A DNA stretch of 64,000 nucleotides from Gammaproteobacteria bacterium (GTDB lineage Bacteria; Pseudomonadota; Gammaproteobacteria; Ga0077536), in assembly GCA_050186725.1 (NCBI GenBank), contig JBFWYG010000008.1, positions 32,899-96,898 on the forward strand, in the 5' to 3' direction. This document shows, one piece after another, positions 1 to 64,000 of the stretch. Each line of letters opens with the position of its first letter. Position 1 is the first letter of the stretch. Below the pieces are notes generated by a model. It saw only the letters and a list, made by a program, of their open reading frames with translations, did no database searches and was not told where the DNA came from. Both the position numbers and the translations under genes were made by a program.

Positions 1-731
1 GCGTTCTCGACCTTGGGCGCGACCAGCAGCACGCGCCCGCCCTTCGCGCTCGTGATGCGCGCGCCCTTCCGCACTTCGACGGCGCCGGCCGCGCCGCTAT
101 GGTCGAAAGCTGGTTCTGGCGTGGGGTTGCCGGCCGCGTCGGTCTTGCGGATGGCGGCGGTCAGTCCACCGGCGAGGAATTCCTGGTCGTCCCACAGCTT
201 CAGGGTGGAGGCCGTCAGCGAATGGGTGTCGACCTTCGCCTGCGGCCCGAACACGATGCCGTTCTGGTTGATGACATAGACTTCGCCCGGCGCCTTCACC
301 TGGCCGTTGATGAAGCTCTGCGGATTGGTCTTGCCGAGCACGCGGTTCAGCGCCACGGCGGCGCTGCCGAATTTCTGTTCGAATTCGACCTTGTAGCCGG
401 CGCCGACGTCGAAGCTCTCCCAGTTGTAGAGTTCGCGCTGGCGCGGCTGGCGAATGGTCATCGTGCGGCCGTTGACCGCGCGGGCCGGCGCGCCGGGCCC
501 GGGCGCCGCCCAACTGTTCACGCCGCCCGTGCAGTTGCCCGACGCGCACACGCGCGGCAGCTCACGACCCTGCGGTGGATTCTGCGCCGCCACCGGCCGC
601 ACCAAGAGGGAGATCGCGAGCGAGAGCGGGAGCAGGCGCAGGGGCGCGGGGAGACGAAGCAAGGGCGCGGTCCTCGAGGACGGGGCGGTCGACCGTGGCG
701 GTCGCGGTCGCGCGCATTGTCTTGGCGCCAT
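1..731 (-). CDS. Partial (5' end in window, extends past left edge) two-partner-secretion exoprotein TpsA / filamentous haemagglutinin N-terminal (TPS) domain protein
   Basis: Minus-strand frame from ATG 731..729 is open to base 1 (checked by hand; not in the ORF track because it has no stop in the window). Translation: MAPRQCARPRPPRSTAPSSRTAPLLRLPAPLRLLPLSLAISLLVRPVAAQNPPQGREL...RQRELYNWESFDVGAGYKVEFEQKFGSAAVALNRVLGKTNPQSFINGQVKAPGEVYVINQNGIVFGPQAKVDTHSLTASTL. There is a long signal peptide. SAAVALNRV, YVINQNGIVFG and LTASTL match the conserved TPS-domain (PF05860-type) motifs of TpsA/FhaB/HxuA-like proteins. Confidence 0.6.
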   Translation of the reverse strand, partial: MAPRQCARPRPPRSTAPSSRTAPLLRLPAPLRLLPLSLAISLLVRPVAAQNPPQGRELPRVCASGNCTGGVNSWAAPGPGAPARAVNGRTMTIRQPRQRELYNWESFDVGAGYKVEFEQKFGSAAVALNRVLGKTNPQSFINGQVKAPGEVYVINQNGIVFGPQAKVDTHSLTASTLKLWDDQEFLAGGLTAAIRKTDAAGNPTPEPAFDHSGAAGAVEVRKGARITSAKGGRVLLVAPKVEN

Positions 732-849
732 GTTAAGGATTCGTGACAGCGGGGCGGTCGCTGGCGCGACGTCGACCATTCGAGCAAGACCGGCACGCCT
801 CGGCGCCGCGCCGTGGCGTGGCGTTGCGCGACCATGCCTTGCCGCTCGG

Positions 850-1290
850 ATCCGTCAGGCCTGCGAACCTCGTCATGCAGCGGCTCCGTCGACCGCCCAT
901 GGACCCTCGCTTGCGCGAGGATGACGGTGTAGTGAGGATGATGTGGACCGTTACGGACTGCCGTTTCGCCCAGGTCCGTCATGCCTGCGTAAGCAGGCAT
1001 CCATCAGCCTCGCCAACCGCCCATGCACCCTCGCTTGCTCGAGGGTGACGGTGTCTAAGCGAAGTCGCAGACCGTTCTGCCGCCAATAAGTACCCCAGGC
1101 CCGTCATTCCTGCGAAAGCAGGAATCCATCGGCCTCGCCGACCGCCAATGGACCCTCGCTTGCACCCGAGGGTGAAGGTGTAGTGAGGATGATGTAGAGC
1201 GCGACGGACTGCCGTGTCGTCCCGATCCGTCATGCCTGCGAAAGCAGGCATCCATCGGTCTCCACGGCCGCACCGACCTCGCCGTCAGAA
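850..1290. repeat. Three tandem ~130-bp direct repeats (plus a degenerate partial copy), each with two hairpins (CCCTCGCTTGC-N-GAGGG and GTCATGCCTGCG-AAA/TAA-GCAGGCATCC)
   Basis: Direct repeat units seen by eye at ~897-1019, ~1020-1143 and ~1144-1290. The ORF-track peptides PAFAGMTD and PAYAGMTD on both strands are translation artefacts of these repeats. Lies between the tpsA-like start (731) and gspC. Confidence 0.7.
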
Positions 1291-1355
1291 CGCGGGTGGG
1301 AATCACCACACCAGCCCACGCGAAGGGATGTGCTATAACGCGCGCAATCCCGTCA

Positions 1356-2186
1356 ATGGAACCCGATGTGTCGCAAGCCGGATGGCCACCGCGCGCGGTG
1401 CTCATGCCCACCCTGGCGCTGGCGCTCACGAGCGTCCTCGCGCTGAGCTTGGTGGTGCGTACCACGCTCGCGGTGCGCGGCCTGCGCGCCGATGCGCCAC
1501 GGGTCACGGCCGTGGGAGCCGCCACGGCTACTGCGCCGCCGAGCGCCACGCCCGATCTGCGCAGCCTCGCCGCGAGCGATCTGTTCGGTCATTTCGATCC
1601 GGCCAGTGACGAGGCGACCACCCGCGCGAGCGACGCGCCCACCAAGCAAGCGCCGGCGCCGCTCGCGTCGGACACTCCGCCCGACGCGCTGCCCGAGGCG
1701 AGTCTCGCGCTCAGCCTGCAGGGCATCTTGTTCGACGACAATCCGGCCGACCGCCGCGCCATCATCGGCGGCGACGGTCCGCGTATCGAGGCCCGTCGCG
1801 TCGGCGACGACCTGCGCGGCGCGACCATCAAGTTCATCGAGGCGCGCCGCGTGGTGGTCGAACAGGACGGCGAGCTGAAGGCACTGCTGCTGAAGGATCC
1901 CAAGCTCGGCGCGGGCGCCGCGCCAGGCCAGGCCGGCCTGCCGCAGGGCGCCTCCGATCCCTATGGCGCGATGCGCCGTGGCGCGGTGCCGCCCGCCTCT
2001 GCCCAGGCCTTCCAGCCGCTGCCCACCGACTACACCGAGCCCGAACCCGAGCCCGAACCCGAGCCGCCCGAGGAACTGCCCATGGACGATACGGCGACCT
2101 ATGACTACGCGCCCGAGGTCTCCGACCCCGCCGCGCTCGACAGCGAGGATCCCGCCGCCGGCATGGACGACGGCAGCTACCAATGA
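1356..2186 (+). CDS. gspC: Type II secretion system protein GspC-like (TM segment + HR domain, no PDZ; Pro/Glu-rich acidic C-terminus)
   Basis: Segment LSLQGILFDDNPADRRAIIGGDGPRIEARRVGDDLRGATIKFIEARRVVVEQDGELKALLL matches the GspC/XcpP homology-region (HR) pattern (LxGxxxxxD..RxAII...G.....VGD.I.GA.I..I...RV.LE..G....L.L). N-terminal hydrophobic segment MPTLALALTSVLALSLVV. Immediately upstream of gspD. Start chosen at the internal Met (residue 21 of the track ORF). Confidence 0.55.
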   Translation: MEPDVSQAGWPPRAVLMPTLALALTSVLALSLVVRTTLAVRGLRADAPRVTAVGAATATAPPSATPDLRSLAASDLFGHFDPASDEATTRASDAPTKQAPAPLASDTPPDALPEASLALSLQGILFDDNPADRRAIIGGDGPRIEARRVGDDLRGATIKFIEARRVVVEQDGELKALLLKDPKLGAGAAPGQAGLPQGASDPYGAMRRGAVPPASAQAFQPLPTDYTEPEPEPEPEPPEELPMDDTATYDYAPEVSDPAALDSEDPAAGMDDGSYQ

Positions 2187-2293
2187 AGCGCATCATCGCA
2201 GCGCGCGCGGCGGGCCGCCGGCCCGGGCGGCCTGGCCCGTTCTGCTAACATCGCGGGCCAGTCGCGCCTCGCACTCCGGAGTATTCGAGCATC

Positions 2294-4312
2294 GTGCCTT
2301 CGACCCCAAGACGCCCGCGCGCCCTCGCGGCCCTGCTCTCCCTGGTGCTGCTCTCCTGCCTCGCGTTGTGCTCGCCGGCGTGGGCCGAGGACGACGACGC
2401 TGAAGGCTTGGTGCCGAAGGACGACGGCACCTTCACCCTGAACCTGCGCGACGCCGACGTGCGCGCCTTCATCGCCGCCATCGCAGACGTGACCCACAAG
2501 AACTTCGTGGTGGACCCGCGGGTGAAGGGCAACGTCACGGTGATCTCCGCCGCGCCCACCAGTCCCGACGCGCTCTACGACGTGTTCCTGTCGGTCTTGA
2601 AGGTGCACGGCTTCGCCGCCATTCCGAGCGGCAACGTGATCAAGATCGTGCCCGACGCGACCGCCAAGCAGGAGGGTCAGGACACCCCGGCAACCTATAT
2701 CGCGCGTGACAACGACGCGCTGGTGACCGCCGTCATTCCGGTCAAGCACGTCAGCGCCCCCGAACTGGTGGCGGTGCTGCGTCCACTGCTGCCCCAGGAG
2801 GCTCACCTGGCCGGCCTCGCCGCCAGCAACGTGCTGGTGATCGCCGATTCAGGCGTCAACGTGCGACGCATGATGCGCCTGGTGGCGGACCTCGACACCG
2901 CCACGCCCAAGTCGACCGAGATCTACGAACTCAAGCACGCCGACGCCGAGGAAGTGGTGAAGGTGATGAACGCGCTGTCGGGCGACCCGGCGCGGCCGCA
3001 GGCGCCCGGCCTGCCGGGCCCGCAGTTCGTGGCCTACGCGCGGACCAACACCGTGCTGATGCTCGCGCCGCCCGGCGCGTTGCAGGGCTATCGACGGCTG
3101 ATCGAGGCGCTGGACGTCCCCGATCGGGGTCCCGAGGCGGTGGAAGTGGTGCCGCTGCGATTCGCGACCGCGGCGGATCTCGTGCCGGTGCTGCAGGGCG
3201 TGCTGAGCGGTGAGTCCATGCCCCAGCAGAGCTTCGACATGGGCGGCGGCCAGAGCAACGACAGCAGCGGCGGGACCGGGCGGCGCAACGCCGTGCGCAA
3301 TGCCGGTTTCGGCGGCATGGAGCCGCTCCCGGGCGGCGCCAACATCCAGGCCGATGAAGCCACCAACACCCTCATCCTGCAGGCGCCGCCGCGCCAGATG
3401 AAGATGCTGCGCGACGTCATCTCCAAGCTCGACGTGCGGCGCAACCAGGTGCTGGTCGAAGGCATCATCGCCGAACTCACCACTCAGCGTGGCACCGAAC
3501 TCGGCATCCAGTGGCGCACCTCGGATACCGTCGACGGCGTCGCCACCGGTACGCGCTTTCCCGGCAACATCTCGGGCGGTATCGACGACGCGGTCACCAG
3601 CGGCCAGCTCGCGCTGTTGAACGGCTTCACGCTCGGCTACCTGCGCAACGGTGACATTCGCGCGCTGCTGCGCGCCTTCGCCGGTGACCGCTACACCAAC
3701 GTGCTGTCCACGCCCACGCTCATGACCCTCGACAACGCCGAGGCCGAGATCGTGGTCGGCCAGAACGTGCCCTTCGTCACCGGCCAGTTCACCAACCAGA
3801 CGACCACGCCCGACAGTCCATTCCAGACCATCGAGCGCAAGGACGTCGGCATCCTGTTGAAGGTCAAGCCGCAGATCAACGACGGAGGCACCGTGACGCT
3901 GGAACTCGAGCAGGAGGTGTCGAGCGTCGACTCCTCCACCGCCGGCGCTGACCTCATCACCAACAAGCGCGCGATCAAGACCACGGTGCTGGTGGACGAC
4001 AGTGACATCGTGGTGCTCGGCGGGCTCATTCAGAACAATCTCACTGAGAACGCGCAGAAGGTGCCGTGGGTGGGTGACATTCCGATCCTGGGCCACCTGT
4101 TCAAGAACACCCGCGACGATCACACCAAGACCAACCTGATGGTGTTCCTGCGCCCGACCATCATCACCGACCGCGAGGGCAACCACAGCACCGCGGTCGC
4201 GCGCTACGATTTCATCCGCTCGCGCCAGGACGCCGAGGAACCGCGGCGTCGCGGCAACCTGATCCACGCTCCCGCGCCGCGCCTGCCGGCGCCGGACGGT
4301 CTGCTGGAATGA
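2294..4312 (+). CDS. gspD: Type II secretion system secretin GspD
   Basis: 672 aa; signal peptide, N0/N1 domains (NVIKIVP, VKHVSAPELVAVLRPLL) and C-terminal secretin domain (VVLGGLIQN, LMVFLRPTII). GTG start. The stop overlaps the gspE ATG (ATGA). Confidence 0.9.
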   Translation: MPSTPRRPRALAALLSLVLLSCLALCSPAWAEDDDAEGLVPKDDGTFTLNLRDADVRAFIAAIADVTHKNFVVDPRVKGNVTVISAAPTSPDALYDVFLSVLKVHGFAAIPSGNVIKIVPDATAKQEGQDTPATYIARDNDALVTAVIPVKHVSAPELVAVLRPLLPQEAHLAGLAASNVLVIADSGVNVRRMMRLVADLDTATPKSTEIYELKHADAEEVVKVMNALSGDPARPQAPGLPGPQFVAYARTNTVLMLAPPGALQGYRRLIEALDVPDRGPEAVEVVPLRFATAADLVPVLQGVLSGESMPQQSFDMGGGQSNDSSGGTGRRNAVRNAGFGGMEPLPGGANIQADEATNTLILQAPPRQMKMLRDVISKLDVRRNQVLVEGIIAELTTQRGTELGIQWRTSDTVDGVATGTRFPGNISGGIDDAVTSGQLALLNGFTLGYLRNGDIRALLRAFAGDRYTNVLSTPTLMTLDNAEAEIVVGQNVPFVTGQFTNQTTTPDSPFQTIERKDVGILLKVKPQINDGGTVTLELEQEVSSVDSSTAGADLITNKRAIKTTVLVDDSDIVVLGGLIQNNLTENAQKVPWVGDIPILGHLFKNTRDDHTKTNLMVFLRPTIITDREGNHSTAVARYDFIRSRQDAEEPRRRGNLIHAPAPRLPAPDGLLE

Positions 4313-5775
4313 ACGTGCCCTTCGCCTTTGCCCGCCGCCACGGCGTGTTCGTGCGCGCGGCGGAGCACGGCGAGACCCTGGTGTGCCGTCCCGGCGCGTC
4401 GCTCGCCGCGTTGGCGGAGGCGCAGCGCGTGGCGGGTGGCCTGCTGCCGCTCGCGCCCTTGAGCGACGACCAGTTCGAGACCGAACTGCAGCGCGCCTAC
4501 GAAGGCGCCGCGCAGGGCAATGGCCAGAGCATGGCGGAGTTCGGCGGCGAGTTCGACCTGGCGGATCTCGCCGAGGAACTGCGCGAGCCGACCGATCTGC
4601 TGGAGAGCGCGGACGACGCGCCGATCATCAGGCTGATCAACGCGGTGATCAGCGAGGCGATCCGCGAGAACGCCTCGGACATCCACGTCGAACCGTTCGA
4701 ATCGCGTCTCTCGATCCGCCTGCGCGTGGACGGCGTGCTGCGCCAGGTGATGGAGCCGCCGGCCGCCATCGGCCCGCTGCTGGTGTCGCGCATCAAGATC
4801 ATGGCCAAGCTCGACATCGCCGAGAAGCGCGTGCCGCAGGACGGGCGCATCTCGCTTCGCATCGCCAACCGCCCGGTGGACGTGCGCGTCTCGACCATCC
4901 CGTCCGGCAGCGGCGAGCGCGTGGTGCTGCGTCTGCTGGACAAGCAGGCCGGCCGCCTGCAGCTGGAACAGATCGGCATGGACGACGAGACCACCGCCGG
5001 CATCGACCAGATCATCCACCTGCCCCACGGCATCTTTCTCGTCACCGGCCCCACCGGCTCGGGCAAGACCACCACGCTGTACGCGGCGCTGGCGCGCATC
5101 AACGATCGCAGCCGCAACATCATGACGGTCGAGGATCCGATCGAGTACTACATCGACGGCATCGCCCAGACCCAGGTCAATACCAAGGTCGACATGACCT
5201 TCGCGCGCGGCCTGCGCGCCATCCTGCGCCAGGATCCGGACGTGGTGATGGTCGGCGAGATTCGCGACATCGAGACCGCGCAGATCGCCATCCAGGCGAG
5301 TCTCACCGGCCATCTCGTGCTCTCGACGCTGCACACCAATTCCGCGGTCGGCGCGCTGACCCGCCTGGCCGACATGGGCACCGAGCCCTTCCTGCTGGCC
5401 TCGAGCCTGGTCGGCGTGCTGGCGCAGCGCCTGGTACGGCGCCTGTGCCCCCACTGCCGCCAACCGGTCGCGCCGGACGCGGCGCTCGCCGCGCGCCTCG
5501 CGCTGCCGCTGGCCGAGCTCGAGCGGCACACGGTGTTCGAGGCCACCGGCTGCGCGCGCTGCATGCAGATCGGTTTTCGTGGTCGCACGGCCATCTACGA
5601 GTTCGTGTCCATCGACAAGGAAGTGCGTCGCCTCATCCACGACAACGCCGGCGAGCCGGTGATCGAGGAATACGTGCGTCGCCATTCCCCCAGCCTGTTC
5701 GCCAACGGCCGCGCCAAGGTGCTGGCCGGCGAGACCACCGCCGAGGAACTCATCCGCGTCACCACCGCGAGCTGA
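4309..5775 (+). CDS. gspE: Type II secretion ATPase GspE
   Basis: 488 aa; Walker A VTGPTGSGKTTTLYAAL, tetracysteine motif CPHC...CARC, and EIRD box typical of GspE/PilB-family ATPases. Confidence 0.9.
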   Translation: MNVPFAFARRHGVFVRAAEHGETLVCRPGASLAALAEAQRVAGGLLPLAPLSDDQFETELQRAYEGAAQGNGQSMAEFGGEFDLADLAEELREPTDLLESADDAPIIRLINAVISEAIRENASDIHVEPFESRLSIRLRVDGVLRQVMEPPAAIGPLLVSRIKIMAKLDIAEKRVPQDGRISLRIANRPVDVRVSTIPSGSGERVVLRLLDKQAGRLQLEQIGMDDETTAGIDQIIHLPHGIFLVTGPTGSGKTTTLYAALARINDRSRNIMTVEDPIEYYIDGIAQTQVNTKVDMTFARGLRAILRQDPDVVMVGEIRDIETAQIAIQASLTGHLVLSTLHTNSAVGALTRLADMGTEPFLLASSLVGVLAQRLVRRLCPHCRQPVAPDAALAARLALPLAELERHTVFEATGCARCMQIGFRGRTAIYEFVSIDKEVRRLIHDNAGEPVIEEYVRRHSPSLFANGRAKVLAGETTAEELIRVTTAS

Positions 5776-5786
5776 GCGCGCCCGGC

Positions 5787-7004
5787 ATGCCCGCCTACGA
5801 CTACCTGGCCTTGACCGCGAGCGGCGCGCGCCAGCGCGGCGTCACCGAGGCCGACACCGAACAGCAGGCGCGCCAGCGTCTGCGTGACCAGGGACTCGTG
5901 CCGCTCAGCGTCGAAGCCAGCCGGCGCGGCAGCGGCGTCGCCAACCGGCGTCGCGCCTTCGGCCGCGGCGCGCGGCTGTCCGGCGACCAGGTGGTGCTGT
6001 TCACGCGCCTGCTCGCCACGCTGCTGAATTCCGGCCTGCCGCTCGACGACGCGCTGACCGCGCTCTCCAAGCAGTCGGAGAGCGCGGACTTCAAGCGCGT
6101 CGCGCTCGACGTGCGCGCGCGCGTGCTGGAAGGCCATGGCCTGGCCGCGGGCCTCGACCAGTTCCCGCGCATCTTTCCGCCGGTGTACCGCGCGACCGTC
6201 GCGGCCGGCGCGCAGACCCGGCATCTGCCGACGGTGCTGGCGCGGCTCGCGGAGTTTCTCGAAGAACGCCAGAAGATTGCCTCGCGGCTCAAGGTCGCGA
6301 TGATCTACCCGGCCGTGTTGTCGGTGGTCGCCGCGGCGGTGGTCACCGGCCTGCTCGGCTACGTGGTGCCCGAGGTGGTGAAGGTCTTCACCGAGATGCA
6401 CCGCGAACTGCCGGCGCTGACCCGCGGGCTGATCGCCACCAGCGATTTCGTACGCGCCTGGGGGTGGGCGGTGGCATTGGTATTGGCGGCGCTCACCTGG
6501 CTGCTGCGCGCGGTGTTCGCGCGGCCCGCGCCGCGTCTCGCGCGCGACGGGTTCGCGCTGCGCGTGCCGCTGGTCGGCACCCTGATCCGCGAGGCCGATG
6601 CCGGACGCTTCGCGCGCACGCTGGCCATCCTGCTCGGCAGTGGTCTCTCCATGCTCGAAGCGCTGCACATCGCCGGCAAGGCGGTCGCGAACCGCGCCAC
6701 CGCGCTCGAGCTGGACGCCGCCATCGAACGCGTGCGCGAAGGCGCGGCGCTGTCGCAGGCCTTGAGCCGTGTACGAGGCTTTCCGCCGCTCCTCGCCCAC
6801 CTGGTCGCGAACGGCGAGAACTCGGGCGAACTGCCGCGCATGCTGGACTCCGCGGCGGATGCCCACGAACGCAGCATGCAGGTCAAGATAGCCGTGCTGA
6901 TGGGCCTCGCCGAGCCTCTGCTGATCCTGCTGATGGGCGCGATCGTGCTGGTGATCGTGCTCGCCATCCTGCTGCCGATCTTCGACATGAACCGGCTGGT
7001 GTAA
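5787..7004 (+). CDS. gspF: Type II secretion inner-membrane platform protein GspF
   Basis: 405 aa starting MPAYDYLALTASG, with two GspF/PilC-type repeats (LLNSGLPLDDAL... and LLGSGLSMLEAL...). Start derived by counting from the stop at 7004 inside the artefactual 873-aa track ORF. Confidence 0.85.
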   Translation: MPAYDYLALTASGARQRGVTEADTEQQARQRLRDQGLVPLSVEASRRGSGVANRRRAFGRGARLSGDQVVLFTRLLATLLNSGLPLDDALTALSKQSESADFKRVALDVRARVLEGHGLAAGLDQFPRIFPPVYRATVAAGAQTRHLPTVLARLAEFLEERQKIASRLKVAMIYPAVLSVVAAAVVTGLLGYVVPEVVKVFTEMHRELPALTRGLIATSDFVRAWGWAVALVLAALTWLLRAVFARPAPRLARDGFALRVPLVGTLIREADAGRFARTLAILLGSGLSMLEALHIAGKAVANRATALELDAAIERVREGAALSQALSRVRGFPPLLAHLVANGENSGELPRMLDSAADAHERSMQVKIAVLMGLAEPLLILLMGAIVLVIVLAILLPIFDMNRLV

Positions 7005-7048
7005 TCAGATCGATACGGGGACACATGGGGAGAGACCCCGTATCTGCA

Positions 7049-7125
7049 CGGCCGATTGAAATCGGCCCTACATCGGAGCCTGCTGTAGGGCGGGTTTCAA
7101 CCCGCCATTCGGTTCCAGAGCGCAC
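7049..7125. repeat. REP-like double-hairpin intergenic element (GGCCGATTGAAATCGGCC + GTAGGGCGGGTTTCAACCCGCC + ATTCGGTTCCAGAGC linker)
   Basis: The same composite element recurs at 23117-23348, 28629-28725, 43987-44165 and 45207-45297. Confidence 0.7.
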
Positions 7126-7144
7126 CATGGAGTGTCGGGTGCGA

Positions 7145-7193
7145 ATTCGGGGACAGACCACGGTTTCTGCGAAACCGTGGTCTGTCCCCGAAT
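7145..7193. repeat. Perfect 23-bp-stem/3-nt-loop palindrome (ATTCGGGGACAGACCACGGTTTC tgc GAAACCGTGGTCTGTCCCCGAAT) at the convergence point of gspF and gspM
   Basis: Reverse complement verified by hand. No flanking T-tract, so not a canonical intrinsic terminator. Unique in this window. Confidence 0.8.
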
Positions 7194-7210
7194 ATGCCTG
7201 CGACCCGCGC

Positions 7211-7693
7211 TCACCGCCCCTTCAACGTCAGATCCGCCCGCACCACCCCTGGCGCCTGCGCCTCGATGTTCGCCCGCTCCAGTTCCACGCCGGCCTCCTG
7301 GTCCAGGCTCACCAGCCAGGCCGCGAGCTTGGCGTAGGGAATGTCTTCCAGGTAGAGCGACAGCGCGCGCGCGCCGACCGGGGCCATCTTGCGCGCGTGG
7401 GGCTGGACGTCGGCGGCCTTGGCGCTGCTGGTGACGACCGCTAGCAGCGAGGCGTTCGGCGCGAGGCGCGCGCGCGCCGGCGCCTGGGCGCCGAGGGCCT
7501 GCGCTTCGGCGGCCACCTCGGTGAGATGGGCGCCGAGATCCCGCGCCGCGGCGAGCCGCGTGGCGAGACGCGCGTTGGCCTCGCTCATCGGATCGAGCAC
7601 CAGCAGGAAGTACAGCGCGGCGGCGACCGTCAGCGCGCCGACGGTCAGAAGCACTTTCTCCGAGTCGCTGCGCGCGGCGAACCAGGCGTTCAT
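7211..7693 (-). CDS. gspM: Type II secretion system protein GspM
   Basis: 160 aa; short cytoplasmic N-terminus, single TM (LLTVGALTVAAALYFLLVL), periplasmic domain. Position downstream of gspL. Confidence 0.6.
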   Translation of the reverse strand: MNAWFAARSDSEKVLLTVGALTVAAALYFLLVLDPMSEANARLATRLAAARDLGAHLTEVAAEAQALGAQAPARARLAPNASLLAVVTSSAKAADVQPHARKMAPVGARALSLYLEDIPYAKLAAWLVSLDQEAGVELERANIEAQAPGVVRADLTLKGR

Positions 7694-8883
7694 CAGGAAC
7701 CCACCTGCACGCGCAGTCGGGCCACGACCTTGCCGTCCGCGGCCTCGGCGCTGACCGTCTCAGCGCCGAGCCCGGCGCCAAGCAGTGCGCCACGCAGGGC
7801 CTCGACGGCGTCCATGCCCGCCACTTCCACGCCGAGTTCCAGCAGGCCGCCGGCGAAGCTCGCCAGCGTCACGCGGGTGTCTTTCGGAAACTCGTTCTGG
7901 CGCACCTGTTCGATGCGCGCTAGCAGATCGAGCAGGCGCGGGGTGGCGGTGCTGCCGCCGCGCAGCGCGGCCAGCGCCTGGTCGGCTTGCACGCGCGGAT
8001 TGACCAGGCGCGTGACCTCGGGAAAGGTCGCGCGGAACAACGCTTCGTTGGCCGCGTTCTGGGCGCTCGCCTCCCGTTCCAGGACGCTGTGCTGCCAGGC
8101 GAGCAAGGCCGGCCAGGCCAGCACCGTCAACGCCGCGACCGCCGCCGCCGCGCGCCACAGCCGACCCGCCCGCGCGCGCTGCGCGCTCATGCTGGCGGTC
8201 TCGAACAGGCGCAGGTCCGCCTCGTCCGCGAGCGTCGCGAGTTGCTCGCCGGGCGTGAGCGGCGCGCGCCACACCACCTCCAGCCCTTGCAGGGCGGCGC
8301 GCGGCCAGGCCTCGGGTTCAGCGTTCGCCAGCACCACCACGCGCGCGGTGTCCGGCAGCTGCTGGCGCAGCAGGGGCAGCAGCCCGGCGAGGCCCGCGAG
8401 GTCGGTCTTGAACGCTTCGCCCGCGGCGGTGCGCAGCAGCGCCGAGTCGCCGTCCAGGGCGATGGTCCAGCCGTCCTGCGTGCGCGGCAGACCGCAGGCC
8501 TCGGGCAGCACCAGGCGCGGCTCGAGGCCGGCGTTGCGCAGCGCCTCGCCGAGCGCCTCGCGCCACGCGCGTTCGATAGCCGCCAGCGCGTAGCGGCCAT
8601 CACCGCGCGCGGCCAGCGCGAAATGGAGTTCGTCCAGCGGCTGCGCGAGGCGCTCCTCGGCGGCAAAAGGCGCGGCCTGGCGCGCGGTGCGCAGGTCGGC
8701 GACCGGCAGTTCCAGTATCAGCAGCGTGACCCGCGCGGCGTCCACCAGCAGCACGCACTCGCGTCCCGCGAGCGCGGTGGCGAAGACCGGCAGTCCGTCG
8801 CTGCGCGCGCGACCGTCGTCGTCTCGCCAGTGCAGGCGCATGCAGTCCTGCGGGTCGACTCGCGCGATCAGCGTGTCATTCAT
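7693..8883 (-). CDS. gspL: Type II secretion system protein GspL
   Basis: 396 aa; size and position between gspK and gspM; N-terminal cytoplasmic domain, central TM, periplasmic C-terminus. 1-nt ATGA-type overlap with gspM. Confidence 0.55.
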   Translation of the reverse strand: MNDTLIARVDPQDCMRLHWRDDDGRARSDGLPVFATALAGRECVLLVDAARVTLLILELPVADLRTARQAAPFAAEERLAQPLDELHFALAARGDGRYALAAIERAWREALGEALRNAGLEPRLVLPEACGLPRTQDGWTIALDGDSALLRTAAGEAFKTDLAGLAGLLPLLRQQLPDTARVVVLANAEPEAWPRAALQGLEVVWRAPLTPGEQLATLADEADLRLFETASMSAQRARAGRLWRAAAAVAALTVLAWPALLAWQHSVLEREASAQNAANEALFRATFPEVTRLVNPRVQADQALAALRGGSTATPRLLDLLARIEQVRQNEFPKDTRVTLASFAGGLLELGVEVAGMDAVEALRGALLGAGLGAETVSAEAADGKVVARLRVQVGS

Positions 8884-10075
8884 CGAACCAGCCCTTGTCG
8901 CGGGACAGCACGGTCACGGCGTCACCGCCGGGTCGCGCGAGCAGCGCGCGGGCGGTGAACTGCGAATCGCCGCTGCGCACCTGCATGCGCAGGCTGAAGT
9001 ACTGCGAGTTCACCGCGAGTCCCTCGCTCACCACCGGCCGGCCGGCGACCATCGGCAAGGCCAGCAACTCGGCGACGCTGCGCAGCGGCCGCACGCGGCG
9101 GGTGTGTTCGATCATCTCCGCGGTGGAACGATCGAAGGCCGGGCTCAGGCTCATCAGCACTTCGAGCGGCGCGGTATTCAGGTTGATGGGCGTAGTCATG
9201 GGTAGCACGGTGACGAATCTTCGCAGCTTCTCATAGGTCTTGGCATCGATGCCTCGCACCAGGCGCAATTCGCTCACGTCGGCGAAGGCGCGGTTCGCCG
9301 CGCGATAGGGCGGCGACTGGCGCATGTAATAGTCGTCCTCGGCGCCGTTCGGAAAGCGCGTGTCGCTGTCCGCGTCCAGCCAGTCGAGGATCGCCGGCAA
9401 CACCGCGTCGTCGATTTCGAGCGTACGCAGCAAGAGCGCGAGGCGCGCCACCGCGACCTGCTGCTCGCTCAAGGTGAGGCCCTGGCCCGCGGCGCCCGCG
9501 CTGGTCGGCATGCCGGCCCCGACCACGCCCGGCAGGGTCGCGAGCGCCATCATCGCCAGGCTGTCGCCGCCGGGCGCCTCGTCGCGCGGGTTCGCGTCCC
9601 GCGGGCGCCCGGACAGACCACTGCCCGCGCCGCCACCCGACGCAACGTCCTGGTCCGCCGCCGCGGCGTCCCTCGCCGGCGGCGGGGCCGACGTTTCCTC
9701 CGCCTCCCGACGCGCGTCGCCGCCCGCTGCGAGCACGTCTGGCGCGAACGCGATGTCGCGCAGGTTGAACAGCGCCTGCGCGTCCTGCAGCGTGGCGTTG
9801 CCGCGGCCCTCGGCGCGATCGACCAGCAGGGGAACCTGCGCCCACAGGTCGTCCTCGGCGTCGAAGGCCTCGCCGCGCGCGTCCCGCGCCAGCGCGCGCC
9901 GCGCCTCGTCCTCCAGCGCCTCGAACAGCGGTGTCGCGGCGCGCGCCTCGAAACCGCGCGCGGTGGCGGCGATGCCGTGCGCGCTGCGCAGCCCGATGGT
10001 GGCCGCGAGCGCCACCACCAGCACGACTATCACCAGCGCGCCGAGCAGCGCCATGCCGTGTTGCCTGGCGCGCAT
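8876..10075 (-). CDS. gspK: Type II secretion minor pseudopilin GspK (with ~90-aa Ala/Gly/Pro/Asp-rich low-complexity insertion)
   Basis: N-terminal hydrophobic pseudopilin-like segment MALLGALVIVVLVVALAATIGL; NLNTAPLEVLMSL matches the conserved GspK motif; position after gspJ. Confidence 0.65.
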   Translation of the reverse strand: MRARQHGMALLGALVIVVLVVALAATIGLRSAHGIAATARGFEARAATPLFEALEDEARRALARDARGEAFDAEDDLWAQVPLLVDRAEGRGNATLQDAQALFNLRDIAFAPDVLAAGGDARREAEETSAPPPARDAAAADQDVASGGGAGSGLSGRPRDANPRDEAPGGDSLAMMALATLPGVVGAGMPTSAGAAGQGLTLSEQQVAVARLALLLRTLEIDDAVLPAILDWLDADSDTRFPNGAEDDYYMRQSPPYRAANRAFADVSELRLVRGIDAKTYEKLRRFVTVLPMTTPINLNTAPLEVLMSLSPAFDRSTAEMIEHTRRVRPLRSVAELLALPMVAGRPVVSEGLAVNSQYFSLRMQVRSGDSQFTARALLARPGGDAVTVLSRDKGWFDE

Positions 10076-10668
10076 CAGCCCGGGCCCTCGAGCACGCGCC
10101 GCAGGACACGCGAGTCGGCGAAGCGCAGGCGGAATTCCAGCCCGCGCGGCAGGTCATCGGCCACCACTTCGTCCTCGTCCCGCGGCCAGAACGGTGTCCA
10201 GGTCTCGCCGTCGAAGAAGCGCAGTTCCAGCGCGCCGACATCCTTCAGCAGGCGCTGGCTGCGAAAACCGGTGTCGGGCGTGCGATCGAGCACGTCCCAC
10301 ACGTCGCGGTACAGCGCGCCGTCCTGCAGCCGGTAGCGCACGCGGCGCAGCGCCGGCTGGCCATCGTCCACCAGGTCGCTGACGCGCCGCGTGAAGGTCA
10401 GCAGTTCTCCGCGCAGGCCGGCGCGGAGCGCCGGCTCGGATTCGCCGAGCGCGTCGCGCACGCCGCGCGGCGCCAGCGCGCCAAGGTCCTGCTCCATCAC
10501 GGTCACGGCGTGACGCAGCGCGGCCTGGCGCGCGCTGCTCGCGGCGAGCCCGGCGTCGAGCGACATCACCTGGCGCAGGCCGCCGTAGGACAAGGTCGCG
10601 AGCACCGCGAAGATCGCCACCGCGACCAGCAGTTCGAGCAGGGTGAAGCCACGCGTCCGGCGCGTCAT
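10075..10668 (-). CDS. gspJ: Type II secretion minor pseudopilin GspJ
   Basis: 197 aa starting MTRRTRGFTLLELLVAVAIFAVLA (prepilin leader + G|FTLLE cleavage/methylation motif). ATG 10668..10666 overlaps the gspI stop (ATGA). Confidence 0.75.
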   Translation of the reverse strand: MTRRTRGFTLLELLVAVAIFAVLATLSYGGLRQVMSLDAGLAASSARQAALRHAVTVMEQDLGALAPRGVRDALGESEPALRAGLRGELLTFTRRVSDLVDDGQPALRRVRYRLQDGALYRDVWDVLDRTPDTGFRSQRLLKDVGALELRFFDGETWTPFWPRDEDEVVADDLPRGLEFRLRFADSRVLRRVLEGPG

Positions 10669-11093
10669 TCCGCGCTCCGCGTCTCGCGCTCGACGTACAG
10701 CCGCGCGAGCGGCGTGGCGCTGCGCGGGCCGTCGCGTACGTCGACCGTGATCCCGTAGCGCGGCGGCGGCGTGACCTCGGGCGCGTCGGGATCCTCGCGC
10801 AGCGACTCGCGAGGCGGCGGTGGCAATTCGCGCACCACGAGGCGCACCTGCAGCCGCCGCCCGAGGATCTCCTCCACACCCTCGCGCTTGTCCGCCACCA
10901 GCCCTCGGTGCTCGAGCAGGTACTGCGCGAGCACGTTGCTCGCCGCCCACTCCGCCACCTGGCGGCTTTCGAGATGGGCCTGGCTCGCGATCGCCTCGCG
11001 CACCAGCCCGAGCACGCCGCCCAGCACGGTCGCGACCAGCGCCAGGGCCACCAGCACTTCCAGCAGGGTGAAGCCCGCGGCGCGGCGCATCAC
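10665..11093 (-). CDS. gspI: Type II secretion minor pseudopilin GspI
   Basis: 142 aa; MMRRAAGFTLLEVLVALALVATVL prepilin-type N-terminus. Confidence 0.75.
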   Translation of the reverse strand: MMRRAAGFTLLEVLVALALVATVLGGVLGLVREAIASQAHLESRQVAEWAASNVLAQYLLEHRGLVADKREGVEEILGRRLQVRLVVRELPPPPRESLREDPDAPEVTPPPRYGITVDVRDGPRSATPLARLYVERETRSAE

Positions 11094-11602
11094 GACGACG
11101 GTCCGACCCAGTCGGCGACGAACATGCCGTCCAGGTCGTCGCGAAAGCGGTAGTGCTCGCGCTCACCGTGCGCGCCGAGCATCACCGCGCCGATGCGCGT
11201 CTCGCCATCGGGCAGGCACACCACCGCCGGCCGCGTCCCACCGGCGCGCGCCAGCGCGATCTCGAGGCCGATGGGCAGTCGGTGCAGGTCCGGCTCGCCG
11301 CGCGGCGTGAGCCGTGGCTGCCAACGGCCTCGGTAGTGTTCGAAGCCATACGCGTCGCCGCGCAGCCGTATGCCGACCGGCGCACCGGACAGCACCGCGC
11401 TGTCACGGCATTCCTCCAGCGCCAGGACGAACTGCCGCGCTTCGGCGGCGAGCGCCTCACCGCGGCGGTCGGGGAGCGCCAGGCGCACCACCACCAGCAG
11501 CACGCCGATGATGGCGACCACCACCATCACCTCCAGCAGGGTGAAGCCGCGCGGCGTGCGGCCGCCCGCGCTATTGCGTGGTCCAGTTGCCGATGTCGGC
11601 AT
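11090..11602 (-). CDS. gspH: Type II secretion minor pseudopilin GspH (start uncertain)
   Basis: Contains GRTPRGFTLLEVMVVVAIIGVLLVV prepilin motif. The first in-frame ATG downstream of the motif-free N-terminal extension is Met32 of the track ORF (11602), giving an unusually long 19-aa leader and a 32-nt overlap with the gspG 3' end. There is no ATG/GTG/TTG between the gspG stop and the GF cleavage site. Confidence 0.6.
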   Translation of the reverse strand: MPTSATGPRNSAGGRTPRGFTLLEVMVVVAIIGVLLVVVRLALPDRRGEALAAEARQFVLALEECRDSAVLSGAPVGIRLRGDAYGFEHYRGRWQPRLTPRGEPDLHRLPIGLEIALARAGGTRPAVVCLPDGETRIGAVMLGAHGEREHYRFRDDLDGMFVADWVGPSS

Positions 11603-12026
11603 TGAACCCCTCGCCGCCGGGTATGCCGTCGGCACCATGGGAGTAGAGATCGAAATTGTTGTGCTGCCCGGGGTAGAGGTACTGGTAGTCACCACCCCAC
11701 GGATCCTTGGGGACTGCCTCGATGTAGCCGTCGTCCTTGTAGCGCGCGCCGGGCGGCAGGCCAGCGGGCTTGCGCACCAGGGCTTCCAGGCCCTGCTCGG
11801 TGGTCGGATAGGTGAGGTTGTCGAGCTTGAACAGGTCGAGCGCCGCGCCGATGGCGCGCAGGTCCTGCTGGGCGCGCACCACGCGCGCCTCGTCCGGACG
11901 GCTCATGACGCGCGGCACGACGATCGCTGCGAGGATGCCGAGGATCACCACCACCACCATCACTTCGATGAGCGTGAAGCCCGGCGAGAAGCGATGGCGC
12001 GGCGGCATGCGACGGGTACGGCCCAC
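11571..12026 (-). CDS. gspG: Type II secretion major pseudopilin GspG
   Basis: 151 aa; GFTLIEVMVVVVILGILAAIVVP followed by a typical GspG globular domain (DNLTYPTTEQGLEAL..., KDPWGGDYQY). Confidence 0.9.
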   Translation of the reverse strand: MGRTRRMPPRHRFSPGFTLIEVMVVVVILGILAAIVVPRVMSRPDEARVVRAQQDLRAIGAALDLFKLDNLTYPTTEQGLEALVRKPAGLPPGARYKDDGYIEAVPKDPWGGDYQYLYPGQHNNFDLYSHGADGIPGGEGFNADIGNWTTQ

Positions 12027-12224
12027 GGACTCTTCCTCTCACGCTCTACGATGGCCGGCTAGTGTAACCGTGGCTCATGCAAGCGTCATGACCGCGCGCT
12101 GTGCCGCATGTCACGCCGCCGCGCGGCGGCGGCGTGCTGGAACTTCACGCTTTCGATCCAGTCGTTCCAGCCAGTAGAATCGATCCGTGGCCGGCCCTCG
12201 CCGCCGGATGCGAAAGTAGGCAAG

Positions 12225-13205
12225 GTGGACATCAGAACCGAGACCCGCGCGGCCATAGTGCAGCTGCGTGACTACGTGACACGCCGCATCCTCGGCCAGG
12301 ACCACCTGGTGGAGCGCATGCTGGTGGCGCTGCTCGCCGACGGCCACCTGCTGGTGGAGGGCGCGCCGGGCCTGGCCAAGACTCGCGCCATCAAGGTGCT
12401 GTCGGAAGGCATCGAAGGCGAGTTCCATCGCATCCAGTTCACGCCCGATCTGCTGCCGGCCGACCTGACCGGCACCGAGATCTACCGTCCGCAGGACGGC
12501 AGCTTCACCTTTCAGCAGGGCCCGCTGTTCCACAACCTGGTGCTGGCCGACGAAGTGAACCGCGCGCCGGCCAAGGTGCAGTCGGCGCTCCTCGAAGCCA
12601 TGGCCGAACGCCAGATCACCATCGGCCGCGTGTCCTACCCGCTGCCGGAACTCTTCATGGTGATGGCGACCCAGAACCCGCTGGAGCACGAAGGCACCTA
12701 CCCCTTGCCCGAGGCCCAGCTCGATCGCTTCCTGCTGCACATCCTGATCGACTATCCGCGCCACGAGGACGAGAAGCGCATCCTGCACCTCGCCCGCCAG
12801 GAAGCCGCCAGCAGCGCGCCCCACGCGCTGTCGGCCTCGCCGGTGGTGGACCAGGCGCAGATCTTCGCGGCGCGCCGCGAGGTGCTCGATGTCTACATGA
12901 GCGAAGACGTCGAGAACTACCTGATGGAAATCGTGTTCGCGACCCGCGCGCCGTCCGCCTACGGCAGCGATCTCGCAGGCTGGCTGGCCTACGGCGGCAG
13001 TCCGCGCGCCACCATCGCCATCGACCGCGCGGCGCGCGCGCACGCCTGGCTGCGCGGCCAGGACTTCGTCTGCCCGGCCGACGTGCAGGACGTGGCGCGC
13101 GACGCGCTGCGCCACCGCGTGATCCTGAACTACGAAGCGGCCGCCGACGGCGTCACCCCGGACAGATTCATCGGCCAGCTGCTGGAGCGCATCCCGGTAC
13201 CCTGA
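12225..13205 (+). CDS. MoxR-family AAA+ ATPase
   Basis: Walker A GAPGLAKT, Walker B LLADEVNRAPAKVQSALLEAMAE, sensor ATQNP. Likely GTG start at 12225 (VGKVDIRTE...); the track ORF starts at 12108 but its first ~39 residues are not MoxR-like. Confidence 0.85.
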   Translation: MDIRTETRAAIVQLRDYVTRRILGQDHLVERMLVALLADGHLLVEGAPGLAKTRAIKVLSEGIEGEFHRIQFTPDLLPADLTGTEIYRPQDGSFTFQQGPLFHNLVLADEVNRAPAKVQSALLEAMAERQITIGRVSYPLPELFMVMATQNPLEHEGTYPLPEAQLDRFLLHILIDYPRHEDEKRILHLARQEAASSAPHALSASPVVDQAQIFAARREVLDVYMSEDVENYLMEIVFATRAPSAYGSDLAGWLAYGGSPRATIAIDRAARAHAWLRGQDFVCPADVQDVARDALRHRVILNYEAAADGVTPDRFIGQLLERIPVP

Positions 13206-13227
13206 ACGGGGCCGGTCACCGCGTCGC

Positions 13228-14178
13228 ATGCGCGCCGCCCACACTGCCCCACCCGCGCCTGCTGCCGCCGGCCGCGAACGCGTCGAACCGCAGCTTCGCG
13301 AGTTGCTGGCGCTGGCCGCCCAGGCCGGCGCGCTGCCGCCCTGGACCCGCGCCATCCGCAACCGCAGCAGCGGCCCCTTCCTGTCGCGCTTCCGCGGTCG
13401 TGGCATGGAGTACGACGAATCCCGCCCCTACCTGCCGGGCGACGACATCCGTCAGCTCGACTGGCGCGTCACCGCGCGCACCGGCCGGCCGCACACCAAG
13501 TTGTTCCGCGAGGAGCGCGAGCGCCCGGTGCTCCTGTGCGTGGATTTCCGCGGCCCGATGTTCTTCGCCACCCGCGGCGTGTTCAAGGTCGTGCAGGCGG
13601 CGCGCGCCGCGGCGCTGCTCGCCTGGCGCGCGCAGCAGAACGGCGACCGCCTGGGCGGGCTCCTGTTCGCCGACGACGAACACCACGAGCTGCCGCCGCG
13701 GCGGGGTCGCGCGGCGACGCTGCGCTGGCTGAAACTCCTGGCCGACAGCGCGCCGCGGCTGCGTACCGCGCCGCCGGTCGCCACGCCGGCCCCGCTGGCG
13801 GCCACCTTCACGCGTCTCGCGCGGGTCGCCAAGCCCGGCACGCTGATCTTCGTGATCAGTGACTTTCGCGGCTTCGACGATGCCGCGCGCGCCGCGCTGG
13901 CGCGCCTCGGCCAGCATGCGGACCTGGGCCTCATCCTGGTCCACGATGCCCTCGAAGCGGCGTTTCCGATGCTGGACGAAGCGGCCACCATCGCGAGCGG
14001 CGAGCGGCGCCTGCGCCTGGCCGGCGTGGGCGCGAGCCAGCGTGAGCGCTATGCCGCGCAGTTCGAGGCGCGGGTCGCGACGGTGCGCGGGCTGTGCCGC
14101 GAGCAGGGCCTGCTGTTCGCGAGTCTCGACACCGGCGCCGATCCGGTCGCGGCGCTGATGCGCATGTTCGGCGGCTGA
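13228..14178 (+). CDS. DUF58 (vWA-like) protein, MoxR partner
   Basis: YLPGDDIRQLDWRVTARTGRPHTKLFREERERPVLLCVDFRGPMFF is the characteristic DUF58 core; immediately follows moxR. Confidence 0.8.
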   Translation: MRAAHTAPPAPAAAGRERVEPQLRELLALAAQAGALPPWTRAIRNRSSGPFLSRFRGRGMEYDESRPYLPGDDIRQLDWRVTARTGRPHTKLFREERERPVLLCVDFRGPMFFATRGVFKVVQAARAAALLAWRAQQNGDRLGGLLFADDEHHELPPRRGRAATLRWLKLLADSAPRLRTAPPVATPAPLAATFTRLARVAKPGTLIFVISDFRGFDDAARAALARLGQHADLGLILVHDALEAAFPMLDEAATIASGERRLRLAGVGASQRERYAAQFEARVATVRGLCREQGLLFASLDTGADPVAALMRMFGG

Positions 14179-14182
14179 GTCC

Positions 14183-14689
14183 ATGGCGGCCCCGACGCTC
14201 GAGCTGCGCGACATCCACCTGCCCGCCCCGGTGTCGTGGTGGCCGCTCGCCCCAGGCTGGTGGCTGCTGCTGATCGCCGTGCTGCTGGCCGCGCTCGGCC
14301 TCGTGCTGTGGCGGCGCGGCGCGCCGACGCGCCGCCTGCGTCGCGCCGCGCTGGCCGAACTCGCCGCCATCGAAGCGGCCTACGTGACGGCCGGCGACGG
14401 CCATGCCTGCGCGGCGGCCCTGTCCCGCCTGCTGCATCGCCTCGCCGTGCTCGCACGCGGGTCGGGCGCGAGCGAGGTCGATTACGCGGCGCTCGCCGCG
14501 ACGCTCGGGGCGCTGCGCGCCGGTCCGCCGCCCGCGCCCCTCGAGCGCGTGATGACGGCCGCACCCTACTCGCCAAGCGCGGCACGCGGTCTCGCCGGCG
14601 ACGACTACCGCGCCGCGGTGAGCGCCCTGCGGCCCTGGCTCGCGCGCCTGCGCGCGCCGGCGCCCGGTGTCCCCCATGCTGCACTTTGA
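14183..14689 (+). CDS. Small membrane protein of Bat/MoxR operons (DUF4381-like)
   Basis: 168 aa, single TM (WWPLAPGWWLLLIAVLLAALGLVLW), sits between the DUF58 gene and batA as in Bat operons. The family assignment is from memory and is tentative. Confidence 0.45.
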   Translation: MAAPTLELRDIHLPAPVSWWPLAPGWWLLLIAVLLAALGLVLWRRGAPTRRLRRAALAELAAIEAAYVTAGDGHACAAALSRLLHRLAVLARGSGASEVDYAALAATLGALRAGPPPAPLERVMTAAPYSPSAARGLAGDDYRAAVSALRPWLARLRAPAPGVPHAAL

Positions 14690-15674
14690 CTGGCCCTGGC
14701 TGTTCCTCGCGCTGCCGCTGCCGTGGCTGGCGCGGCGCCTGCTGCGCCCGGCGGGCCCGGCCGAGGGCGCGGCGCTGCGCGTGCCAGAACTGCGCGACTT
14801 CGAGGTGCTGCTGGGCGCGGGCGGCGGCAGCGAAGGCCGGCGCGCCAGCATGCTGCTCGCGAGCCTCGCCTGGCTCCTGCTGGTGACCGGCGCGGCGCGC
14901 CCGGAATGGCTTGGTGAACCGGTGGAAGTGCCGGTGAGCGGCCGCGACCTCATGCTTGCGGTCGATCTGTCGGAGAGCATGCACGAGAGCGACTTCGTGC
15001 TGAACGACGAGCCGGTGGACCGTCTCACCGCCAGCAAGGCGGTGGCGAGCAAGTTCATCGGCCGACGCGTCGGTGACCGCATCGGCCTCATCCTGTTCGC
15101 CGACCAGGCCTACCTGCAGGTGCCGCTGACCTTCGACCGCGCGACCGTGGCGCGCATGCTGGAAGAAGCGGTGATCGGCATCGCCGGGCGGCGCACCGCG
15201 CTCGGCGATGCGCTCGGCCTCGCGGTGAAGCGCCTGCGCACCCAGCAGTCCGAACACAAGGTGCTGATCCTGATGACCGACGGGCGCAACACCGCCGGCG
15301 AAGTCGACCCGCTGCGCGCCGCCGAACTCGCCAAGGAGGCGGGGCTGACGGTCTACACCGTCGGTATTGGCGCCGACGCCGCGATGCAGCGCGGCTTCTT
15401 CGGCTCGATCCGCATCAACCCGGCCAGCGATCTCGACGAGGACACCATGCGCGCCATCGCCAGGAAGACCGGCGGGCGCTATTTCCGCGCGCGCGACGCG
15501 GCGAGCTTCGAGAGCATCTACGCCGAGATCGACAAGCTCGAACCGGTCGAACATAGCGGCCAGCATTTCCGGCCAAAGACCGCGCTGTTCCACTGGCCGT
15601 TGGGCGCCGCGCTCGGGCTGTTCGCACTGCTGCTCGCGACCAGCGTGCGACAACCGCGCGCGGCGGTGGCGTGA
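14667..15674 (+). CDS. batA: BatA-like membrane vWA (von Willebrand factor A) domain protein
   Basis: N-terminal TM, vWA MIDAS (DLMLAVDLSESM, ILMTDGRNTAG, VYTVGIGAD), C-terminal TM. Confidence 0.75.
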   Translation: MSPMLHFDWPWLFLALPLPWLARRLLRPAGPAEGAALRVPELRDFEVLLGAGGGSEGRRASMLLASLAWLLLVTGAARPEWLGEPVEVPVSGRDLMLAVDLSESMHESDFVLNDEPVDRLTASKAVASKFIGRRVGDRIGLILFADQAYLQVPLTFDRATVARMLEEAVIGIAGRRTALGDALGLAVKRLRTQQSEHKVLILMTDGRNTAGEVDPLRAAELAKEAGLTVYTVGIGADAAMQRGFFGSIRINPASDLDEDTMRAIARKTGGRYFRARDAASFESIYAEIDKLEPVEHSGQHFRPKTALFHWPLGAALGLFALLLATSVRQPRAAVA

Positions 15675-17482
15675 TGGCCGAGTTCCACTTCCTGAGACCG
15701 GCCTGGTTCCTGGCCCTGCTGCCGCTGGCCGGCCTGTTGTGGTGGGCGCTGCGCGGACGCGGGCGCGGCGGCGCCTGGACGCGGGTCTGCGATCCGGGCC
15801 TGCTGCCGTTCGTGATGGAACATGGTGAGGGCGCTCACCAGGGACGCGCGGGCGGCCTGCTGGCGCTGGCCGCGGCGCTGGCCGTGACCGCGGCGGCCGG
15901 CCCCACCTGGGAACGGCTGCCGGTGCCGGTGTTTCGTGGGGAGTCGGCGCTGGTCGTGGCGCTCGACCTGTCCGCGTCGATGGACGCCGAGGACATCAAG
16001 CCCTCCAGGCTGGCGCGCGCGCGTTTCAAGGTGGCGGATCTGCTGGCGCTCCGCCGCACCGGCCAGACCGCGCTCCTGGTGTTCGCCGGCCAGGCCTTCG
16101 TGGTGACACCGCTGACCAGCGACACCGCGACCATCGCTTCGCAGCTGCAGGCGCTCGAGACCGCCATCATGCCGGTACAGGGCAGCAACCCCGCGGCGGC
16201 GCTGGAGCTGGCCGGCAAGCTGCTCACCCAGGCCGGCATGCCGCGCGGCCACGTGCTGCTGGTGACCGACGGCGGCGACGCCGATGCGCTGGCTCGGGCC
16301 CGCGAGGTGGCCGCGGGCGCGGACTACAGCGTGAGCGTGCTGGGCGTCGGCAGCGCCGACGGCGCACCGATTCCGGACAGCAACGGCGGCTTCGTCAAGG
16401 ATTCGGGCGGCGGCGTCGCGCTCGCGCGGCTGGACGGTGGTGCGCTCGCCGCCCTGGCCAGCGCCGGCGGTGGCGACTACGTGCAGGCGCGGGTCGACGA
16501 CGGTGACGTCGAAGCACTCGCCCACAGCTTCGACGAGGACCGCGCGGCCAAGGTGCGCGAACTGGACCAGCTCGCCGCGAGCCAATGGCACGAGGTCGGT
16601 CCCTGGCTGTTGCTGCCGCTGCTGCCGCTCGCCGCGCTCGGTTTTCGGCGCGGTGTGCTGGCGGTGGCCGTGGCTGTCGGCCTCGCGCTCGGCGGTCCCA
16701 CGCCGGCGCGCGCCGACTGGTGGCGCACACCAGACCAGGCCGGCCAGGCGGCCTTCGAGGCGCGCGACTACGCCGACGCGGCGCAACGCTTCGAGGATCC
16801 GGCCTGGCGCGCCGCGGCGCGCTACCGCGCGGGCGATTACGCCGCCGCCGCCAAGGGTCTCGAAGGCCGGGACGGCGCCGACGACTTCTACAACCGCGGC
16901 AACGCGCTGGCCCGCGAAGGCCAGCTCAAGGAAGCCCTGGCCGCCTACGACGAGGCCCTGAAGCGCGCCCCCGCCGACGCCGACGCGCGGCACAATCGCG
17001 AGCAGGTGCTGAAGCTGCTCGAGCAGCGCGAGCAGGACGGCAAGGACAGCGGCAAGCAGCAGCCGGGCAAGCAGGACCCGCGGCGCAAGCCGTCGCAGAG
17101 CGAGCGCGGCGATCAGCAGTTCGGCGGCGACAAGGGCGGACAGTCCGACCAGGACACCAGCGGCGCGACCAACGCCGGCGGCGGCGCCGAGTCGCGCGAG
17201 CGGCAGCACGACGAAGACCAGTCGAGCGACAGCGGGCGCGGCAAGGGCAAGGCACGCGAACGCGTGGGCAAGCCCCAGGGCGGTGACCAGGCGGAAGGCG
17301 ACGAGCAGCAGCAGGCGGCGGCCGAGGAACGCAGCGACGAGTCCGCCGCCGAACGCGCCCAGGCCACCGAGCAGTGGCTGCAGCAGATCCCCGACGACCC
17401 GTCCGGCCTGCTGCGCCGCAAGTTCGAATACCAGTACAAGCAGATGTACGGCGACGCGCCGCGCGGAGAGACCCCATGGTGA
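15671..17482 (+). CDS. batB: BatB-like vWA + TPR protein with ~130-aa charged low-complexity tail
   Basis: vWA MIDAS (ALVVALDLSASM, LLVTDGGD), TPR repeats (YNRGNALAREGQLKEALAAYDEALKRAP), then a DE/KR/Q/G-rich disordered region. Confidence 0.7.
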   Translation: MMAEFHFLRPAWFLALLPLAGLLWWALRGRGRGGAWTRVCDPGLLPFVMEHGEGAHQGRAGGLLALAAALAVTAAAGPTWERLPVPVFRGESALVVALDLSASMDAEDIKPSRLARARFKVADLLALRRTGQTALLVFAGQAFVVTPLTSDTATIASQLQALETAIMPVQGSNPAAALELAGKLLTQAGMPRGHVLLVTDGGDADALARAREVAAGADYSVSVLGVGSADGAPIPDSNGGFVKDSGGGVALARLDGGALAALASAGGGDYVQARVDDGDVEALAHSFDEDRAAKVRELDQLAASQWHEVGPWLLLPLLPLAALGFRRGVLAVAVAVGLALGGPTPARADWWRTPDQAGQAAFEARDYADAAQRFEDPAWRAAARYRAGDYAAAAKGLEGRDGADDFYNRGNALAREGQLKEALAAYDEALKRAPADADARHNREQVLKLLEQREQDGKDSGKQQPGKQDPRRKPSQSERGDQQFGGDKGGQSDQDTSGATNAGGGAESRERQHDEDQSSDSGRGKGKARERVGKPQGGDQAEGDEQQQAAAEERSDESAAERAQATEQWLQQIPDDPSGLLRRKFEYQYKQMYGDAPRGETPW

Positions 17483-19212
17483 ACTGGCTCACGCGGGTGG
17501 ACTGGCTGACGCGACTGCTGACCCTGTTCCTGGCCTGCGGCTGCCTCGCGGCGCGCGCCCAGGTGGAGCTCGAGGTGCGCCCCGATCCGGCGGTGCTGAA
17601 CCAGTCCATCGAACTGCGCTTCCGGGTGCCGGCCGTGGTCGAGGAAGCGCCGGACTTCAGTCCGCTGGCGGCGCTGTTCGACATCGTCAAGACCAGCAGC
17701 CAGTCGAGCCAGTTCGCGCTGAACGGCCGGGTCGAGCGGTCCACCACCTACGTGCTGGAAGTGATGCCCAAGCGCAGCGGCAAGGTGGTCATTCCCGCGC
17801 TGTCCTTCGGCGGCGCGCGCAGCCCGGCGCGACAGCTCGAGATTCGCGAGGAGCCGCTCGCCGGCGACGCCGGCGGCGCGCCGGACTTCATCGTCGAGGC
17901 GCTGGTATCGACCGCCACGCCCTACGTGCAGCAACAGGTGATCTACACCGTGCGGGCGCTGTTCGCGGTGCAGGTCAGCAGCCCGCGCCTGACGCCGGTC
18001 AGCGCGAGCGGCGACGCGGTCGTGAAACAGCTGGGCGACGGTCGCCAGGTCAGCGAGACCCGCGACGGCCGCAGCTACGAAGGCTTCGAGATGAAGTACG
18101 CAGTGTTCCCGCAGGCGAGCGGCACGCTGCGCCTGGCGCCGGCGGTGGTCACGGCCGAGGTGGTGGTCGGCGGACGGCGCTCGGTGTTCGATCCCTTCGC
18201 GCAGTCCTTGAGCACCCGGCGCATCGAATCCAAGCCGGTGGAACTCGAGGTGCGGCCGGTGCCCGCCGCCTTTCCCGCCGGCGCCACCTGGCTGCCGGCG
18301 CGGCGCCTGCGCCTGCACGAGGAATGGGAGCCGGACCAGAGCAGCGCCGAGGTCGGCGCACCCATCACGCGCACGGTGTTCCTGTGGGTCGACGGCCTCC
18401 TGTCCGGCCAGCTGCCGAAGCTCGCGCTGCGCGCGCCGGCGGACGTCAAGCTCTATCCGGACCAGGCTCAGACCAGCGATCAGGACACCGCCACCGGCTA
18501 TACCGCGGTGCTGCAGCAGAAGTTCGCGGTGATCGCCGCGCAGCCCGGCAAGCCGCGCTTCGATACCCTGGAAGTGCCGTGGTGGAACACCGAGACCGAC
18601 GCGCTCGAAGTCGCGCGGCTGCCGGCGCGTGAACTCGAGGTCATCGCGGCGCCGGGCGCCGCACCGTCGGCGTCACCCCCCCCCATCCCCGCGCCGGCCG
18701 AGCGCGCCGCGACCGACATCCCGGACCGCGCGCCTGCGGCGCCCGCGTCGGCGGCCGCCGCAGACTCCCCGTGGCGCGCCGTGGCCGCGGTGCTGGCGCT
18801 GGTGTGGCTGGCGACCCTGGTGCTGTGGTGGCGCAGCCGCGGCGCGCCGACCACCGTCTCGAGCGCGCGGTCCGGTGACGCCGTGCTCACACCCGCGCCA
18901 CGCGGGTCCGAGGACCTGGCCGGCGCCTGTCGCGCCAACGATGCCCGCGCGGCCTACGCCGCCTTGCTGCGCCTCGCACGCGCGCGCGGCCTCGGCACGG
19001 CGCCGCGCGCGCTGGCCGCGGGCCCTGACACGCCACTCGCGCTCGCCATCGCCGAACTCGAGCGCCAGCGCTACGGCGCCGATCCCGCGCGCTGGTCCGG
19101 CGCGCCGCTGCTCGCCGCCTGGCAGGCCGAAGGCGAGCGCAGCATGCCGCGTGGCCAGGCCGGCGCGCGCGCGGAAGCGCTGCCGCCGCTGCATCGCCTG
19201 GGCGCGGGTTGA
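17476..19212 (+). CDS. batD: BatD-like protein
   Basis: Start MVNWLTRVDWLTRLL overlaps the batB end (ATGGTGA). Signal/TM at the N-terminus and TM near the C-terminus (WRAVAAVLALVWLATLVLWW); position after batB. Confidence 0.55.
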   Translation: MVNWLTRVDWLTRLLTLFLACGCLAARAQVELEVRPDPAVLNQSIELRFRVPAVVEEAPDFSPLAALFDIVKTSSQSSQFALNGRVERSTTYVLEVMPKRSGKVVIPALSFGGARSPARQLEIREEPLAGDAGGAPDFIVEALVSTATPYVQQQVIYTVRALFAVQVSSPRLTPVSASGDAVVKQLGDGRQVSETRDGRSYEGFEMKYAVFPQASGTLRLAPAVVTAEVVVGGRRSVFDPFAQSLSTRRIESKPVELEVRPVPAAFPAGATWLPARRLRLHEEWEPDQSSAEVGAPITRTVFLWVDGLLSGQLPKLALRAPADVKLYPDQAQTSDQDTATGYTAVLQQKFAVIAAQPGKPRFDTLEVPWWNTETDALEVARLPARELEVIAAPGAAPSASPPPIPAPAERAATDIPDRAPAAPASAAAADSPWRAVAAVLALVWLATLVLWWRSRGAPTTVSSARSGDAVLTPAPRGSEDLAGACRANDARAAYAALLRLARARGLGTAPRALAAGPDTPLALAIAELERQRYGADPARWSGAPLLAAWQAEGERSMPRGQAGARAEALPPLHRLGAG

Positions 19213-19409
19213 GCGCGGCACAAACGTTCACAATCGTGAGCGTGTCGCACTTCGCAATTCATCCACCGAGTGAGTGAGTCGCGCCAACGCGCCGTCCTCG
19301 GCGCGGCACACAGGCGCTAGACTCGGCGCCAACCGCGAACCACGCCCCGCCCCGCGTCGAACGCCCCAGACCGCCCGGCACAGCGGACCGCGTGAGGAGT
19401 ACCCGCAGC

Positions 19410-21545
19410 ATGAGCGCCGCCGCGGCCGTCCTGGCCGTCGATGACAACGCCACCATCCGCAAGGCCATCTCCATGCGCCTTGGCGCGAAGGGTTTCGACG
19501 TCGTGACCGCCGCGGACGGGCCTAGCGCGCTCGCATTGATCGAGCGCCGTGCCTTCGATCTCGTGATCCTCGACCTGCAGATGCCGGAGATGCGCGGCGA
19601 GGAAGTACTGCGCCGCCTGCGCCAGCGCTACACCGCGACCCAGCTGCCGGTGATCGTGCTCGCAGCCAGCAGCGACAAGGGCGACATCCAGCGCACGCTG
19701 GCGCTCGGCGCCAATGACTACATCGTCAAGCCCGGCGACTTTCCCATCCTGCTGACCCGCATCAACACCCAGCTCACGCTGCGCGCGACCGTCTCGCGCC
19801 TGCGGACCCAGAGCGCGCTCTTGCGCGAGACGCTGGCGCTGGTGCCGAGCGGCGGCATGCTGCCGGGGGCCAAGGCCGGCCCCACCCAGCGCATTCCCTT
19901 CGACGTGCTGCACGACCACACCCCCATGACCTGCTTCGCGCTGTCGGCCGACGGTCACGTGCTGCACACCAACCACTTCGGCGCGCGCTACCTCGGCTAC
20001 GACGCGCGCGCCCTGCTCGGCCGCTCGATGCTCGACCTCTACGTGCCGGAGGATCGCGCACTGGCCCAGGAGAATCTCGCCGCGGCGCGCGACCTGCCGG
20101 GCCGCATCCACCGCTGGGACATTCGCCAGGTGAAGAAGAACGGCGAGGTGATCTGGATGCGCAACACCGCGCGCGCGGTGCGCGACGGCGGCCTGGACCT
20201 GGTGCTCCTGACCTGCGAGGACATCGACGACGCCTACCGCCTGAGCGAGTTGCTGTCCTTCCAGTCCCACCACGACGAACTGACCGGGCTCGCCAACCGC
20301 AAGAGCCTCGAGGCGCGCCTCGCGCAGGTCATCGAGTCCGCCCAGGTCGAGCACACGGTGCACGCGCTGGCGGTGTTCGACCTCGACCAGTTCAAGCTGG
20401 TGAACGACGCCGGCGGCTCGCAGGCGGGCGACGAGCTGCTGCGCCAGATCGGGCGCGTATTGAAGGACGTGGCGCGTCGGCGCGACACGGTCGCGCGCAT
20501 CGGCAGCGACGAGTTCGCCGTGCTGCTCGAGGACTGCCCGCTGCCGAACGCGCAACGCGCGGTGGAGGCGCTGCGCCGCGCGGTCGAACAGCACGTGTTC
20601 CACTGGCGCGGGCGCGACCACGCCATCACCGTCAGCGTCGGCATCGTGGCGGTGACCGAGACCAGCGACACGCCCGGCAGCCTGCTCAGCATGGCCGACA
20701 CTGCCTGCTACGCGGCCAAGGACTCGGGGCGCAACTGCGTCCACACCTGGGAGACCGACAGCCTGCCGGTGCAGCTCCGGCGCGGCGAGATGCGCTGGGC
20801 GAGCAGCATCATCCAGGCGCTGAACGACCAGCGCTTCGAACTCGACTGCCAGCCGATCTCCGCGCTGCGCGCCGGGCCCGACGGCCCGCACTACGAGGTC
20901 CTGCTGCGCATGCGCGACGAGCTCGGCGCGCGCATCAAGCCGGGCGAGTTCCTGCCCGCCGCCGAGCGTTACAACCTCGCGGCACGCATCGATCGCTGGG
21001 TGGTGGAACAGGTCTTCGAGTGGATTGCCGCGCGCCCCGGCGTGCTGGCGCGGATTGGCCAGCTGTCGATCAACCTCTCGGGCCGCTCGCTCGGCCAGAG
21101 CGAAATGCTCGGCTGCATTCTCGAGGCGCTGCGCGGCACCCACGTGCCGGCGCACAAGATCTGCTTCGAGATCACCGAGACCGCCGCGGTGGCGGATCTC
21201 GCCGGCGCCAACCAGTTCATCCGTCGCCTGAAGGAACACGGCTGCCGCTTCGCGCTCGACGACTTCGGCAACGGCTTCTCGTCGCTGGTCTATCTCAAGC
21301 AGCTGCCGGTGGACTATCTCAAGATCGACGGCGCCTTCGTGCGCGACATGGCGACCGACTCCATCGACTTCGCCATGGTGCGCTCCATCAATGACATCGG
21401 CCACCTGCTCGGCAAGCACACCGTGGCCGAGTTCGTCGAGAGCGAGACCACCATCGCGCTGCTGCGCGATCTCGGCGTGGACTACGTGCAGGGCTACGCG
21501 GTCGGGCTGCCGCGGCCGATGGTCGAGGTGCTCGGCGAGGCCTGA
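19410..21545 (+). CDS. Response-regulator receiver (REC)-PAS-GGDEF-EAL c-di-GMP turnover protein
   Basis: REC (VLAVDDNATIRKAI...DLVILDLQMPEM), PAS, GGDEF domain with degenerate A-site RIGSDEF, EAL domain with EVLLR, QLSINLSGRSL, DDFGNGFSS, KIDGAFVRDM. RBS GAGGAG just upstream of ATG 19410. Confidence 0.85.
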   Translation: MSAAAAVLAVDDNATIRKAISMRLGAKGFDVVTAADGPSALALIERRAFDLVILDLQMPEMRGEEVLRRLRQRYTATQLPVIVLAASSDKGDIQRTLALGANDYIVKPGDFPILLTRINTQLTLRATVSRLRTQSALLRETLALVPSGGMLPGAKAGPTQRIPFDVLHDHTPMTCFALSADGHVLHTNHFGARYLGYDARALLGRSMLDLYVPEDRALAQENLAAARDLPGRIHRWDIRQVKKNGEVIWMRNTARAVRDGGLDLVLLTCEDIDDAYRLSELLSFQSHHDELTGLANRKSLEARLAQVIESAQVEHTVHALAVFDLDQFKLVNDAGGSQAGDELLRQIGRVLKDVARRRDTVARIGSDEFAVLLEDCPLPNAQRAVEALRRAVEQHVFHWRGRDHAITVSVGIVAVTETSDTPGSLLSMADTACYAAKDSGRNCVHTWETDSLPVQLRRGEMRWASSIIQALNDQRFELDCQPISALRAGPDGPHYEVLLRMRDELGARIKPGEFLPAAERYNLAARIDRWVVEQVFEWIAARPGVLARIGQLSINLSGRSLGQSEMLGCILEALRGTHVPAHKICFEITETAAVADLAGANQFIRRLKEHGCRFALDDFGNGFSSLVYLKQLPVDYLKIDGAFVRDMATDSIDFAMVRSINDIGHLLGKHTVAEFVESETTIALLRDLGVDYVQGYAVGLPRPMVEVLGEA

Positions 21546-22138
21546 GGCTCGCGGGACTCGAGCGCGCGCAGATCGTCCGGCGTGTCGACGTCGGTCAGCA
21601 CACCCGCATCCCCGCATTCCCACGGCACGACCTCGGTGGCATGGGCGAGGAGCAGCGGCCGCGCGCCCTGGTCGCCCTCCAGCGTGCGCAGTTCGGCGCC
21701 AAAGCGCGCGGGAAAGATCACCGGGTGACCACGCCGCCCGTCGCAGGCCGGCACGACGATGGCGTCCGTCGCGCGCCAGCGCGCCGCGAGCCCGGCCAGG
21801 GTCGCGGTGGCGACGCGCGGCATGTCGGCCAGCGCGATCATCCAGGCCGCCGCGTCGGGGCTCGCGGCGACGCCGGCCGCGAGACTGTGCGCCATGCCGC
21901 GCGCGGCGTCCGGGCTCGCGATCACGTCGAAGCCCGCGTCGCGGAACATGGCCGTGGTCATGACGTCCTCGGCGCGCGTCACCACCACCAGGCGCTCGAC
22001 CGCGCCCGCCACGCGGCGGGCGCTGACCAGGCCGAGGGGTTCGGCATTCGCCAGCGGCGCGCGCAGCTTGCCGCCACCGAAGCGTCGCGCCGCGCCGCCC
22101 GCCAGCAGCACGCCGACCAGGCGGCCCGCGTCGCTCAC
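21494..22138 (-). CDS. MobA/MocA-like molybdenum-cofactor nucleotidyltransferase
   Basis: LVGVLLAGGAARRFGGGKL matches the MobA-family N-terminal NTP-binding motif. GTG start overlaps the xdhC stop (GTGA). The 3' end overlaps the convergent GGDEF-EAL gene by ~50 nt. Confidence 0.55.
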   Translation of the reverse strand: MSDAGRLVGVLLAGGAARRFGGGKLRAPLANAEPLGLVSARRVAGAVERLVVVTRAEDVMTTAMFRDAGFDVIASPDAARGMAHSLAAGVAASPDAAAWMIALADMPRVATATLAGLAARWRATDAIVVPACDGRRGHPVIFPARFGAELRTLEGDQGARPLLLAHATEVVPWECGDAGVLTDVDTPDDLRALESREPQASPSTSTIGRGSPTA

Positions 22139-23088
22139 CGGGCCTCGCGCGTGGTGTCGATGGTGACGCCGTTGCGTACCGCGGTGATGTCGGTCACCAC
22201 CGCGAGCGCGATCTCGGCGGGCTTGCGCGTGCGCAGATCGATGCCGATGGGCCCGCGGATGCGCGCGACCTCGGTCCCGCTCATGTCGAAGTGTTCGACC
22301 AGGCGCGCGGCGCGCTTGGCGGTGGTGCCGCGCGAGCCCAGCGCGCCGATGTAGAAGGCTTGTGTGCGCAAGGCCTCCATCATCGCGAGGTCGTCGACCT
22401 TGGGATCGTGGGTCAGCGCGACGATGGCCGTGTGCGCATCGCAGCCGCGCGCGGCGATGAAGTCGTCGGGGAATTCGGCCGAGGCCGGCCACTCCTCGTG
22501 TACCCAGCCCTCGCGGTACTCGGGTCGCGGGTCGCATACCGCGAGTTCGTAGTCGAGCAGGGTCGCGAAACGACACACCCAGCTGGCCAGTTCACCGGTG
22601 CCCACCACCACCAGGCGCCAGGCTGGTTCGTAGACCACGGAGAGGCGCGTGTCGTCGAGCGCGGTGCGGGCCTCGGGCCCGGCGAGCGACCAGGCCACCG
22701 TACCGGTCGCGAGGTCGAGACGCCGTTCGACGGCCTGGCCCGCCGCCAGCGCGGCGAGCATGCCGTCCAGGTCTGGCACCTCGGCGAGAGGTTCGAGCGT
22801 CAGCAGCAACCGGCCACCGCAGGGCAAGGTGCGCGAGGTGTCGGAGCGGTACTCGACGGTCTCGAAGCGCGTCGGAAAGCTGTCGCGGATGCGGGCCAGG
22901 AGTTCGCTCTCGATGCAGCCGCCCGACACCGAACCGGCGAAGCGCCCGCCCTCGCCGAGCACCATCAGCGCGCCGGGCTGACGCGGCGACGAGCCCCAGG
23001 TGTGGGCGACGGTGGCCAGCACCACCCGTTCGCCAGCCGCCAGCCAGTCACGCCCACGGGTGAGGATCTCGACTTCGCTGCGGCTCAT
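22135..23088 (-). CDS. XdhC/CoxI-family molybdoenzyme maturation protein
   Basis: 317 aa; N-terminal XdhC_CoxI domain (LATVAHTWGSSPRQPGALMVL) and C-terminal Rossmann-like domain (LVVVGTGELASWVCRFATLL). Confidence 0.75.
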   Translation of the reverse strand: MSRSEVEILTRGRDWLAAGERVVLATVAHTWGSSPRQPGALMVLGEGGRFAGSVSGGCIESELLARIRDSFPTRFETVEYRSDTSRTLPCGGRLLLTLEPLAEVPDLDGMLAALAAGQAVERRLDLATGTVAWSLAGPEARTALDDTRLSVVYEPAWRLVVVGTGELASWVCRFATLLDYELAVCDPRPEYREGWVHEEWPASAEFPDDFIAARGCDAHTAIVALTHDPKVDDLAMMEALRTQAFYIGALGSRGTTAKRAARLVEHFDMSGTEVARIRGPIGIDLRTRKPAEIALAVVTDITAVRNGVTIDTTREAR

Positions 23089-23116
23089 GGTGATGACTCG
23101 TTGTCGGGGGGATTTA

Positions 23117-23348
23117 TTGTAGGGCGGGTTTCAACCCGCCAGGCATTGCCTCACCGAACGCCGCGCGTGGCCGATTGAAATCGGCCCTACATCGAAGCCC
23201 TGTGTAGGGCGGGCTTCAACCCGCCAGGCATTGCCTCGTCAAACGCCGTGCATGGCCGATTGAAATCGGCCCTACATCGAAGCCGCGCGTGGCCGATTGA
23301 AATCGGCCCTACATCGGAGCCCTGTGTAGGGCGGGTTTCAACCCGCCA
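23117..23348. repeat. Cluster of five REP-like hairpins (alternating GTAGGGCGGGTTTCAACCCGCC and GGCCGATTGAAATCGGCCCTACA)
   Basis: Seen directly. The largest copy cluster of the element family in the window. Confidence 0.8.
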
Positions 23349-23358
23349 GGCACGGGCC

Positions 23359-23973
23359 TCATTTCCCTGCCGCCCCCGCGCCGTGCTTCTGCTTGTAGTT
23401 CGCGATGCGGCCCTCGAGGTCGGTCAAGAGACCATCCATGCCGCCGGCCTTGACGATGGCGCTGAAGGTGTCGCGGTAATTGTTGACCAGGCTGTCGCCG
23501 TCGATCACCACGTCGTAGGCCATCCACTGACCGTCGTTGTTCTTCAGGCGGTAGGTGATGGGCACGCGGCGCTCCGGCGTGACCACCAGGGTGTCGACCG
23601 TGGCGCGATCGTTGCGCACCTGCTCACCGAGGTATTCCACCCGGCTCGAGGCGATGGACTCGATGCGATTGCGGTAGGTGTCTTCGAGGTACTGGGAGAA
23701 ATACTCGACGAACTGGCGCTTTTCCTCGGTGCTCGCCTCCTTCCAGCTGGTCGCGAGCACGCTCTGCGACATGCTGCGGAAGTCGAAGCGCTCGTTGATG
23801 ATTGCGCCGATGTCGCTCCAGCGCTGCGACTGGCTGAGATCCGGCTGGCGCAGCACGCCGAACACGCGGTCCACCGCAACGTGGACGGTCTCGGTCGGCG
23901 TCGGCGCGGCGGCGCCGGCCCCGCCACTCACGAGCAGCAGGCAGAGGGTCCAGGTGCGGATCAGGGGCGTCAT
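23359..23973 (-). CDS. MlaC/Ttg2D-family periplasmic phospholipid-binding protein
   Basis: Signal peptide; WMAYDVVIDGDSLVNNYRDTFSAIV matches the conserved MlaC C-terminal motif (WKIYDV.IEGVSLV..YRSQF). Confidence 0.7.
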   Translation of the reverse strand: MTPLIRTWTLCLLLVSGGAGAAAPTPTETVHVAVDRVFGVLRQPDLSQSQRWSDIGAIINERFDFRSMSQSVLATSWKEASTEEKRQFVEYFSQYLEDTYRNRIESIASSRVEYLGEQVRNDRATVDTLVVTPERRVPITYRLKNNDGQWMAYDVVIDGDSLVNNYRDTFSAIVKAGGMDGLLTDLEGRIANYKQKHGAGAAGK

Positions 23974-23996
23974 GGTTCCAGTCTCTCGTTCCGTTG

Positions 23997-27185
<3,189 letters not shown>

Positions 27186-27383
27186 TAACCGTGCCGGGCG
27201 TAGGTGGTTGAAGGGGTCGGGCAAAGAGCCAGGGAGTATAGCCGATGGCGTGCTGGCGGCCCTCACCGGGCGCTCGCCACGGGGCCTGCGGACGCCCCTG
27301 CCTGTGTAATTTTTTTGCATGCGCGCGGGCGGTCGACGTGGAACAATGAGGCACGCCCTTGGCCAGCACGGGATGGAGGCAGC

Positions 27384-28616
27384 GTGAGCGGAGATCAGGT
27401 TCTCGAATTCCTGCAGTTCGTCGAAGGCCAGAAGAACCAGTCCGCCAGCCAACTGCTCGACCGCATACTGCAGAAGAGCCGGCTTCTGACTGGCGCCGAG
27501 GCCGGCACCATCTTCATCGCCCGCGCCAAGGGGCGCGAGCGCTGGCTCGAGCCGGCGAGCATCCAGAACGACGCCGTCAAGGTCAAACGCGCCGACTTCA
27601 TCGTACCCATCGGGCCTGGCAGCATCGCCGGCTACGTGGCGCACAAGGGGCGCACGGTGCGCATCGACGACGTCTACGACATCCCCGCGCGCAGCCCCTA
27701 CAAGTTCGACGCGCGCTTCGAGCGGCGCAACTACAAGACCCACTCCATGCTGTGCTTTCCGCTGCGCAACCTGCAGAGCGACGTGATCGGCGTGGTGCAG
27801 CTGATCAACCGCCGCGGCGGCAAGAGTCGCAAGCTGCTGCCCTTCACCCGGGACGCCGAGCAGCTCATCGCGCCCATCGCGCGGGTCGTCGGCCACTCCA
27901 TCGAGCGCGCGGAGATGCTCGACCAGATCCGCGCCAAGAACAAGACGCTCAGCACCCGCAACCGCCAGCTCGCCGAGCAGCGCTCGCGCATCGCGGCCCT
28001 GCAGGAGGAGACCGAGGCGGCCTTCAAGGTGTCGGTCACCCTGCTCGCCCGCGCCGCCGAGATCCACGACGAGGAGACCGGCAACCACATCATCCGCGTC
28101 AACGAATACAGCTACGCCATCGCCAAGCGCTTGGGCATGCCCGACAGCTGGTGCGATGACATCCGCTACAGCGCCCAGCTGCACGACGTCGGCAAGATGA
28201 GCGTGGACTCCGCGGTGCTGAAGAAGAAGGGCCCGCTGACCCCTGACGAACGCCAGGAGATGAACCGCCACACGGAGTACGGCTTCCAGATCCTGTCGGC
28301 CTCGCCGCGCCTGTCACTCGGCGCCGAGATCGCGCTCTACCACCACGAGAAGTGGGACGGCACGGGCTATCCCCAGGGCGTCCAGGGCGAAGCCATCCCG
28401 CTCTCGGCGCGCATCGTGCAGCTCGCCGACATCTACGACGCGCTGCGCTCCGAGCGGCCCTACAAGAAGGGCTTTCCCCATGAACAGGCGGTGCAGATCC
28501 TCACCATCGGCGACGAGCGCATCGACCCGCGCGGGCATTTCGATCCGAAGCTCATCGAGCTGTTCGCCACCCATCACCTGGAATTCGATCGGATCTGGAC
28601 GTCGTTGCAGGATTGA
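27384..28616 (+). CDS. GAF-HD-GYP c-di-GMP phosphodiesterase
   Basis: N-terminal GAF-like domain; C-terminal HD-GYP with HDVGK and HHEKWDGTGYP. Probable GTG start at 27384, 4 nt after GGAGG. The upstream part of the track ORF is not conserved-looking. Confidence 0.8.
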   Translation: MSGDQVLEFLQFVEGQKNQSASQLLDRILQKSRLLTGAEAGTIFIARAKGRERWLEPASIQNDAVKVKRADFIVPIGPGSIAGYVAHKGRTVRIDDVYDIPARSPYKFDARFERRNYKTHSMLCFPLRNLQSDVIGVVQLINRRGGKSRKLLPFTRDAEQLIAPIARVVGHSIERAEMLDQIRAKNKTLSTRNRQLAEQRSRIAALQEETEAAFKVSVTLLARAAEIHDEETGNHIIRVNEYSYAIAKRLGMPDSWCDDIRYSAQLHDVGKMSVDSAVLKKKGPLTPDERQEMNRHTEYGFQILSASPRLSLGAEIALYHHEKWDGTGYPQGVQGEAIPLSARIVQLADIYDALRSERPYKKGFPHEQAVQILTIGDERIDPRGHFDPKLIELFATHHLEFDRIWTSLQD

Positions 28617-28628
28617 GGCGCGGAGCGC

Positions 28629-28725
28629 TCTGGCACGAATGGCGGGTTGAAACCCGCCCTACATGGGATGGCGCGTTGAAACCCGTCGTCCGGGGAGTGG
28701 AGGCATCCTTGTAGGGCCGATTTCA
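28629..28725. repeat. REP-like element copy
   Basis: GGCGGGTTGAAACCCGCCCTACA ... TGTAGGGCCGATTTCAATCGGCC. Confidence 0.75.
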
Positions 28726-28748
28726 ATCGGCCATGCAAGGCGCCCGAC

Positions 28749-29204
28749 CTACCCCGCCTCCACCATCGCCTGCACCGCGTGCTGGCGGATCTGCTGGACC
28801 ATGGCGTGCAGGCCGTTGCTGCGGGTCGGCGAGAGGTGCTCGGCGAGCTCGATGTCCTTCAGGAAGTCCGGCGGCGTGGCGAGAATGTCGGCCGGGCGCC
28901 GGTCCGAGTAGACCGACAGCAGCAGCTGGATCAGGCCCGCGACGATGGCGGAATCGCTGGTCGCCTCGTAGTGCAGCAGGTCGCCGCGCTTCTCGGTCAC
29001 GATCCACACCTGGGACTGGCAGCCGTGCAGCTTGTACTTGTCGGTCTTCCACTCCTCGGGAAACGGCGGCGCCTGGCGACCGAGGTCGATGATGTACTGG
29101 TAGCGCTCGGTCCAGTCGCCGAACAACTGGAAGGTCTCGACGATGTCGCGCTGCGTGGCGAGGATGTCCTCCGCCGGCTCGAGCTTGCCCGGTGCGTCAC
29201 TCAT
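28749..29204 (-). CDS. SufE-family sulfur-acceptor protein
   Basis: 151 aa; conserved SufE core ([12 protein letters not shown] with the active Cys). ATG 29204..29202 overlaps the cysS stop 29203..29201 (ATGA). Confidence 0.75.
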
Positions 29205-30583
29205 ATCCGTCGCCACTCCGTGCCGCCCGCGCCATCCTTGATGGCGATGCCGCGCGCGGCGAGTTCATCGCGCAGTTCGTCGGCGCGCTTCCAATCCTTC
29301 GCCGCGCGCGCGGCGCTGCGCGCCGCGACCAGCGCGTCGATCTCGGCGTCATCGTCCTCGGCGCCGACCGCGCCGGCCTTGGCCCAGGCCACCGGGTCCT
29401 GCTGCAGGATGCCGAGTTCGCGACCGCCGGCCAGGAGCCATGCCTTGCAGCGCCGCCGCTCGGCGGCGTCCTGCGAGCGGTTGGCGAGCGTCACCGCTTC
29501 CATCAGCACGGCGATGGCCTTGGGCGTGTTGAGGTCGTCGTCCATCGCCGCGGTGAAGGCCTTCGACGGCACGACTTCGTCCGCCGCGAGTTCGACGTCG
29601 GCAAGTCGTTCCAACGTTCCGTACATGCGGTCGAGCTGGGCCTTGGCCTGTTCCACCAGCTCGTCGGTCCAGTTCAGCGGCTCGCGGTACTTGCCGCGAA
29701 TGAGCGCCATGCGCAGCGCCTCGCCCGGGTGCTTCTTCAACAGTTCGCGCACCAGGAGCACGTTGCCGATCGATTTCGACATCTTGGTCGCGTCTATTTC
29801 GACGAAGCCATTGTGCACCCAGTAGCGCGCCAGCGGCGCGCCCTGGTGCGCGCAGCGGCTCTGCGCGATCTCGTTCTCGTGGTGCGGGAACTTGAGGTCG
29901 TTGCCGCCCCCGTGGATGTCGATGCTGCGCCCCAGGTGGTGCTCGATCATCGCCGAGCACTCCATGTGCCAACCGGGCCGGCCGCGGCCCCAGGGACTGT
30001 CCCAGCCGGGCAGATCCGGCGAGGACGGCTTCCACAGCACGAAGTCCGCGGGGTCGCGCTTGAAGGGCGCGACCTCGACCCGCGCGCCGGCGATCATCTC
30101 GTCGCGGTTGCGCCCGGAGAGCTGGCCGTACTCGGCGAAGCTCGGCACGTTGAACAGCACGTGACCCTCAACCTCGTAGGCGTGTCCGCGCTCGATGAGC
30201 GCGCCGATCATGGCGATGATGTCGCCGATATGGGCGGTCGCGCGCGGCTCTATCGGCGGCGGCAGCACGCCGAGCGCGGCGACGTCGGCGTGGTAGACCG
30301 CGGTGTAGCGCTCGGTCACCACCGAGATGGGCACGCCTTCGCTGGCCGCGGCGGCGTTGATCTTGTCGTCGACGTCGGTGATGTTGCGCGCGTACACCAC
30401 GTTCGCGTAGTGACGCTTCAGCACGCGGTACAAGAGGTCATAGACCACCGCCGCGCGGGCATTGCCGATGTGCGGCGGGTTGTAGACCGTCGGTCCACAG
30501 GCATACATCGTGACCCGCGCGGGGTCGGCCGGCGTGAAGACTTCCTTGCGGCGGGTGAGCGAGTTGTAGAGTTCGAGTGCCAT
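29201..30583 (-). CDS. cysS: Cysteinyl-tRNA synthetase
   Basis: 460 aa from [10 protein letters not shown]; HIGH ([11 protein letters not shown]), KMSKS (KMSKSIGN), Zn-binding Cys motifs. Confidence 0.9.
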
Positions 30584-30656
30584 GTGGGCGAGCCCCAGCG
30601 CCGGCGGGCGAGAAAGCGGCGCAGTATACCCAAGGCGCCGCGCCGCGCCCATCGGC

Positions 30657-31199
30657 TCAGCGCCAGAGCATGCGAGCCAGGGTGCCGTCGCGGTCGAGGA
30701 ACTGGTGCTTGCACGCCGCGGCCGCGTGCAGCGCCACCAGCACCGCCGTGCCATAGCCGCAGAAGTAGTGCACGTCGATGGCGAGATCGCGCAGACGCTC
30801 CGGGATCACCACCAGCGCCGGCACCTCGAACCACTCGAAGAAGGACACGCCGTGCCCCTCCGAGGTCGAGACCAGGAAGCCGGTGACCGGGATCAGGAAC
30901 ACCAGCAGGAAGAGCGTGTGGTGCATGGCGGTCGCGGCGACCCGCTCCCAGCGCTTCAGGCCCGCGTGGCCGGGCGAAGGCGACACACGGCGCCACAGGA
31001 GCGTCGCCACGCCGAGCACGAAGACCAGCATGCCGAGCGCCTTATGGCTCTCCAGGGCCTTGTGATACCAGCGGTCGTAGTAGCTGAGACCGACCATGTA
31101 CCAGCCGAGCACGACCAGCCCGACGATCAGGAGCGCGGTCGCCCAGTGCAGCAGCTTGGTGACGAGGCCGTAGTGCTCGGCCGTGTTCAGGATCCGCAT
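30657..31199 (-). CDS. Cytochrome b561 family protein
   Basis: 180 aa from [26 protein letters not shown]; four TM helices with conserved His residues. Confidence 0.7.
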
Positions 31200-31263
31200 C
31201 GGTGGAGGACCTCGCGGCGTGGTGAGGGTCGGCGCCGGGTTCACACCCGGCGCCGACAGCGGC

Positions 31264-32718
<1,455 letters not shown>

Positions 32719-32777
32719 GCAAATACCTCAATGAAAAATCAGGTGGCTTGTCTACGTCGTGTGGCGCGGGCCGGATC

Positions 32778-33968
32778 TCAGGCCAGCGCGCTCTTCAGCT
32801 TGTCGACCAGGTCGGTCTTCTCCCACGAGAAGCCGCCGTCGGCCTCGGGCTGGCGGCCGAAGTGGCCGTAGGCCGCAGTGCGCTCGTAGATCGGGCGGTT
32901 CAACTGCAGGTGCTGACGAATGCCGCGCGGCGTGAGGTTCATGACCTCGGCCAGCGCGCGCTCGAGCTTCGCCTCGTCGACCTGGCCGGTGCCATGCAGG
33001 TCGACGTACAGCGACAGCGGCTTGGCCACGCCGATGGCGTAGGCCAGCTGAATGGTGCAGCGATCGGCGAAGCCGGCCGCGACCACGTTCTTGGCCAGGT
33101 AGCGCGCCGCGTAGGCGGCGGAGCGATCGACCTTGCTCGGGTCCTTGCCGGAGAACGCGCCGCCGCCGTGGGGCGCCGCGCCGCCGTAGGTGTCGACGAT
33201 GATCTTGCGGCCGGTGAGGCCGGAGTCACCGTCGGGCCCGCCGATCACGAAGCGACCGGTGGGATTGACGTAGAACTCGCTCTCCGGGCACATCCAGCCC
33301 TCGGGCAGCACCGCGAGCACGTAGGGGCGCACGATCTCGCGCACGTCGGCCTGGGACAGGTTCTCGGTGTGCTGGGTGGAGACCACGACCGAGGTCGCGC
33401 GCACCGGCTTGCCGTTCTCGTACTGCAGGGTCACCTGGCTCTTGGCGTCGGGCAGCAGGCCCTTCTCCTTGCCGCTGTGACGGGCCGCGGCCATGTCCTG
33501 CAGGATGCGATGGGAGTAGTACAGCGGCGCCGGCATCAGCACGTCGGTCTCGCGGCAGGCGTAACCGAACATGATGCCCTGGTCGCCCGCGCCCTCGTCC
33601 TTGTCCGCGCCGCTGTCCACGCCCTGGGCGATGTCGGAGGACTGCGAGTGCACGTAGCAGGAGACGTCGGCGGTCTTCCAGTGAAAGCCTTCCTGCTCGT
33701 AGCCGATGGCCTTGACCGCGTTGCGCGCCAGGGTCTCGATGGTCTCCGAGGTGATGGAGGCCGGACCACGCACTTCGCCGGCGATCACGATGCGGTTGGT
33801 GGTGCAGAGCGTCTCGACCGCGACGCGGGCCTGGGGCTCGGCGGCGAGGTAGGCGTCCACCACGGCGTCGGAAATGCGATCGCAGACCTTGTCGGGATGG
33901 CCTTCGGACACGGATTCACTGGTAAAGAGGTAGCTCGACCGCACGCACTGTCTCCTTGCGTTCAGCAT
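32778..33968 (-). CDS. metK: S-adenosylmethionine synthetase
   Basis: 396 aa from MLNARRQ...[18 protein letters not shown]; [27 protein letters not shown] before ATG 33968. Confidence 0.9.
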
Positions 33969-34083
33969 TGACTCGATTGACTGGGAACGGACCGGCCACG
34001 CCGGAACGCGAAACTGCCGCATTATGCCCGATAGTGGAGGGGTATGGACCGTCTCGCGGCCGCGTTCTGCCGCGCGGTCCGCA

Positions 34084-35478
34084 TCACGCCCCGCCGCGGG
34101 CGTGGCCACGCAGCACGCCACCCTCCCCTGCCTCGCCCAGGGCCCGGGCAAACACCGGGTAGCGCCACAGCGCCGAGGGCGAGTCGGGTTCGAATAGCGG
34201 CGGCAGGAGCCGCGCCTGCAGTCCACTGACCGGCACTTCGAGCGCGCCGGCCGGCAGCACGCGCCGCGCGGGCGGCGAAGGGATCGTGAGCGGACTGACC
34301 CAGTGCGCCTCGTCCCGCGCCAGGCGGCGAGTGGCGATGCCCTGTGCGGCGAGCACGCGCGCCACGGCCTCGACCTGGCCGAGCACCCAGTAGGCGCCGG
34401 GCAGGGGCATGGGCGGCGCGTGCCGCACCCGGCGGTGATCGGGGAATTCGAACTCGCGCAGGGCGTCATCCGCGACGCCGCGCAGCGCAATCAGCATCTG
34501 CCGGGGCGGTTCGTGGGCGATGTACTCGCCGTGGGCCGAGAGCGGCTCGCGGCTGTGGGCGTGCGCGCCCAGCACGGCGCGGAGTTCGCGCTCGCGCGCG
34601 GTGATGGTCACGAGGAACAGCCGCTGCGCCTCGAGCTGGCGCGCGGCGCGCACCGCGATGTTACGAAAGCTCGGGTAGTGGCCGTCGCGCGGATCCATGC
34701 GGGTTTCGAGCAGCACCGCCAGCGCGCCGCCCAGCGCCGCGCGGTTGCGCAGGTTGTGCACGCCGAGGCCGCCGTGGGTCAGGGGTTGGCGGAGCGACAG
34801 GATCTCGCGAATGTAGCGCTGGGTGGGCCGGCCTGCCGCGCGCACCGCGTCGATCAGCGCCGGCAGCAGCTCGTGTTCCGCGTAGGCGCGGAGCCTCGCG
34901 GGGATCGCCGGATGGTTGCCGCAATCGAACTGGGTCTCGAAGTCGGTCATCCAGCCCTCGCGCCCGAGCGTCTTGCGCTTGAGCGCGGCCGACTCGTGGG
35001 CGTCGAGTACTACCTGCGGCGCGAAGCCGGTGAGCAGCGCGGTCAGCGCGCGCGCCTCGGGCTGGGTCACGAGCACGTAGTCACGATTGATGTTGACCTC
35101 GTCGGCGTTGCGCGGCGAATCCAGATCGCGACCGTCGGGATTGGCGTCCGGCACCAGCACGAGATCCAGCGCCGCGCGCGCCGCGGCCAGTTCGCCATGG
35201 GCGAGTTCGCGCGCCAGTAGGAGCAGCGCCTCGCCGCCCGCCGCCTCGGAGGCGCCGTGTTGGCCACCGACCAGCAGCACGCGCAGCGGCCGCCCCGCCA
35301 CGCCGCGGGGATGCAGGCGCAGCGCCGTGAGCGGCCGGCCGCCGGCCGACAGGCCGAGGTCGATGAGTTCGGCGCCGCGCGTCGTCGCCACCAGCCGGCG
35401 CAGGAACACGCGCACCTCGGCGGCGCTGGACAGCCGCGCATGCCCGACCTCCTCCAGCGGCGTGCGGAGCGCGTCCAC
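34084..35478 (-). CDS. M14-like zinc carboxypeptidase-fold protein, paralogue 1 (no signal peptide)
   Basis: [12 protein letters not shown] (His/Glu metal ligands), [21 protein letters not shown]; aligns along its whole length with the upstream paralogue but lacks its signal peptide. Confidence 0.5.
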
Positions 35479-35487
35479 GCGCGCGCC

Positions 35488-37023
35488 TCAGGGCTCGGCG
35501 GGCGCGCCGCGCGACACGCCCTTGCGCACGGCGTACACCTCGAACTCGCGGTCGGCGTCCAGCGCCGCGGCGAACGGCGCGCTGGCGAACAGGCTGCTCG
35601 GCGAGCGCGGATCGAGCAGCACGGCCGCCAGCCGCCCGCGGCGCTGACTCAAGTCGACGATCAGCGCGCCCGGCGCGGTGCTCAAGAGGCGCGGCGCGCT
35701 GGCCGTCATGCGCACCTCGCCCTGCGGCTCGCGCCGGTAACGCGCGGCCAGCACCGGAATCTCGAGGGCCTGGGACTGGCGCTCGGCGACGATGCCCTGG
35801 CGCTCGAGCGCCGCGCGCAAGGCTTCGCTCGGCGCGGGCAGCACCAGGGTGCCCGGCATCGGCACGCGTTCGCCTTCCGCCACGCGACGATGGTCGGCGA
35901 AGTCGATCATCACCCGCTCGCGACCGGCCAGGCGGCGGAGCGGCAGGCTGACCCGCGGATGGGCCTCGTCGAGCACATAGCGCGCGCCGAGGACCAGGGG
36001 CTCGGTGGGCAGCGCGGCGCGCGCCGTGGCCACCACCTCGCTCGCCGCCGCGCGCTGTTCCACGAGCGCGCGCAGGAAGGCGCGCTGGCAGACCAGTGAG
36101 CGCTGGGCGCGCACCTGGATGTTGCGCCAGGTCGGCGCCGGATCGTCGCTCGGGTCGAGCTTGGTCTCGGTCAGCACCGCCAACGTGCCGTCCAGCGCGG
36201 CGCGATTGCGCAAGTTGCGCAAGCTGAGGCCGCCGTTGGTGATCGGCTGGGACGCGCTGGTGATCTCGCCGATGTAGCGCTGCGCGGCGAGCCCCTCGGC
36301 GCCGGCCAGGGCGACCAGGCGCGGCAGCAGCCGCTCGCGTCCGTAGTTCAGCAGCGCGGCCGGCACTGCCGGGTTGTTGGCGGTTTCGAACTGCGCTTCG
36401 AAGTCGGTGAGATAGCCTTCGCGCGCGAGCGAGCGGCGCTTCAGCACCGCCGACTCGTGCACATCGAGCACCGCCAGCGGCCGGTAGCGCGCCAGCGCCG
36501 CGACCAGCGCGCGGCTCTCGGGCTCGGCGAGCATGACGAAGTCGGTGTTGAGATTGACGCCGTCTGCGTTGGCGCGATGGCCGAGATCGCGGCCGTCGGG
36601 GTTGGCGTCCGGCAGCAGCACGACATCGAAGGTCTCGAGCACGTCACGCAGCGCGCCAGCCAGCAGTTCGCGGGCGAGGAACAGCATGGCCTCGCCGCCG
36701 GCCGGCTCGGCCGCGCCATGCTGGGAAGCGATCAGGAGCAGCGTGGGTCGCGGCGTCGCGGGCTCGCCGGTGGCACTGGACAGCACCAGGGTGGCGAGCG
36801 GCCGCTGCTGCACGGAGAGCCCCACGGTCTCGCGTCGAGCGCGCGGCGAGGCCGCCGCCAGCGCGTCCAGGTCGGCGACGATCTCGGCGGCGCTGCTCAG
36901 GCGCGCGTAGCCCGCGGCTTCGAGCGGCGCGGGCGGGAGCGCCGCGCGCGCGGTGGGGACAATCAGCACGAGGGCCAGCAGCGCCGCCGCACAGCGCCCG
37001 AAGGTTCTCGCCGCGCCGCGCAC
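35488..37023 (-). CDS. M14-like zinc carboxypeptidase-fold protein, paralogue 2 (signal peptide)
   Basis: GTG start 37023, 15 nt after the OMP stop; signal peptide CAAALLALVLIVPTARA; [34 protein letters not shown]. The upstream 440 aa of the 948-aa track ORF are an antisense artefact over the OMP gene. Confidence 0.5.
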   Translation of the reverse strand: MRGAARTFGRCAAALLALVLIVPTARAALPPAPLEAAGYARLSSAAEIVADLDALAAASPRARRETVGLSVQQRPLATLVLSSATGEPATPRPTLLLIASQHGAAEPAGGEAMLFLARELLAGALRDVLETFDVVLLPDANPDGRDLGHRANADGVNLNTDFVMLAEPESRALVAALARYRPLAVLDVHESAVLKRRSLAREGYLTDFEAQFETANNPAVPAALLNYGRERLLPRLVALAGAEGLAAQRYIGEITSASQPITNGGLSLRNLRNRAALDGTLAVLTETKLDPSDDPAPTWRNIQVRAQRSLVCQRAFLRALVEQRAAASEVVATARAALPTEPLVLGARYVLDEAHPRVSLPLRRLAGRERVMIDFADHRRVAEGERVPMPGTLVLPAPSEALRAALERQGIVAERQSQALEIPVLAARYRREPQGEVRMTASAPRLLSTAPGALIVDLSQRRGRLAAVLLDPRSPSSLFASAPFAAALDADREFEVYAVRKGVSRGAPAEP

Positions 37024-37040
37024 CTCGCCCCGCCCCCGCG

Positions 37041-38477
37041 CTACCAGCCGCCGCCCAGCGCGCGCACCAGGCCGGCGGTGGCCACCGCGCGCTGCCCGGC
37101 GAGCTGCGCCTGCTGGCGACGCAGGGTGAGCAAGGTGCGCTCTGCCTCGAGCAGGTCGAGCGTCCCCGTCGCGCCCGCCTCGAAGCGCGCGCGCGCCACC
37201 GCGTGGGCGCTGGCCGCGGCCGCGGCCGCGGCGTCGGTGCTCGACGCCTGCTCGCCGAGCGTGGTGATGGCGACCAGCTGGTCCTCCACCTCGCGGAACG
37301 CGCCGAGCACGGTGTTGCGATAGGACGCGATCTCGGCGTCGAGCGCGGCCTCGGCGCGTGAGAGATTGGCGCGGTTGCGGCCGCCGTCGAACAGTGGTCC
37401 CGCGATCAGCGCGCCGGCCAGCGGACCGAGCGCCCAGGTGCGGCTGCCCCACTCGAAGAGTTCGCCCGCGGTCGCCGCGCTGAAGCCGGCGCTGGCGGTG
37501 AGATTGACCAGTGGGTAGAAGGCGGCGCGCGCCACGCCGATGCGCGCGTTGGCCGCTTCCATGCGCCGCTGCGCGGCGGCGATGTCCGGACGACGCTCGA
37601 GCAGGGTCGACGGGACCCCGGCCGGGATCGCCGGCAGGCGCCCGGCCGCGACCGGCGCCGGCGCGACGCTGAACTCCGCCGGGGCCACGCCGAGCAGCAC
37701 CGCCAGCGCGTGCTCGTACTGGGCGCGCTGGCGCGTGACCGCCTGCACCTCGGCGCGCGCGATCTCGAGCTCGGCTCGCGTGCGATCGACATCCAGGCGA
37801 CTCACGTCGCCGGCCGCGAGCCGCTGCTCGAACAGCCGATGCGTGGCTTCGCGGCTGGCCAGCGCCTCGCCCAGCACCGCCAGTTCGGCGTCGGCGGCGC
37901 GCAGCAGGAAGTACACCTGCGCGACGTCGGCGGTGACGCTCAAGGACAACGATTCGAACAGCGCAGTCTCGGCGGCGGCGTCGGCGCGCGCCGCCTGCAC
38001 GCTGTCGCGCACGCGTCCGAAGAGGTCGAGTTCGTACTGCGCCGTCACGCCGTATTGGAAATTGTTGTACATGATGCCGCCCGGCAGCGGCGCGAGCGGC
38101 TGGCTCTCGGACAGCCGCGTGCGCACCACCGAGGCGTTGCCGTCCAGGCGCGGCAGGCGCGCCGCGCGCGCCACATCGACCAGCGCGCGGCTGGCCTCGA
38201 GGCGCGCGAGCGACGCGGCCAGGGTCTGGTTCGCGGCCAGCACGCGGCTCTCGAAGTGGTTGAGCAGCGGATCGCCGAACACCGTCCACCAGCCGGCGCG
38301 CGAGGCGTCGTCGGCCGGCGCCGCAGGCCGCCACTGATCGTTGCCCGGATCCGGCGCCAGTGCCGCCGCTTCCTTGAACGCTGCGGGCACCGACACGTCC
38401 GGCGGCGCGAGCGGCGGCGCGAGCGAACAGCCGCCCAGCAGCAATGTGACGCCGAGCGGCCAGGCGCGGCGCATCAC
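37041..38477 (-). CDS. RND efflux outer-membrane lipoprotein (NodT/OprM family)
   Basis: 478 aa; lipobox LLLGGC; two OEP repeats; 4-nt overlap with the RND pump gene. Confidence 0.85.
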   Translation of the reverse strand: MMRRAWPLGVTLLLGGCSLAPPLAPPDVSVPAAFKEAAALAPDPGNDQWRPAAPADDASRAGWWTVFGDPLLNHFESRVLAANQTLAASLARLEASRALVDVARAARLPRLDGNASVVRTRLSESQPLAPLPGGIMYNNFQYGVTAQYELDLFGRVRDSVQAARADAAAETALFESLSLSVTADVAQVYFLLRAADAELAVLGEALASREATHRLFEQRLAAGDVSRLDVDRTRAELEIARAEVQAVTRQRAQYEHALAVLLGVAPAEFSVAPAPVAAGRLPAIPAGVPSTLLERRPDIAAAQRRMEAANARIGVARAAFYPLVNLTASAGFSAATAGELFEWGSRTWALGPLAGALIAGPLFDGGRNRANLSRAEAALDAEIASYRNTVLGAFREVEDQLVAITTLGEQASSTDAAAAAAASAHAVARARFEAGATGTLDLLEAERTLLTLRRQQAQLAGQRAVATAGLVRALGGGW

Positions 38478-41400
38478 TCGCTCTCCGTGGCGGCGGTCAC
38501 CGCGTCGGGCTGGGGCGGCGGCTGGCGATGCAGCAGCACGTAGAACACCGGCGTCAGGAACAGCCCGAACAAGGTCACGCCGAACATGCCGGAGGCCACC
38601 GCGGTGCCCATCGCGCGCCGCATCTCCGCGCCGGCGCCGGTCGACAGCACCAGCGGCGTGACGCCGGCAATGAAGGCGATGGAGGTCATGAGGATCGGCC
38701 GCAGGCGCATGCTGCAGGCTTCCAGCACCGCCTTTACCGGCCCGTCGGTCGGACGTTTGAGTTCATGCTCGCGCGCGAACTCGACCAGCAGGATGGCGTT
38801 CTTGCACGCCAGGCCCATCAGCACGAACAGCGCCACCTGGGTGAAGATGTTGCGGTCACCGCCCGTGTACCACACGCCACCGATGGCAAACAGCAGGCAC
38901 ATCGGCACGATGAGGATGATCGCGAGCGGCAGCTTGAAGCTCTCGTACTGCGCGGCGAGCACCAGGAACACCAGCAGCGCGCACAGCGGGAACACCACCG
39001 CCGCGGTGTTGCCGGCGAGGATCTCCTGGTAGGTCAGGTCGGTCCACTCGAAGGTGATGCCGCGCGGCACGGTCTCGGCGATGACACGCTCGATGGCGGC
39101 CTGCGCCTGGCCGGAACTGTAGCCCGGCGCCGCCGCGCCGTTGATGTCGGCGGCGGGAAACGCGTTGTAGCGCATGGCGCGGTCCGGCCCGAAGCTGTTC
39201 CTGACCTCGAGAATGGCGCCGAGCGGCACCATCTCGCCGTCCTTGTTGCGCGTCTTCAGCGCGGCGATGTCCTCGGCCTGCGCGCGATAGGGCGCGTCTG
39301 CCTGCACCACCACCCGGTAGGTCTTGCCGAACTGGTTGAAGTCATTCACGTAGTACGAGCCGAGGTAGATCTGCAGGGTGGCGAACACGTCGTTCAGATC
39401 GACCCCCATGCGCTTGGCCTTGGCGCGGTCGATGTCGACGTAGAGCTGCGGCACGTTGATCTGGTAGCTGGAGAACACGCCGGCCAGCTCCGGCGTCTGC
39501 CAGGCCTTCATCAGCACCGCCTGGGTCGCCTGGTACAGCACCTCGTCGCCGAGGCCGGCGCGATCCTCCAGCTGCAGCTTGAAGCCGCCGATGGCGCCGA
39601 GACCGTCCACCGGCGGCGCCGGGAACACCGCGATGAAGGCGTCCTCGATGACCGCGAGCTGTTCGTTCAGACGCTGCGCGATGGCGCCGGCGGCGAGCTC
39701 GGGACGGTGGCGCTTCTCGAAGGGCTCGAGGTTGAAGAACACCAGGCCCGCATTGGGCGAGTTGGTGAACCCGTTGATCGACAGGCCCGGGAAAGCGTTG
39801 TCGGCGTTCATGCCCTCGTTCTTCATCGATATCTCGGTGACCCGCGACAGCACCTTGTCGGTGCGGTCGAGCGAGGCGCCGTCCGGCAGCTGCACCATGC
39901 CGATGAGGTACTGCTTGTCGGAGGTCGGGATGAAGCCGGTCGGGATCTGCTGGAAGCCGTACCAGGTCAGGCCGAGCAGCCCGACGTAGACCAGCAGCAC
40001 CACGAACTTGATCTTGAGCACGCCGCGCACGCCCTTGACGTAACCGCGAGCGGCGCGGTGAAACAGCCGGTCGAAACCGCGGAACAGCCAGCCGAACAGC
40101 GCATCCAGCACCACCGTCACGCCGTCGCGCGGCGCGCTGTGGCTGCGCAACAGGGTCGCGGCGAGCGCCGGCGAGAGGGTCAGGGAGCTGAACGCCGAGA
40201 TCACCGTCGAAATGGCGATGGTGAGCGCGAACTGCCGGTAGAACTGTCCGGTCAGGCCGCTGATGAAGGCGATGGGCACGAACACCGCGCAGAGCGTGAG
40301 CGCGATGGTGATGATCGGGCCGCTCACTTCGTCCATCGCGCGGTGGGTGGCGGCCTTCGCGTCCAGCCCGAGGGCGATGTTCCGCTCGACGTTCTCCACC
40401 ACCACGATCGCATCGTCGACCACGATGCCGATGGCGAGCACCATGCCGAACAGGGTCAGGGTGTTGATGGAAAAGCCCGCCAGCAGCATCACCGCGAAGG
40501 TACCGATGATCGACACCGGCACGGCGATCAGCGGAATGATCGACGCGCGCCAGGTCTTCAGGAACAGGATCACCACCAGCAGCACCATCAGCACCGCTTC
40601 CAGCAGCGTCTTCACCACCGCCTCGATGGACTGCTTCACGAAGCGTGTCGGGTCGTAGACGATCTGGTAGTCCACGCCGAGCGGAAAGCCGCTCTTCGCC
40701 TCGGCCATCAGCGCGCGCACCGAGTTCGACAGCGCGATTGCGTTCGCGCCGGGCGCCTCGAAGGCCGCGATGGCGACCGAGGGCTGGTTGTTCGAGCGGC
40801 TGCGCAAGGCGTATTCGCCGGCGCCGAGCTCGATGCGCGCGACGTCCTTCAGGCGCAGCACCCCGCCGTCCGGCGCGGTGGCGACGATGATGTCGCGAAA
40901 CTCGGCCTCGGTGCTCAACCGCCCGAGGGTGTTGACCGAGAGCTGGAAGTCGGTGTGCTCCACCACCGGCGGCGCGCCGACCACGCCGGCCGCCACCTGC
41001 TGATTCTGCTCGCGAATGGCGTTGACCACGTCGGCCGCGGTCAGGCCGCGGGCGGCGAGCTTGGCCGGATCGAGCCAGATGCGCATCGCGTAGTCGCCGG
41101 CGCCGAACACGAACACCTCGCCCATGCCTGGCAGGCGACGCAGGTTGTCCTTCAGGTTCAGCACGCCGTAGTTGCGCAGGTAGAGCTCGTCGTAACGGCC
41201 GTCGGTCGACACCAGGTTGACCACCATGGTGAGGTTCGGCGACTGCTTCTGGGTGATGACGCCGATCTGCCGCACCTCGGTCGGCAGGCGCGGCAGCGCG
41301 CGCTGCACGCGGTTCTGCACCTGGTTCTCGGCGAGATCGGGATCGGTGCCGATCTTGAACGTCACTCGTAGCTGGAGCGCGCCATCGGCGGTCGCCATGG

Positions 41401-41644
41401 AGGACATGTAGAGCATGTTCTCCACGCCGTTGACCTGCTCTTCGAGCGGCGCGGCGACGGTGTCGGCGATGACCTTGGGCGTCGCGCCCGGGTAGTTCGC
41501 GCTGACCACGATGGACGGCGGCACGACGTTCGGATACTCCGACACCGGCAGGAAGAAGATGGAGATCAGCCCGGCGACGAACACCAGCACGGACAGCACG
41601 CCCGCCAGGATCGGGCGATCGATGAAGGCACGCGAGACGTTCAT
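38474..41644 (-). CDS. RND multidrug efflux permease (HAE1, AcrB/MexB-like)
   Basis: 1056 aa; 12-TM architecture, N-terminal MNVSRAFIDRPILAGVLSVLVFVAGL typical of AcrB family. Confidence 0.9.
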   Translation of the reverse strand: MNVSRAFIDRPILAGVLSVLVFVAGLISIFFLPVSEYPNVVPPSIVVSANYPGATPKVIADTVAAPLEEQVNGVENMLYMSSMATADGALQLRVTFKIGTDPDLAENQVQNRVQRALPRLPTEVRQIGVITQKQSPNLTMVVNLVSTDGRYDELYLRNYGVLNLKDNLRRLPGMGEVFVFGAGDYAMRIWLDPAKLAARGLTAADVVNAIREQNQQVAAGVVGAPPVVEHTDFQLSVNTLGRLSTEAEFRDIIVATAPDGGVLRLKDVARIELGAGEYALRSRSNNQPSVAIAAFEAPGANAIALSNSVRALMAEAKSGFPLGVDYQIVYDPTRFVKQSIEAVVKTLLEAVLMVLLVVILFLKTWRASIIPLIAVPVSIIGTFAVMLLAGFSINTLTLFGMVLAIGIVVDDAIVVVENVERNIALGLDAKAATHRAMDEVSGPIITIALTLCAVFVPIAFISGLTGQFYRQFALTIAISTVISAFSSLTLSPALAATLLRSHSAPRDGVTVVLDALFGWLFRGFDRLFHRAARGYVKGVRGVLKIKFVVLLVYVGLLGLTWYGFQQIPTGFIPTSDKQYLIGMVQLPDGASLDRTDKVLSRVTEISMKNEGMNADNAFPGLSINGFTNSPNAGLVFFNLEPFEKRHRPELAAGAIAQRLNEQLAVIEDAFIAVFPAPPVDGLGAIGGFKLQLEDRAGLGDEVLYQATQAVLMKAWQTPELAGVFSSYQINVPQLYVDIDRAKAKRMGVDLNDVFATLQIYLGSYYVNDFNQFGKTYRVVVQADAPYRAQAEDIAALKTRNKDGEMVPLGAILEVRNSFGPDRAMRYNAFPAADINGAAAPGYSSGQAQAAIERVIAETVPRGITFEWTDLTYQEILAGNTAAVVFPLCALLVFLVLAAQYESFKLPLAIILIVPMCLLFAIGGVWYTGGDRNIFTQVALFVLMGLACKNAILLVEFAREHELKRPTDGPVKAVLEACSMRLRPILMTSIAFIAGVTPLVLSTGAGAEMRRAMGTAVASGMFGVTLFGLFLTPVFYVLLHRQPPPQPDAVTAATESE

Positions 41645-42816
41645 GACGCCGCCGGCGACGAGCTCTGGGTCGCGGCCTGGTCGGCCTTCTCCATGGGCAC
41701 GCTGCTCGGCGTCACCGGCGTACCGGGCCGCACGCGCTGCAGGCCGTTGACGACGATGCTCTCGCCGGCCTCGAGCCCGTCCTCGATCACCCGCAGGCCG
41801 CCCACCTTGCGGCCGATGTGCACCTCGCGGTAGTTCGCGACCTTGTCGTCGCCCACCACCAGCACGTAGCGCTTGCTCTGATCGGTGCCGATGGCGCGAT
41901 CGGCGACCATCACCACCTCGCGCGCCCCGGTGGCGGCCTCGAGCCGTACGCGGGCGAACAGCCCCGGCGTGAAACGCCGCTCGGTGTTCGGCAGCGTCGC
42001 GCGCAGGCGCACCGTGCCGCTCGCCGACTCGATGTTGTTGTCGACGAAGTTGAGTCGCGCCTCGTGGGGAAAGCCCTCTTCGTCGGCGAGCCCGACCGCG
42101 ACCTTGAGCGGCGTGCCGCGCGCGCCGGCGATGTACTTGAGATAGGCGCGCTCGTCGGCCTCGAAGGACACGTAGACCGGGTCGATGGACACCAGGGTGG
42201 TCAACACCGGCGAGTCGGCGCTCTCGCCCTGCACCAGGTTGCCGACCGTGATCTCGTCCTTGCCGACACGCCCGGCGATGGGCGCGGTGACGCGCGTGTA
42301 GCCCAGGTCGAGCCGCGCGCGGGCCAAGGTCGCGCGGTTCGCGCCGCGGCCCGCCTCGAGATTCTTCACCAGCGCGACGGCCGCGTCGTACTCGCGCCGG
42401 CTGGTCGCCTGGGTTTCGAGCATCTGCGCCTGACGCTTGCTCTCGGTGCGTGCCAGCGCGAGTTGTGCCTCGGTCGCGGCCAGTGCGGCCTCGGCTTCGG
42501 CGACCCGCGCCTTGAACGGGCGCGCGTCGAGTTCGTAGAGGAGATCCCCGGCCGCCACCTCGCTGCCGGGCTTGAACGCCACGCGCTCGACGTAGCCGTT
42601 GACCCGCGCGCGCACGCGCACTGCCTGGATCGCCTCGATGCGGCCCGGAAACTCGTCGCTGTCCAGCACTTCTCGGGTGATCGCGGCCGCCACCGTCACG
42701 GGCGGCGCGCCGCCAGGCGGCGCGGCCGGTGGCGTTTCGGGCTTCTGGCAGGCGACGAGCAGGGCGAGCGCGAGCAGGCTGGCCGCGCTCGAGGCGCGGC
42801 GCGGGGTCGAGGGCAT
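41641..42816 (-). CDS. RND efflux periplasmic adaptor (MFP, AcrA/MexA-like)
   Basis: Lipoprotein signal ASLLALALLVAC; biotinyl/lipoyl, alpha-hairpin and beta-barrel MFP domains. Start at the internal Met (42816). Confidence 0.85.
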   Translation of the reverse strand: MPSTPRRASSAASLLALALLVACQKPETPPAAPPGGAPPVTVAAAITREVLDSDEFPGRIEAIQAVRVRARVNGYVERVAFKPGSEVAAGDLLYELDARPFKARVAEAEAALAATEAQLALARTESKRQAQMLETQATSRREYDAAVALVKNLEAGRGANRATLARARLDLGYTRVTAPIAGRVGKDEITVGNLVQGESADSPVLTTLVSIDPVYVSFEADERAYLKYIAGARGTPLKVAVGLADEEGFPHEARLNFVDNNIESASGTVRLRATLPNTERRFTPGLFARVRLEAATGAREVVMVADRAIGTDQSKRYVLVVGDDKVANYREVHIGRKVGGLRVIEDGLEAGESIVVNGLQRVRPGTPVTPSSVPMEKADQAATQSSSPAAS

Positions 42817-42921
42817 CAGGACGGTCCGGGCATGAATCCTCGGCACGTTATGACATTTGTGCGGCGCGGGCAAACCGCGCGCGGGGCAGGAAAAATGCCC
42901 CAGATAGATCAGGGTTGCGCG

Positions 42922-43935
42922 CTAGGCCGCGCGCACCTCGAGCACCAGCTTGCCCATGTGATCGCTCGCCTCCATCAGTCGATGGGCGTCGGCGGCGGCG
43001 GCCAGGGGGAAACGCGCATGCACGTGGCTGCGCAGGCGACCATCGGCCAGGAGCGGCCAGAAATCGCGCAGCACGGCCCGCGCGATGGCGGCCTTGCGCG
43101 CCACCGGCTGCGGACGCAGCGTCGAACCTGTGATGGTCAGTCGCTTGGGCAGCAGGTAGGCGAAATTGACCTCGGTCGTCGCGCCCAGCAGGAAGGCGAT
43201 CATCGCGTAACGGCCGTCGTTGCCGAGCAGTCGCAGGTTCTTCATGACGTAGGGCCCGGCGACCATGTCGAGCACCACGTCCACGCCGCGCGGGCGGGTC
43301 AGGTCCTTGACCGTCGCCTCCCAGTCGCCCTCGCGGTAGTTGAGCGCGTGATCGGCGCCCATGCTCGTGCAGTAGGCGAGCTTGTCCGCCGAGCCGGCGG
43401 TGGTGATCACCGTCGCACCCCAGGCCTTGGCGACCTGGATGGCGGTCGAGCCGATGCCGCTGCTGCCGCCGTGGATGAGCACCGTCTCCCCCGCCGCGAG
43501 GCGCGCGCGCTCGATGAGATTGTGGTGCACGGTGAAGAGCGTTTCAGGCAGGGTCGCGGCCTCCGCCGCCGACAACCCGGCCGGCCAGGGCAGGCAGTGC
43601 GCGGCATTGGCCGCGCAATACTCGGCATAGCCGCCGCCATGGGTCAGCGCGACCACCCGCTCCCCCAGCGCCCAGGCTTCGACCGCCGGGCCGCGCGCCA
43701 CCACCACGCCCGCCACTTCGAGCCCGGGCAGCGGACTCGCGTCCGGCGGCACCGGGTAGTGGCCGGCGCGCTGCAGGCAGTCGGGTCGATTCACACCCGC
43801 CGCCGCGACCTCGATCAGCACCTCGTCGTCGCGCAGCGTCGGCAGCGGCACGCGCACCGGCGTCAGGACCTCCGGCCCGCCGGGCTGACTGACGGCGACG
43901 GCCTGCATGTCGGTGGGGAGGGTGGTGTGGGACAT
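42922..43935 (-). CDS. NADPH:quinone oxidoreductase (MDR/zeta-crystallin family)
   Basis: GSSGIGSTAIQVAKAWGA cofactor-binding motif, typical Qor size. Confidence 0.75.
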   Translation of the reverse strand: MSHTTLPTDMQAVAVSQPGGPEVLTPVRVPLPTLRDDEVLIEVAAAGVNRPDCLQRAGHYPVPPDASPLPGLEVAGVVVARGPAVEAWALGERVVALTHGGGYAEYCAANAAHCLPWPAGLSAAEAATLPETLFTVHHNLIERARLAAGETVLIHGGSSGIGSTAIQVAKAWGATVITTAGSADKLAYCTSMGADHALNYREGDWEATVKDLTRPRGVDVVLDMVAGPYVMKNLRLLGNDGRYAMIAFLLGATTEVNFAYLLPKRLTITGSTLRPQPVARKAAIARAVLRDFWPLLADGRLRSHVHARFPLAAAADAHRLMEASDHMGKLVLEVRAA

Positions 43936-43986
43936 GACAAGAGATCTCGGTGGTGGCGGGCGAGAGATTCTAGCCGCAGAACCCCT

Positions 43987-44165
43987 TGTAGGTCGGACTT
44001 GCACCCGACATTCGTCCTGGAGCACCTCGTGACGCTCTGGAAACGAATGGCCGATTGAAATCGGCCCTACAACCCCGGCAACTGTAGGGCGGGTTTCAGC
44101 CCGCCATTCGGTTCCAGAGCATCGAACATGGGCCCTGCACGAATGTCGGGCTGAAGCCCGACCTA
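43987..44165. repeat. REP-like element, three-hairpin composite copy
   Basis: GGCCGATTGAAATCGGCC, GTAGGGCGGGTTTCAGCCCGCC, TCGGGCTGAAGCCCGA. Confidence 0.75.
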
Positions 44166-44192
44166 CGGGATCGCCCCCGCCGCCTTCAGTAG

Positions 44193-45179
<987 letters not shown>

Positions 45180-45206
45180 ACGTCACTCACGTGCTTCCCG
45201 CGCCCC

Positions 45207-45297
45207 GTTGTAGGGCGGGTTTCAACCCGCCATTCCTGTTCCAGAACGGTGGTCGCAGGTCTGAGACAAATGGCGGGTTGAAACCCGCCCTACAGGG
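45207..45297. repeat. REP-like element copy
   Basis: GTAGGGCGGGTTTCAACCCGCC ATTCCTGTTCCAGAAC ... GGCGGGTTGAAACCCGCCCTACA. Confidence 0.75.
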
Positions 45298-45320
45298 AGC
45301 CGCGGTTTAGAGCGGTACGT

Positions 45321-45953
45321 TCAGCCCGGATACCGGGATTTCAGTCCCTGGTACACCGCCTCGCGAAAATCCGGCCGCGTGCTGTCGAGCGCTTCCATCA
45401 GCTCGTGCAGCACCTCGTTGTCTTCGCGGCCGTGCCACACTTTGACGTAGTCGCCGCGCTTATAGCCGTGATCCTGGCGGAACACGTTCAGCACGTTCTT
45501 CGCCACGTAGGCACGGTACAGGTCATCGAAGTCGCGCTCGCAGGCCGCGAGCAGGTTGCGCACCGAGCCGACCGCGAAACGCTGCTCGCCGACCGCCGCC
45601 TGGGCCAGGCGTTCGACTTCCTGAAGGAAGGGCAGTGCCGGCGGCGGCGCGTGCCACTCGTCGACGATGGCGCCGGCGATGGCGCGCCAGTCACGCCGCG
45701 CGTCGATGCGCAGGCTGAGGCCGAAGTGCCAGATGTCGACTATTTCCAGCACCACCTGTGGAATGTCGGGCGTCGAATGCTTCCACCATTTCCAGCCGCC
45801 GTAGTGATCCATGAGTTCGGCGCACTCGATCCAGATGGCGCGATACCACTCGCGGTCACGCTCCAGCCAATCGGCATCGACGTGACGATTCATCTCGTCC
45901 TGCATGCCGAGCATCACGCAGGTCTGCTCCAACATCGCTTCGCGCGTGCGCAT
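45321..45953 (-). CDS. All-alpha NTP pyrophosphatase, dimeric-dUTPase-like (dUTPase_2 / MazG-like superfamily), tentative
   Basis: 210 aa, Trp/Glu/Asp-rich helical protein (EWYRAIWIECAELMDHYGGWKWWK, VLEIVDIWHFGLSL) resembling dimeric dUTPase-family proteins. Assignment by eye only. Confidence 0.4.
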   Translation of the reverse strand: MRTREAMLEQTCVMLGMQDEMNRHVDADWLERDREWYRAIWIECAELMDHYGGWKWWKHSTPDIPQVVLEIVDIWHFGLSLRIDARRDWRAIAGAIVDEWHAPPPALPFLQEVERLAQAAVGEQRFAVGSVRNLLAACERDFDDLYRAYVAKNVLNVFRQDHGYKRGDYVKVWHGREDNEVLHELMEALDSTRPDFREAVYQGLKSRYPG

Positions 45954-45998
45954 GAAAGGGAATCCCGCTGTCCGAACCAGGCGCGAGTATAGCCGTCC

Positions 45999-47948
45999 TC
46001 AAGCGTCGGCGAAGAAGGCCTGTACCACGGCCAGGTCCTCGGTCAGCGGCATGGGCGGCAGCGACGCCAGGAAGGTGCGGCCGTAGCTTTTGCGCCTGAG
46101 GCGCACGTCACCGATCATCAGCACGCCGCGGTCGTCCACGTCGCGGATCAACCGACCGGCGCCCTGCTTGAGCGTCGTCACCGCGTCGGGCAGGGTGAGC
46201 GCGCGGAACGGGTTCTCGCCCGCCGCGGCGAGCGCCGCGCTGCGCGCGCGCATCACCGGATCGTCCGGCACGCCAAAGGGCAGCTTGTCGATGATCACCA
46301 GCGACAGGCGCTCGCCGCGCACGTCCACCCCTTCCCAGAAGGTCGCGGTGCCCAGCAGCACCGCGTTGTCGGTGGTCTGGAAACGGCGCAGGAGTTCGCT
46401 GCGCGGCGCCTCGCCCTGCACCAGCAGTGGATAGGGCAAGGCCTCGCGCAGCAGCGCCGCGCAGAGATCGAGCGAGCGGTAACTCGTGAACAGGAAGAAC
46501 GCGCGGCCCTGGCTCGCGCGCAGCACCGGCAGCGCGGCCTCCACCAGCTCGCGCTCGAAGTCCCGGTCGCGCGGCTCCCGCGCGAGCCGCGGCACGTACA
46601 AGAGCGCCTGGTGCGCATAGTCGAAGGGACTCGCCCACAGCGCCTGGCGTGCGTGCTCGATGCCGAGCGCGCCCAGGAAATGCTCGAAGCGCCCCTCCAC
46701 CGCGAGCGTCGCCGAGGTCATCACCCAGGCGGCCTGCGACAGGCCGAGGTGCTGGGCGAAGTCGGCCGCCACCGACACCGGCGTGTCGTGCAGGGTGAGA
46801 TTGCGCGCGCCGATTTCGACCCAGCGCACGCGCTCGGCCTCGCCCGCCGCGCTGAAGCGCGTCCAGCGCGCGCGCAGATCCGTCATGCGCTCGGCGAGGC
46901 TCGCGAGCAGCGTGCCGCGACCGGCGGCGAGTTCCAGCATGGCCTCGAGTTCGGCCAGCGCCTCGTCGAAGGCCTGCACCGCGAACGGCAGCGCGCGCTC
47001 CTCGCACAGCGCCGGCCAGTCGACGCGGCGCGGCTGGTTGCCGCAGGCGTCGCGCAGCGCGCCGAGCGCGCGTTCCAGACTGCCCACCGCGACCTTGAGC
47101 GCGGGCATGTCCGGCGCCTCGTCCTCGGCGCCGATGCGCGCGTCGCGCAGCAGGCTGCCGAGCTGCTGGGCGGAAAGGCTGTGGCTGAAGAAGGTCGAGG
47201 CGATGTCCGGCACCTTGTGCGCCTCGTCCAGCACGATCACGTCGGCGTTGGGCAGCAGTTCGGCGAAGCCGGTCTCGCGCAGCACGAGATCCGCGAACAA
47301 GAGGTGATGGTTGACCACCACCACGTCGGCCGCCGCCGCGGCACGCCGCGCCTTGGCGACGAAACAGTCCTCGTAGCGCGGACAGTCCTGGCCGAGGCAG
47401 TTGTCGGTGGTGGACGTCACCAGCGCGCGCAGCTGCGGATCCTCGTCCAGCAGCCGCGCCTCCTCGAGATCGCCGCTGCGCGAATTGCCGGCCCAGCGCT
47501 CGAGGTGCGCGAGCTGCGGCACGCGACGCGGATCGAGTTCGAGGCTCGCGCGCGCCCGCTCGAGGCGATAGAGACACACGTAGTTCTGGCGGCCCTTCAA
47601 GAGCGCGACCTCGACGTCCGCGCCGAGGGCGTCCTGCACCAGCGGCAGGTCGCGATGAAAGAGCTGATCCTGCAGGGTCTTGGTGGCGGTGGAGAGAATG
47701 GCCTTGAGCCCCGAGGCCAGCACCGGCACCAGGTAGGCGAAGGTCTTGCCGGTGCCGGTGCCCGCTTCGCACACCAGCACCTCGCGGCGCGCCAGCGTGC
47801 GGGCCACCACGCTGGCCATCTCCTGCTGCACCTCGCGCGGTCTGAAGCCGGGCACGAGGCGCGCGAACGGGCCGCTCTCGCCGAGCAGCATCGCGGCCGT
47901 CGCGGCCGGCGCGTCGTCCTCGCCCGGTGCGGCCCGCGAGACGCTCAA
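45999..47948 (-). CDS. dinG: DinG/YoaA-family ATP-dependent DNA helicase (Rad3-like, Fe-S)
   Basis: 649 aa; Walker A CEAGTGTGKTFAYL, DEAH box VVLDEAHKV, Fe-S cluster Cys (CLGQDCPRYEDC), helicase C-terminal motifs. Confidence 0.85.
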   Translation of the reverse strand: MSVSRAAPGEDDAPAATAAMLLGESGPFARLVPGFRPREVQQEMASVVARTLARREVLVCEAGTGTGKTFAYLVPVLASGLKAILSTATKTLQDQLFHRDLPLVQDALGADVEVALLKGRQNYVCLYRLERARASLELDPRRVPQLAHLERWAGNSRSGDLEEARLLDEDPQLRALVTSTTDNCLGQDCPRYEDCFVAKARRAAAAADVVVVNHHLLFADLVLRETGFAELLPNADVIVLDEAHKVPDIASTFFSHSLSAQQLGSLLRDARIGAEDEAPDMPALKVAVGSLERALGALRDACGNQPRRVDWPALCEERALPFAVQAFDEALAELEAMLELAAGRGTLLASLAERMTDLRARWTRFSAAGEAERVRWVEIGARNLTLHDTPVSVAADFAQHLGLSQAAWVMTSATLAVEGRFEHFLGALGIEHARQALWASPFDYAHQALLYVPRLAREPRDRDFERELVEAALPVLRASQGRAFFLFTSYRSLDLCAALLREALPYPLLVQGEAPRSELLRRFQTTDNAVLLGTATFWEGVDVRGERLSLVIIDKLPFGVPDDPVMRARSAALAAAGENPFRALTLPDAVTTLKQGAGRLIRDVDDRGVLMIGDVRLRRKSYGRTFLASLPPMPLTEDLAVVQAFFADA

Positions 47949-48439
47949 CGGGATGGCGCGTCGCCGGTCACGCCGTCACGGCTCCACAGGCAGCGGCCCA
48001 CCATGCGAAAGCGGCCCACCGACACCGTGCCGCGCTTGTTGGGCGTGGCTTCCGCGAGCGCCGCCTCGAGCGCGCCGCGCGAGGCTTCGTGGATCTCCAC
48101 CGGCTCGTAGTTCTCGTCCATCAGCACGAGCAGCGCCGCGTCCCAGGGCTTGTCCAGCTTGAGCTGGCCCAGGCGATGGGGTCGCCGCGTGTCGTCGAAC
48201 ACCGCGCGCGCCTTGACCTGCAGCCGCTCTGCGCGACCATCGACCAGGCGCACCGCGTCGTAGCCTTCGGCGTCGGCGGGTGCCGGTTCCAGGCCCAGCA
48301 GGTGGATGGCGTCACTGACCGCGATCTCACCACTGATGGCCAGCGTCTTGCCGGTCGCGCGGCGGTACTCCGCCGCCAGGCGGCGCGCCTCGTTCATCAG
48401 CTTGTCGATTTCGTAGACACCCACGCCGCGCACCGTCAT
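47945..48439 (-). CDS. Hypothetical 164-aa protein, translationally coupled to dinG
   Basis: Natural-looking amino-acid composition compared with the antisense frame; stop overlaps the dinG start (47945-47948). No domain recognised by eye. Confidence 0.5.
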   Translation of the reverse strand: MTVRGVGVYEIDKLMNEARRLAAEYRRATGKTLAISGEIAVSDAIHLLGLEPAPADAEGYDAVRLVDGRAERLQVKARAVFDDTRRPHRLGQLKLDKPWDAALLVLMDENYEPVEIHEASRGALEAALAEATPNKRGTVSVGRFRMVGRCLWSRDGVTGDAPSR

Positions 48440-48495
48440 CGTCCGTCACGAACCGCGCGAGTTTAGCCTAAGTCGCTGATCGAGAAACAAGCAGC

Positions 48496-49461
48496 TCAGC
48501 CCGGCAGTTCATCGGCAAAGGCCGCGACCTGGTCGATGCGCGTGGCGCCCTCGAGCACCATCAAGAGCCGCTCCACGCCGAGCGCAACGCCGGCCGCGCG
48601 CGGCATGCCGGCGCGGAGCGCGTCCAGCCAGCGACTATCGAGCGCGACGTGAGGCAGGCCGCGCCGCGCGCGCAAGGCGTTCTCGGCGGCGAAACACGCG
48701 GCCTGCTCGGCGGCCTCGGTGATCTCGTGATAACCATTGGCGAGCTCCAAGCCATCGACCACCAGTTCGAAGCGCTCCGCGACCGGCGGCGACCCACCGC
48801 TCAGCCGCGCGTAGGCGCGCAGCTCGCAGGGGTAGTCATAGAGCAGCACCGCGCCGCGCGTCGCGAGCGCGGGCTCCAGCACCGTCGCGTAGAGGCAATC
48901 GAAGAGCAGCGCGCGGTCATCGCGCTCGTCGGCCGCGAGCGCCATGCCCTGGGCGGCGACCAGCGCAGCCAGGGCAGCAGTGTTCAAGCCGTGCGGTGAG
49001 ACGCCGAAGTGCTCGGCGAACAACTCGCCGTAGGCGAGCCGCGTCACCGGCGCCGCGTAACCGACCGCGCGCAGCAGCGCGTCGATCTCGTCCATGAGTC
49101 GCAGATGATCGAAGCCGACCCGGTACCACTCGAGCAGGGTGAACTCGCGCAGGTGACGACGGCCCAGTTCGTCACCGCGGAACACCGGACCCAGCTGGTA
49201 GATGTCGCCGCTGCCGGCGGCCAGCAGGCGCTTCATCGCGGACTCGGGCGAAGTCCGCAGGTAGCCGCGCCCGGCGCGGCTGCCCGGCAGTTCGACCGCG
49301 AGGTTGGCGAGCGTGGGCTCGGTGCTGGCGTGACTGGATAACAGCGGCGTGTCGACCTCGAGCACGCCGCGGGATGCGAAGAACGCGCGCAGCGTCGCGA
49401 GCGTGCGGGCTCGCGCGGCGAGCCTCGCCAGCGGCAGGCCGGGGCCCCAGGCGAAGGCCAT
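48496..49461 (-). CDS. epmA: EF-P--(R)-beta-lysine ligase EpmA (PoxA/GenX, LysRS class-II paralogue)
   Basis: 321 aa; class II aaRS motifs (FRGDELGRRHLREFTLLEWY), lacks an anticodon-binding domain; adjacent to efp. Confidence 0.85.
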   Translation of the reverse strand: MAFAWGPGLPLARLAARARTLATLRAFFASRGVLEVDTPLLSSHASTEPTLANLAVELPGSRAGRGYLRTSPESAMKRLLAAGSGDIYQLGPVFRGDELGRRHLREFTLLEWYRVGFDHLRLMDEIDALLRAVGYAAPVTRLAYGELFAEHFGVSPHGLNTAALAALVAAQGMALAADERDDRALLFDCLYATVLEPALATRGAVLLYDYPCELRAYARLSGGSPPVAERFELVVDGLELANGYHEITEAAEQAACFAAENALRARRGLPHVALDSRWLDALRAGMPRAAGVALGVERLLMVLEGATRIDQVAAFADELPG

Positions 49462-49477
49462 CAGCCTGAGCGCCGCG

Positions 49478-50047
49478 TCACTCCTTGGCGCGCGACACGT
49501 ACTCGCCGGTGCGGGTGTCGATCCTGAGCAGATCCCCCTGCTCGATGAAGAGCGGCACCTTGACCACCGCGCCGGTCTCCATGCGCGCCGGCTTGGTGCC
49601 GCCGGTGGCGGTGTCGCCGCGCAGACCGGGATCGGTCTCCTCGATGCGCAGCACGACGAAGTTCGGCGCGCTGACCGAAATCGGCACGTCGTTCCACAGC
49701 GTGACGCTGCACATCTCCTGGCCCTTCAGCCACTTCGCCGCGTCCGCCACCGCCGCCGCCGGCGCGATCAGCTGATCGAACGAGGTGGGATTCATGAAGT
49801 GGTATTCGTTGCCGTCGGTATAGAGGAACTGGAGTTCCAGGTCGACCACGTCGGCGCCCTCGGCGGTGTCGCCGGACTTCATGGTCTTCTCGATCACGCG
49901 GCCAGTCTTGAGATTGCGTATTTTGATACGATTGAACGCCTGGCCCTTGCCGGGCTTGACGAACTCGTTGTCCAGGATGGTGTAGGGATCGCCATCGAAC
50001 AGGAGCTTGAGTCCGGGCTTGAACTGGTTCGTGCTGAAAGTGGCCAT
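49478..50047 (-). CDS. efp: Elongation factor P
   Basis: 189 aa from [14 protein letters not shown]; conserved KPGKGQAF loop containing the modified Lys. Confidence 0.9.
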
Positions 50048-50081
50048 AGACCTAGGTGATTCCGAAAATTTCGCGGCCGAC

Positions 50082-51107
50082 ATGATAGCGCGAAGCCCGC
50101 AGCCGGTGGGAACGCCGGGCTGGCAGGCGGCGCTGCGCGCGGCCTATCGCGACCCGCGCGCGCTGCTCGCCTACCTCGGTCTCGCGCCGGCCGACCTGGA
50201 CCTCGACCTCGATTCCCCGTTTCCCTTCCGCGTCACGCGCGAGTTTGCCGCGCGCATGCGCCCCGGCGACCCGCGCGATCCCCTGCTCCGCCAGGTGCTG
50301 CCGCTGGCCGCGGAGCGCGCCGCGGTCGCGGGCTTCATCGCCGATCCGCTCGCCGAACAGGCCGAGTTCGCCGACGGCGCGCTGCTCAGGAAGTACGCGG
50401 GGCGCGCGCTCCTGGTCACCACCGGCGCCTGCGCCATCCATTGCCGCTACTGCTTTCGTCGCGAGTTTCCCTATACGGAAGCCGCGGGCAACGCGAGAAT
50501 GACCGCCGCACTGTCCAGCCTGGCCGCCGATGCGAGCATCAACGAGGTGTTGCTGAGCGGCGGCGATCCGCTGTCTGTCGACGACGCGGCGCTGGCCGCC
50601 CTGCTCGCCCGCCTGCACGCCATTGCGCACCTGCAGCGCCTGCGCATCCATACACGCCTGCCGGTGGTGCTGCCGGCACGGGTCACGCCGCGGCTATGCA
50701 CGTTGCTGGCCGACTCGCGCTTCGCCGTCGCGCTGGTGCTGCACGTCAACCATGCGCGGGAGGTGGACGACAGCGTGCGGCACGCGTGCCGCGCGCTGCG
50801 CGCGGCGAACGTGACGCTGTTGAACCAGTCGGTGTTGCTGCGCGGGGTCAACGACGACGTCGACAGCCTGGCCGCGCTGTCCGAGACGCTGTTCGCGGCC
50901 GGCGTGCTGCCCTACTACGTGCATGCACTGGACGCCGTGCGCGGCGCCGCGCACTTCGACGCGGGCGACGCGCGGGGTCTCGCCCTCGAGCACGCGCTGC
51001 GCGCGCGCCTGCCGGGCTATCTCGTGCCGCGCTTCGTGCGCGAAGTGCCGGGCGCAGAGGCCAAGCTGCCGCTGACCACGATCGCGGACGCGCCGCGCAG
51101 GGCCTGA
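50082..51107 (+). CDS. epmB: EF-P beta-lysylation protein EpmB (lysine 2,3-aminomutase-like radical SAM)
   Basis: [13 protein letters not shown] radical-SAM CxxxCxxC; divergent from efp; internal Met start at 50082 chosen. Confidence 0.85.
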
Positions 51108-51161
51108 CACGATCGCTGTCGTCGGCACAGTTTTTCACATGACATTGTTTGACACGCCAAC

Positions 51162-51177
51162 GCGGCGCGCGCGTGAC
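51162..51177. promoter_or_regulatory. Perfect 16-bp palindrome CGTGACCGCGGTCACG upstream of the RTX/FG-GAP gene; candidate regulator binding site
   Basis: Seen in sequence ~110 bp upstream of start 51286; a TTGACA hexamer lies ~20 bp further upstream. Confidence 0.3.
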
Positions 51178-51285
51178 CGCGGTCACGTTGCGCACGCCTT
51201 CGACAGGCAATAGTTCGCCCCCATCACGCACCGACCGGCGCCTCGCGCCAACGGTCGGCTCAGCTATCGAACGGAGAATGACGAC

Positions 51286-54200
51286 ATGGCAACGCGGCGC
51301 GGAACGGCAACCAACGACCTCCTGAGTGGCACCGCCGGCAACGATGTGCTGCTCGGCCTCGCCGGCAACGACCAGTTGCGCGGTCGCGGCGGCAAGGATC
51401 GCCTGGACGGCGGTCGCGGCAATGACCGACTGTTCGGCGGCGCCGGCAACGACACGCTGATCGGCGGCGCGGGGCGTGACCTGCTGCGCGGCGAGGCTGG
51501 CAACGACACCTACTTCATCGACCGCGCCACCGAGATCGACAAGCGCGTGACCGACGCCGGCATCGACACCGTGGTGTCGAGCGTGAGCTACGTGCTCGGC
51601 ACGCGCCAGGAGAACCTGCGCCTGACCGGCAAGGCCGCGCTGTTCGGCACCGGCAACAGCGGCGCCAACCAACTGACCGGCAACGACGGCGCCAACCGCC
51701 TGAGCGGTGGTGGCGGCAACGACGTGCTGAACGGCGGGCGCGGCGTGGACAGCCTGCGCGGGGACGGCGGCAACGACACCTACCTCATCGACAACGCGCT
51801 CGAGATCGACAAATCCCGCGTCGATGCCGGCATCGATAGCGTGCGCTCCACGGTGACCTACACCCTCGGCGCATTCCAGGAACGCCTGGCGCTCATCGGC
51901 ACCGGCGCGATCGACGGCACCGGCAACGCCGGCGCCAATACACTGCTCGGCAACGCCGCCGCCAATCGCCTGGACGGCGCGGGCGGCGCCGACAGCGTCA
52001 ACGGCGCGGGCGGCAACGACACGCTGGTGTTCGACCTGCAGGATGCGCTGCTGGATGGCGGCGCGGACAGTGACACGCTGCTGGTCGAGGGCGCGGGGCG
52101 CAACCTCGGCAGCGCCGCGCTGAACGCGGTGCGAAACGTCGAGGTGCTGGACGTACGCGGCAGCGGCGGCAATGAACTGATTCTGGGCATAGACGACGTG
52201 CTGGCGCTGGCCGGGGCCGGGAAGGCGCTGCGCGTGCGCGCCGACGCCAACGAACGCGTGACGCTGCACGGTGGTTGGACCGCCGCGACCGACGTTGAAC
52301 TGGATGGCGTGGTGTACCGCCACTTCACCGCCGCCAATGGCGCGGATCTGCTCATTGAGCAGGGCGCGGCGCTGACCCTGAACGGCATCATTCCACTCGG
52401 CGCGCTGGACGGTGGCGACGGCTTCGCGCTGCGCGGCGTCTTGTCGGGCGAGGGCCTCGGCGACTCGCTGGCCGCGGCCGGCGACCTCGATGGCGACGGC
52501 TTCGCCGACTTCGTCGTCGGCCATCCCTTCAGCAGCCTGCCCGATCTGCGCGGCGGCGCCTACGTGGTCTATGGCGGCCCCGAGGCCTTCGCCGCGAGCG
52601 CCGACGCCACCACGGTCGCGGCCGCGCGCGGCTTCGAACTGGTCAGCGATGTGCAGTTCGGGCTGGCCGCCTACAGCCTGGCGAGCGCGGGTGACTTCAA
52701 TGGCGATGGACTCGCCGATCTGCTGGTCTCCTCCCCGACCCATCCTTCGCCGGTCGACGGTCCCGGCCGGGTCTACGTGGTGTTCGGCGACGCGACGCGG
52801 CCCACGGGCGTTCTGGCTCTCGACGGCCTGAACGGCAGCAACGGCTTCGCCATCGACGGCCTCACTGCTCAGGACTCCTTCGGCATCGGGCTGACCAGCG
52901 GCGACGTCAACGGTGACGGCTTCAGCGATCTGCTGCTGGGCGCGCCGCTAGGCGACGGCGGTGGCAACGCGAGCGGCGCCGCCTACGTGATCTACGGCAC
53001 GAGCGACGACATCACGACGCCGCTGGCGGTCGGCGCCCTGAACGGCGCCAACGGCTTCCGCATCGTCGGCAGCGCCGCGGGTGACAACCTCGGCTGGAGT
53101 CTCGCCAGCGGCGCGGACTTCAACGGCGACGGCCTGCACGACTTCGTGATCGGCGCCATCGGCGCGAACGACGAGCGCGGTAGTGGTTTCGTGGTGTTCG
53201 GTCGCAGCGACGGCTTCGGCGCGGAACTCGACCTCGACACGCTGGACGGCACCAACGGCTTTCGACTCGACGACAGCACCGCGCAGGCGGCAGCCGGCGC
53301 GAGCGTCTCCCTGCTCGGCGACTTGAACGGCGACGGCTTCGCCGACCTCTTGATCGGCGCGCCGTCGCGTACCAGCGACAACGGTCGCGCCTACGTGCTG
53401 CTCGGCCAGGCCGGCGGCTTCGCGGCGAACATCGACCTCGGCACGCTGAACGGCACCAACGGCTTCCGCCTCGATGGCGTGGCGTCGCTCGACCGCGCCG
53501 GCCAGTCGGTTGCGGGGGCCGGGGACGTGAACGGTGACGGCTTCGACGACCTCATCGTCGGCGCGCTGCGCGCCGACGCCAACGGCGTGGAGACCGGCGG
53601 CGCCTACTTGTTGTTCGGCAAGGCCGGCGGCTTCGCCGCGACCCTGTCCCTCGGCGCGCTCGACGGCAGCGACGGCCTGGTGGTGCAGGGTGTCGCCAAT
53701 GGCGACCGCACCGGCGCGCTGGTGGCCGGACTCGGCGACGTCGACGGCGATGGCTTCGCCGACGTGCTGCTCGGCGCCCCGCGCGCCGACGGCGCGCAGA
53801 CCGACAGCGGCGCGAGCTACGTGCTGCTCGGCCGCGACTTCACCGGCGACGTGCGCTTCGTCGGCGGCGACGGCGATGACCAGTTCCAAGGTGCGCAGGG
53901 CGATCGCGTCGTCGGCGGCCGCGGCGCCGACATCCTGAGCGGCGCCGGCGGCAACGTGCTGCTCGGCGGCGCCGGTGACGACGTCCTGGTGTGGAATGCG
54001 AGCCACCTGCGCCTGGACGGTGGCGGCGGCGACGACACCCTGCGCCTGGTGGGCCAGGGCGTGACGCTCGATCTGAGCCTGGTGCCGGACAGCCGCGTGA
54101 CCGGCATCGAGAACATCGACCTCACCGGCAGCGGCAACAACGCGCTCATCCTCGGGCTGACCGACGTGCTCGCGCTGGGCGATGGCACGCTGCGTGTGCT

Positions 54201-54345
54201 CGGCGACAGCGGCGATGCGGTGACCACGCTGCAGAACTGGACCGAGGGCACGGTGCAGACCATCGCAGGCCAGGACTACCGCAGTTTCACCCTGGGTGCG
54301 GCCACCCTGCTGGTCGACGACAGCATGAGCTTCGCGGTCATTTGA
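51286..54345 (+). CDS. Large (1019 aa) RTX-repeat + FG-GAP/integrin-alpha beta-propeller repeat protein, probable T1SS-type exoprotein/adhesin
   Basis: N-terminal and C-terminal GGxGxDxL nonapeptide (haemolysin-type Ca-binding) repeats; at least 7 repeats of GDxNGDGxxDLLVG (FG-GAP); no N-terminal signal peptide; Gly/Asp-rich throughout. Confidence 0.75.
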   Translation: MATRRGTATNDLLSGTAGNDVLLGLAGNDQLRGRGGKDRLDGGRGNDRLFGGAGNDTLIGGAGRDLLRGEAGNDTYFIDRATEIDKRVTDAGIDTVVSSVSYVLGTRQENLRLTGKAALFGTGNSGANQLTGNDGANRLSGGGGNDVLNGGRGVDSLRGDGGNDTYLIDNALEIDKSRVDAGIDSVRSTVTYTLGAFQERLALIGTGAIDGTGNAGANTLLGNAAANRLDGAGGADSVNGAGGNDTLVFDLQDALLDGGADSDTLLVEGAGRNLGSAALNAVRNVEVLDVRGSGGNELILGIDDVLALAGAGKALRVRADANERVTLHGGWTAATDVELDGVVYRHFTAANGADLLIEQGAALTLNGIIPLGALDGGDGFALRGVLSGEGLGDSLAAAGDLDGDGFADFVVGHPFSSLPDLRGGAYVVYGGPEAFAASADATTVAAARGFELVSDVQFGLAAYSLASAGDFNGDGLADLLVSSPTHPSPVDGPGRVYVVFGDATRPTGVLALDGLNGSNGFAIDGLTAQDSFGIGLTSGDVNGDGFSDLLLGAPLGDGGGNASGAAYVIYGTSDDITTPLAVGALNGANGFRIVGSAAGDNLGWSLASGADFNGDGLHDFVIGAIGANDERGSGFVVFGRSDGFGAELDLDTLDGTNGFRLDDSTAQAAAGASVSLLGDLNGDGFADLLIGAPSRTSDNGRAYVLLGQAGGFAANIDLGTLNGTNGFRLDGVASLDRAGQSVAGAGDVNGDGFDDLIVGALRADANGVETGGAYLLFGKAGGFAATLSLGALDGSDGLVVQGVANGDRTGALVAGLGDVDGDGFADVLLGAPRADGAQTDSGASYVLLGRDFTGDVRFVGGDGDDQFQGAQGDRVVGGRGADILSGAGGNVLLGGAGDDVLVWNASHLRLDGGGGDDTLRLVGQGVTLDLSLVPDSRVTGIENIDLTGSGNNALILGLTDVLALGDGTLRVLGDSGDAVTTLQNWTEGTVQTIAGQDYRSFTLGAATLLVDDSMSFAVI

Positions 54346-54433
54346 GCATGCCGCGCTAAAGGTTTTCCGGAAGGGCGACGATACAGGGTACCGAACGGAA
54401 CATCCCTACCCTCCCTGGTCCGTTCATTCCTCG

Positions 54434-54470
54434 CGGGCCGGCTTTCCCAAGCCGGCCCGCATTTTTTTTG
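54434..54470 (+). terminator. Rho-independent terminator after the RTX/FG-GAP gene
   Basis: CGGGCCGGC-tttcccaa-GCCGGCCCG followed by T8. Confidence 0.7.
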
Positions 54471-54508
54471 CCCGCGCGGCGGCGACCGGTGCTCGCCCGC
54501 GCCGGGGA

Positions 54509-56758
54509 TCAGTCCTGCTCCACCGCTTCGAGCCTGTCCACCCGCTGGAAACCGCGCGGCAGCTTGAGTCCGCGGCGCGCGCGCTCGGCGAGATAGTGAC
54601 GCTGATCGCTGTCCTTCAGGGTGAAGTGCCGGTTGCCGGAATGCACTCGCAATTCCTGCCCCTTTCTCAGGACCACCACCGACTGCATGATCTCCTCGCG
54701 GCTCTTCAGCTTCGCGGACGGCAGCTGCAGCAGCTTCTGGCCCTTGCCCCGCGCCATGCGCGGCATCTCGCTCGCCGCGAAGATCAGCAGGTGCCCGGTG
54801 TTGGTGGCGCAGGCTACCCAGTCGTCGTCCGGACTGTCGAACGCGACCGGCGGCAGCACGCGCGCGCCGGGGCCGAGGCTCAATACCGCCTTGCCGGCGC
54901 GATTCTTGGTAATCAGCTCCTCGACCGTCGCGACGAAGCCGTAGCCGTGATCCGAGGCGAGCAGCACCCAGGGCCGAGCGCCGGCCATCACCACGCCGGC
55001 AAAGGTCGCGCCTTCGGGCGGGGTCAGCCGCCCTGACAACGGCTCGCCCAGGCCGCGCGCGGACGGCAGGCCGTGGGCCGGCAGGGTGTAGGCGCGGCCG
55101 GTCGAATCGAAGAACACCGCGTTCTGGTTGCTGCGGCCGCGCGCCGCCGCCTGGAACTCGTCACCGCTGCGGAAGTTGAGCTCGCGCGGGTTGACGTCGT
55201 GACCCTTGGCCGCGCGCACCCAGCCCTTGGAGGACAGCACCACGGTCACCGGCTCGGCCGCGACCAGGTCGGTCTCGGCCAGCGCCTGGGCCGCTTCCCG
55301 CTCCACCAGTTCACAGCGACGTTCGTCACCGAAACGCGCGCTGTCGGCCTCGATCTCGTCGCGCACCAGGTTGCGCAGCCGCTTGTTCGAACCGAGCGTC
55401 TGTTCGAGCGACTTGCGCTCCTTCTCGAGTTCGGCCTGCTCGCCACGGATGCGCATCTCCTCCAGCCTGGCGAGATGGCGCAGACGCAGATCGAGGATGG
55501 CATCGGCCTGGATGTCCGACAGGCCGAAGCGCGCCATCAGCACCTGCTTCGGCTGCTCCTCGGTGCGGATGATGTGGATGACTTCGTCGATGTTGAGGAA
55601 GGCGATGAGATAGCCTTCCAGCACGTGCAGGCGGGCCAGCACCTTGTCGAGGCGGAACTGCAGGCGGCGGCGCACGGTGGTGACGCGGAATTCGATCCAC
55701 TCGGCGAGCAGGTCGCGCAGGTTGTGCACCGCCGGCAGGCCGTCGGTGCCGATGACGTTCAGGTTGACCCGGTAGTTGCGCTCGAGATCGGTGGTCGCGA
55801 ACAGGTGCTGCATCAACGGTTCGACGTCGACGCGGTTGGAGCGCGGCACCAGCACCAGGCGCACCGGCGTTTCATGGTCGGACTCGTCGCGCAGATCCTC
55901 CAGCAGCGGCAGCTTCTTGGCCTGCATCTGCGCGGCTATCTGCTCCAGGATCTTCGCCCCCGAGCTCTGGTAGGGCAGCGCGGTGACGATGATGTTGCCG
56001 TCCTCGCGGGTGTACTTCGCGCGCAGCCGCACCGTGCCGTTGCCGGTCGCGTAGAGCTGACGCAGGTCGGCCGCGGACGTGATGATCTCGCCGCCGCCCG
56101 GAAAGTCCGGCGCTGGCACGAACTGGCACAGTTCGTCGACGGTGGCCTTGGGATTGTCCAGCAGGTGCATGCAGGCGGCCGCCACTTCACGCAGGTTGTG
56201 CGGCGGAATGTCGGTCGCCATGCCGACCGCGATGCCGGTGGTGCCATTCAGGAGCACGTTCGGCAGGCGCGCCGGCAGGATCGAGGGCTCATCCAGCGTG
56301 CCGTCGAAGTTCGGCACCCAGTCGGCCGTGCCCTGCGCGAGCTCGGCGAGCAGCACGTCGGCATAGGGCGTGAGCTTGGCCTCGGTGTAGCGCATCGCGG
56401 CGAAGGACTTCGGATCGTCGGTCGAACCCCAGTTACCCTGCCCGTCGACCAGCGGGTAGCGATAGCTGAACGGCTGGGCCATCAGCACCATGGCCTCGTA
56501 GCAGGCCGAGTCGCCGTGCGGGTGGAACTTGCCGATCACGTCGCCGACGGTGCGCGCCGACTTCTTGTACTTGGCCGCGGCGTCGAGCCCGAGTTCGGAC
56601 ATCGCGTAGATGATGCGCCGCTGCACGGGCTTCAGACCGTCGCCGATGTGCGGCAGCGCGCGGTCGAGAATGACGTACATCGAGTAATCGAGGTAGGCGC
56701 GCTCGGTGAACTCGCGCAGCAGCATCTTTTCGAGATCGAGGGAATCGCCGTTGGCCAT
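54509..56758 (-). CDS. parC: DNA topoisomerase IV subunit A
   Basis: 749 aa from [11 protein letters not shown]; [19 protein letters not shown], active-site Tyr region [10 protein letters not shown]. Start ATG 56758 derived by counting inside the 898-aa track ORF. Confidence 0.85.
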
Positions 56759-56769
56759 GGACGTCGGTC

Positions 56770-58659
56770 TCAGTTGACGGAGGCAAGGTTGCCCTTGCGT
56801 TCGAGCCAGGCGCGGCGATCGCCGGAGCGCTTCTTGGCGAGCAGCATGTCCATCATTGCCTCGGTCTCGGTCAGGCTGTCGATCTCGAGTCGCACCAGGC
56901 GCCGGGTCTCGACCGCCATGGTGGTCTCGCGCAGCTGCAGCGGATTCATCTCGCCGAGACCCTTGAAGCGCTGCACGTTGACCTTGCCCTTGATCTTCTC
57001 GGCCGCGATGCGGTCGAGGATGCCGGCCTTCTCGTCTTCGTCCAGCGCGTAGAACACTTCCTTGCCGACGTCGATGCGAAACAGCGGCGGCATGGCGACG
57101 TGCACGCGTCCCGCCTCGACCAGCGCGCGGAAGTGACGCACGAAGAGCGCGCACAGCAGGGTCGCGATGTGCAGGCCGTCGGAATCGGCGTCGGCCAGGA
57201 TGCACACCTTGCCGTAGCGCAGGTTGGCGAGTTCGGGCGAACCCGGATCGATACCGAGGGCGACCGCGATGTCATGGACCTCGTTCGAGGCCAGCACCTG
57301 CGCCGACTCCACTTCCCAGGTGTTCAGGATCTTGCCGCGCAGCGGCAGGATGGCCTGGAACTCACGGTCGCGCGCCTGCTTGGCGGAACCGCCGGCGGAG
57401 TCGCCCTCCACCAGGAAGAGTTCGGTGCGCTCCAGATCCTGCGCCGAACAGTCGGCGAGCTTGCCGGGCAGCGCGGGACCGTTGCCGGCGATGCGCTTGC
57501 GCACCACCTTGGCGGCCTTGAGCCGTCGCTGCGCGCGGCTGATGGCGAGTTCCGCGATGCGCTCGCCGCTCTCCACGTGCTGGTGCAGCCACAGGCTGAA
57601 GGCATCGCGCACCACGCCGGTGACGAAGGCCGCGACGCCACGCGACGAGAGCCGTTCCTTGGTCTGGCCGGAGAACTGCGGCTCTTCCAGCTTGACCGAG
57701 AGGATGTAGGTGCAGCGTTCGAACACGTCCTCCGGCGCGAGCTTGACCCCGCGCGGCAGGAGATTGCGGTTGTCGCAGAACTCGCGCATCGCTTCCAGCA
57801 GGCCCTGGCGCAGACCGGCGACATGGGTGCCGCCCTGCACCGTCGGCACCAGGTTCACGTAGCTCTCGGTGACCAGTTCGACGTCCTCGGGACACCAGTG
57901 CAGCGCCCAGGTGGCGTGTTCGTGCGGGCCTTCGATGTCACCGGCGAAGGGCTCGGCCGGCAGCAGCTCGACGCCGGCGAGCGCTTCGGCGAGGTAGCTC
58001 GCGAGGCCGCGCTCGAAATGCCACTCGATCTTCTCGTTCGCGGCTTCGTCGTGGAACTTGATGGTGAGACCGGGGCACAGCACGGCCTTGGCGCGCAGCA
58101 GGTGCTTCAGGCGCGGCAGGGCGAGCTTGACCGCGTCGAAGTAGCGTTCGTCCGGCAGGAAGCGGATGCTGGTGCCGGTGTTGCGCGCGCCGACCGTGCC
58201 CACTTCTTCCAGCCGCGAGGCCGGCTCGCCGCCGCGGAACAGCATGCGGTACTCGCGCCCGCCGCGCTTGACCCTGACTTCCAGTTCCTTCGACAGCGCG
58301 TTCACCACCGACACGCCGACGCCGTGCAGACCGCCGGAATACTTGTAGTTCTTGCGCGAGAACTTGCCGCCCGCGTGCAGCCGCGTGAGGATGACCTCGA
58401 CGCCGCTGATCTTTTCGCCCGGGTGCTCGTCCACCGGCATGCCGCGGCCGTTGTCGGCGACGGTGATCGTGCCGTCCGCGTGCAGCGTGACTTCGATCTG
58501 CGAGCAGTGACCGGCGATCGCCTCGTCGACCGAGTTGTCGACCACCTCCTGCACCAGGTGATTGGGGCGCGAGGTGTCGGTATACATCCCCGGGCGCTTG
58601 CGCACCGGTTCCAGGCCGGTCAGGACTTCGATGTCCGCGGCGTCGTAGCGTGAGCTCAA
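56770..58659 (-). CDS. parE: DNA topoisomerase IV subunit B
   Basis: 629 aa; GHKL ATPase ([13 protein letters not shown]), Toprim ([11 protein letters not shown]). Order parE-parC, no C-terminal GyrB insert. Confidence 0.85.
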
Positions 58660-58752
58660 AGGCAGGATTCCATCGCGCCATCGCGGCGCATTCGAGGGTC
58701 GGGTCGGGCCGGCGCGATTATGCCAACCCCCCGCGGCGCGGTGAAGCGCGGC

Positions 58753-59334
58753 TCAGTCGAGATCGGCGGCGAGCGCCGCGCGCGTCTCCTCGGGCAGCGT
58801 GAGCGCGTGGCGGTAGGCCGGGTGATTGATGCCCATGCGCACCGTGCCGCCCGCCTTGAACGCCGCGGCCGTCATCGCCGGCAGTTGAAAGCGCAGGAAA
58901 TGCACCGCCGCGGTCTTGGTCTCGTCGGCGCGCTCGAGATCCTCGTCGGGGACGGCGGCCACGCGCGGCTGCCCCTCGACCTCCAGCCACACCTGGTGCT
59001 CGATGCCGCGCAGGGCGCCGAGCGCGACGCGCCGCTCTTCGACATCGGTGTACTCCAGCATGAAGGTCGCCTTGAGGTTGTCGCCATCGGGAATGAGCGG
59101 GTTGTAGGCGTCGAGTTCTTCCTGGATGGCGGCCCCCACGAAGATCTTCTCGACCCGCAGCATCTCCTGGATCTGGTACTGGATGGTCAGGCGGTCTTCG
59201 AAGTAGAGACCGGCGTGCGCGCCGATGAACACCTTGCGCCGCGCCTTGTGCGCCAGCACCTTGGCGCGCAAGGCGGCGCGCTGCTCGTGGTAGGCCTCGA
59301 GGGTCAGGAGATCGGCGCGGGTCAGTTTCTGCAT
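58753..59334 (-). CDS. DUF3501-family protein
   Basis: 193 aa; assignment from recalled family profile (~190-aa proteobacterial proteins found next to CCG-domain Fe-S proteins and rubrerythrin). Confidence 0.45.
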   Translation of the reverse strand: MQKLTRADLLTLEAYHEQRAALRAKVLAHKARRKVFIGAHAGLYFEDRLTIQYQIQEMLRVEKIFVGAAIQEELDAYNPLIPDGDNLKATFMLEYTDVEERRVALGALRGIEHQVWLEVEGQPRVAAVPDEDLERADETKTAAVHFLRFQLPAMTAAAFKAGGTVRMGINHPAYRHALTLPEETRAALAADLD

Positions 59335-59341
59335 GGCGGCT

Positions 59342-60667
59342 TCACAGTCCGTAGGCGAGTTTCAGCAGGCTGAAGGCCGAGGTGGCATGGGTCGCGTCGC
59401 CCACGCCGTGCTCGATCAGTTCACCGGCCATGGGACAGTCGCTCGCGTAGTGGTCGACCTTGCTGTCGCTGATACGTTTGACTATCGGCCGGCAGATCTT
59501 CTGGGCAAAGGCGTAGTTCTCCGTCTTCACCGCGTAGGTGCCGTCGTGGCCCGAGCAGCGCTCGATCACCACCACCTCGGTGCCCGGCACGAGCTCCAGC
59601 ATGTCCTTGGTCTTCTGCCCGATGTTCTGCACGCGCTGATGACAGGGCGCATGCCACGCCACCTTGCCCAAGCCACTCTTGAAGTCGGTACGCAGCTGGC
59701 CCGCGCGATGCCGCGCCATGAGGAACTCGAAGGGATCGGTGAAGGCCGCCTGCACCTTCTTCACGCGCGCGTCGTCGGGAAACAGCAGCGGCAGTTCCTG
59801 GCGGTACATCAGCACGCAACTCGGGATCGGCGCGGTGATGCGCAGGCCCCGCTCGGCGAGTTCGAGCAGTCGCGGAATGTTCCGTTCCATGTGCTTCTGC
59901 ACGGTCTCGAGATCGCCGAGTTCGAGCTTGGGCATGCCACAGCACACCTCGTTCGACACCACCTCGACCGCCACGCCGTTGTGTTCGAACACCGCCACCA
60001 TGTCCTCCACGGTCTGCGGCGAATTGCGGTTGCCGTAGCAGGTCACGAACAGCGCGATGCGCGCATCGGGATTGGCCGCCGCGGGGCGCTTCGCCAGCCG
60101 CGCGCGGGCATTGGCGGCGTGGAACTTGGGCAGGGGCGCCTCGGCGTGCACGCCGATGGCGCTCTGCATCAGCTTGCGCGCGGCGCCGTTGGCGTTCACC
60201 GCGTTGACCACTTCGGCCACCACCGGAATGCCGGCCAGCGAGCCGACCAGGTCGGTGGAGGTCAGCACCTTGTCGCGCAGCGTCGCACCTTCCTTTTTGA
60301 ACTTGACCGCCTTGGCGCGCAGCATCAGGTGCGGGAAATCGACGTTCCACTCGTGCGGCGGCACGTAGGGGCACTTGGTCATGTAGCACAGGTCGCACAG
60401 GTAGCACTGGTCGACCACCTTGCCGTAATCCGACTTCGCGATCCCGTCCACTTCCATGGTGCTGGACTCGTCCACCAGGTCGAAGAGCGTGGGAAAGGCA
60501 TTGCACAGGCTGACGCAGCGGCGGCAGCCGTGACAGATGTCGTAGACGCGCTCGAGTTCGTGTTCCAGCGCCTGCTCGTCGTAGAACGAGGACTCCTGCC
60601 AGGGCACGGGGTGGCGCGTCGGGGCCTCCAGGCTGCCCTCACGACGCTCGGCATTGGGATCTCGCAT
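59342..60667 (-). CDS. (Fe-S)-binding protein with 2x[4Fe-4S] ferredoxin motifs and two CCG domains (HdrD/GlpC/LutA-like)
   Basis: CHGCRRCVSLCNAFP and CYLCDLCYMTKCP cluster motifs; C-terminal Cys-rich CCG-type segments (FVTCYGN, HAPCHQRVQNIG, ERCSGHDG). Confidence 0.7.
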   Translation of the reverse strand: MRDPNAERREGSLEAPTRHPVPWQESSFYDEQALEHELERVYDICHGCRRCVSLCNAFPTLFDLVDESSTMEVDGIAKSDYGKVVDQCYLCDLCYMTKCPYVPPHEWNVDFPHLMLRAKAVKFKKEGATLRDKVLTSTDLVGSLAGIPVVAEVVNAVNANGAARKLMQSAIGVHAEAPLPKFHAANARARLAKRPAAANPDARIALFVTCYGNRNSPQTVEDMVAVFEHNGVAVEVVSNEVCCGMPKLELGDLETVQKHMERNIPRLLELAERGLRITAPIPSCVLMYRQELPLLFPDDARVKKVQAAFTDPFEFLMARHRAGQLRTDFKSGLGKVAWHAPCHQRVQNIGQKTKDMLELVPGTEVVVIERCSGHDGTYAVKTENYAFAQKICRPIVKRISDSKVDHYASDCPMAGELIEHGVGDATHATSAFSLLKLAYGL

Positions 60668-60747
60668 GGCCGCTACCTGCTGTTCGACGGTGGCTAAAAA
60701 GGAAGCCGGGCATTGCCCGGCTTCGTTCGCGGCTTGACGCCGGGCGC

Positions 60748-61164
60748 TCAGGCCAGGGAGTCGAGCGCCTTCTGGAAGCGGTTCGCGTGGGAACGCTCGG
60801 CCTTGGCCAGCGTCTCGAACCAGTCGGCGATCTCGTCGAAGCCTTCGTCGCGGGCGGTCTTGGCCATGCCCGGGTACATGTCGGAGTACTCGTGGGTCTC
60901 ACCGGCGATCGCCGCGGCCAGATTCAGCGCGGTGCTGCCGATGGGCTTGCCGGTGGCCGGGTCGCCCACCGCCTCGAGATACTCGAGGTGGCCGTGCGCG
61001 TGGCCGGTCTCGCCTTCGGCGGTGGAACGGAACACCGCGGAAACGTCGTTGTAACCCTCTACGTCGGCCTTCTGGGCGAAATACAGGTAGCGGCGGTTGG
61101 CCTGCGATTCGCCGGCGAACGCGGCCTTCAGGTTATCCTCGGTCTTGGTGCCTTTGAGAGACAT
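60748..61164 (-). CDS. Rubrerythrin-family diiron protein (erythrin-like, no rubredoxin domain)
   Basis: [23 protein letters not shown] is the rubrerythrin N-terminal signature; second ExxH site in [10 protein letters not shown]; 138 aa. Confidence 0.8.
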
Positions 61165-61227
61165 GTGCGCTGTCCTCCTGGTCGTCATTCGTTGTGTGGT
61201 GCTGGGCTGCGCGTGCAGCCCGCGAAG

Positions 61228-61242
61228 TTAGACTAAGTCTAA
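61228..61242. promoter_or_regulatory. 7-1-7 inverted repeat TTAGACTaAGTCTAA (plus a downstream third half-site AGTCTAAG) upstream of the rubrerythrin operon; candidate Fur/PerR-family operator
   Basis: Seen in sequence 65-80 bp upstream of the rubrerythrin start. The 7-1-7 architecture is typical of Fur-family boxes, but the sequence does not match the canonical E. coli Fur box. Confidence 0.35.
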
Positions 61243-61375
61243 ACTTGGAGCGAGTCTAAGTGGGCCTCGCCGGAAGCGTCAAGCCGCGTCGGCGTTGACC
61301 CTGTGATGCGCCGTCAGTAGAGTCGCGCCTCTTCCACGACGGACGCCCGCGTAGCCGCGAGCGCGGGCCCTGCAT

Positions 61376-61621
61376 ATGAGCGAGACAGCCAACGACACCA
61401 TCGACTTCGAGGCCGCGATGGGCGAACTCGAATCGCTGGTCGAACGCATGGAACAGGGCGAATTCTCCCTCGAAGACTCCATCCGCCAGTTCGAACGCGG
61501 CATGCAACTCGCGCGACAGTGCCAGCGGGCGCTGCGCGTGGCCGAGCAGAAAGTGCTGAAACTGGCGGCCGACAACAACCAGGAGTCCCTGCAGGACTTC
61601 GCGCTGGCAGACGAGACCTGA
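61376..61621 (+). CDS. xseB: Exodeoxyribonuclease VII small subunit
   Basis: 81 aa; FEAAMGELESLVERMEQGEFSLEDSIRQFERGMQLARQCQ typical XseB. Confidence 0.9.
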   Translation: MSETANDTIDFEAAMGELESLVERMEQGEFSLEDSIRQFERGMQLARQCQRALRVAEQKVLKLAADNNQESLQDFALADET

Positions 61622-61627
61622 CCACCC

Positions 61628-62521
61628 TTGAGCACGCTCGATGAACGACTCGCGCCGCTCCGTGAGCGCGCCGACGCCGCCTTGGACCGCTTCCTGCCGC
61701 GCGCCGACGAAGCGCCACGGCGCCTCCACGAAGCCATGCGCTACGCGGTGCTGGCGCCCGGCAAGCGCATTCGACCGGTGCTGACCTATGCCACGGGTGC
61801 CGCGCTGGACGTGGCGCTGGACCAGCTGGATCCGGCCGCCGTGGCCGTCGAGCTGATCCACGCCTACTCGTTGATTCACGATGACCTGCCGGCGATGGAC
61901 GACGACGATCTGCGCCGCGGCCGGCCGACCTGTCACCGCCAGTTCGACGAGGCGACGGCGATACTGGCCGGGGACGCACTGCAGGCGCTGGCCTTCGAAT
62001 CCTTGCTCGATACACGCGCGGCCACGCTCCCGGCCACATGCCGCCTGGCGATGGTAGCGACACTCGCCGAGGCCAGCGGCTCGCGCGGCATGGCCGGCGG
62101 CCAGGCGCTCGATCTCGGCGCGGTCGGCCAACGGCTGACGCTGGCCGAGCTGGAGAACATGCACAAGCACAAGACCGGCGCCCTGATCCGCGCCAGCGTG
62201 CGGCTCGGATTGCTGGCGAGCGGCGCCGACGATGCCGCGCTGGCACGCGGGCTGGACACCTACGCGACCTGCATCGGCCTCGCCTTCCAGGTGCAGGACG
62301 ACATCCTCGACGTCGAAGGCGCCACCGAAGTGATCGGCAAGCCGCAGGGCTCGGACGCTGATCGAGACAAGCCCACCTACCCCAACCTGCTCGGCATGGA
62401 CGAGGCCAAGGCGACCGCCCGGCGCTTGTGCGACGAGGCGCTGGCCAGTCTCGCGCCGCTCGGCGCGCGTGGCGACACCCTGGCGATGATCGCGAACTTC
62501 ATCGTCAAGCGCGATCGCTGA
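61628..62521 (+). CDS. ispA: Farnesyl-diphosphate synthase (geranyltranstransferase)
   Basis: FARM LIHDDLPAMDDDDLRRG and SARM FQVQDDILD motifs; xseB-ispA linkage. Confidence 0.9.
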   Translation: MSTLDERLAPLRERADAALDRFLPRADEAPRRLHEAMRYAVLAPGKRIRPVLTYATGAALDVALDQLDPAAVAVELIHAYSLIHDDLPAMDDDDLRRGRPTCHRQFDEATAILAGDALQALAFESLLDTRAATLPATCRLAMVATLAEASGSRGMAGGQALDLGAVGQRLTLAELENMHKHKTGALIRASVRLGLLASGADDAALARGLDTYATCIGLAFQVQDDILDVEGATEVIGKPQGSDADRDKPTYPNLLGMDEAKATARRLCDEALASLAPLGARGDTLAMIANFIVKRDR

Positions 62522-62707
62522 AACGGCGACGGAAACCCGTCACCGACACTGGCAGAACCGCCAGCAATCCGTCATTCGCGCGACGCGCGGCCGGTTCGAG
62601 AGTCGTAAACAGGGGCCCACGCGCGCCGCGATCGCCTGGCACGACACCTGCAGTATCCAAGGCATGCGAAGGTCCTCGACCTTCGCACTCCTCCCTTTGG
62701 TCCATTA

Positions 62708-62734
62708 CGGGTGCTGCGGCGCCCGTTTTTTTTT
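62708..62734 (+). terminator. Rho-independent terminator (CGGGTGCTGCGGCGCCCG + T9) ~190 nt downstream of ispA
   Basis: Hairpin with one G-U pair followed by nine T. A second perfect hairpin, GCGAAGGTCctcGACCTTCGC, lies at 62667-62687. Confidence 0.6.
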
Positions 62735-62740
62735 CGCGCG

Positions 62741-63526
62741 TCACAGCCCCTGGCGCTTGGCCTCGTCCCACAGCGCGTCGAGACGCTCGAGCGCGGTGTC
62801 CTCCAGCCGTTCCCCCGCAGCCGCGACCCGTGACTCGACATGCCGGAAGCGCTGCTCGAAGCGCGCGCTGGCGCCACGCAGCGCCGCTTCCGAATCGACT
62901 TCGAGATGGCGCGCGAGGTTGACCACGCTGAACAGCAGGTCGCCGAGTTCCGCCTCGATGGCGCGCGGCTCACCCGCCGCCGCCGCGGTCTCGAGCTCGG
63001 CCACCTCCTCGTGGAGCTTCAGCCAGGCGCCGCGCGCGTCCGGCCAATCAAAGCCGACCCGCGCCGCGCGCTTCTGCAGCTTGCGTGCGCGGGTCAGCGC
63101 CGGCAGCGCGAGCGCGACGTCGTCGAGTTCGCTCACCGCGCCGCCGCGCCGTGCCCGCCGCTCGGCGGCCTTGCCGGTTTCCCAGGCATCGGCGACCGTC
63201 GCGGCGTCGCTCGCGTGCGCCTCGCCGAACACGTGAGGATGGCGGGCGAGCAGCTTGGCTTCGATGCCGCCCACCACCTCGTCCAGGTCGAAGCGGCCCT
63301 CTTCCTCGCCAATCTGGCTGTAGAACACCACCTGGAAAAGCAGGTCGCCGAGTTCGCCCGGCAGTTCGCCGAGCTGCCCCTGCTCGATCGCGTCCGCCAC
63401 TTCGAACGCCTCTTCGAGGGTATGAGGTACCAGCGAGCCGTAGGTCTGGGCGCGATCCCAGGGACAGCCGCCCTCGGCGCTGCGCAGACGACGCATGATC
63501 TGGCGCAGGCGCGCGAGGTCAGCCAT
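62741..63526 (-). CDS. mazG: Nucleoside triphosphate pyrophosphohydrolase MazG
   Basis: 261 aa from MADLARLRQIMRRLRS...GGCPWD; two tandem MazG domains (EEAFEV...DLLFQVVFY and EEVAEL...DLLFSVVNLARH). Confidence 0.85.
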   Translation of the reverse strand: MADLARLRQIMRRLRSAEGGCPWDRAQTYGSLVPHTLEEAFEVADAIEQGQLGELPGELGDLLFQVVFYSQIGEEEGRFDLDEVVGGIEAKLLARHPHVFGEAHASDAATVADAWETGKAAERRARRGGAVSELDDVALALPALTRARKLQKRAARVGFDWPDARGAWLKLHEEVAELETAAAAGEPRAIEAELGDLLFSVVNLARHLEVDSEAALRGASARFEQRFRHVESRVAAAGERLEDTALERLDALWDEAKRQGL

Positions 63527-63637
63527 GGCATGGAACTCCTGCGCGCACGGCCAGGCCCTGAGTGCCTGCCGCGGCGGTCTTGATCGAAGCGCTGGAATGC
63601 GCTGAGAATCTAGCCGTTTTCGTGGTCCAATGCAGCC

Positions 63638-64000
63638 ATGACGGACGCCGACACCGCGCACTTGCCCAGCACGCCCCTGATCCTGCGCCTCGATGTGGCG
63701 GGGGCGCCGATTCGCTGGATCCCGTGGCAGGACGCGGTCTGCTTGTACAGCCGCAACCTGGTCGCCTGGACCGCGGGCGACAACGCCTTCACCTTTCGCG
63801 GCGGCTTCGCGCGGGGGCGCGCCGAGCGCTCCAGCATCACCGTCCATTCGATCATCGCGATCAAGCATTCCAAGCGCGGCCAGCATCCCAAGCGCCACGT
63901 GCCGCCGCTCAGCAACCATGAACTCTTCCGCCGCGACGGCTACCTGTGCCTGTATTGCGGCGGACACTTTCCCGAACACCAGTTGACCCGCGACCATGTC
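63638..64000 (+). CDS. HNH endonuclease-family protein (3' end beyond window)
   Basis: ATG 63638 opens a frame with no stop to the window end (so absent from the ORF track): MTDADTAHLPSTPLILRLDVAGAPIRWIPWQDAV...RRDGYLCLYCGGHFPEHQLTRDHV. The C-Y-C-G...L-T-x-D-H pattern is the HNH motif. Confidence 0.5.
   Translation, partial: MTDADTAHLPSTPLILRLDVAGAPIRWIPWQDAVCLYSRNLVAWTAGDNAFTFRGGFARGRAERSSITVHSIIAIKHSKRGQHPKRHVPPLSNHELFRRDGYLCLYCGGHFPEHQLTRDHV

Follow-up and report, generated by a model that had tools for sequence, protein, structure and literature searches.

At the left edge of the window, i.e., the whole stretch of 64,000 nucleotides that was analysed, a giant TpsA exoprotein gene and a cluster of CGTC-1 REP elements lie side by side, the cluster most probably having arisen from one inserted dimer that was amplified locally (a reading to which we assign a probability of roughly 0.8). 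The tandem "triple repeat" reported by the initial annotation upstream of the tpsA gene is an already described and widely dispersed repeat class; it is real but ordinary. Judged from its sequence, the array is a local tandem cluster of CGTC-1 REPs, the family of dRS3, with which it shares the family while being a different repeat. The adjoining gene encodes one more giant FhaB-like exoprotein, to which no putative function is assigned.

The array comprises seven hairpins, one of them decayed, which alternate in orientation and make up about 3.5 units between positions 853 and 1254, laid out as three head-to-head dimers and one singleton (Table 1). The three two-hairpin repeats of ~130 bp annotated before are indeed tandem, with a period of 125 bp, but "triple" undercounts them. 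Tandem Repeats Finder, applied to the intergenic region, returned a period of 125 with 2.9 copies (892-1256, score 438), a repeat search gave three 96-nt copies placed 124 and 125 nt apart, and the array additionally contains a higher-order repeat of 251 bp that is 84% identical. Within one unit, hairpin H2 is an inverted copy of H1 from which it has diverged (72-73% complementary). Across the array, spacers measure 14-17 and 48-50 nt, and start spacings alternate between ~47 and 78 bp. An intra-dimer spacer, GCCTCGCCGACCGCC, is common to the dimers and to the orthologous arrays, and among the window and 120 loci, linkers and spacers occur at the array locus only. Chance expectation of either hairpin pattern is nil (0 matches in 100 shuffles). 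Folded as single-stranded DNA, the intact units reach z scores of -3.1, -3.0 and -2.8 and the decayed unit -1.5; in minimum-energy as well as centroid structures the dimers form two local hairpins each, dimer 1 having no more than 4 outer pairs. The decayed copy at 853-879 (z = -1.5) stands in register with 977-1003 as part of the repeat family, and its equivalent is likewise decayed in L081 (WBZT01103142.1, a 1.3-kb metagenome contig that is possibly chimeric) and missing from L001, a related metagenome-assembled genome (MAG; contig JAIEQK010000011.1). The 64-kb window holds this one hairpin cluster only. Two other readings of the array were rejected, namely a CRISPR array, given the alternating repeat orientation and spacers of 14-50 nt, and integron attC sites, given that the GTTRRRY core is absent.

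Table 1 Features of the tpsA-gspC region at the left edge of the window (coordinates refer to the window)
Feature	Position	Strand	Basis or remark
tpsA, 5' part, 243 codons	1-731	-	open frame, Pfam TPS, TIGR01901, L001 ortholog
TPS secretion domain, best-matching part (residues 86-191)	159-476	-	Pfam; domain runs beyond the window edge
Signal-peptide-like N-terminus, residues 1-49	585-731	-	putative, read from the translation
Non-repeat spacer by tpsA	732-852		~732-815 conserved in three array-carrying genomes
Decayed CGTC-1 REP, left member of dimer 0	853-879	+	5' half CGTCAGGCCTGCGAA kept, 3' half gone
CGTC-1 REP, right member of dimer 0, CGTC-ATCCTCGC-GCAA-GCGAGGGT-CCA	900-926	-	
CGTC-1 REP, left member of head-to-head dimer 1, CGTC-ATGCCTGC-GTAA-GCAGGCAT-CCA	977-1003	+	
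CGTC-1 REP variant, right member of dimer 1, CGTC-ACCCTCGA-GCAA-GCGAGGGT-GCA	1024-1050	-	
CGTC-1 REP, commonest sequence type, left member of dimer 2, CGTC-ATTCCTGC-GAAA-GCAGGAAT-CCA	1102-1128	+	
Degenerate CGTC-1 REP, right member of dimer 2; tag CTTC, loop +2 nt	1149-1177	-	
CGTC-1 REP singleton, CGTC-ATGCCTGC-GAAA-GCAGGCAT-CCA	1228-1254	+	identical copy at the same position in L001
Non-repeat spacer by gspC	1255-1357		~92% identity to L001; TGCTATAAC at 1332-1340
gspC, first gene of type II secretion cluster	1358-2186	+	Pfam T2SSC, ORF list

CGTC-1 elements are characterized by an unpaired terminal CGTC (TGTC or CCTC being tolerated), an 8-bp stem with complementary A-T almost always at its first and second positions, a loop of 4 nt and an unpaired 3-nt tail fitting CCA; they occur predominantly as head-to-head dimers, and Neisseria dRS3 as well as Rickettsia RPE-6 are members (Di Nocera 2013, PMC3733652). 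All six intact hairpins of the array follow this scheme; their stems of 8 bp begin with A, their loops span 4 nt (or 6 nt), and CCA or GCA forms the end. The unpaired tag is CGTC in five of the six and CTTC in the copy at 1149-1177, the stems (ATGCCTGC, ATTCCTGC, ATCCTCGC and ACCCTCG(A)) comprise 8 bp each with at most one mismatch, the loops are GAAA, GTAA or GCAA in five copies and 6 nt long in one degenerate copy, and the 3-nt tail is CCA in five copies and GCA in one. Plus-strand and minus-strand hairpins follow each other with starts ~47 nt apart and the tags outermost, i.e., head to head. The suggestion of a MITE-like insertion had therefore pointed in the right direction, the elements being CGTC-tagged REPs in head-to-head dimers. 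Compared with the Neisseria master sequence ATTCCCGCGCAGGCGGGAATC, H1b is identical at 17 of 21 positions, and of the four mismatches, two lie opposite each other in the stem and compensate for one another. Where the dRS3 consensus has ATTCCC-N8-GGGAAT, the hairpins of the window have ATTCCT-N8-AGGAAT or ATGCCT-N8-AGGCAT. The searchable literature quotes Neisseria variants only, and no mention of the precise type ATTCCTGCGAAAGCAGGAAT was found in it. Apart from tag, stem, loop and tail, the array has in common with described CGTC-1 elements the head-to-head dimers (here heterodimers), the extragenic location and the occurrence of the elements across very different genomes. It differs from them in its host, an uncultured GC-rich gammaproteobacterium, in its tandem clustering and in its site between divergent genes; the CGTC-1 hosts described are mostly alphaproteobacteria, and CGTC clusters are rare outside Neisseria and Wolbachia (Di Nocera 2013, PMC3733652). 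CGTC-1 elements are repeated and dispersed in their host genomes, with tens to thousands of mostly extragenic copies (Di Nocera 2013, PMC3733652); the 64 kb of host covered here hold one cluster.

Dispersal is evident for the core 28-mer of the hairpin, exact copies of which were found in at least 120 unrelated metagenome contigs, whose flanks are unrelated as well and whose GC contents range from 0.35 to 0.70. Among the matches listed, an inverted partner hairpin lies 10-60 nt away on the CCA side in 61 of 110 copies and on the other side in 11 of 110, and open frames contain fewer copies than expected (44% vs a background of 88%). The partner hairpin in one of these loci, L027, is exactly the dRS3 sequence type. 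Covariation of the stem was evaluated with 31 distinct copies, 26 of which had been selected solely by their flanking tags: paired cells amount to 94%, and seven of the eight pairs are changed on both sides, while 0 of 500 shuffles score as high and slid controls pair at 24-42%. A plasmid collection contained no exact 28-mer and a single weak match, located on a 1.7-Mb Photobacterium replicon.

Bases 1-731 are the predicted start of an intact giant FhaB/EtpA-like TpsA gene that is cut only by the window edge. As annotated initially, the minus-strand frame from ATG 731 runs to base 1 without a stop (translation of window 1-731: 243 codons, zero stops; stop-to-stop open span 3 to 854), and its translation contains all of the peptides quoted there, i.e., SAAVALNRV, VYVINQNGIVFG and LTASTL. 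The TPS domain recognized at that stage is borne out by Pfam TPS PF05860 (E=1.1e-18, residues 86-191) as well as by TIGR01901 adhes_NPXG (E=1.1e-18), and among solved structures, the TPS domains of EtpA, HMW1 and HxuA come closest, with 8cpk/8vba (EtpA, E=1e-25) followed by 2odl and 4i84 as PDB matches. The start ATG 731 is conserved in L001 and L081 and corresponds to GTG in L123, a more distant relative; an in-frame ATG at 779 was rejected as alternative start for lack of conservation in the orthologs. Read from the translation, residues 1-49 comprise an Arg/Pro-rich n-region, the hydrophobic stretch LLPLSLAISLLV and then VAA|Q, and an ESPR-type extended signal motif is absent from this N-terminus. 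The signal-peptide region additionally harbors two imperfect in-frame hexanucleotide repeats (605-633 and 685-712, Tandem Repeats Finder).

The stored stretch of the L001 contig ends ahead of the tpsA stop, and up to that point the orthologous frame, with 95% amino acid identity, is open over more than 3,576 codons. Hence, tpsA is a giant gene and no pseudogene. "Truncated" accordingly describes the window and not the gene, while the large exoprotein anticipated beyond the edge is indeed seen in the ortholog, whose frame shows no early stop. Pfam assigns a TPS domain (residues 87-346, E=8e-23) and DUF3739 (from residue 3548) to the L001 ortholog, in which alone the long passenger following the TPS domain is seen and in whose passenger no Pfam repeat families were detected. 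By homology, the full-length protein is predicted to measure ~3,700 amino acids; the DUF3739 C-terminal region of the ortholog shares 53% identity with the homologue P0007, which extends 140 amino acids past its aligned end. A contact-dependent toxin had also been considered. CdiA toxins have a pretoxin (VENN) motif, a variable C-terminal toxin and an adjacent immunity gene. Within the 3,576 residues covered in the ortholog, Pfam finds TPS and DUF3739 only and no pretoxin or toxin families, so nothing CdiA-like is apparent in them, and the conserved C-terminal region would be the opposite of a variable CdiA-CT. The putative layout of TpsA would thus be a signal peptide, the TPS domain, a long passenger and a conserved DUF3739 C-terminal region, and the protein may be exported by Sec and then pass through a TpsB outer-membrane partner encoded elsewhere than in the window. 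Among ten large window ORFs that were scanned, all of them housekeeping and other genes, Pfam detected no tpsB, the gene for a protein with POTRA domains and a ShlB-type barrel that is expected in the same operon. In distant C-terminal homologues, the C-terminus is followed by an ORF of 116-120 amino acids and no TpsB, this small ORF preceding an RHS protein or an SLT/LysM protein. A protein search with the N-terminal part of TpsA gave short fragments only. The N-terminal signal sequence, the TPS domain and the very long passenger are features shared with TpsA proteins such as EtpA of ETEC, HMW1, HxuA and FhaB, while the DUF3739 C-terminal region and an upstream neighbor that is a type II secretion operon instead of tpsB set the present gene apart.

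The intergenic region between tpsA and gspC, estimated before at about 600 bp, measures 626 bp (732-1357) up to ATG 1358, with GTG 1296 and ATG 1404 as further candidate starts of gspC. This gene is transcribed away from tpsA, so that both form a divergent pair. The earlier statement that no tpsB lies upstream is right because gspC (Pfam T2SSC), which opens a type II secretion operon, comes next, followed by the gspD and gspE ORFs. While gspC and D-F are located on the plus strand, gspG (11571-12038) and its neighbors down to ~7211 are on the minus strand, the assignment of G-J being based on homology to L123. Presumably, the two non-repeat spacers provide promoter and leader of tpsA (732-852) and of gspC (1255-1357), respectively; since a scan of 600-1500 found neither a sigma-70 consensus promoter nor an intrinsic terminator, this promoter assignment is one that we only infer. 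A sigma-54-like motif in the conserved spacer by tpsA was rejected on inspection because of its wrong spacing. Using permissive E values, Rfam gave only a chance miRNA match inside gspC and no known RNA family for 1-3000.

Copy number has changed at this fixed locus: at the same site, the window carries seven hairpins, L001 five and L081 at least three plus a decayed remnant. The array is thus held at one place in three related genomes, while a fourth, L123, has tpsA without any array and in a different gene order, with tpsA abutting gspG instead of gspC. The most probable explanation is that a single REP dimer was inserted between the divergent genes tpsA and gspC in an ancestor shared by three or more of the sampled genomes, that unequal recombination or slippage subsequently multiplied it in place, and that individual hairpin copies are now decaying. 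As proposed for REPINs, the spread may be due to an HUH tyrosine transposase that acts on hairpins in single-stranded DNA, and a locus-specific regulatory role would be lacking. A few observations speak against this explanation. High copy numbers are normal for REP families, whereas one cluster is seen in 64 kb; the site lies between divergently transcribed genes, the location least often seen for REPs (Di Nocera 2013, PMC3733652), and CGTC clusters are called rare outside the two genera named above; the RAYT search described below was negative, and published views on a transposase of CGTC elements differ; and H1 and H2, being only ~72% complementary, form two local hairpins and no long REPIN hairpin. 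The array-free relative L123 represents no true empty site, as its gene order differs, too.

Neisserial intergenic mosaic elements (NIME arrays), reportedly described by Parkhill in 2000, are said to consist of dRS3 and RS elements. Their dRS3 copies, ATTCCC-N8-GGGAAT, are split by RS elements (~50-150 bp) belonging to genome-wide repeat families, and the arrays are syntenic between relatives while varying in repeat number (Bentley 2007, PMC1797815). The present array resembles them in that hairpins of the same family are interleaved with spacers at a syntenic, copy-variable site beside a surface-protein gene; it differs in having only seven hairpins, locus-specific spacers of 14-17 and 48-50 nt and a non-Neisseria host, and RS-type genome-wide spacer families are absent at the array as judged from the window and 120 loci. 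We consider it unlikely that the array acts as a NIME-like recombination substrate, i.e., as a hot spot of homologous or site-specific recombination through which the adjoining surface-protein gene would be more readily exchanged, rearranged or lost, a role that would be compatible with a selfish origin. Membership of the hairpins in the dRS3 family, the adjoining surface exoprotein gene and the copy-number variation of syntenic arrays, as known from NIME arrays (PMC1797815), would agree with such a role, as would the structural differences gathering at the locus, where tpsA abuts gspG in L123 and halts after ~57 codons in L081, with an unrelated frame behind it. The breakpoints, however, are found outside the array: homology of L123 to the window stops at 751, ~100 bp from the first hairpin, and the break in L081, a contig that may be chimeric, falls within the coding region. 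Likewise, spacers confined to the locus, lacking repeated RS families, and a single array in 64 kb argue against it. That the array is a functional NIME counterpart outside Neisseria, kept because it promotes recombination, rearrangement or replacement of the giant adhesin gene, appears distinctly improbable. If this were true, the gene order of L123 and the truncated tpsA of L081 would be footprints of array activity, and a recombinase or RAYT would still work on CGTC-1 elements in this lineage.

A regulatory architecture, in which the array binds a regulator or nucleoid protein or spaces the divergent tpsA and gspC promoters and in which changes in copy number alter expression as a slow phase or rheostat variation, is very unlikely in our view. 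In its favor, the array separates two divergent genes whose promoters must both be close by, close relatives differ in copy number, and E. coli BIMEs bind IHF, gyrase and Pol I. Neither the phase-variable promoter nor the regulator-binding repeats of the initial annotation are supported, however. Phase-variable loci carry a homopolymer or short (1-7 nt) tandem tract with out-of-frame potential in the promoter or at the 5' end of the coding region. The intergenic region has no simple-sequence tract, its sole repeat period being 125 bp, there is no consensus promoter in or around the array, the conserved non-repeat stretches adjoin each gene outside the array, and L123 retains tpsA without it. 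Moreover, the same hairpin is scattered over at least 120 unrelated contexts with GC contents of 35-70%, which argues against a locus-specific operator. Even more doubtful is an RNA-level element, with the hairpins forming stabilizing or attenuating stem-loops in a long 5' leader of tpsA or gspC, comparable to REPs in 3' regions. Most REPs are argued to be transcribed (Di Nocera 2013, PMC3733652), and the stems are strongly constrained, with GNRA-type loops among them; yet, the family as a whole shows this covariation wherever its members lie, and DNA hairpins would account for it just as well. In addition, Rfam matches and terminator-like T tracts are missing, and while REPs are mainly located downstream of genes, neither strand has a gene upstream of this array.

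With E. coli bacterial interspersed mosaic elements (BIMEs), which were reportedly described by Gilson et al. in 1991, the cluster shares tandem REP mosaics of alternating orientation and two kinds of linkers. BIMEs, in contrast, belong to the GTAG-tagged REP superfamily, differ in sequence and mostly reside at 3' ends of genes. REPINs are inverted REP doublets that fold as one long hairpin in single-stranded DNA and share their genome with a cognate RAYT, a Y1 HUH transposase encoded by a single-copy, REP-flanked gene (Bertels and Rainey). Each unit of the window array likewise consists of two inverted REPs and a short spacer, and vertical inheritance at a fixed locus with essentially no plasmid copies is another trait in common (bioRxiv 10.1101/2021.07.10.451892). 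A precedent for tandem REP arrays with two alternating spacings exists in P. fluorescens SBW25, where they measure 112/72 bp compared to ~47/78 bp here (PMC3116915). In contrast to REPINs, the window dimers do not fold into a single long hairpin, their arms being only ~72% complementary, and no RAYT was detected for the array: tblastn with E. coli RayT gave no match in either the window or the loci, 0.68 Mb in total, and the Y1_Tnp protein of L125, used as tblastn query against the window and all loci, returned nothing linked to REPs. CGTC elements are described as having no dedicated transposase (Di Nocera 2013, PMC3733652), which conflicts with the link drawn between the Neisseria elements and a Group 2 RAYT (Bertels and Rainey).

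What looked like a striking "triple hairpin repeat" within a promoter region thus resolves into clustered members of a catalogued repeat family, selfish or neutral, so that annotation as a regulatory or phase-variation element should be avoided. At the same time, the hosts of CGTC-1 (dRS3-type) REPs gain an environmental, GC-rich gammaproteobacterial lineage, and a NIME-like tandem cluster is found outside Neisseria and Wolbachia. The three orthologous arrays with their differing copy numbers constitute a small natural series for the growth and decay of such clusters. The repeats also break metagenome assemblies at this locus, with one related contig beginning in the array and another one ~190 bp away.

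The intergenic region between tpsA, the gene of an FhaB/EtpA-like exoprotein cut by the window edge, and gspC harbors a REP array of seven short hairpins in alternating orientation, which form three head-to-head dimers and one singleton with internal spacers of 14-17 nt and joining linkers of 48-50 nt. Intact hairpins consist of CGTC, an 8-bp stem with A as first base, a 4-nt loop (GAAA, GTAA or GCAA) and CCA, as in hairpin 1102-1128 (CGTC-ATTCCTGC-GAAA-GCAGGAAT-CCA), and the minus-strand hairpins represent the plus-strand type in inverted, diverged form (72-73% complementarity). Tandem Repeats Finder returned a period of 125 with 2.9 copies at 892-1256, and a repeat search gave three in-register copies spaced by 124 and 125 nt as well as a higher-order repeat of 251 nt (84% identity). 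The observation made in the initial annotation, a triple hairpin repeat, is confirmed as a repeat and slightly refined to 3.5 units with seven hairpins of two inverted types. Both hairpin patterns were obtained 0 times by chance in 100 shuffles, and neither occurs elsewhere in the 64 kb. The intact units, taken as single-stranded DNA, surpass shuffles in folding by about 3 SD, giving two local hairpins and not a single long one.

Hairpins of the array between tpsA and gspC
Position	Strand	Remark
853-879	+	3' half decayed
900-926	-	
977-1003	+	
1024-1050	-	
1102-1128	+	
1149-1177	-	degenerate
1228-1254	+	

REPs have been divided into GTAG- and CGTC-tagged superfamilies by Di Nocera, De Gregorio and Rocco (2013; PMC3733652). 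In their family CGTC-1, which includes Neisseria dRS3, the CGTC tag is unpaired, the stem comprises 8 bp and starts almost invariably with complementary A-T residues, the loop has 4 nt and the tail is CCA; the family occurs predominantly as head-to-head dimers, and clusters are rare outside Neisseria and Wolbachia (PMC3733652). The window hairpins share every one of these sequence and structure features. Additionally, 17 of the 21 positions of the Neisseria master 21-mer (ATTCCCGCGCAGGCGGGAATC, 241 copies; Bertels and Rainey, bioRxiv 10.1101/2021.07.10.451892) are common to window copy 1102-1128, and in one metagenomic dimer (L027) the partner of a window-type hairpin is exactly of the Neisseria dRS3 type; hence, judged by sequence, both elements are variants of one family. 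The two papers disagree on a transposase for this family: none dedicated to CGTC-1 was found in the first (PMC3733652), whereas Bertels and Rainey describe the Neisseria element as a REPIN mobilized by a Group 2 RAYT. No RAYT was detected in the window and 0.68 Mb of further loci, which is uninformative at this sampling.

The dispersal of the family was assessed by an exact-match scan of metagenome contigs, in which the 28-mer CGTCATKCCTGCGAAAGCAGGMATCCAT (the identical hairpin also being written CGTCATTCCTGCGAAAGCAGGAATCCAT) was found in at least 120 stretches. Among the matches listed, these loci span 35-70% G+C and have nothing in common around the motif. Identity this strict of a 28-nt hairpin, in contigs of many samples and between genomes so dissimilar, is unusual for non-coding repeats. 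An inverted partner hairpin (ending RTGAC) within 130 nt, mostly 10-60 nt, is present on the CCA side in 61 of 110 copies among the matches listed and on the opposite side in 11 of 110, the CCA-side arrangement being the dimer geometry of the window. Partner stems differ yet still pair: in an alignment of 31 distinct copies (26 partners picked solely by their flanking tags and five copies from the window and L001, a related locus), 94% of cells in the 8-bp stem pair and two-sided changes occur in 7 of 8 pairs, values reached by 0 of 500 shuffles, with slid controls pairing at 24-42%. For loci below 55% G+C among the matches listed, 44% of the motifs fall within a long open frame, versus a background of 88%. 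The element is essentially absent among 72,556 plasmids. In three contigs (L047 248-615, L064 139-912, L067 285-429), a unit of about 340 nt, tandemly doubled in L064, is bounded by inverted hairpin copies and may represent a larger REP-bounded element.

In three related genomes the array occupies the identical position, flanked by gspC and tpsA, with seven hairpins in the window, five (period about 127) in L001 (JAIEQK010000011.1), and at least three plus the same decayed remnant in L081 (WBZT01103142.1). The short intra-dimer spacer GCCTCGCCGACCGCC is common to the dimers and to the orthologous arrays, the long linkers were found at no other site among the window and 120 loci, one linker type being window-specific, and the non-repeat stretches adjoining tpsA and gspC are well conserved. 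This pattern fits a single ancestral dimer that would have multiplied at the site through unequal recombination or slippage, with individual copies decaying afterwards. P. fluorescens SBW25 likewise has tandem REP arrays in which two spacings alternate (PMC3116915). The array could also serve as recombination substrate, as proposed for the Neisseria NIME arrays beside surface-protein genes (PMC1797815). Copy-number variation between relatives and structural differences in L081 and in the more distant relative L123 agree loosely with such a role, but breakpoints fall outside the array, its spacers do not form repeated families and L081 is possibly a chimera; this reading is rather improbable. 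In L081 (1-700), the same array and tpsA start are followed after about 57 codons by an unrelated hydrophobic, membrane-protein-like frame, reflecting either a tpsA deletion in the L081 strain or chimerism of the 1.3-kb assembly. The L081 contig begins within the array and that of L001 in gspC, about 190 bp away; metagenome assemblies apparently tend to break here because of the repeats.

L123 (tpsA about 79% nucleotide identity) carries no REP array, so the array is not needed for the presence of tpsA. It is not a clean empty site, however, because gene order differs too: homology ends 20 nt upstream of the tpsA start codon, which adjoins gspG-H-I-J and not gspC (L123 2028-2327 versus window 732-12100). 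Homologues of these gspG-J genes lie at about 10181-11981 of the window (up to 12100 in another delimitation), with gspG on the minus strand at 11571-12038. Compared with the window, the type II secretion block of L123 would be inverted as a whole or arranged differently. Window 12060-12095, upstream of a MoxR-like gene, and L123 2060-2097 are homologous.

Regarding function, there is no evidence for a locus-specific role of the array. Neither a sigma-70 consensus nor a terminator was detected in 600-1500, and no Rfam family matched. Intergenic locations between divergent genes are the least common for REPs (PMC3733652), and this location implies that the hairpins are probably outside any 3' untranslated region. 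Simple-sequence tracts capable of phase variation are absent; besides the 125-nt period, only two imperfect in-frame hexanucleotide repeats were found, both in the signal-peptide coding region of tpsA (605-633, AGAGCG x4.8; 685-712, GCGGTC x4.5), and frameshift switching by these seems unlikely because they are imperfect and their length is a multiple of three. The interpretation in the initial annotation is partly supported: the TpsA assignment and, of the options offered for the repeats, the 'MITE-like' one are right, while the phase-variable, regulator-binding and CdiA ideas lack support. Both tpsA and the array belong to kinds already known.

Translation of window 1-731 on the minus strand yielded the open frame claimed earlier, with 243 stop-free codons and every quoted peptide. 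Residues 86-191 of its product correspond to the TPS secretion domain of Pfam (PF05860, E=1.1e-18), and the product also matches TIGR01901, 'filamentous hemagglutinin N-terminal domain' (E=1.1e-18). When the orthologous N-terminus, which is longer, served as query, the closest solved structures were TPS domains, namely those of EtpA (E=1e-25), HMW1 adhesin and HxuA. Stop-to-stop, the frame is open as far as base 854. ATG 731 is kept in two orthologous loci and replaced by GTG in a third; an in-frame ATG at 779 was rejected as start, being without conservation in orthologs. Judged by sequence alone, residues 1-49, an Arg/Pro-rich n-region followed by LLPLSLAISLLV and VAA|Q, resemble a long signal peptide.

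One close relative, L001 ('MAG: Gammaproteobacteria bacterium'), was recovered by scanning species-representative genomes, with 95% amino-acid identity across all 243 residues. Its frame runs for 3,576 codons without stop up to the end of the available stretch; it comprises a complete TPS domain (residues 87-346), and at residue 3548 DUF3739 ('filamentous haemagglutinin family outer membrane protein') begins. From what is visible, the window tpsA would be neither a truncated nor a dead gene. All homologues of the last 400 residues are C-terminal pieces with DUF3739, the best of which (P0007, 53% identical) ends 140 residues past the L001 cut point. We infer a full TpsA of about 3,700 residues, presumably with a conserved rather than variable C-terminus. 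No pretoxin or toxin domain of the CdiA type was detected in the visible ortholog, the last 140 or so residues and the downstream gene lying outside it. In 3 of 3 loci of more distant homologues (L125 953-7009, L126, L127), an ORF of 120 aa and then an RHS-repeat/DUF6531 protein follow a DUF3739 C-terminal piece, which in L125 is also preceded by a 289-aa transposase-like gene (Y1_Tnp and HTH); the giant gene may be interrupted there. At L124 (3192-6221), genes for an ECF sigma factor and a FecR-like anti-sigma protein lie directly upstream of one encoding a 364-aa TPS-domain protein, which is of a different, small class.

The absence of tpsB upstream, as previously noted, is correct, the upstream neighbor being gspC (Pfam T2SSC) of a type II secretion cluster, with gspD and gspE ORFs following on the plus strand. 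Nor is TpsB encoded by any of ten large ORFs scanned elsewhere in the window, which specify VWA/TPR and BatD proteins, a GGDEF-EAL regulator, CysS, MetK, IleS, an outer-membrane efflux protein, a DinG-like helicase, a GyrB/ParE-type subunit and a CCG-domain protein. Window 12063-21545 contains a MoxR-type AAA ATPase gene, then VWA/TPR and BatD-like genes (Bat-type cluster), and then a gene for a response-regulator-PAS-GGDEF-EAL protein.

Follow-up and report, generated by a model that had tools for sequence, protein, structure and literature searches.

A gene for cysteinyl-tRNA synthetase (cysS) lies directly upstream of a gene for a SufE-family sulfur acceptor (sufE), on the same strand, in 136 of the 146 assessable loci (93%) of two scans that return the nearest relatives of their queries, a count that describes the clades around our window and around a second seed (P0346) and not all bacteria. 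The window is the whole stretch of gammaproteobacterial DNA analyzed here, 64,000 nucleotides long. The evidence as it stands favors an ordinary reading of this arrangement, in which the two genes probably form a bicistronic housekeeping operon for a standard cysteinyl-tRNA synthetase (CysRS) and a SufE of the SUF pathway, with the desulfurase SufS encoded elsewhere. Three groups of alternatives have to be weighed against this reading: that CysRS makes persulfide which SufE accepts, that the two proteins are functionally coupled in some other way, and that the gene order is simply inherited. We consider each of these where the evidence that bears on it is given.

The two genes and their products

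The upstream gene, cysS (29201..30583, minus strand), encodes a 460-aa class I cysteinyl-tRNA synthetase that scores 493.5 bits against the NCBIfam equivalog profile TIGR00435, for which the cutoff is 340, and that carries the Pfam domains tRNA-synt_1e, DALR_2, and CysS_C. Its alignment with E. coli CysRS (1li5) is colinear over residues 3–459 (E = 6e-128), contains the HIGN and KMSKS motifs, and makes equivalents of the zinc-site residues C28, C209, H234, and E238 visible; no extra domain appears in this alignment or in the Pfam and NCBIfam profiles. By its score, motifs, and zinc residues the protein is a canonical CysRS.

The downstream gene, sufE (28749..29204, minus strand), encodes 151 aa, of which residues 22–141 correspond to positions 1–120 of the 121 positions of profile PF02657 (154.9 bits). 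Its active cysteine, Cys62 in the motif HGCQS, corresponds to C51 of E. coli SufE in the alignment with 1mzg (E = 1.2e-23). The first-pass annotation of this DNA, made from the letters and translations, had named both genes and had pointed to this cysteine as conserved; the profile scores bear out the two identities, and the cysteine holds its place under proper alignment. GCQS is present at all 80 loci of the genome scan, the cysteine column is invariant in a 16-sequence alignment of the SufE family, and the window protein matches every other column that is invariant in that alignment, including those around S83. No clade-specific domain or insertion was seen in CysS when compared with 1li5 or in SufE within the 16-sequence alignment. 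Exact matches to the 460-aa CysS and to the 151-aa SufE occur in GCA_050249175.1, a Gammaproteobacteria MAG, where the public gene call has the same boundaries. An alternative in-frame GTG start for sufE lies at 29216, and we prefer the ATG at 29204–29202 because the public 151-aa call matches it exactly and because close relatives align from residue 1 and keep the ATGA at this position.

E. coli SufE is encoded in the sufABCDSE operon, and its structure is available as PDB 1MZG. The window protein shares with it the PF02657 fold family, the loop cysteine, and the SDxAIV and HL(S/T)P(S/T)R motifs, but it has ∼15 extra residues at the N terminus and is encoded behind cysS rather than next to sufS or sufBCD. 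SufE of E. coli and of Salmonella are its nearest solved structures, ahead of CsdE. It also scores higher against the NCBIfam profile for SufE (NF006792, 108.5 bits) than against those for CsdE (TIGR03391, 83.9 bits; NF011594, 62.6 bits), with all three scores below the respective cutoffs of 160, 136.4, and 252, and NCBI names the protein only “SufE family protein.” On this evidence we place it in the SufE family, although its equivalog score does not establish it as a strict ortholog of E. coli SufE. E. coli CsdE (YgdK), the partner of CsdA and TcdA, belongs to the same family and has the same cysteine, and the window SufE matches PDB 4lw4 and 1ni7 with E values of ∼2e-16. The window protein is nevertheless more distant from CsdE than from SufE, and neither csdA nor tcdA is among the genes that were called or scanned in the window. 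Given the better SufE score and the absence of these two genes nearby, a CsdE-type role was rejected.

The junction between cysS and sufE

On the minus strand cysS ends in ...CGG ATA TGA, and its TGA (29203–29201) overlaps the ATG of sufE (29204–29202) in a shared ATGA (29204..29201). This overlap, noted in the first-pass annotation, can be read directly off the sequence, but the stoichiometric expression that had been proposed along with it is not implied by an ATGA, and most linked homologs have an intergenic gap instead. With junction classes resting on approximate start assignment, 138 linked loci divide into 23 with a 4-base overlap, 9 with another overlap, 96 with a gap of at most 100 nt, and 10 with a longer gap, so that the 4-base overlap is retained in about one-sixth of them. 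The ATGA is kept in close relatives of the window (L001–L007 and L009) and in Tahibacter, Luteibacter, and Lysobacteraceae loci, whereas elsewhere the junction is another overlap or a gap of ∼10–300 nt. The gene tables for this contig list at least four further same-strand 4-base overlaps (MFP/RND pump; XdhC/NTP_transf_3; T2SS J/I; an unnamed 159-aa protein and a helicase), and the overlap per se is not unusual. The conserved feature is the adjacency of the two genes and not their translational coupling.

Conservation of the gene pair

The genome scan drew on a single genome for each species and gave 80 loci with SufE proteins 52%–96% identical to that of the window. cysS stands directly upstream of sufE on the same strand in 75 of the 78 assessable loci; the three exceptions are genuinely unlinked, and two more loci are cut off where their contigs end. 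The metagenome scan, seeded with the 60%-identical SufE P0346, added 80 more loci, of which 61 are linked, 7 unlinked, and 12 unassessable (61/68 assessable loci linked). Further annotated contexts were taken by exact-protein look-up, and the linked pair was found across SufE identities down to ∼47%. The adjacency that had been noticed in this one stretch of DNA thus extends well beyond a single genome.

The genes around the pair vary far more than the pair itself. There are at least four different flanking contexts, and the genes on both sides have been exchanged at least three times. In the clade of the window, cytochrome b561 lies upstream and HD-GYP and ileS lie downstream. Among Xanthomonadales, where the pair occurs in Rhodanobacter, Dyella, Frateuria, Luteibacter, Tahibacter, Rudaea, and others, the upstream gene encodes a glycine-zipper lipoprotein and the downstream genes are dksA and folE2. 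Marine and sediment lineages have leuS, lptE, and hisI upstream and (merC, fur) trm112, holA, nadD, and rsfS downstream, and a fourth context (locus L090) has an unnamed gene upstream, with another unnamed gene and folE2 downstream. In a neighbor-joining tree the linked SufEs make up one large clade, with the unlinked ones outside it and a few nested within. Because the linked clade has unlinked outgroups, the tree suggests a single origin of the pair followed by long retention and occasional loss.

Such a tree is also what would be expected if the pair had formed once in an ancestor and had merely not yet been broken, with a short or overlapping junction helping to preserve it, and the occasional losses agree with this neutral account. 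We consider it quite improbable nonetheless, given that the pair was kept, at the frequency stated above and down to the lowest SufE identities, through at least three exchanges of the genes on both sides. Furthermore, most junctions are gaps of ∼10–300 nt, and the overlap therefore cannot be what holds the genes together. Two genes that stay together over long times and through rearrangements are a classic sign that their proteins are functionally coupled and often interact. Retention through several rearrangements exceeds what co-expression strictly requires, and to this extent it counts against the housekeeping reading.

A separate observation concerns the genes that recur at some distance: yidD together with hisI or folE2 is found a few kilobases from sufE in L084 and L086 (Oceanospirillum-like) and in L063 (Rhodanobacter). 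These genes are near sufE in lineages with and without the cysS linkage, which hints at an older shared sufE neighborhood (yidD, hisI/folE2) into which cysS was brought later.

Relatives without the linkage

Oceanospirillum beijerinckii and a related MAG carry SufE genes that are 56%–58% identical to that of the window, no more diverged than linked ones, and yet unlinked, between an M20 peptidase gene and miaE; a Balneolaceae copy of sufE stands alone. Frateuria sp. Soil773 (L012) has kept the downstream dksA and has pilus genes where cysS would be; there, as in L011/L028 and in several metagenome loci, the linkage has been lost without replacement. In one unlinked relative sufE overlaps a SufT-like PF01883 gene, and in several metagenome relatives without cysS linkage a NifU_N-like gene comes after sufE, with thrS next. 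These two contexts, PF01883 and NifU_N-like, tie the sufE subfamily to Fe-S assembly. The arrangement with thrS is seen in L165 (2989–6120), L168, and L170, and probably in L153; the NifU_N-like gene in it is small and its Pfam match weak (31 bits), and it may form a SufE/IscU-like pair with sufE.

The same comparisons bear on whether the two proteins are coupled in function, or even physically, in a way other than by sulfur made on CysRS itself. SufE, or SufS together with SufE, might be tuned to the occupancy of CysRS and so partition cysteine between translation and Fe-S, or might provide sulfur for tRNA thiolation. A two-gene unit that survived repeated rearrangement of both flanks fits a pattern often seen for interacting products, and other aminoacyl-tRNA synthetase genes recur in the vicinity, with thrS beside sufE in the relatives just described and ileS or leuS near the pair elsewhere. 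Such coupling appears unlikely, however, when set against the losses without replacement and against the make-up of the proteins, neither of which has a clade-specific domain or insertion. Nor have the two been joined: there is no CysS–SufE fusion among the best 150 of 4787 SufE representatives (96–317 aa), and no PF02657 domain in the best 120 CysS homologs (432–480 aa).

Surroundings of the pair within the window

The minus strand carries, in this order, metK, ahcY, cytochrome b561, cysS, and sufE, and 3′ of sufE lie a convergent GAF/HD-GYP gene and then ileS. With metK and ahcY (SAM cycle; 31264–33944, minus strand) just upstream of cytochrome b561–cysS–sufE, this makes a run of genes related to sulfur amino acids; the wider metK/ahcY/cytochrome b561–cysS–sufE arrangement is kept only in the close clade (L001, L006, L007, and L009).

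A spacer of 73 nt (30584..30656, minus strand), with TATACT at 30628–30623, separates the stop codon of cytochrome b561 from the start of cysS and is a possible promoter region. A consensus scan of the operon strand gave no sigma-70-like site, and an Rfam search of 28300–31500 at a permissive threshold gave no leader or family, only chance-level viral matches. At the other end, the 130-nt spacer between sufE and the convergent GAF/HD-GYP gene is filled by a cluster of REP-like palindromes (28625..28741) made up of three ∼29-nt units with four inverted-repeat pairs, the RNA of which folds into a long hairpin (−69.2 kcal/mol, z = −2.85). The 22-nt core of this element, GGCGGGTTGAAACCCGCCCTAC, occurs in 8 copies in the 64-kb window versus 0 expected; the element is also found at 7085, 23119, 23204, 23326, 44084, 45210, and 45272, in intergenic spacers, where two or three units often cluster. 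A terminator consensus scan called no T-tract terminator on the operon strand, and the REP-like cluster is probably the end of the operon.

We also looked for possible sulfur donors in the vicinity. The Pfam-annotated gene tables, which cover ∼9.4–51.6 kb of the window, contain no Aminotran_5/cysteine desulfurase, Suf, Isc, or rhodanese gene, and Pfam scans of the long high-GC3 open reading frames of both window ends, outside ∼1–2.3 kb and 5.8–7.7 kb and for end frames of at least ∼300 aa, likewise gave no desulfurase, Suf, Isc, or rhodanese. The earlier remark that no sufS or csdA lies nearby is therefore correct for the window genes called or scanned. The annotated flanks of four other loci (L063, L088, L090, and L091) contain no Aminotran_5 or Suf gene either.

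Some other genes of the window deserve mention. A 1019-aa protein (51286–54345, plus strand) has seven FG-GAP repeats and five stretches of RTX calcium-binding repeats and is probably a secreted adhesin-like protein. Type II secretion genes, reported as near this gene, lie elsewhere in the window at 2294–10075, and a BatD-like gene is found at 17476–19212.

The proposed persulfide relay from CysRS

The first-pass annotation had proposed that SufE is a dedicated acceptor for persulfide made by CysRS. According to this idea, CysRS would make cysteine persulfide by a PLP-dependent side activity and the co-expressed SufE would take it up, giving a sulfur relay independent of any desulfurase. Several observations are compatible with it, including the retention of the pair in 136/146 assessable loci and at least four genomic contexts, the invariance of the SufE cysteine throughout the locus set, and the lack of a desulfurase among the window genes called or scanned. 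There is also a precedent for a SufE-like protein that works with a sulfurtransferase other than a desulfurase (PMC12375888).

The residues of CysRS itself tell against the idea. In the study of persulfide synthesis by E. coli CysRS, PLP was mapped to 73-KIIK-76 and 266-KMSK-269, and each single Lys-to-Ala change, including K76A, markedly lowered persulfide synthesis while translation remained intact (Akaike et al. 2017, PMC5660078). The window CysRS is a close colinear homolog of this CPERS enzyme and keeps KMSKS, but at the position of KIIK it reads KINA and lacks the second lysine, one of the four (two in KIIK, two in KMSK) that were each reported as needed for cysteine persulfide synthase (CPERS) activity in E. 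coli CysRS. The second KIIK lysine is absent from 72 of 73 sufE-linked CysS copies, which read KINA, KINT, KINL, and similar. All of the best 120 CysS homologs (120/120) read K-I-N-x, and none (0/120) has a lysine at the fourth position; KMSKS is always present in the copies compared. As the comparison covers linked CysRS proteins and the 120 closest homologs, the missing lysine may be a trait of the clade and not something connected with SufE.

Other points lead in the same direction. The reported CPERS product is free Cys-SSH (PMC5660078), which needs no protein acceptor. No fusion was found among the best 150 SufE and best 120 CysS proteins, and neither protein has an extra domain. The SufE genes of Oceanospirillum-like genomes are unlinked at 56%–58% identity, other unlinked relatives adjoin Fe-S assembly genes, and only about 23/138 linked loci retain the overlap on which coupled translation would depend. 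We accordingly regard the relay as very unlikely. A dedicated SufE acceptor for persulfide made by CysRS finds no support beyond the conserved gene order, and nothing indicates that sulfur passes between CysS and SufE. The points listed argue against the relay as it was formulated, leaving room for other forms of coupling.

In Mycobacterium tuberculosis the SufE-like protein Rv3284 activates the rhodanese SseA (PMC12375888). Like the window sufE, Rv3284 is a stand-alone SufE-family gene whose neighbor is not a cysteine desulfurase; unlike it, Rv3284 adjoins a sulfurtransferase with persulfide chemistry of its own, whereas the neighbor in the window is an aminoacyl-tRNA synthetase. A rhodanese partner as in M. 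tuberculosis was rejected for the window SufE because the genes called or scanned in the window include no rhodanese. The M. tuberculosis case shows that SufE-family proteins can have partners other than desulfurases, which counts against the housekeeping reading. CysRS and SufE could be functional partners throughout a large radiation of Gammaproteobacteria that takes in Xanthomonadales and several uncultured lineages from sea and soil, connected by a sulfur or persulfide hand-off or by a regulatory complex that partitions cysteine between translation and Fe-S assembly; selection for this partnership would then have preserved the gene pair through the repeated rearrangements. We give this a low probability, which it keeps because Rv3284 and SseA show that SufE-like proteins do serve non-desulfurase partners.

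Probable function

The housekeeping operon remains the reading that we favor. It is in keeping with the full-length PF02657 match, with SufE scores above those for CsdE, and with the canonical CysS, as well as with the inheritance of the pair as a unit and the position of unlinked relatives next to Fe-S assembly genes. In such an operon the loop cysteine of SufE, Cys62, would accept persulfide from the type II cysteine desulfurase SufS, presumably encoded elsewhere in the genome; SufE would stimulate SufS and pass the sulfur on to the SufBCD Fe-S scaffold. Placed behind the essential and constitutively expressed cysS, sufE would be co-transcribed from the cysS promoter and so have steady housekeeping expression, and the linkage may also connect two genes whose products are large users of free cysteine. 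Steady expression of this kind would fit lineages with SUF as their only Fe-S assembly system. Xanthomonas campestris, which belongs to the order in which the cysS–sufE pair is most widespread, is reported to be such a case (PMC6599224), and in Xanthomonas expression of sufE accompanies that of sufC and sufD (PMC13488318).

Discussion

Each of the two proteins is a textbook enzyme about which the window tells us nothing new. In the open literature searched we found no description of a cysS–sufE operon and no study of sufE in Xanthomonadales, and none of the papers found there that name both cysS and sufE discusses an operon. The conserved gene order thus appears to be undescribed, and we regard it as a modest comparative-genomics observation and not as a new system. 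Its value is comparative, in that cysS and sufE stay together as a stable unit of two genes in many Gammaproteobacteria. Should there be more behind the linkage than shared housekeeping expression, aminoacyl-tRNA synthesis and sulfur trafficking would be connected through it, and the debated persulfide activity of CysRS would gain a genetically tractable test case.
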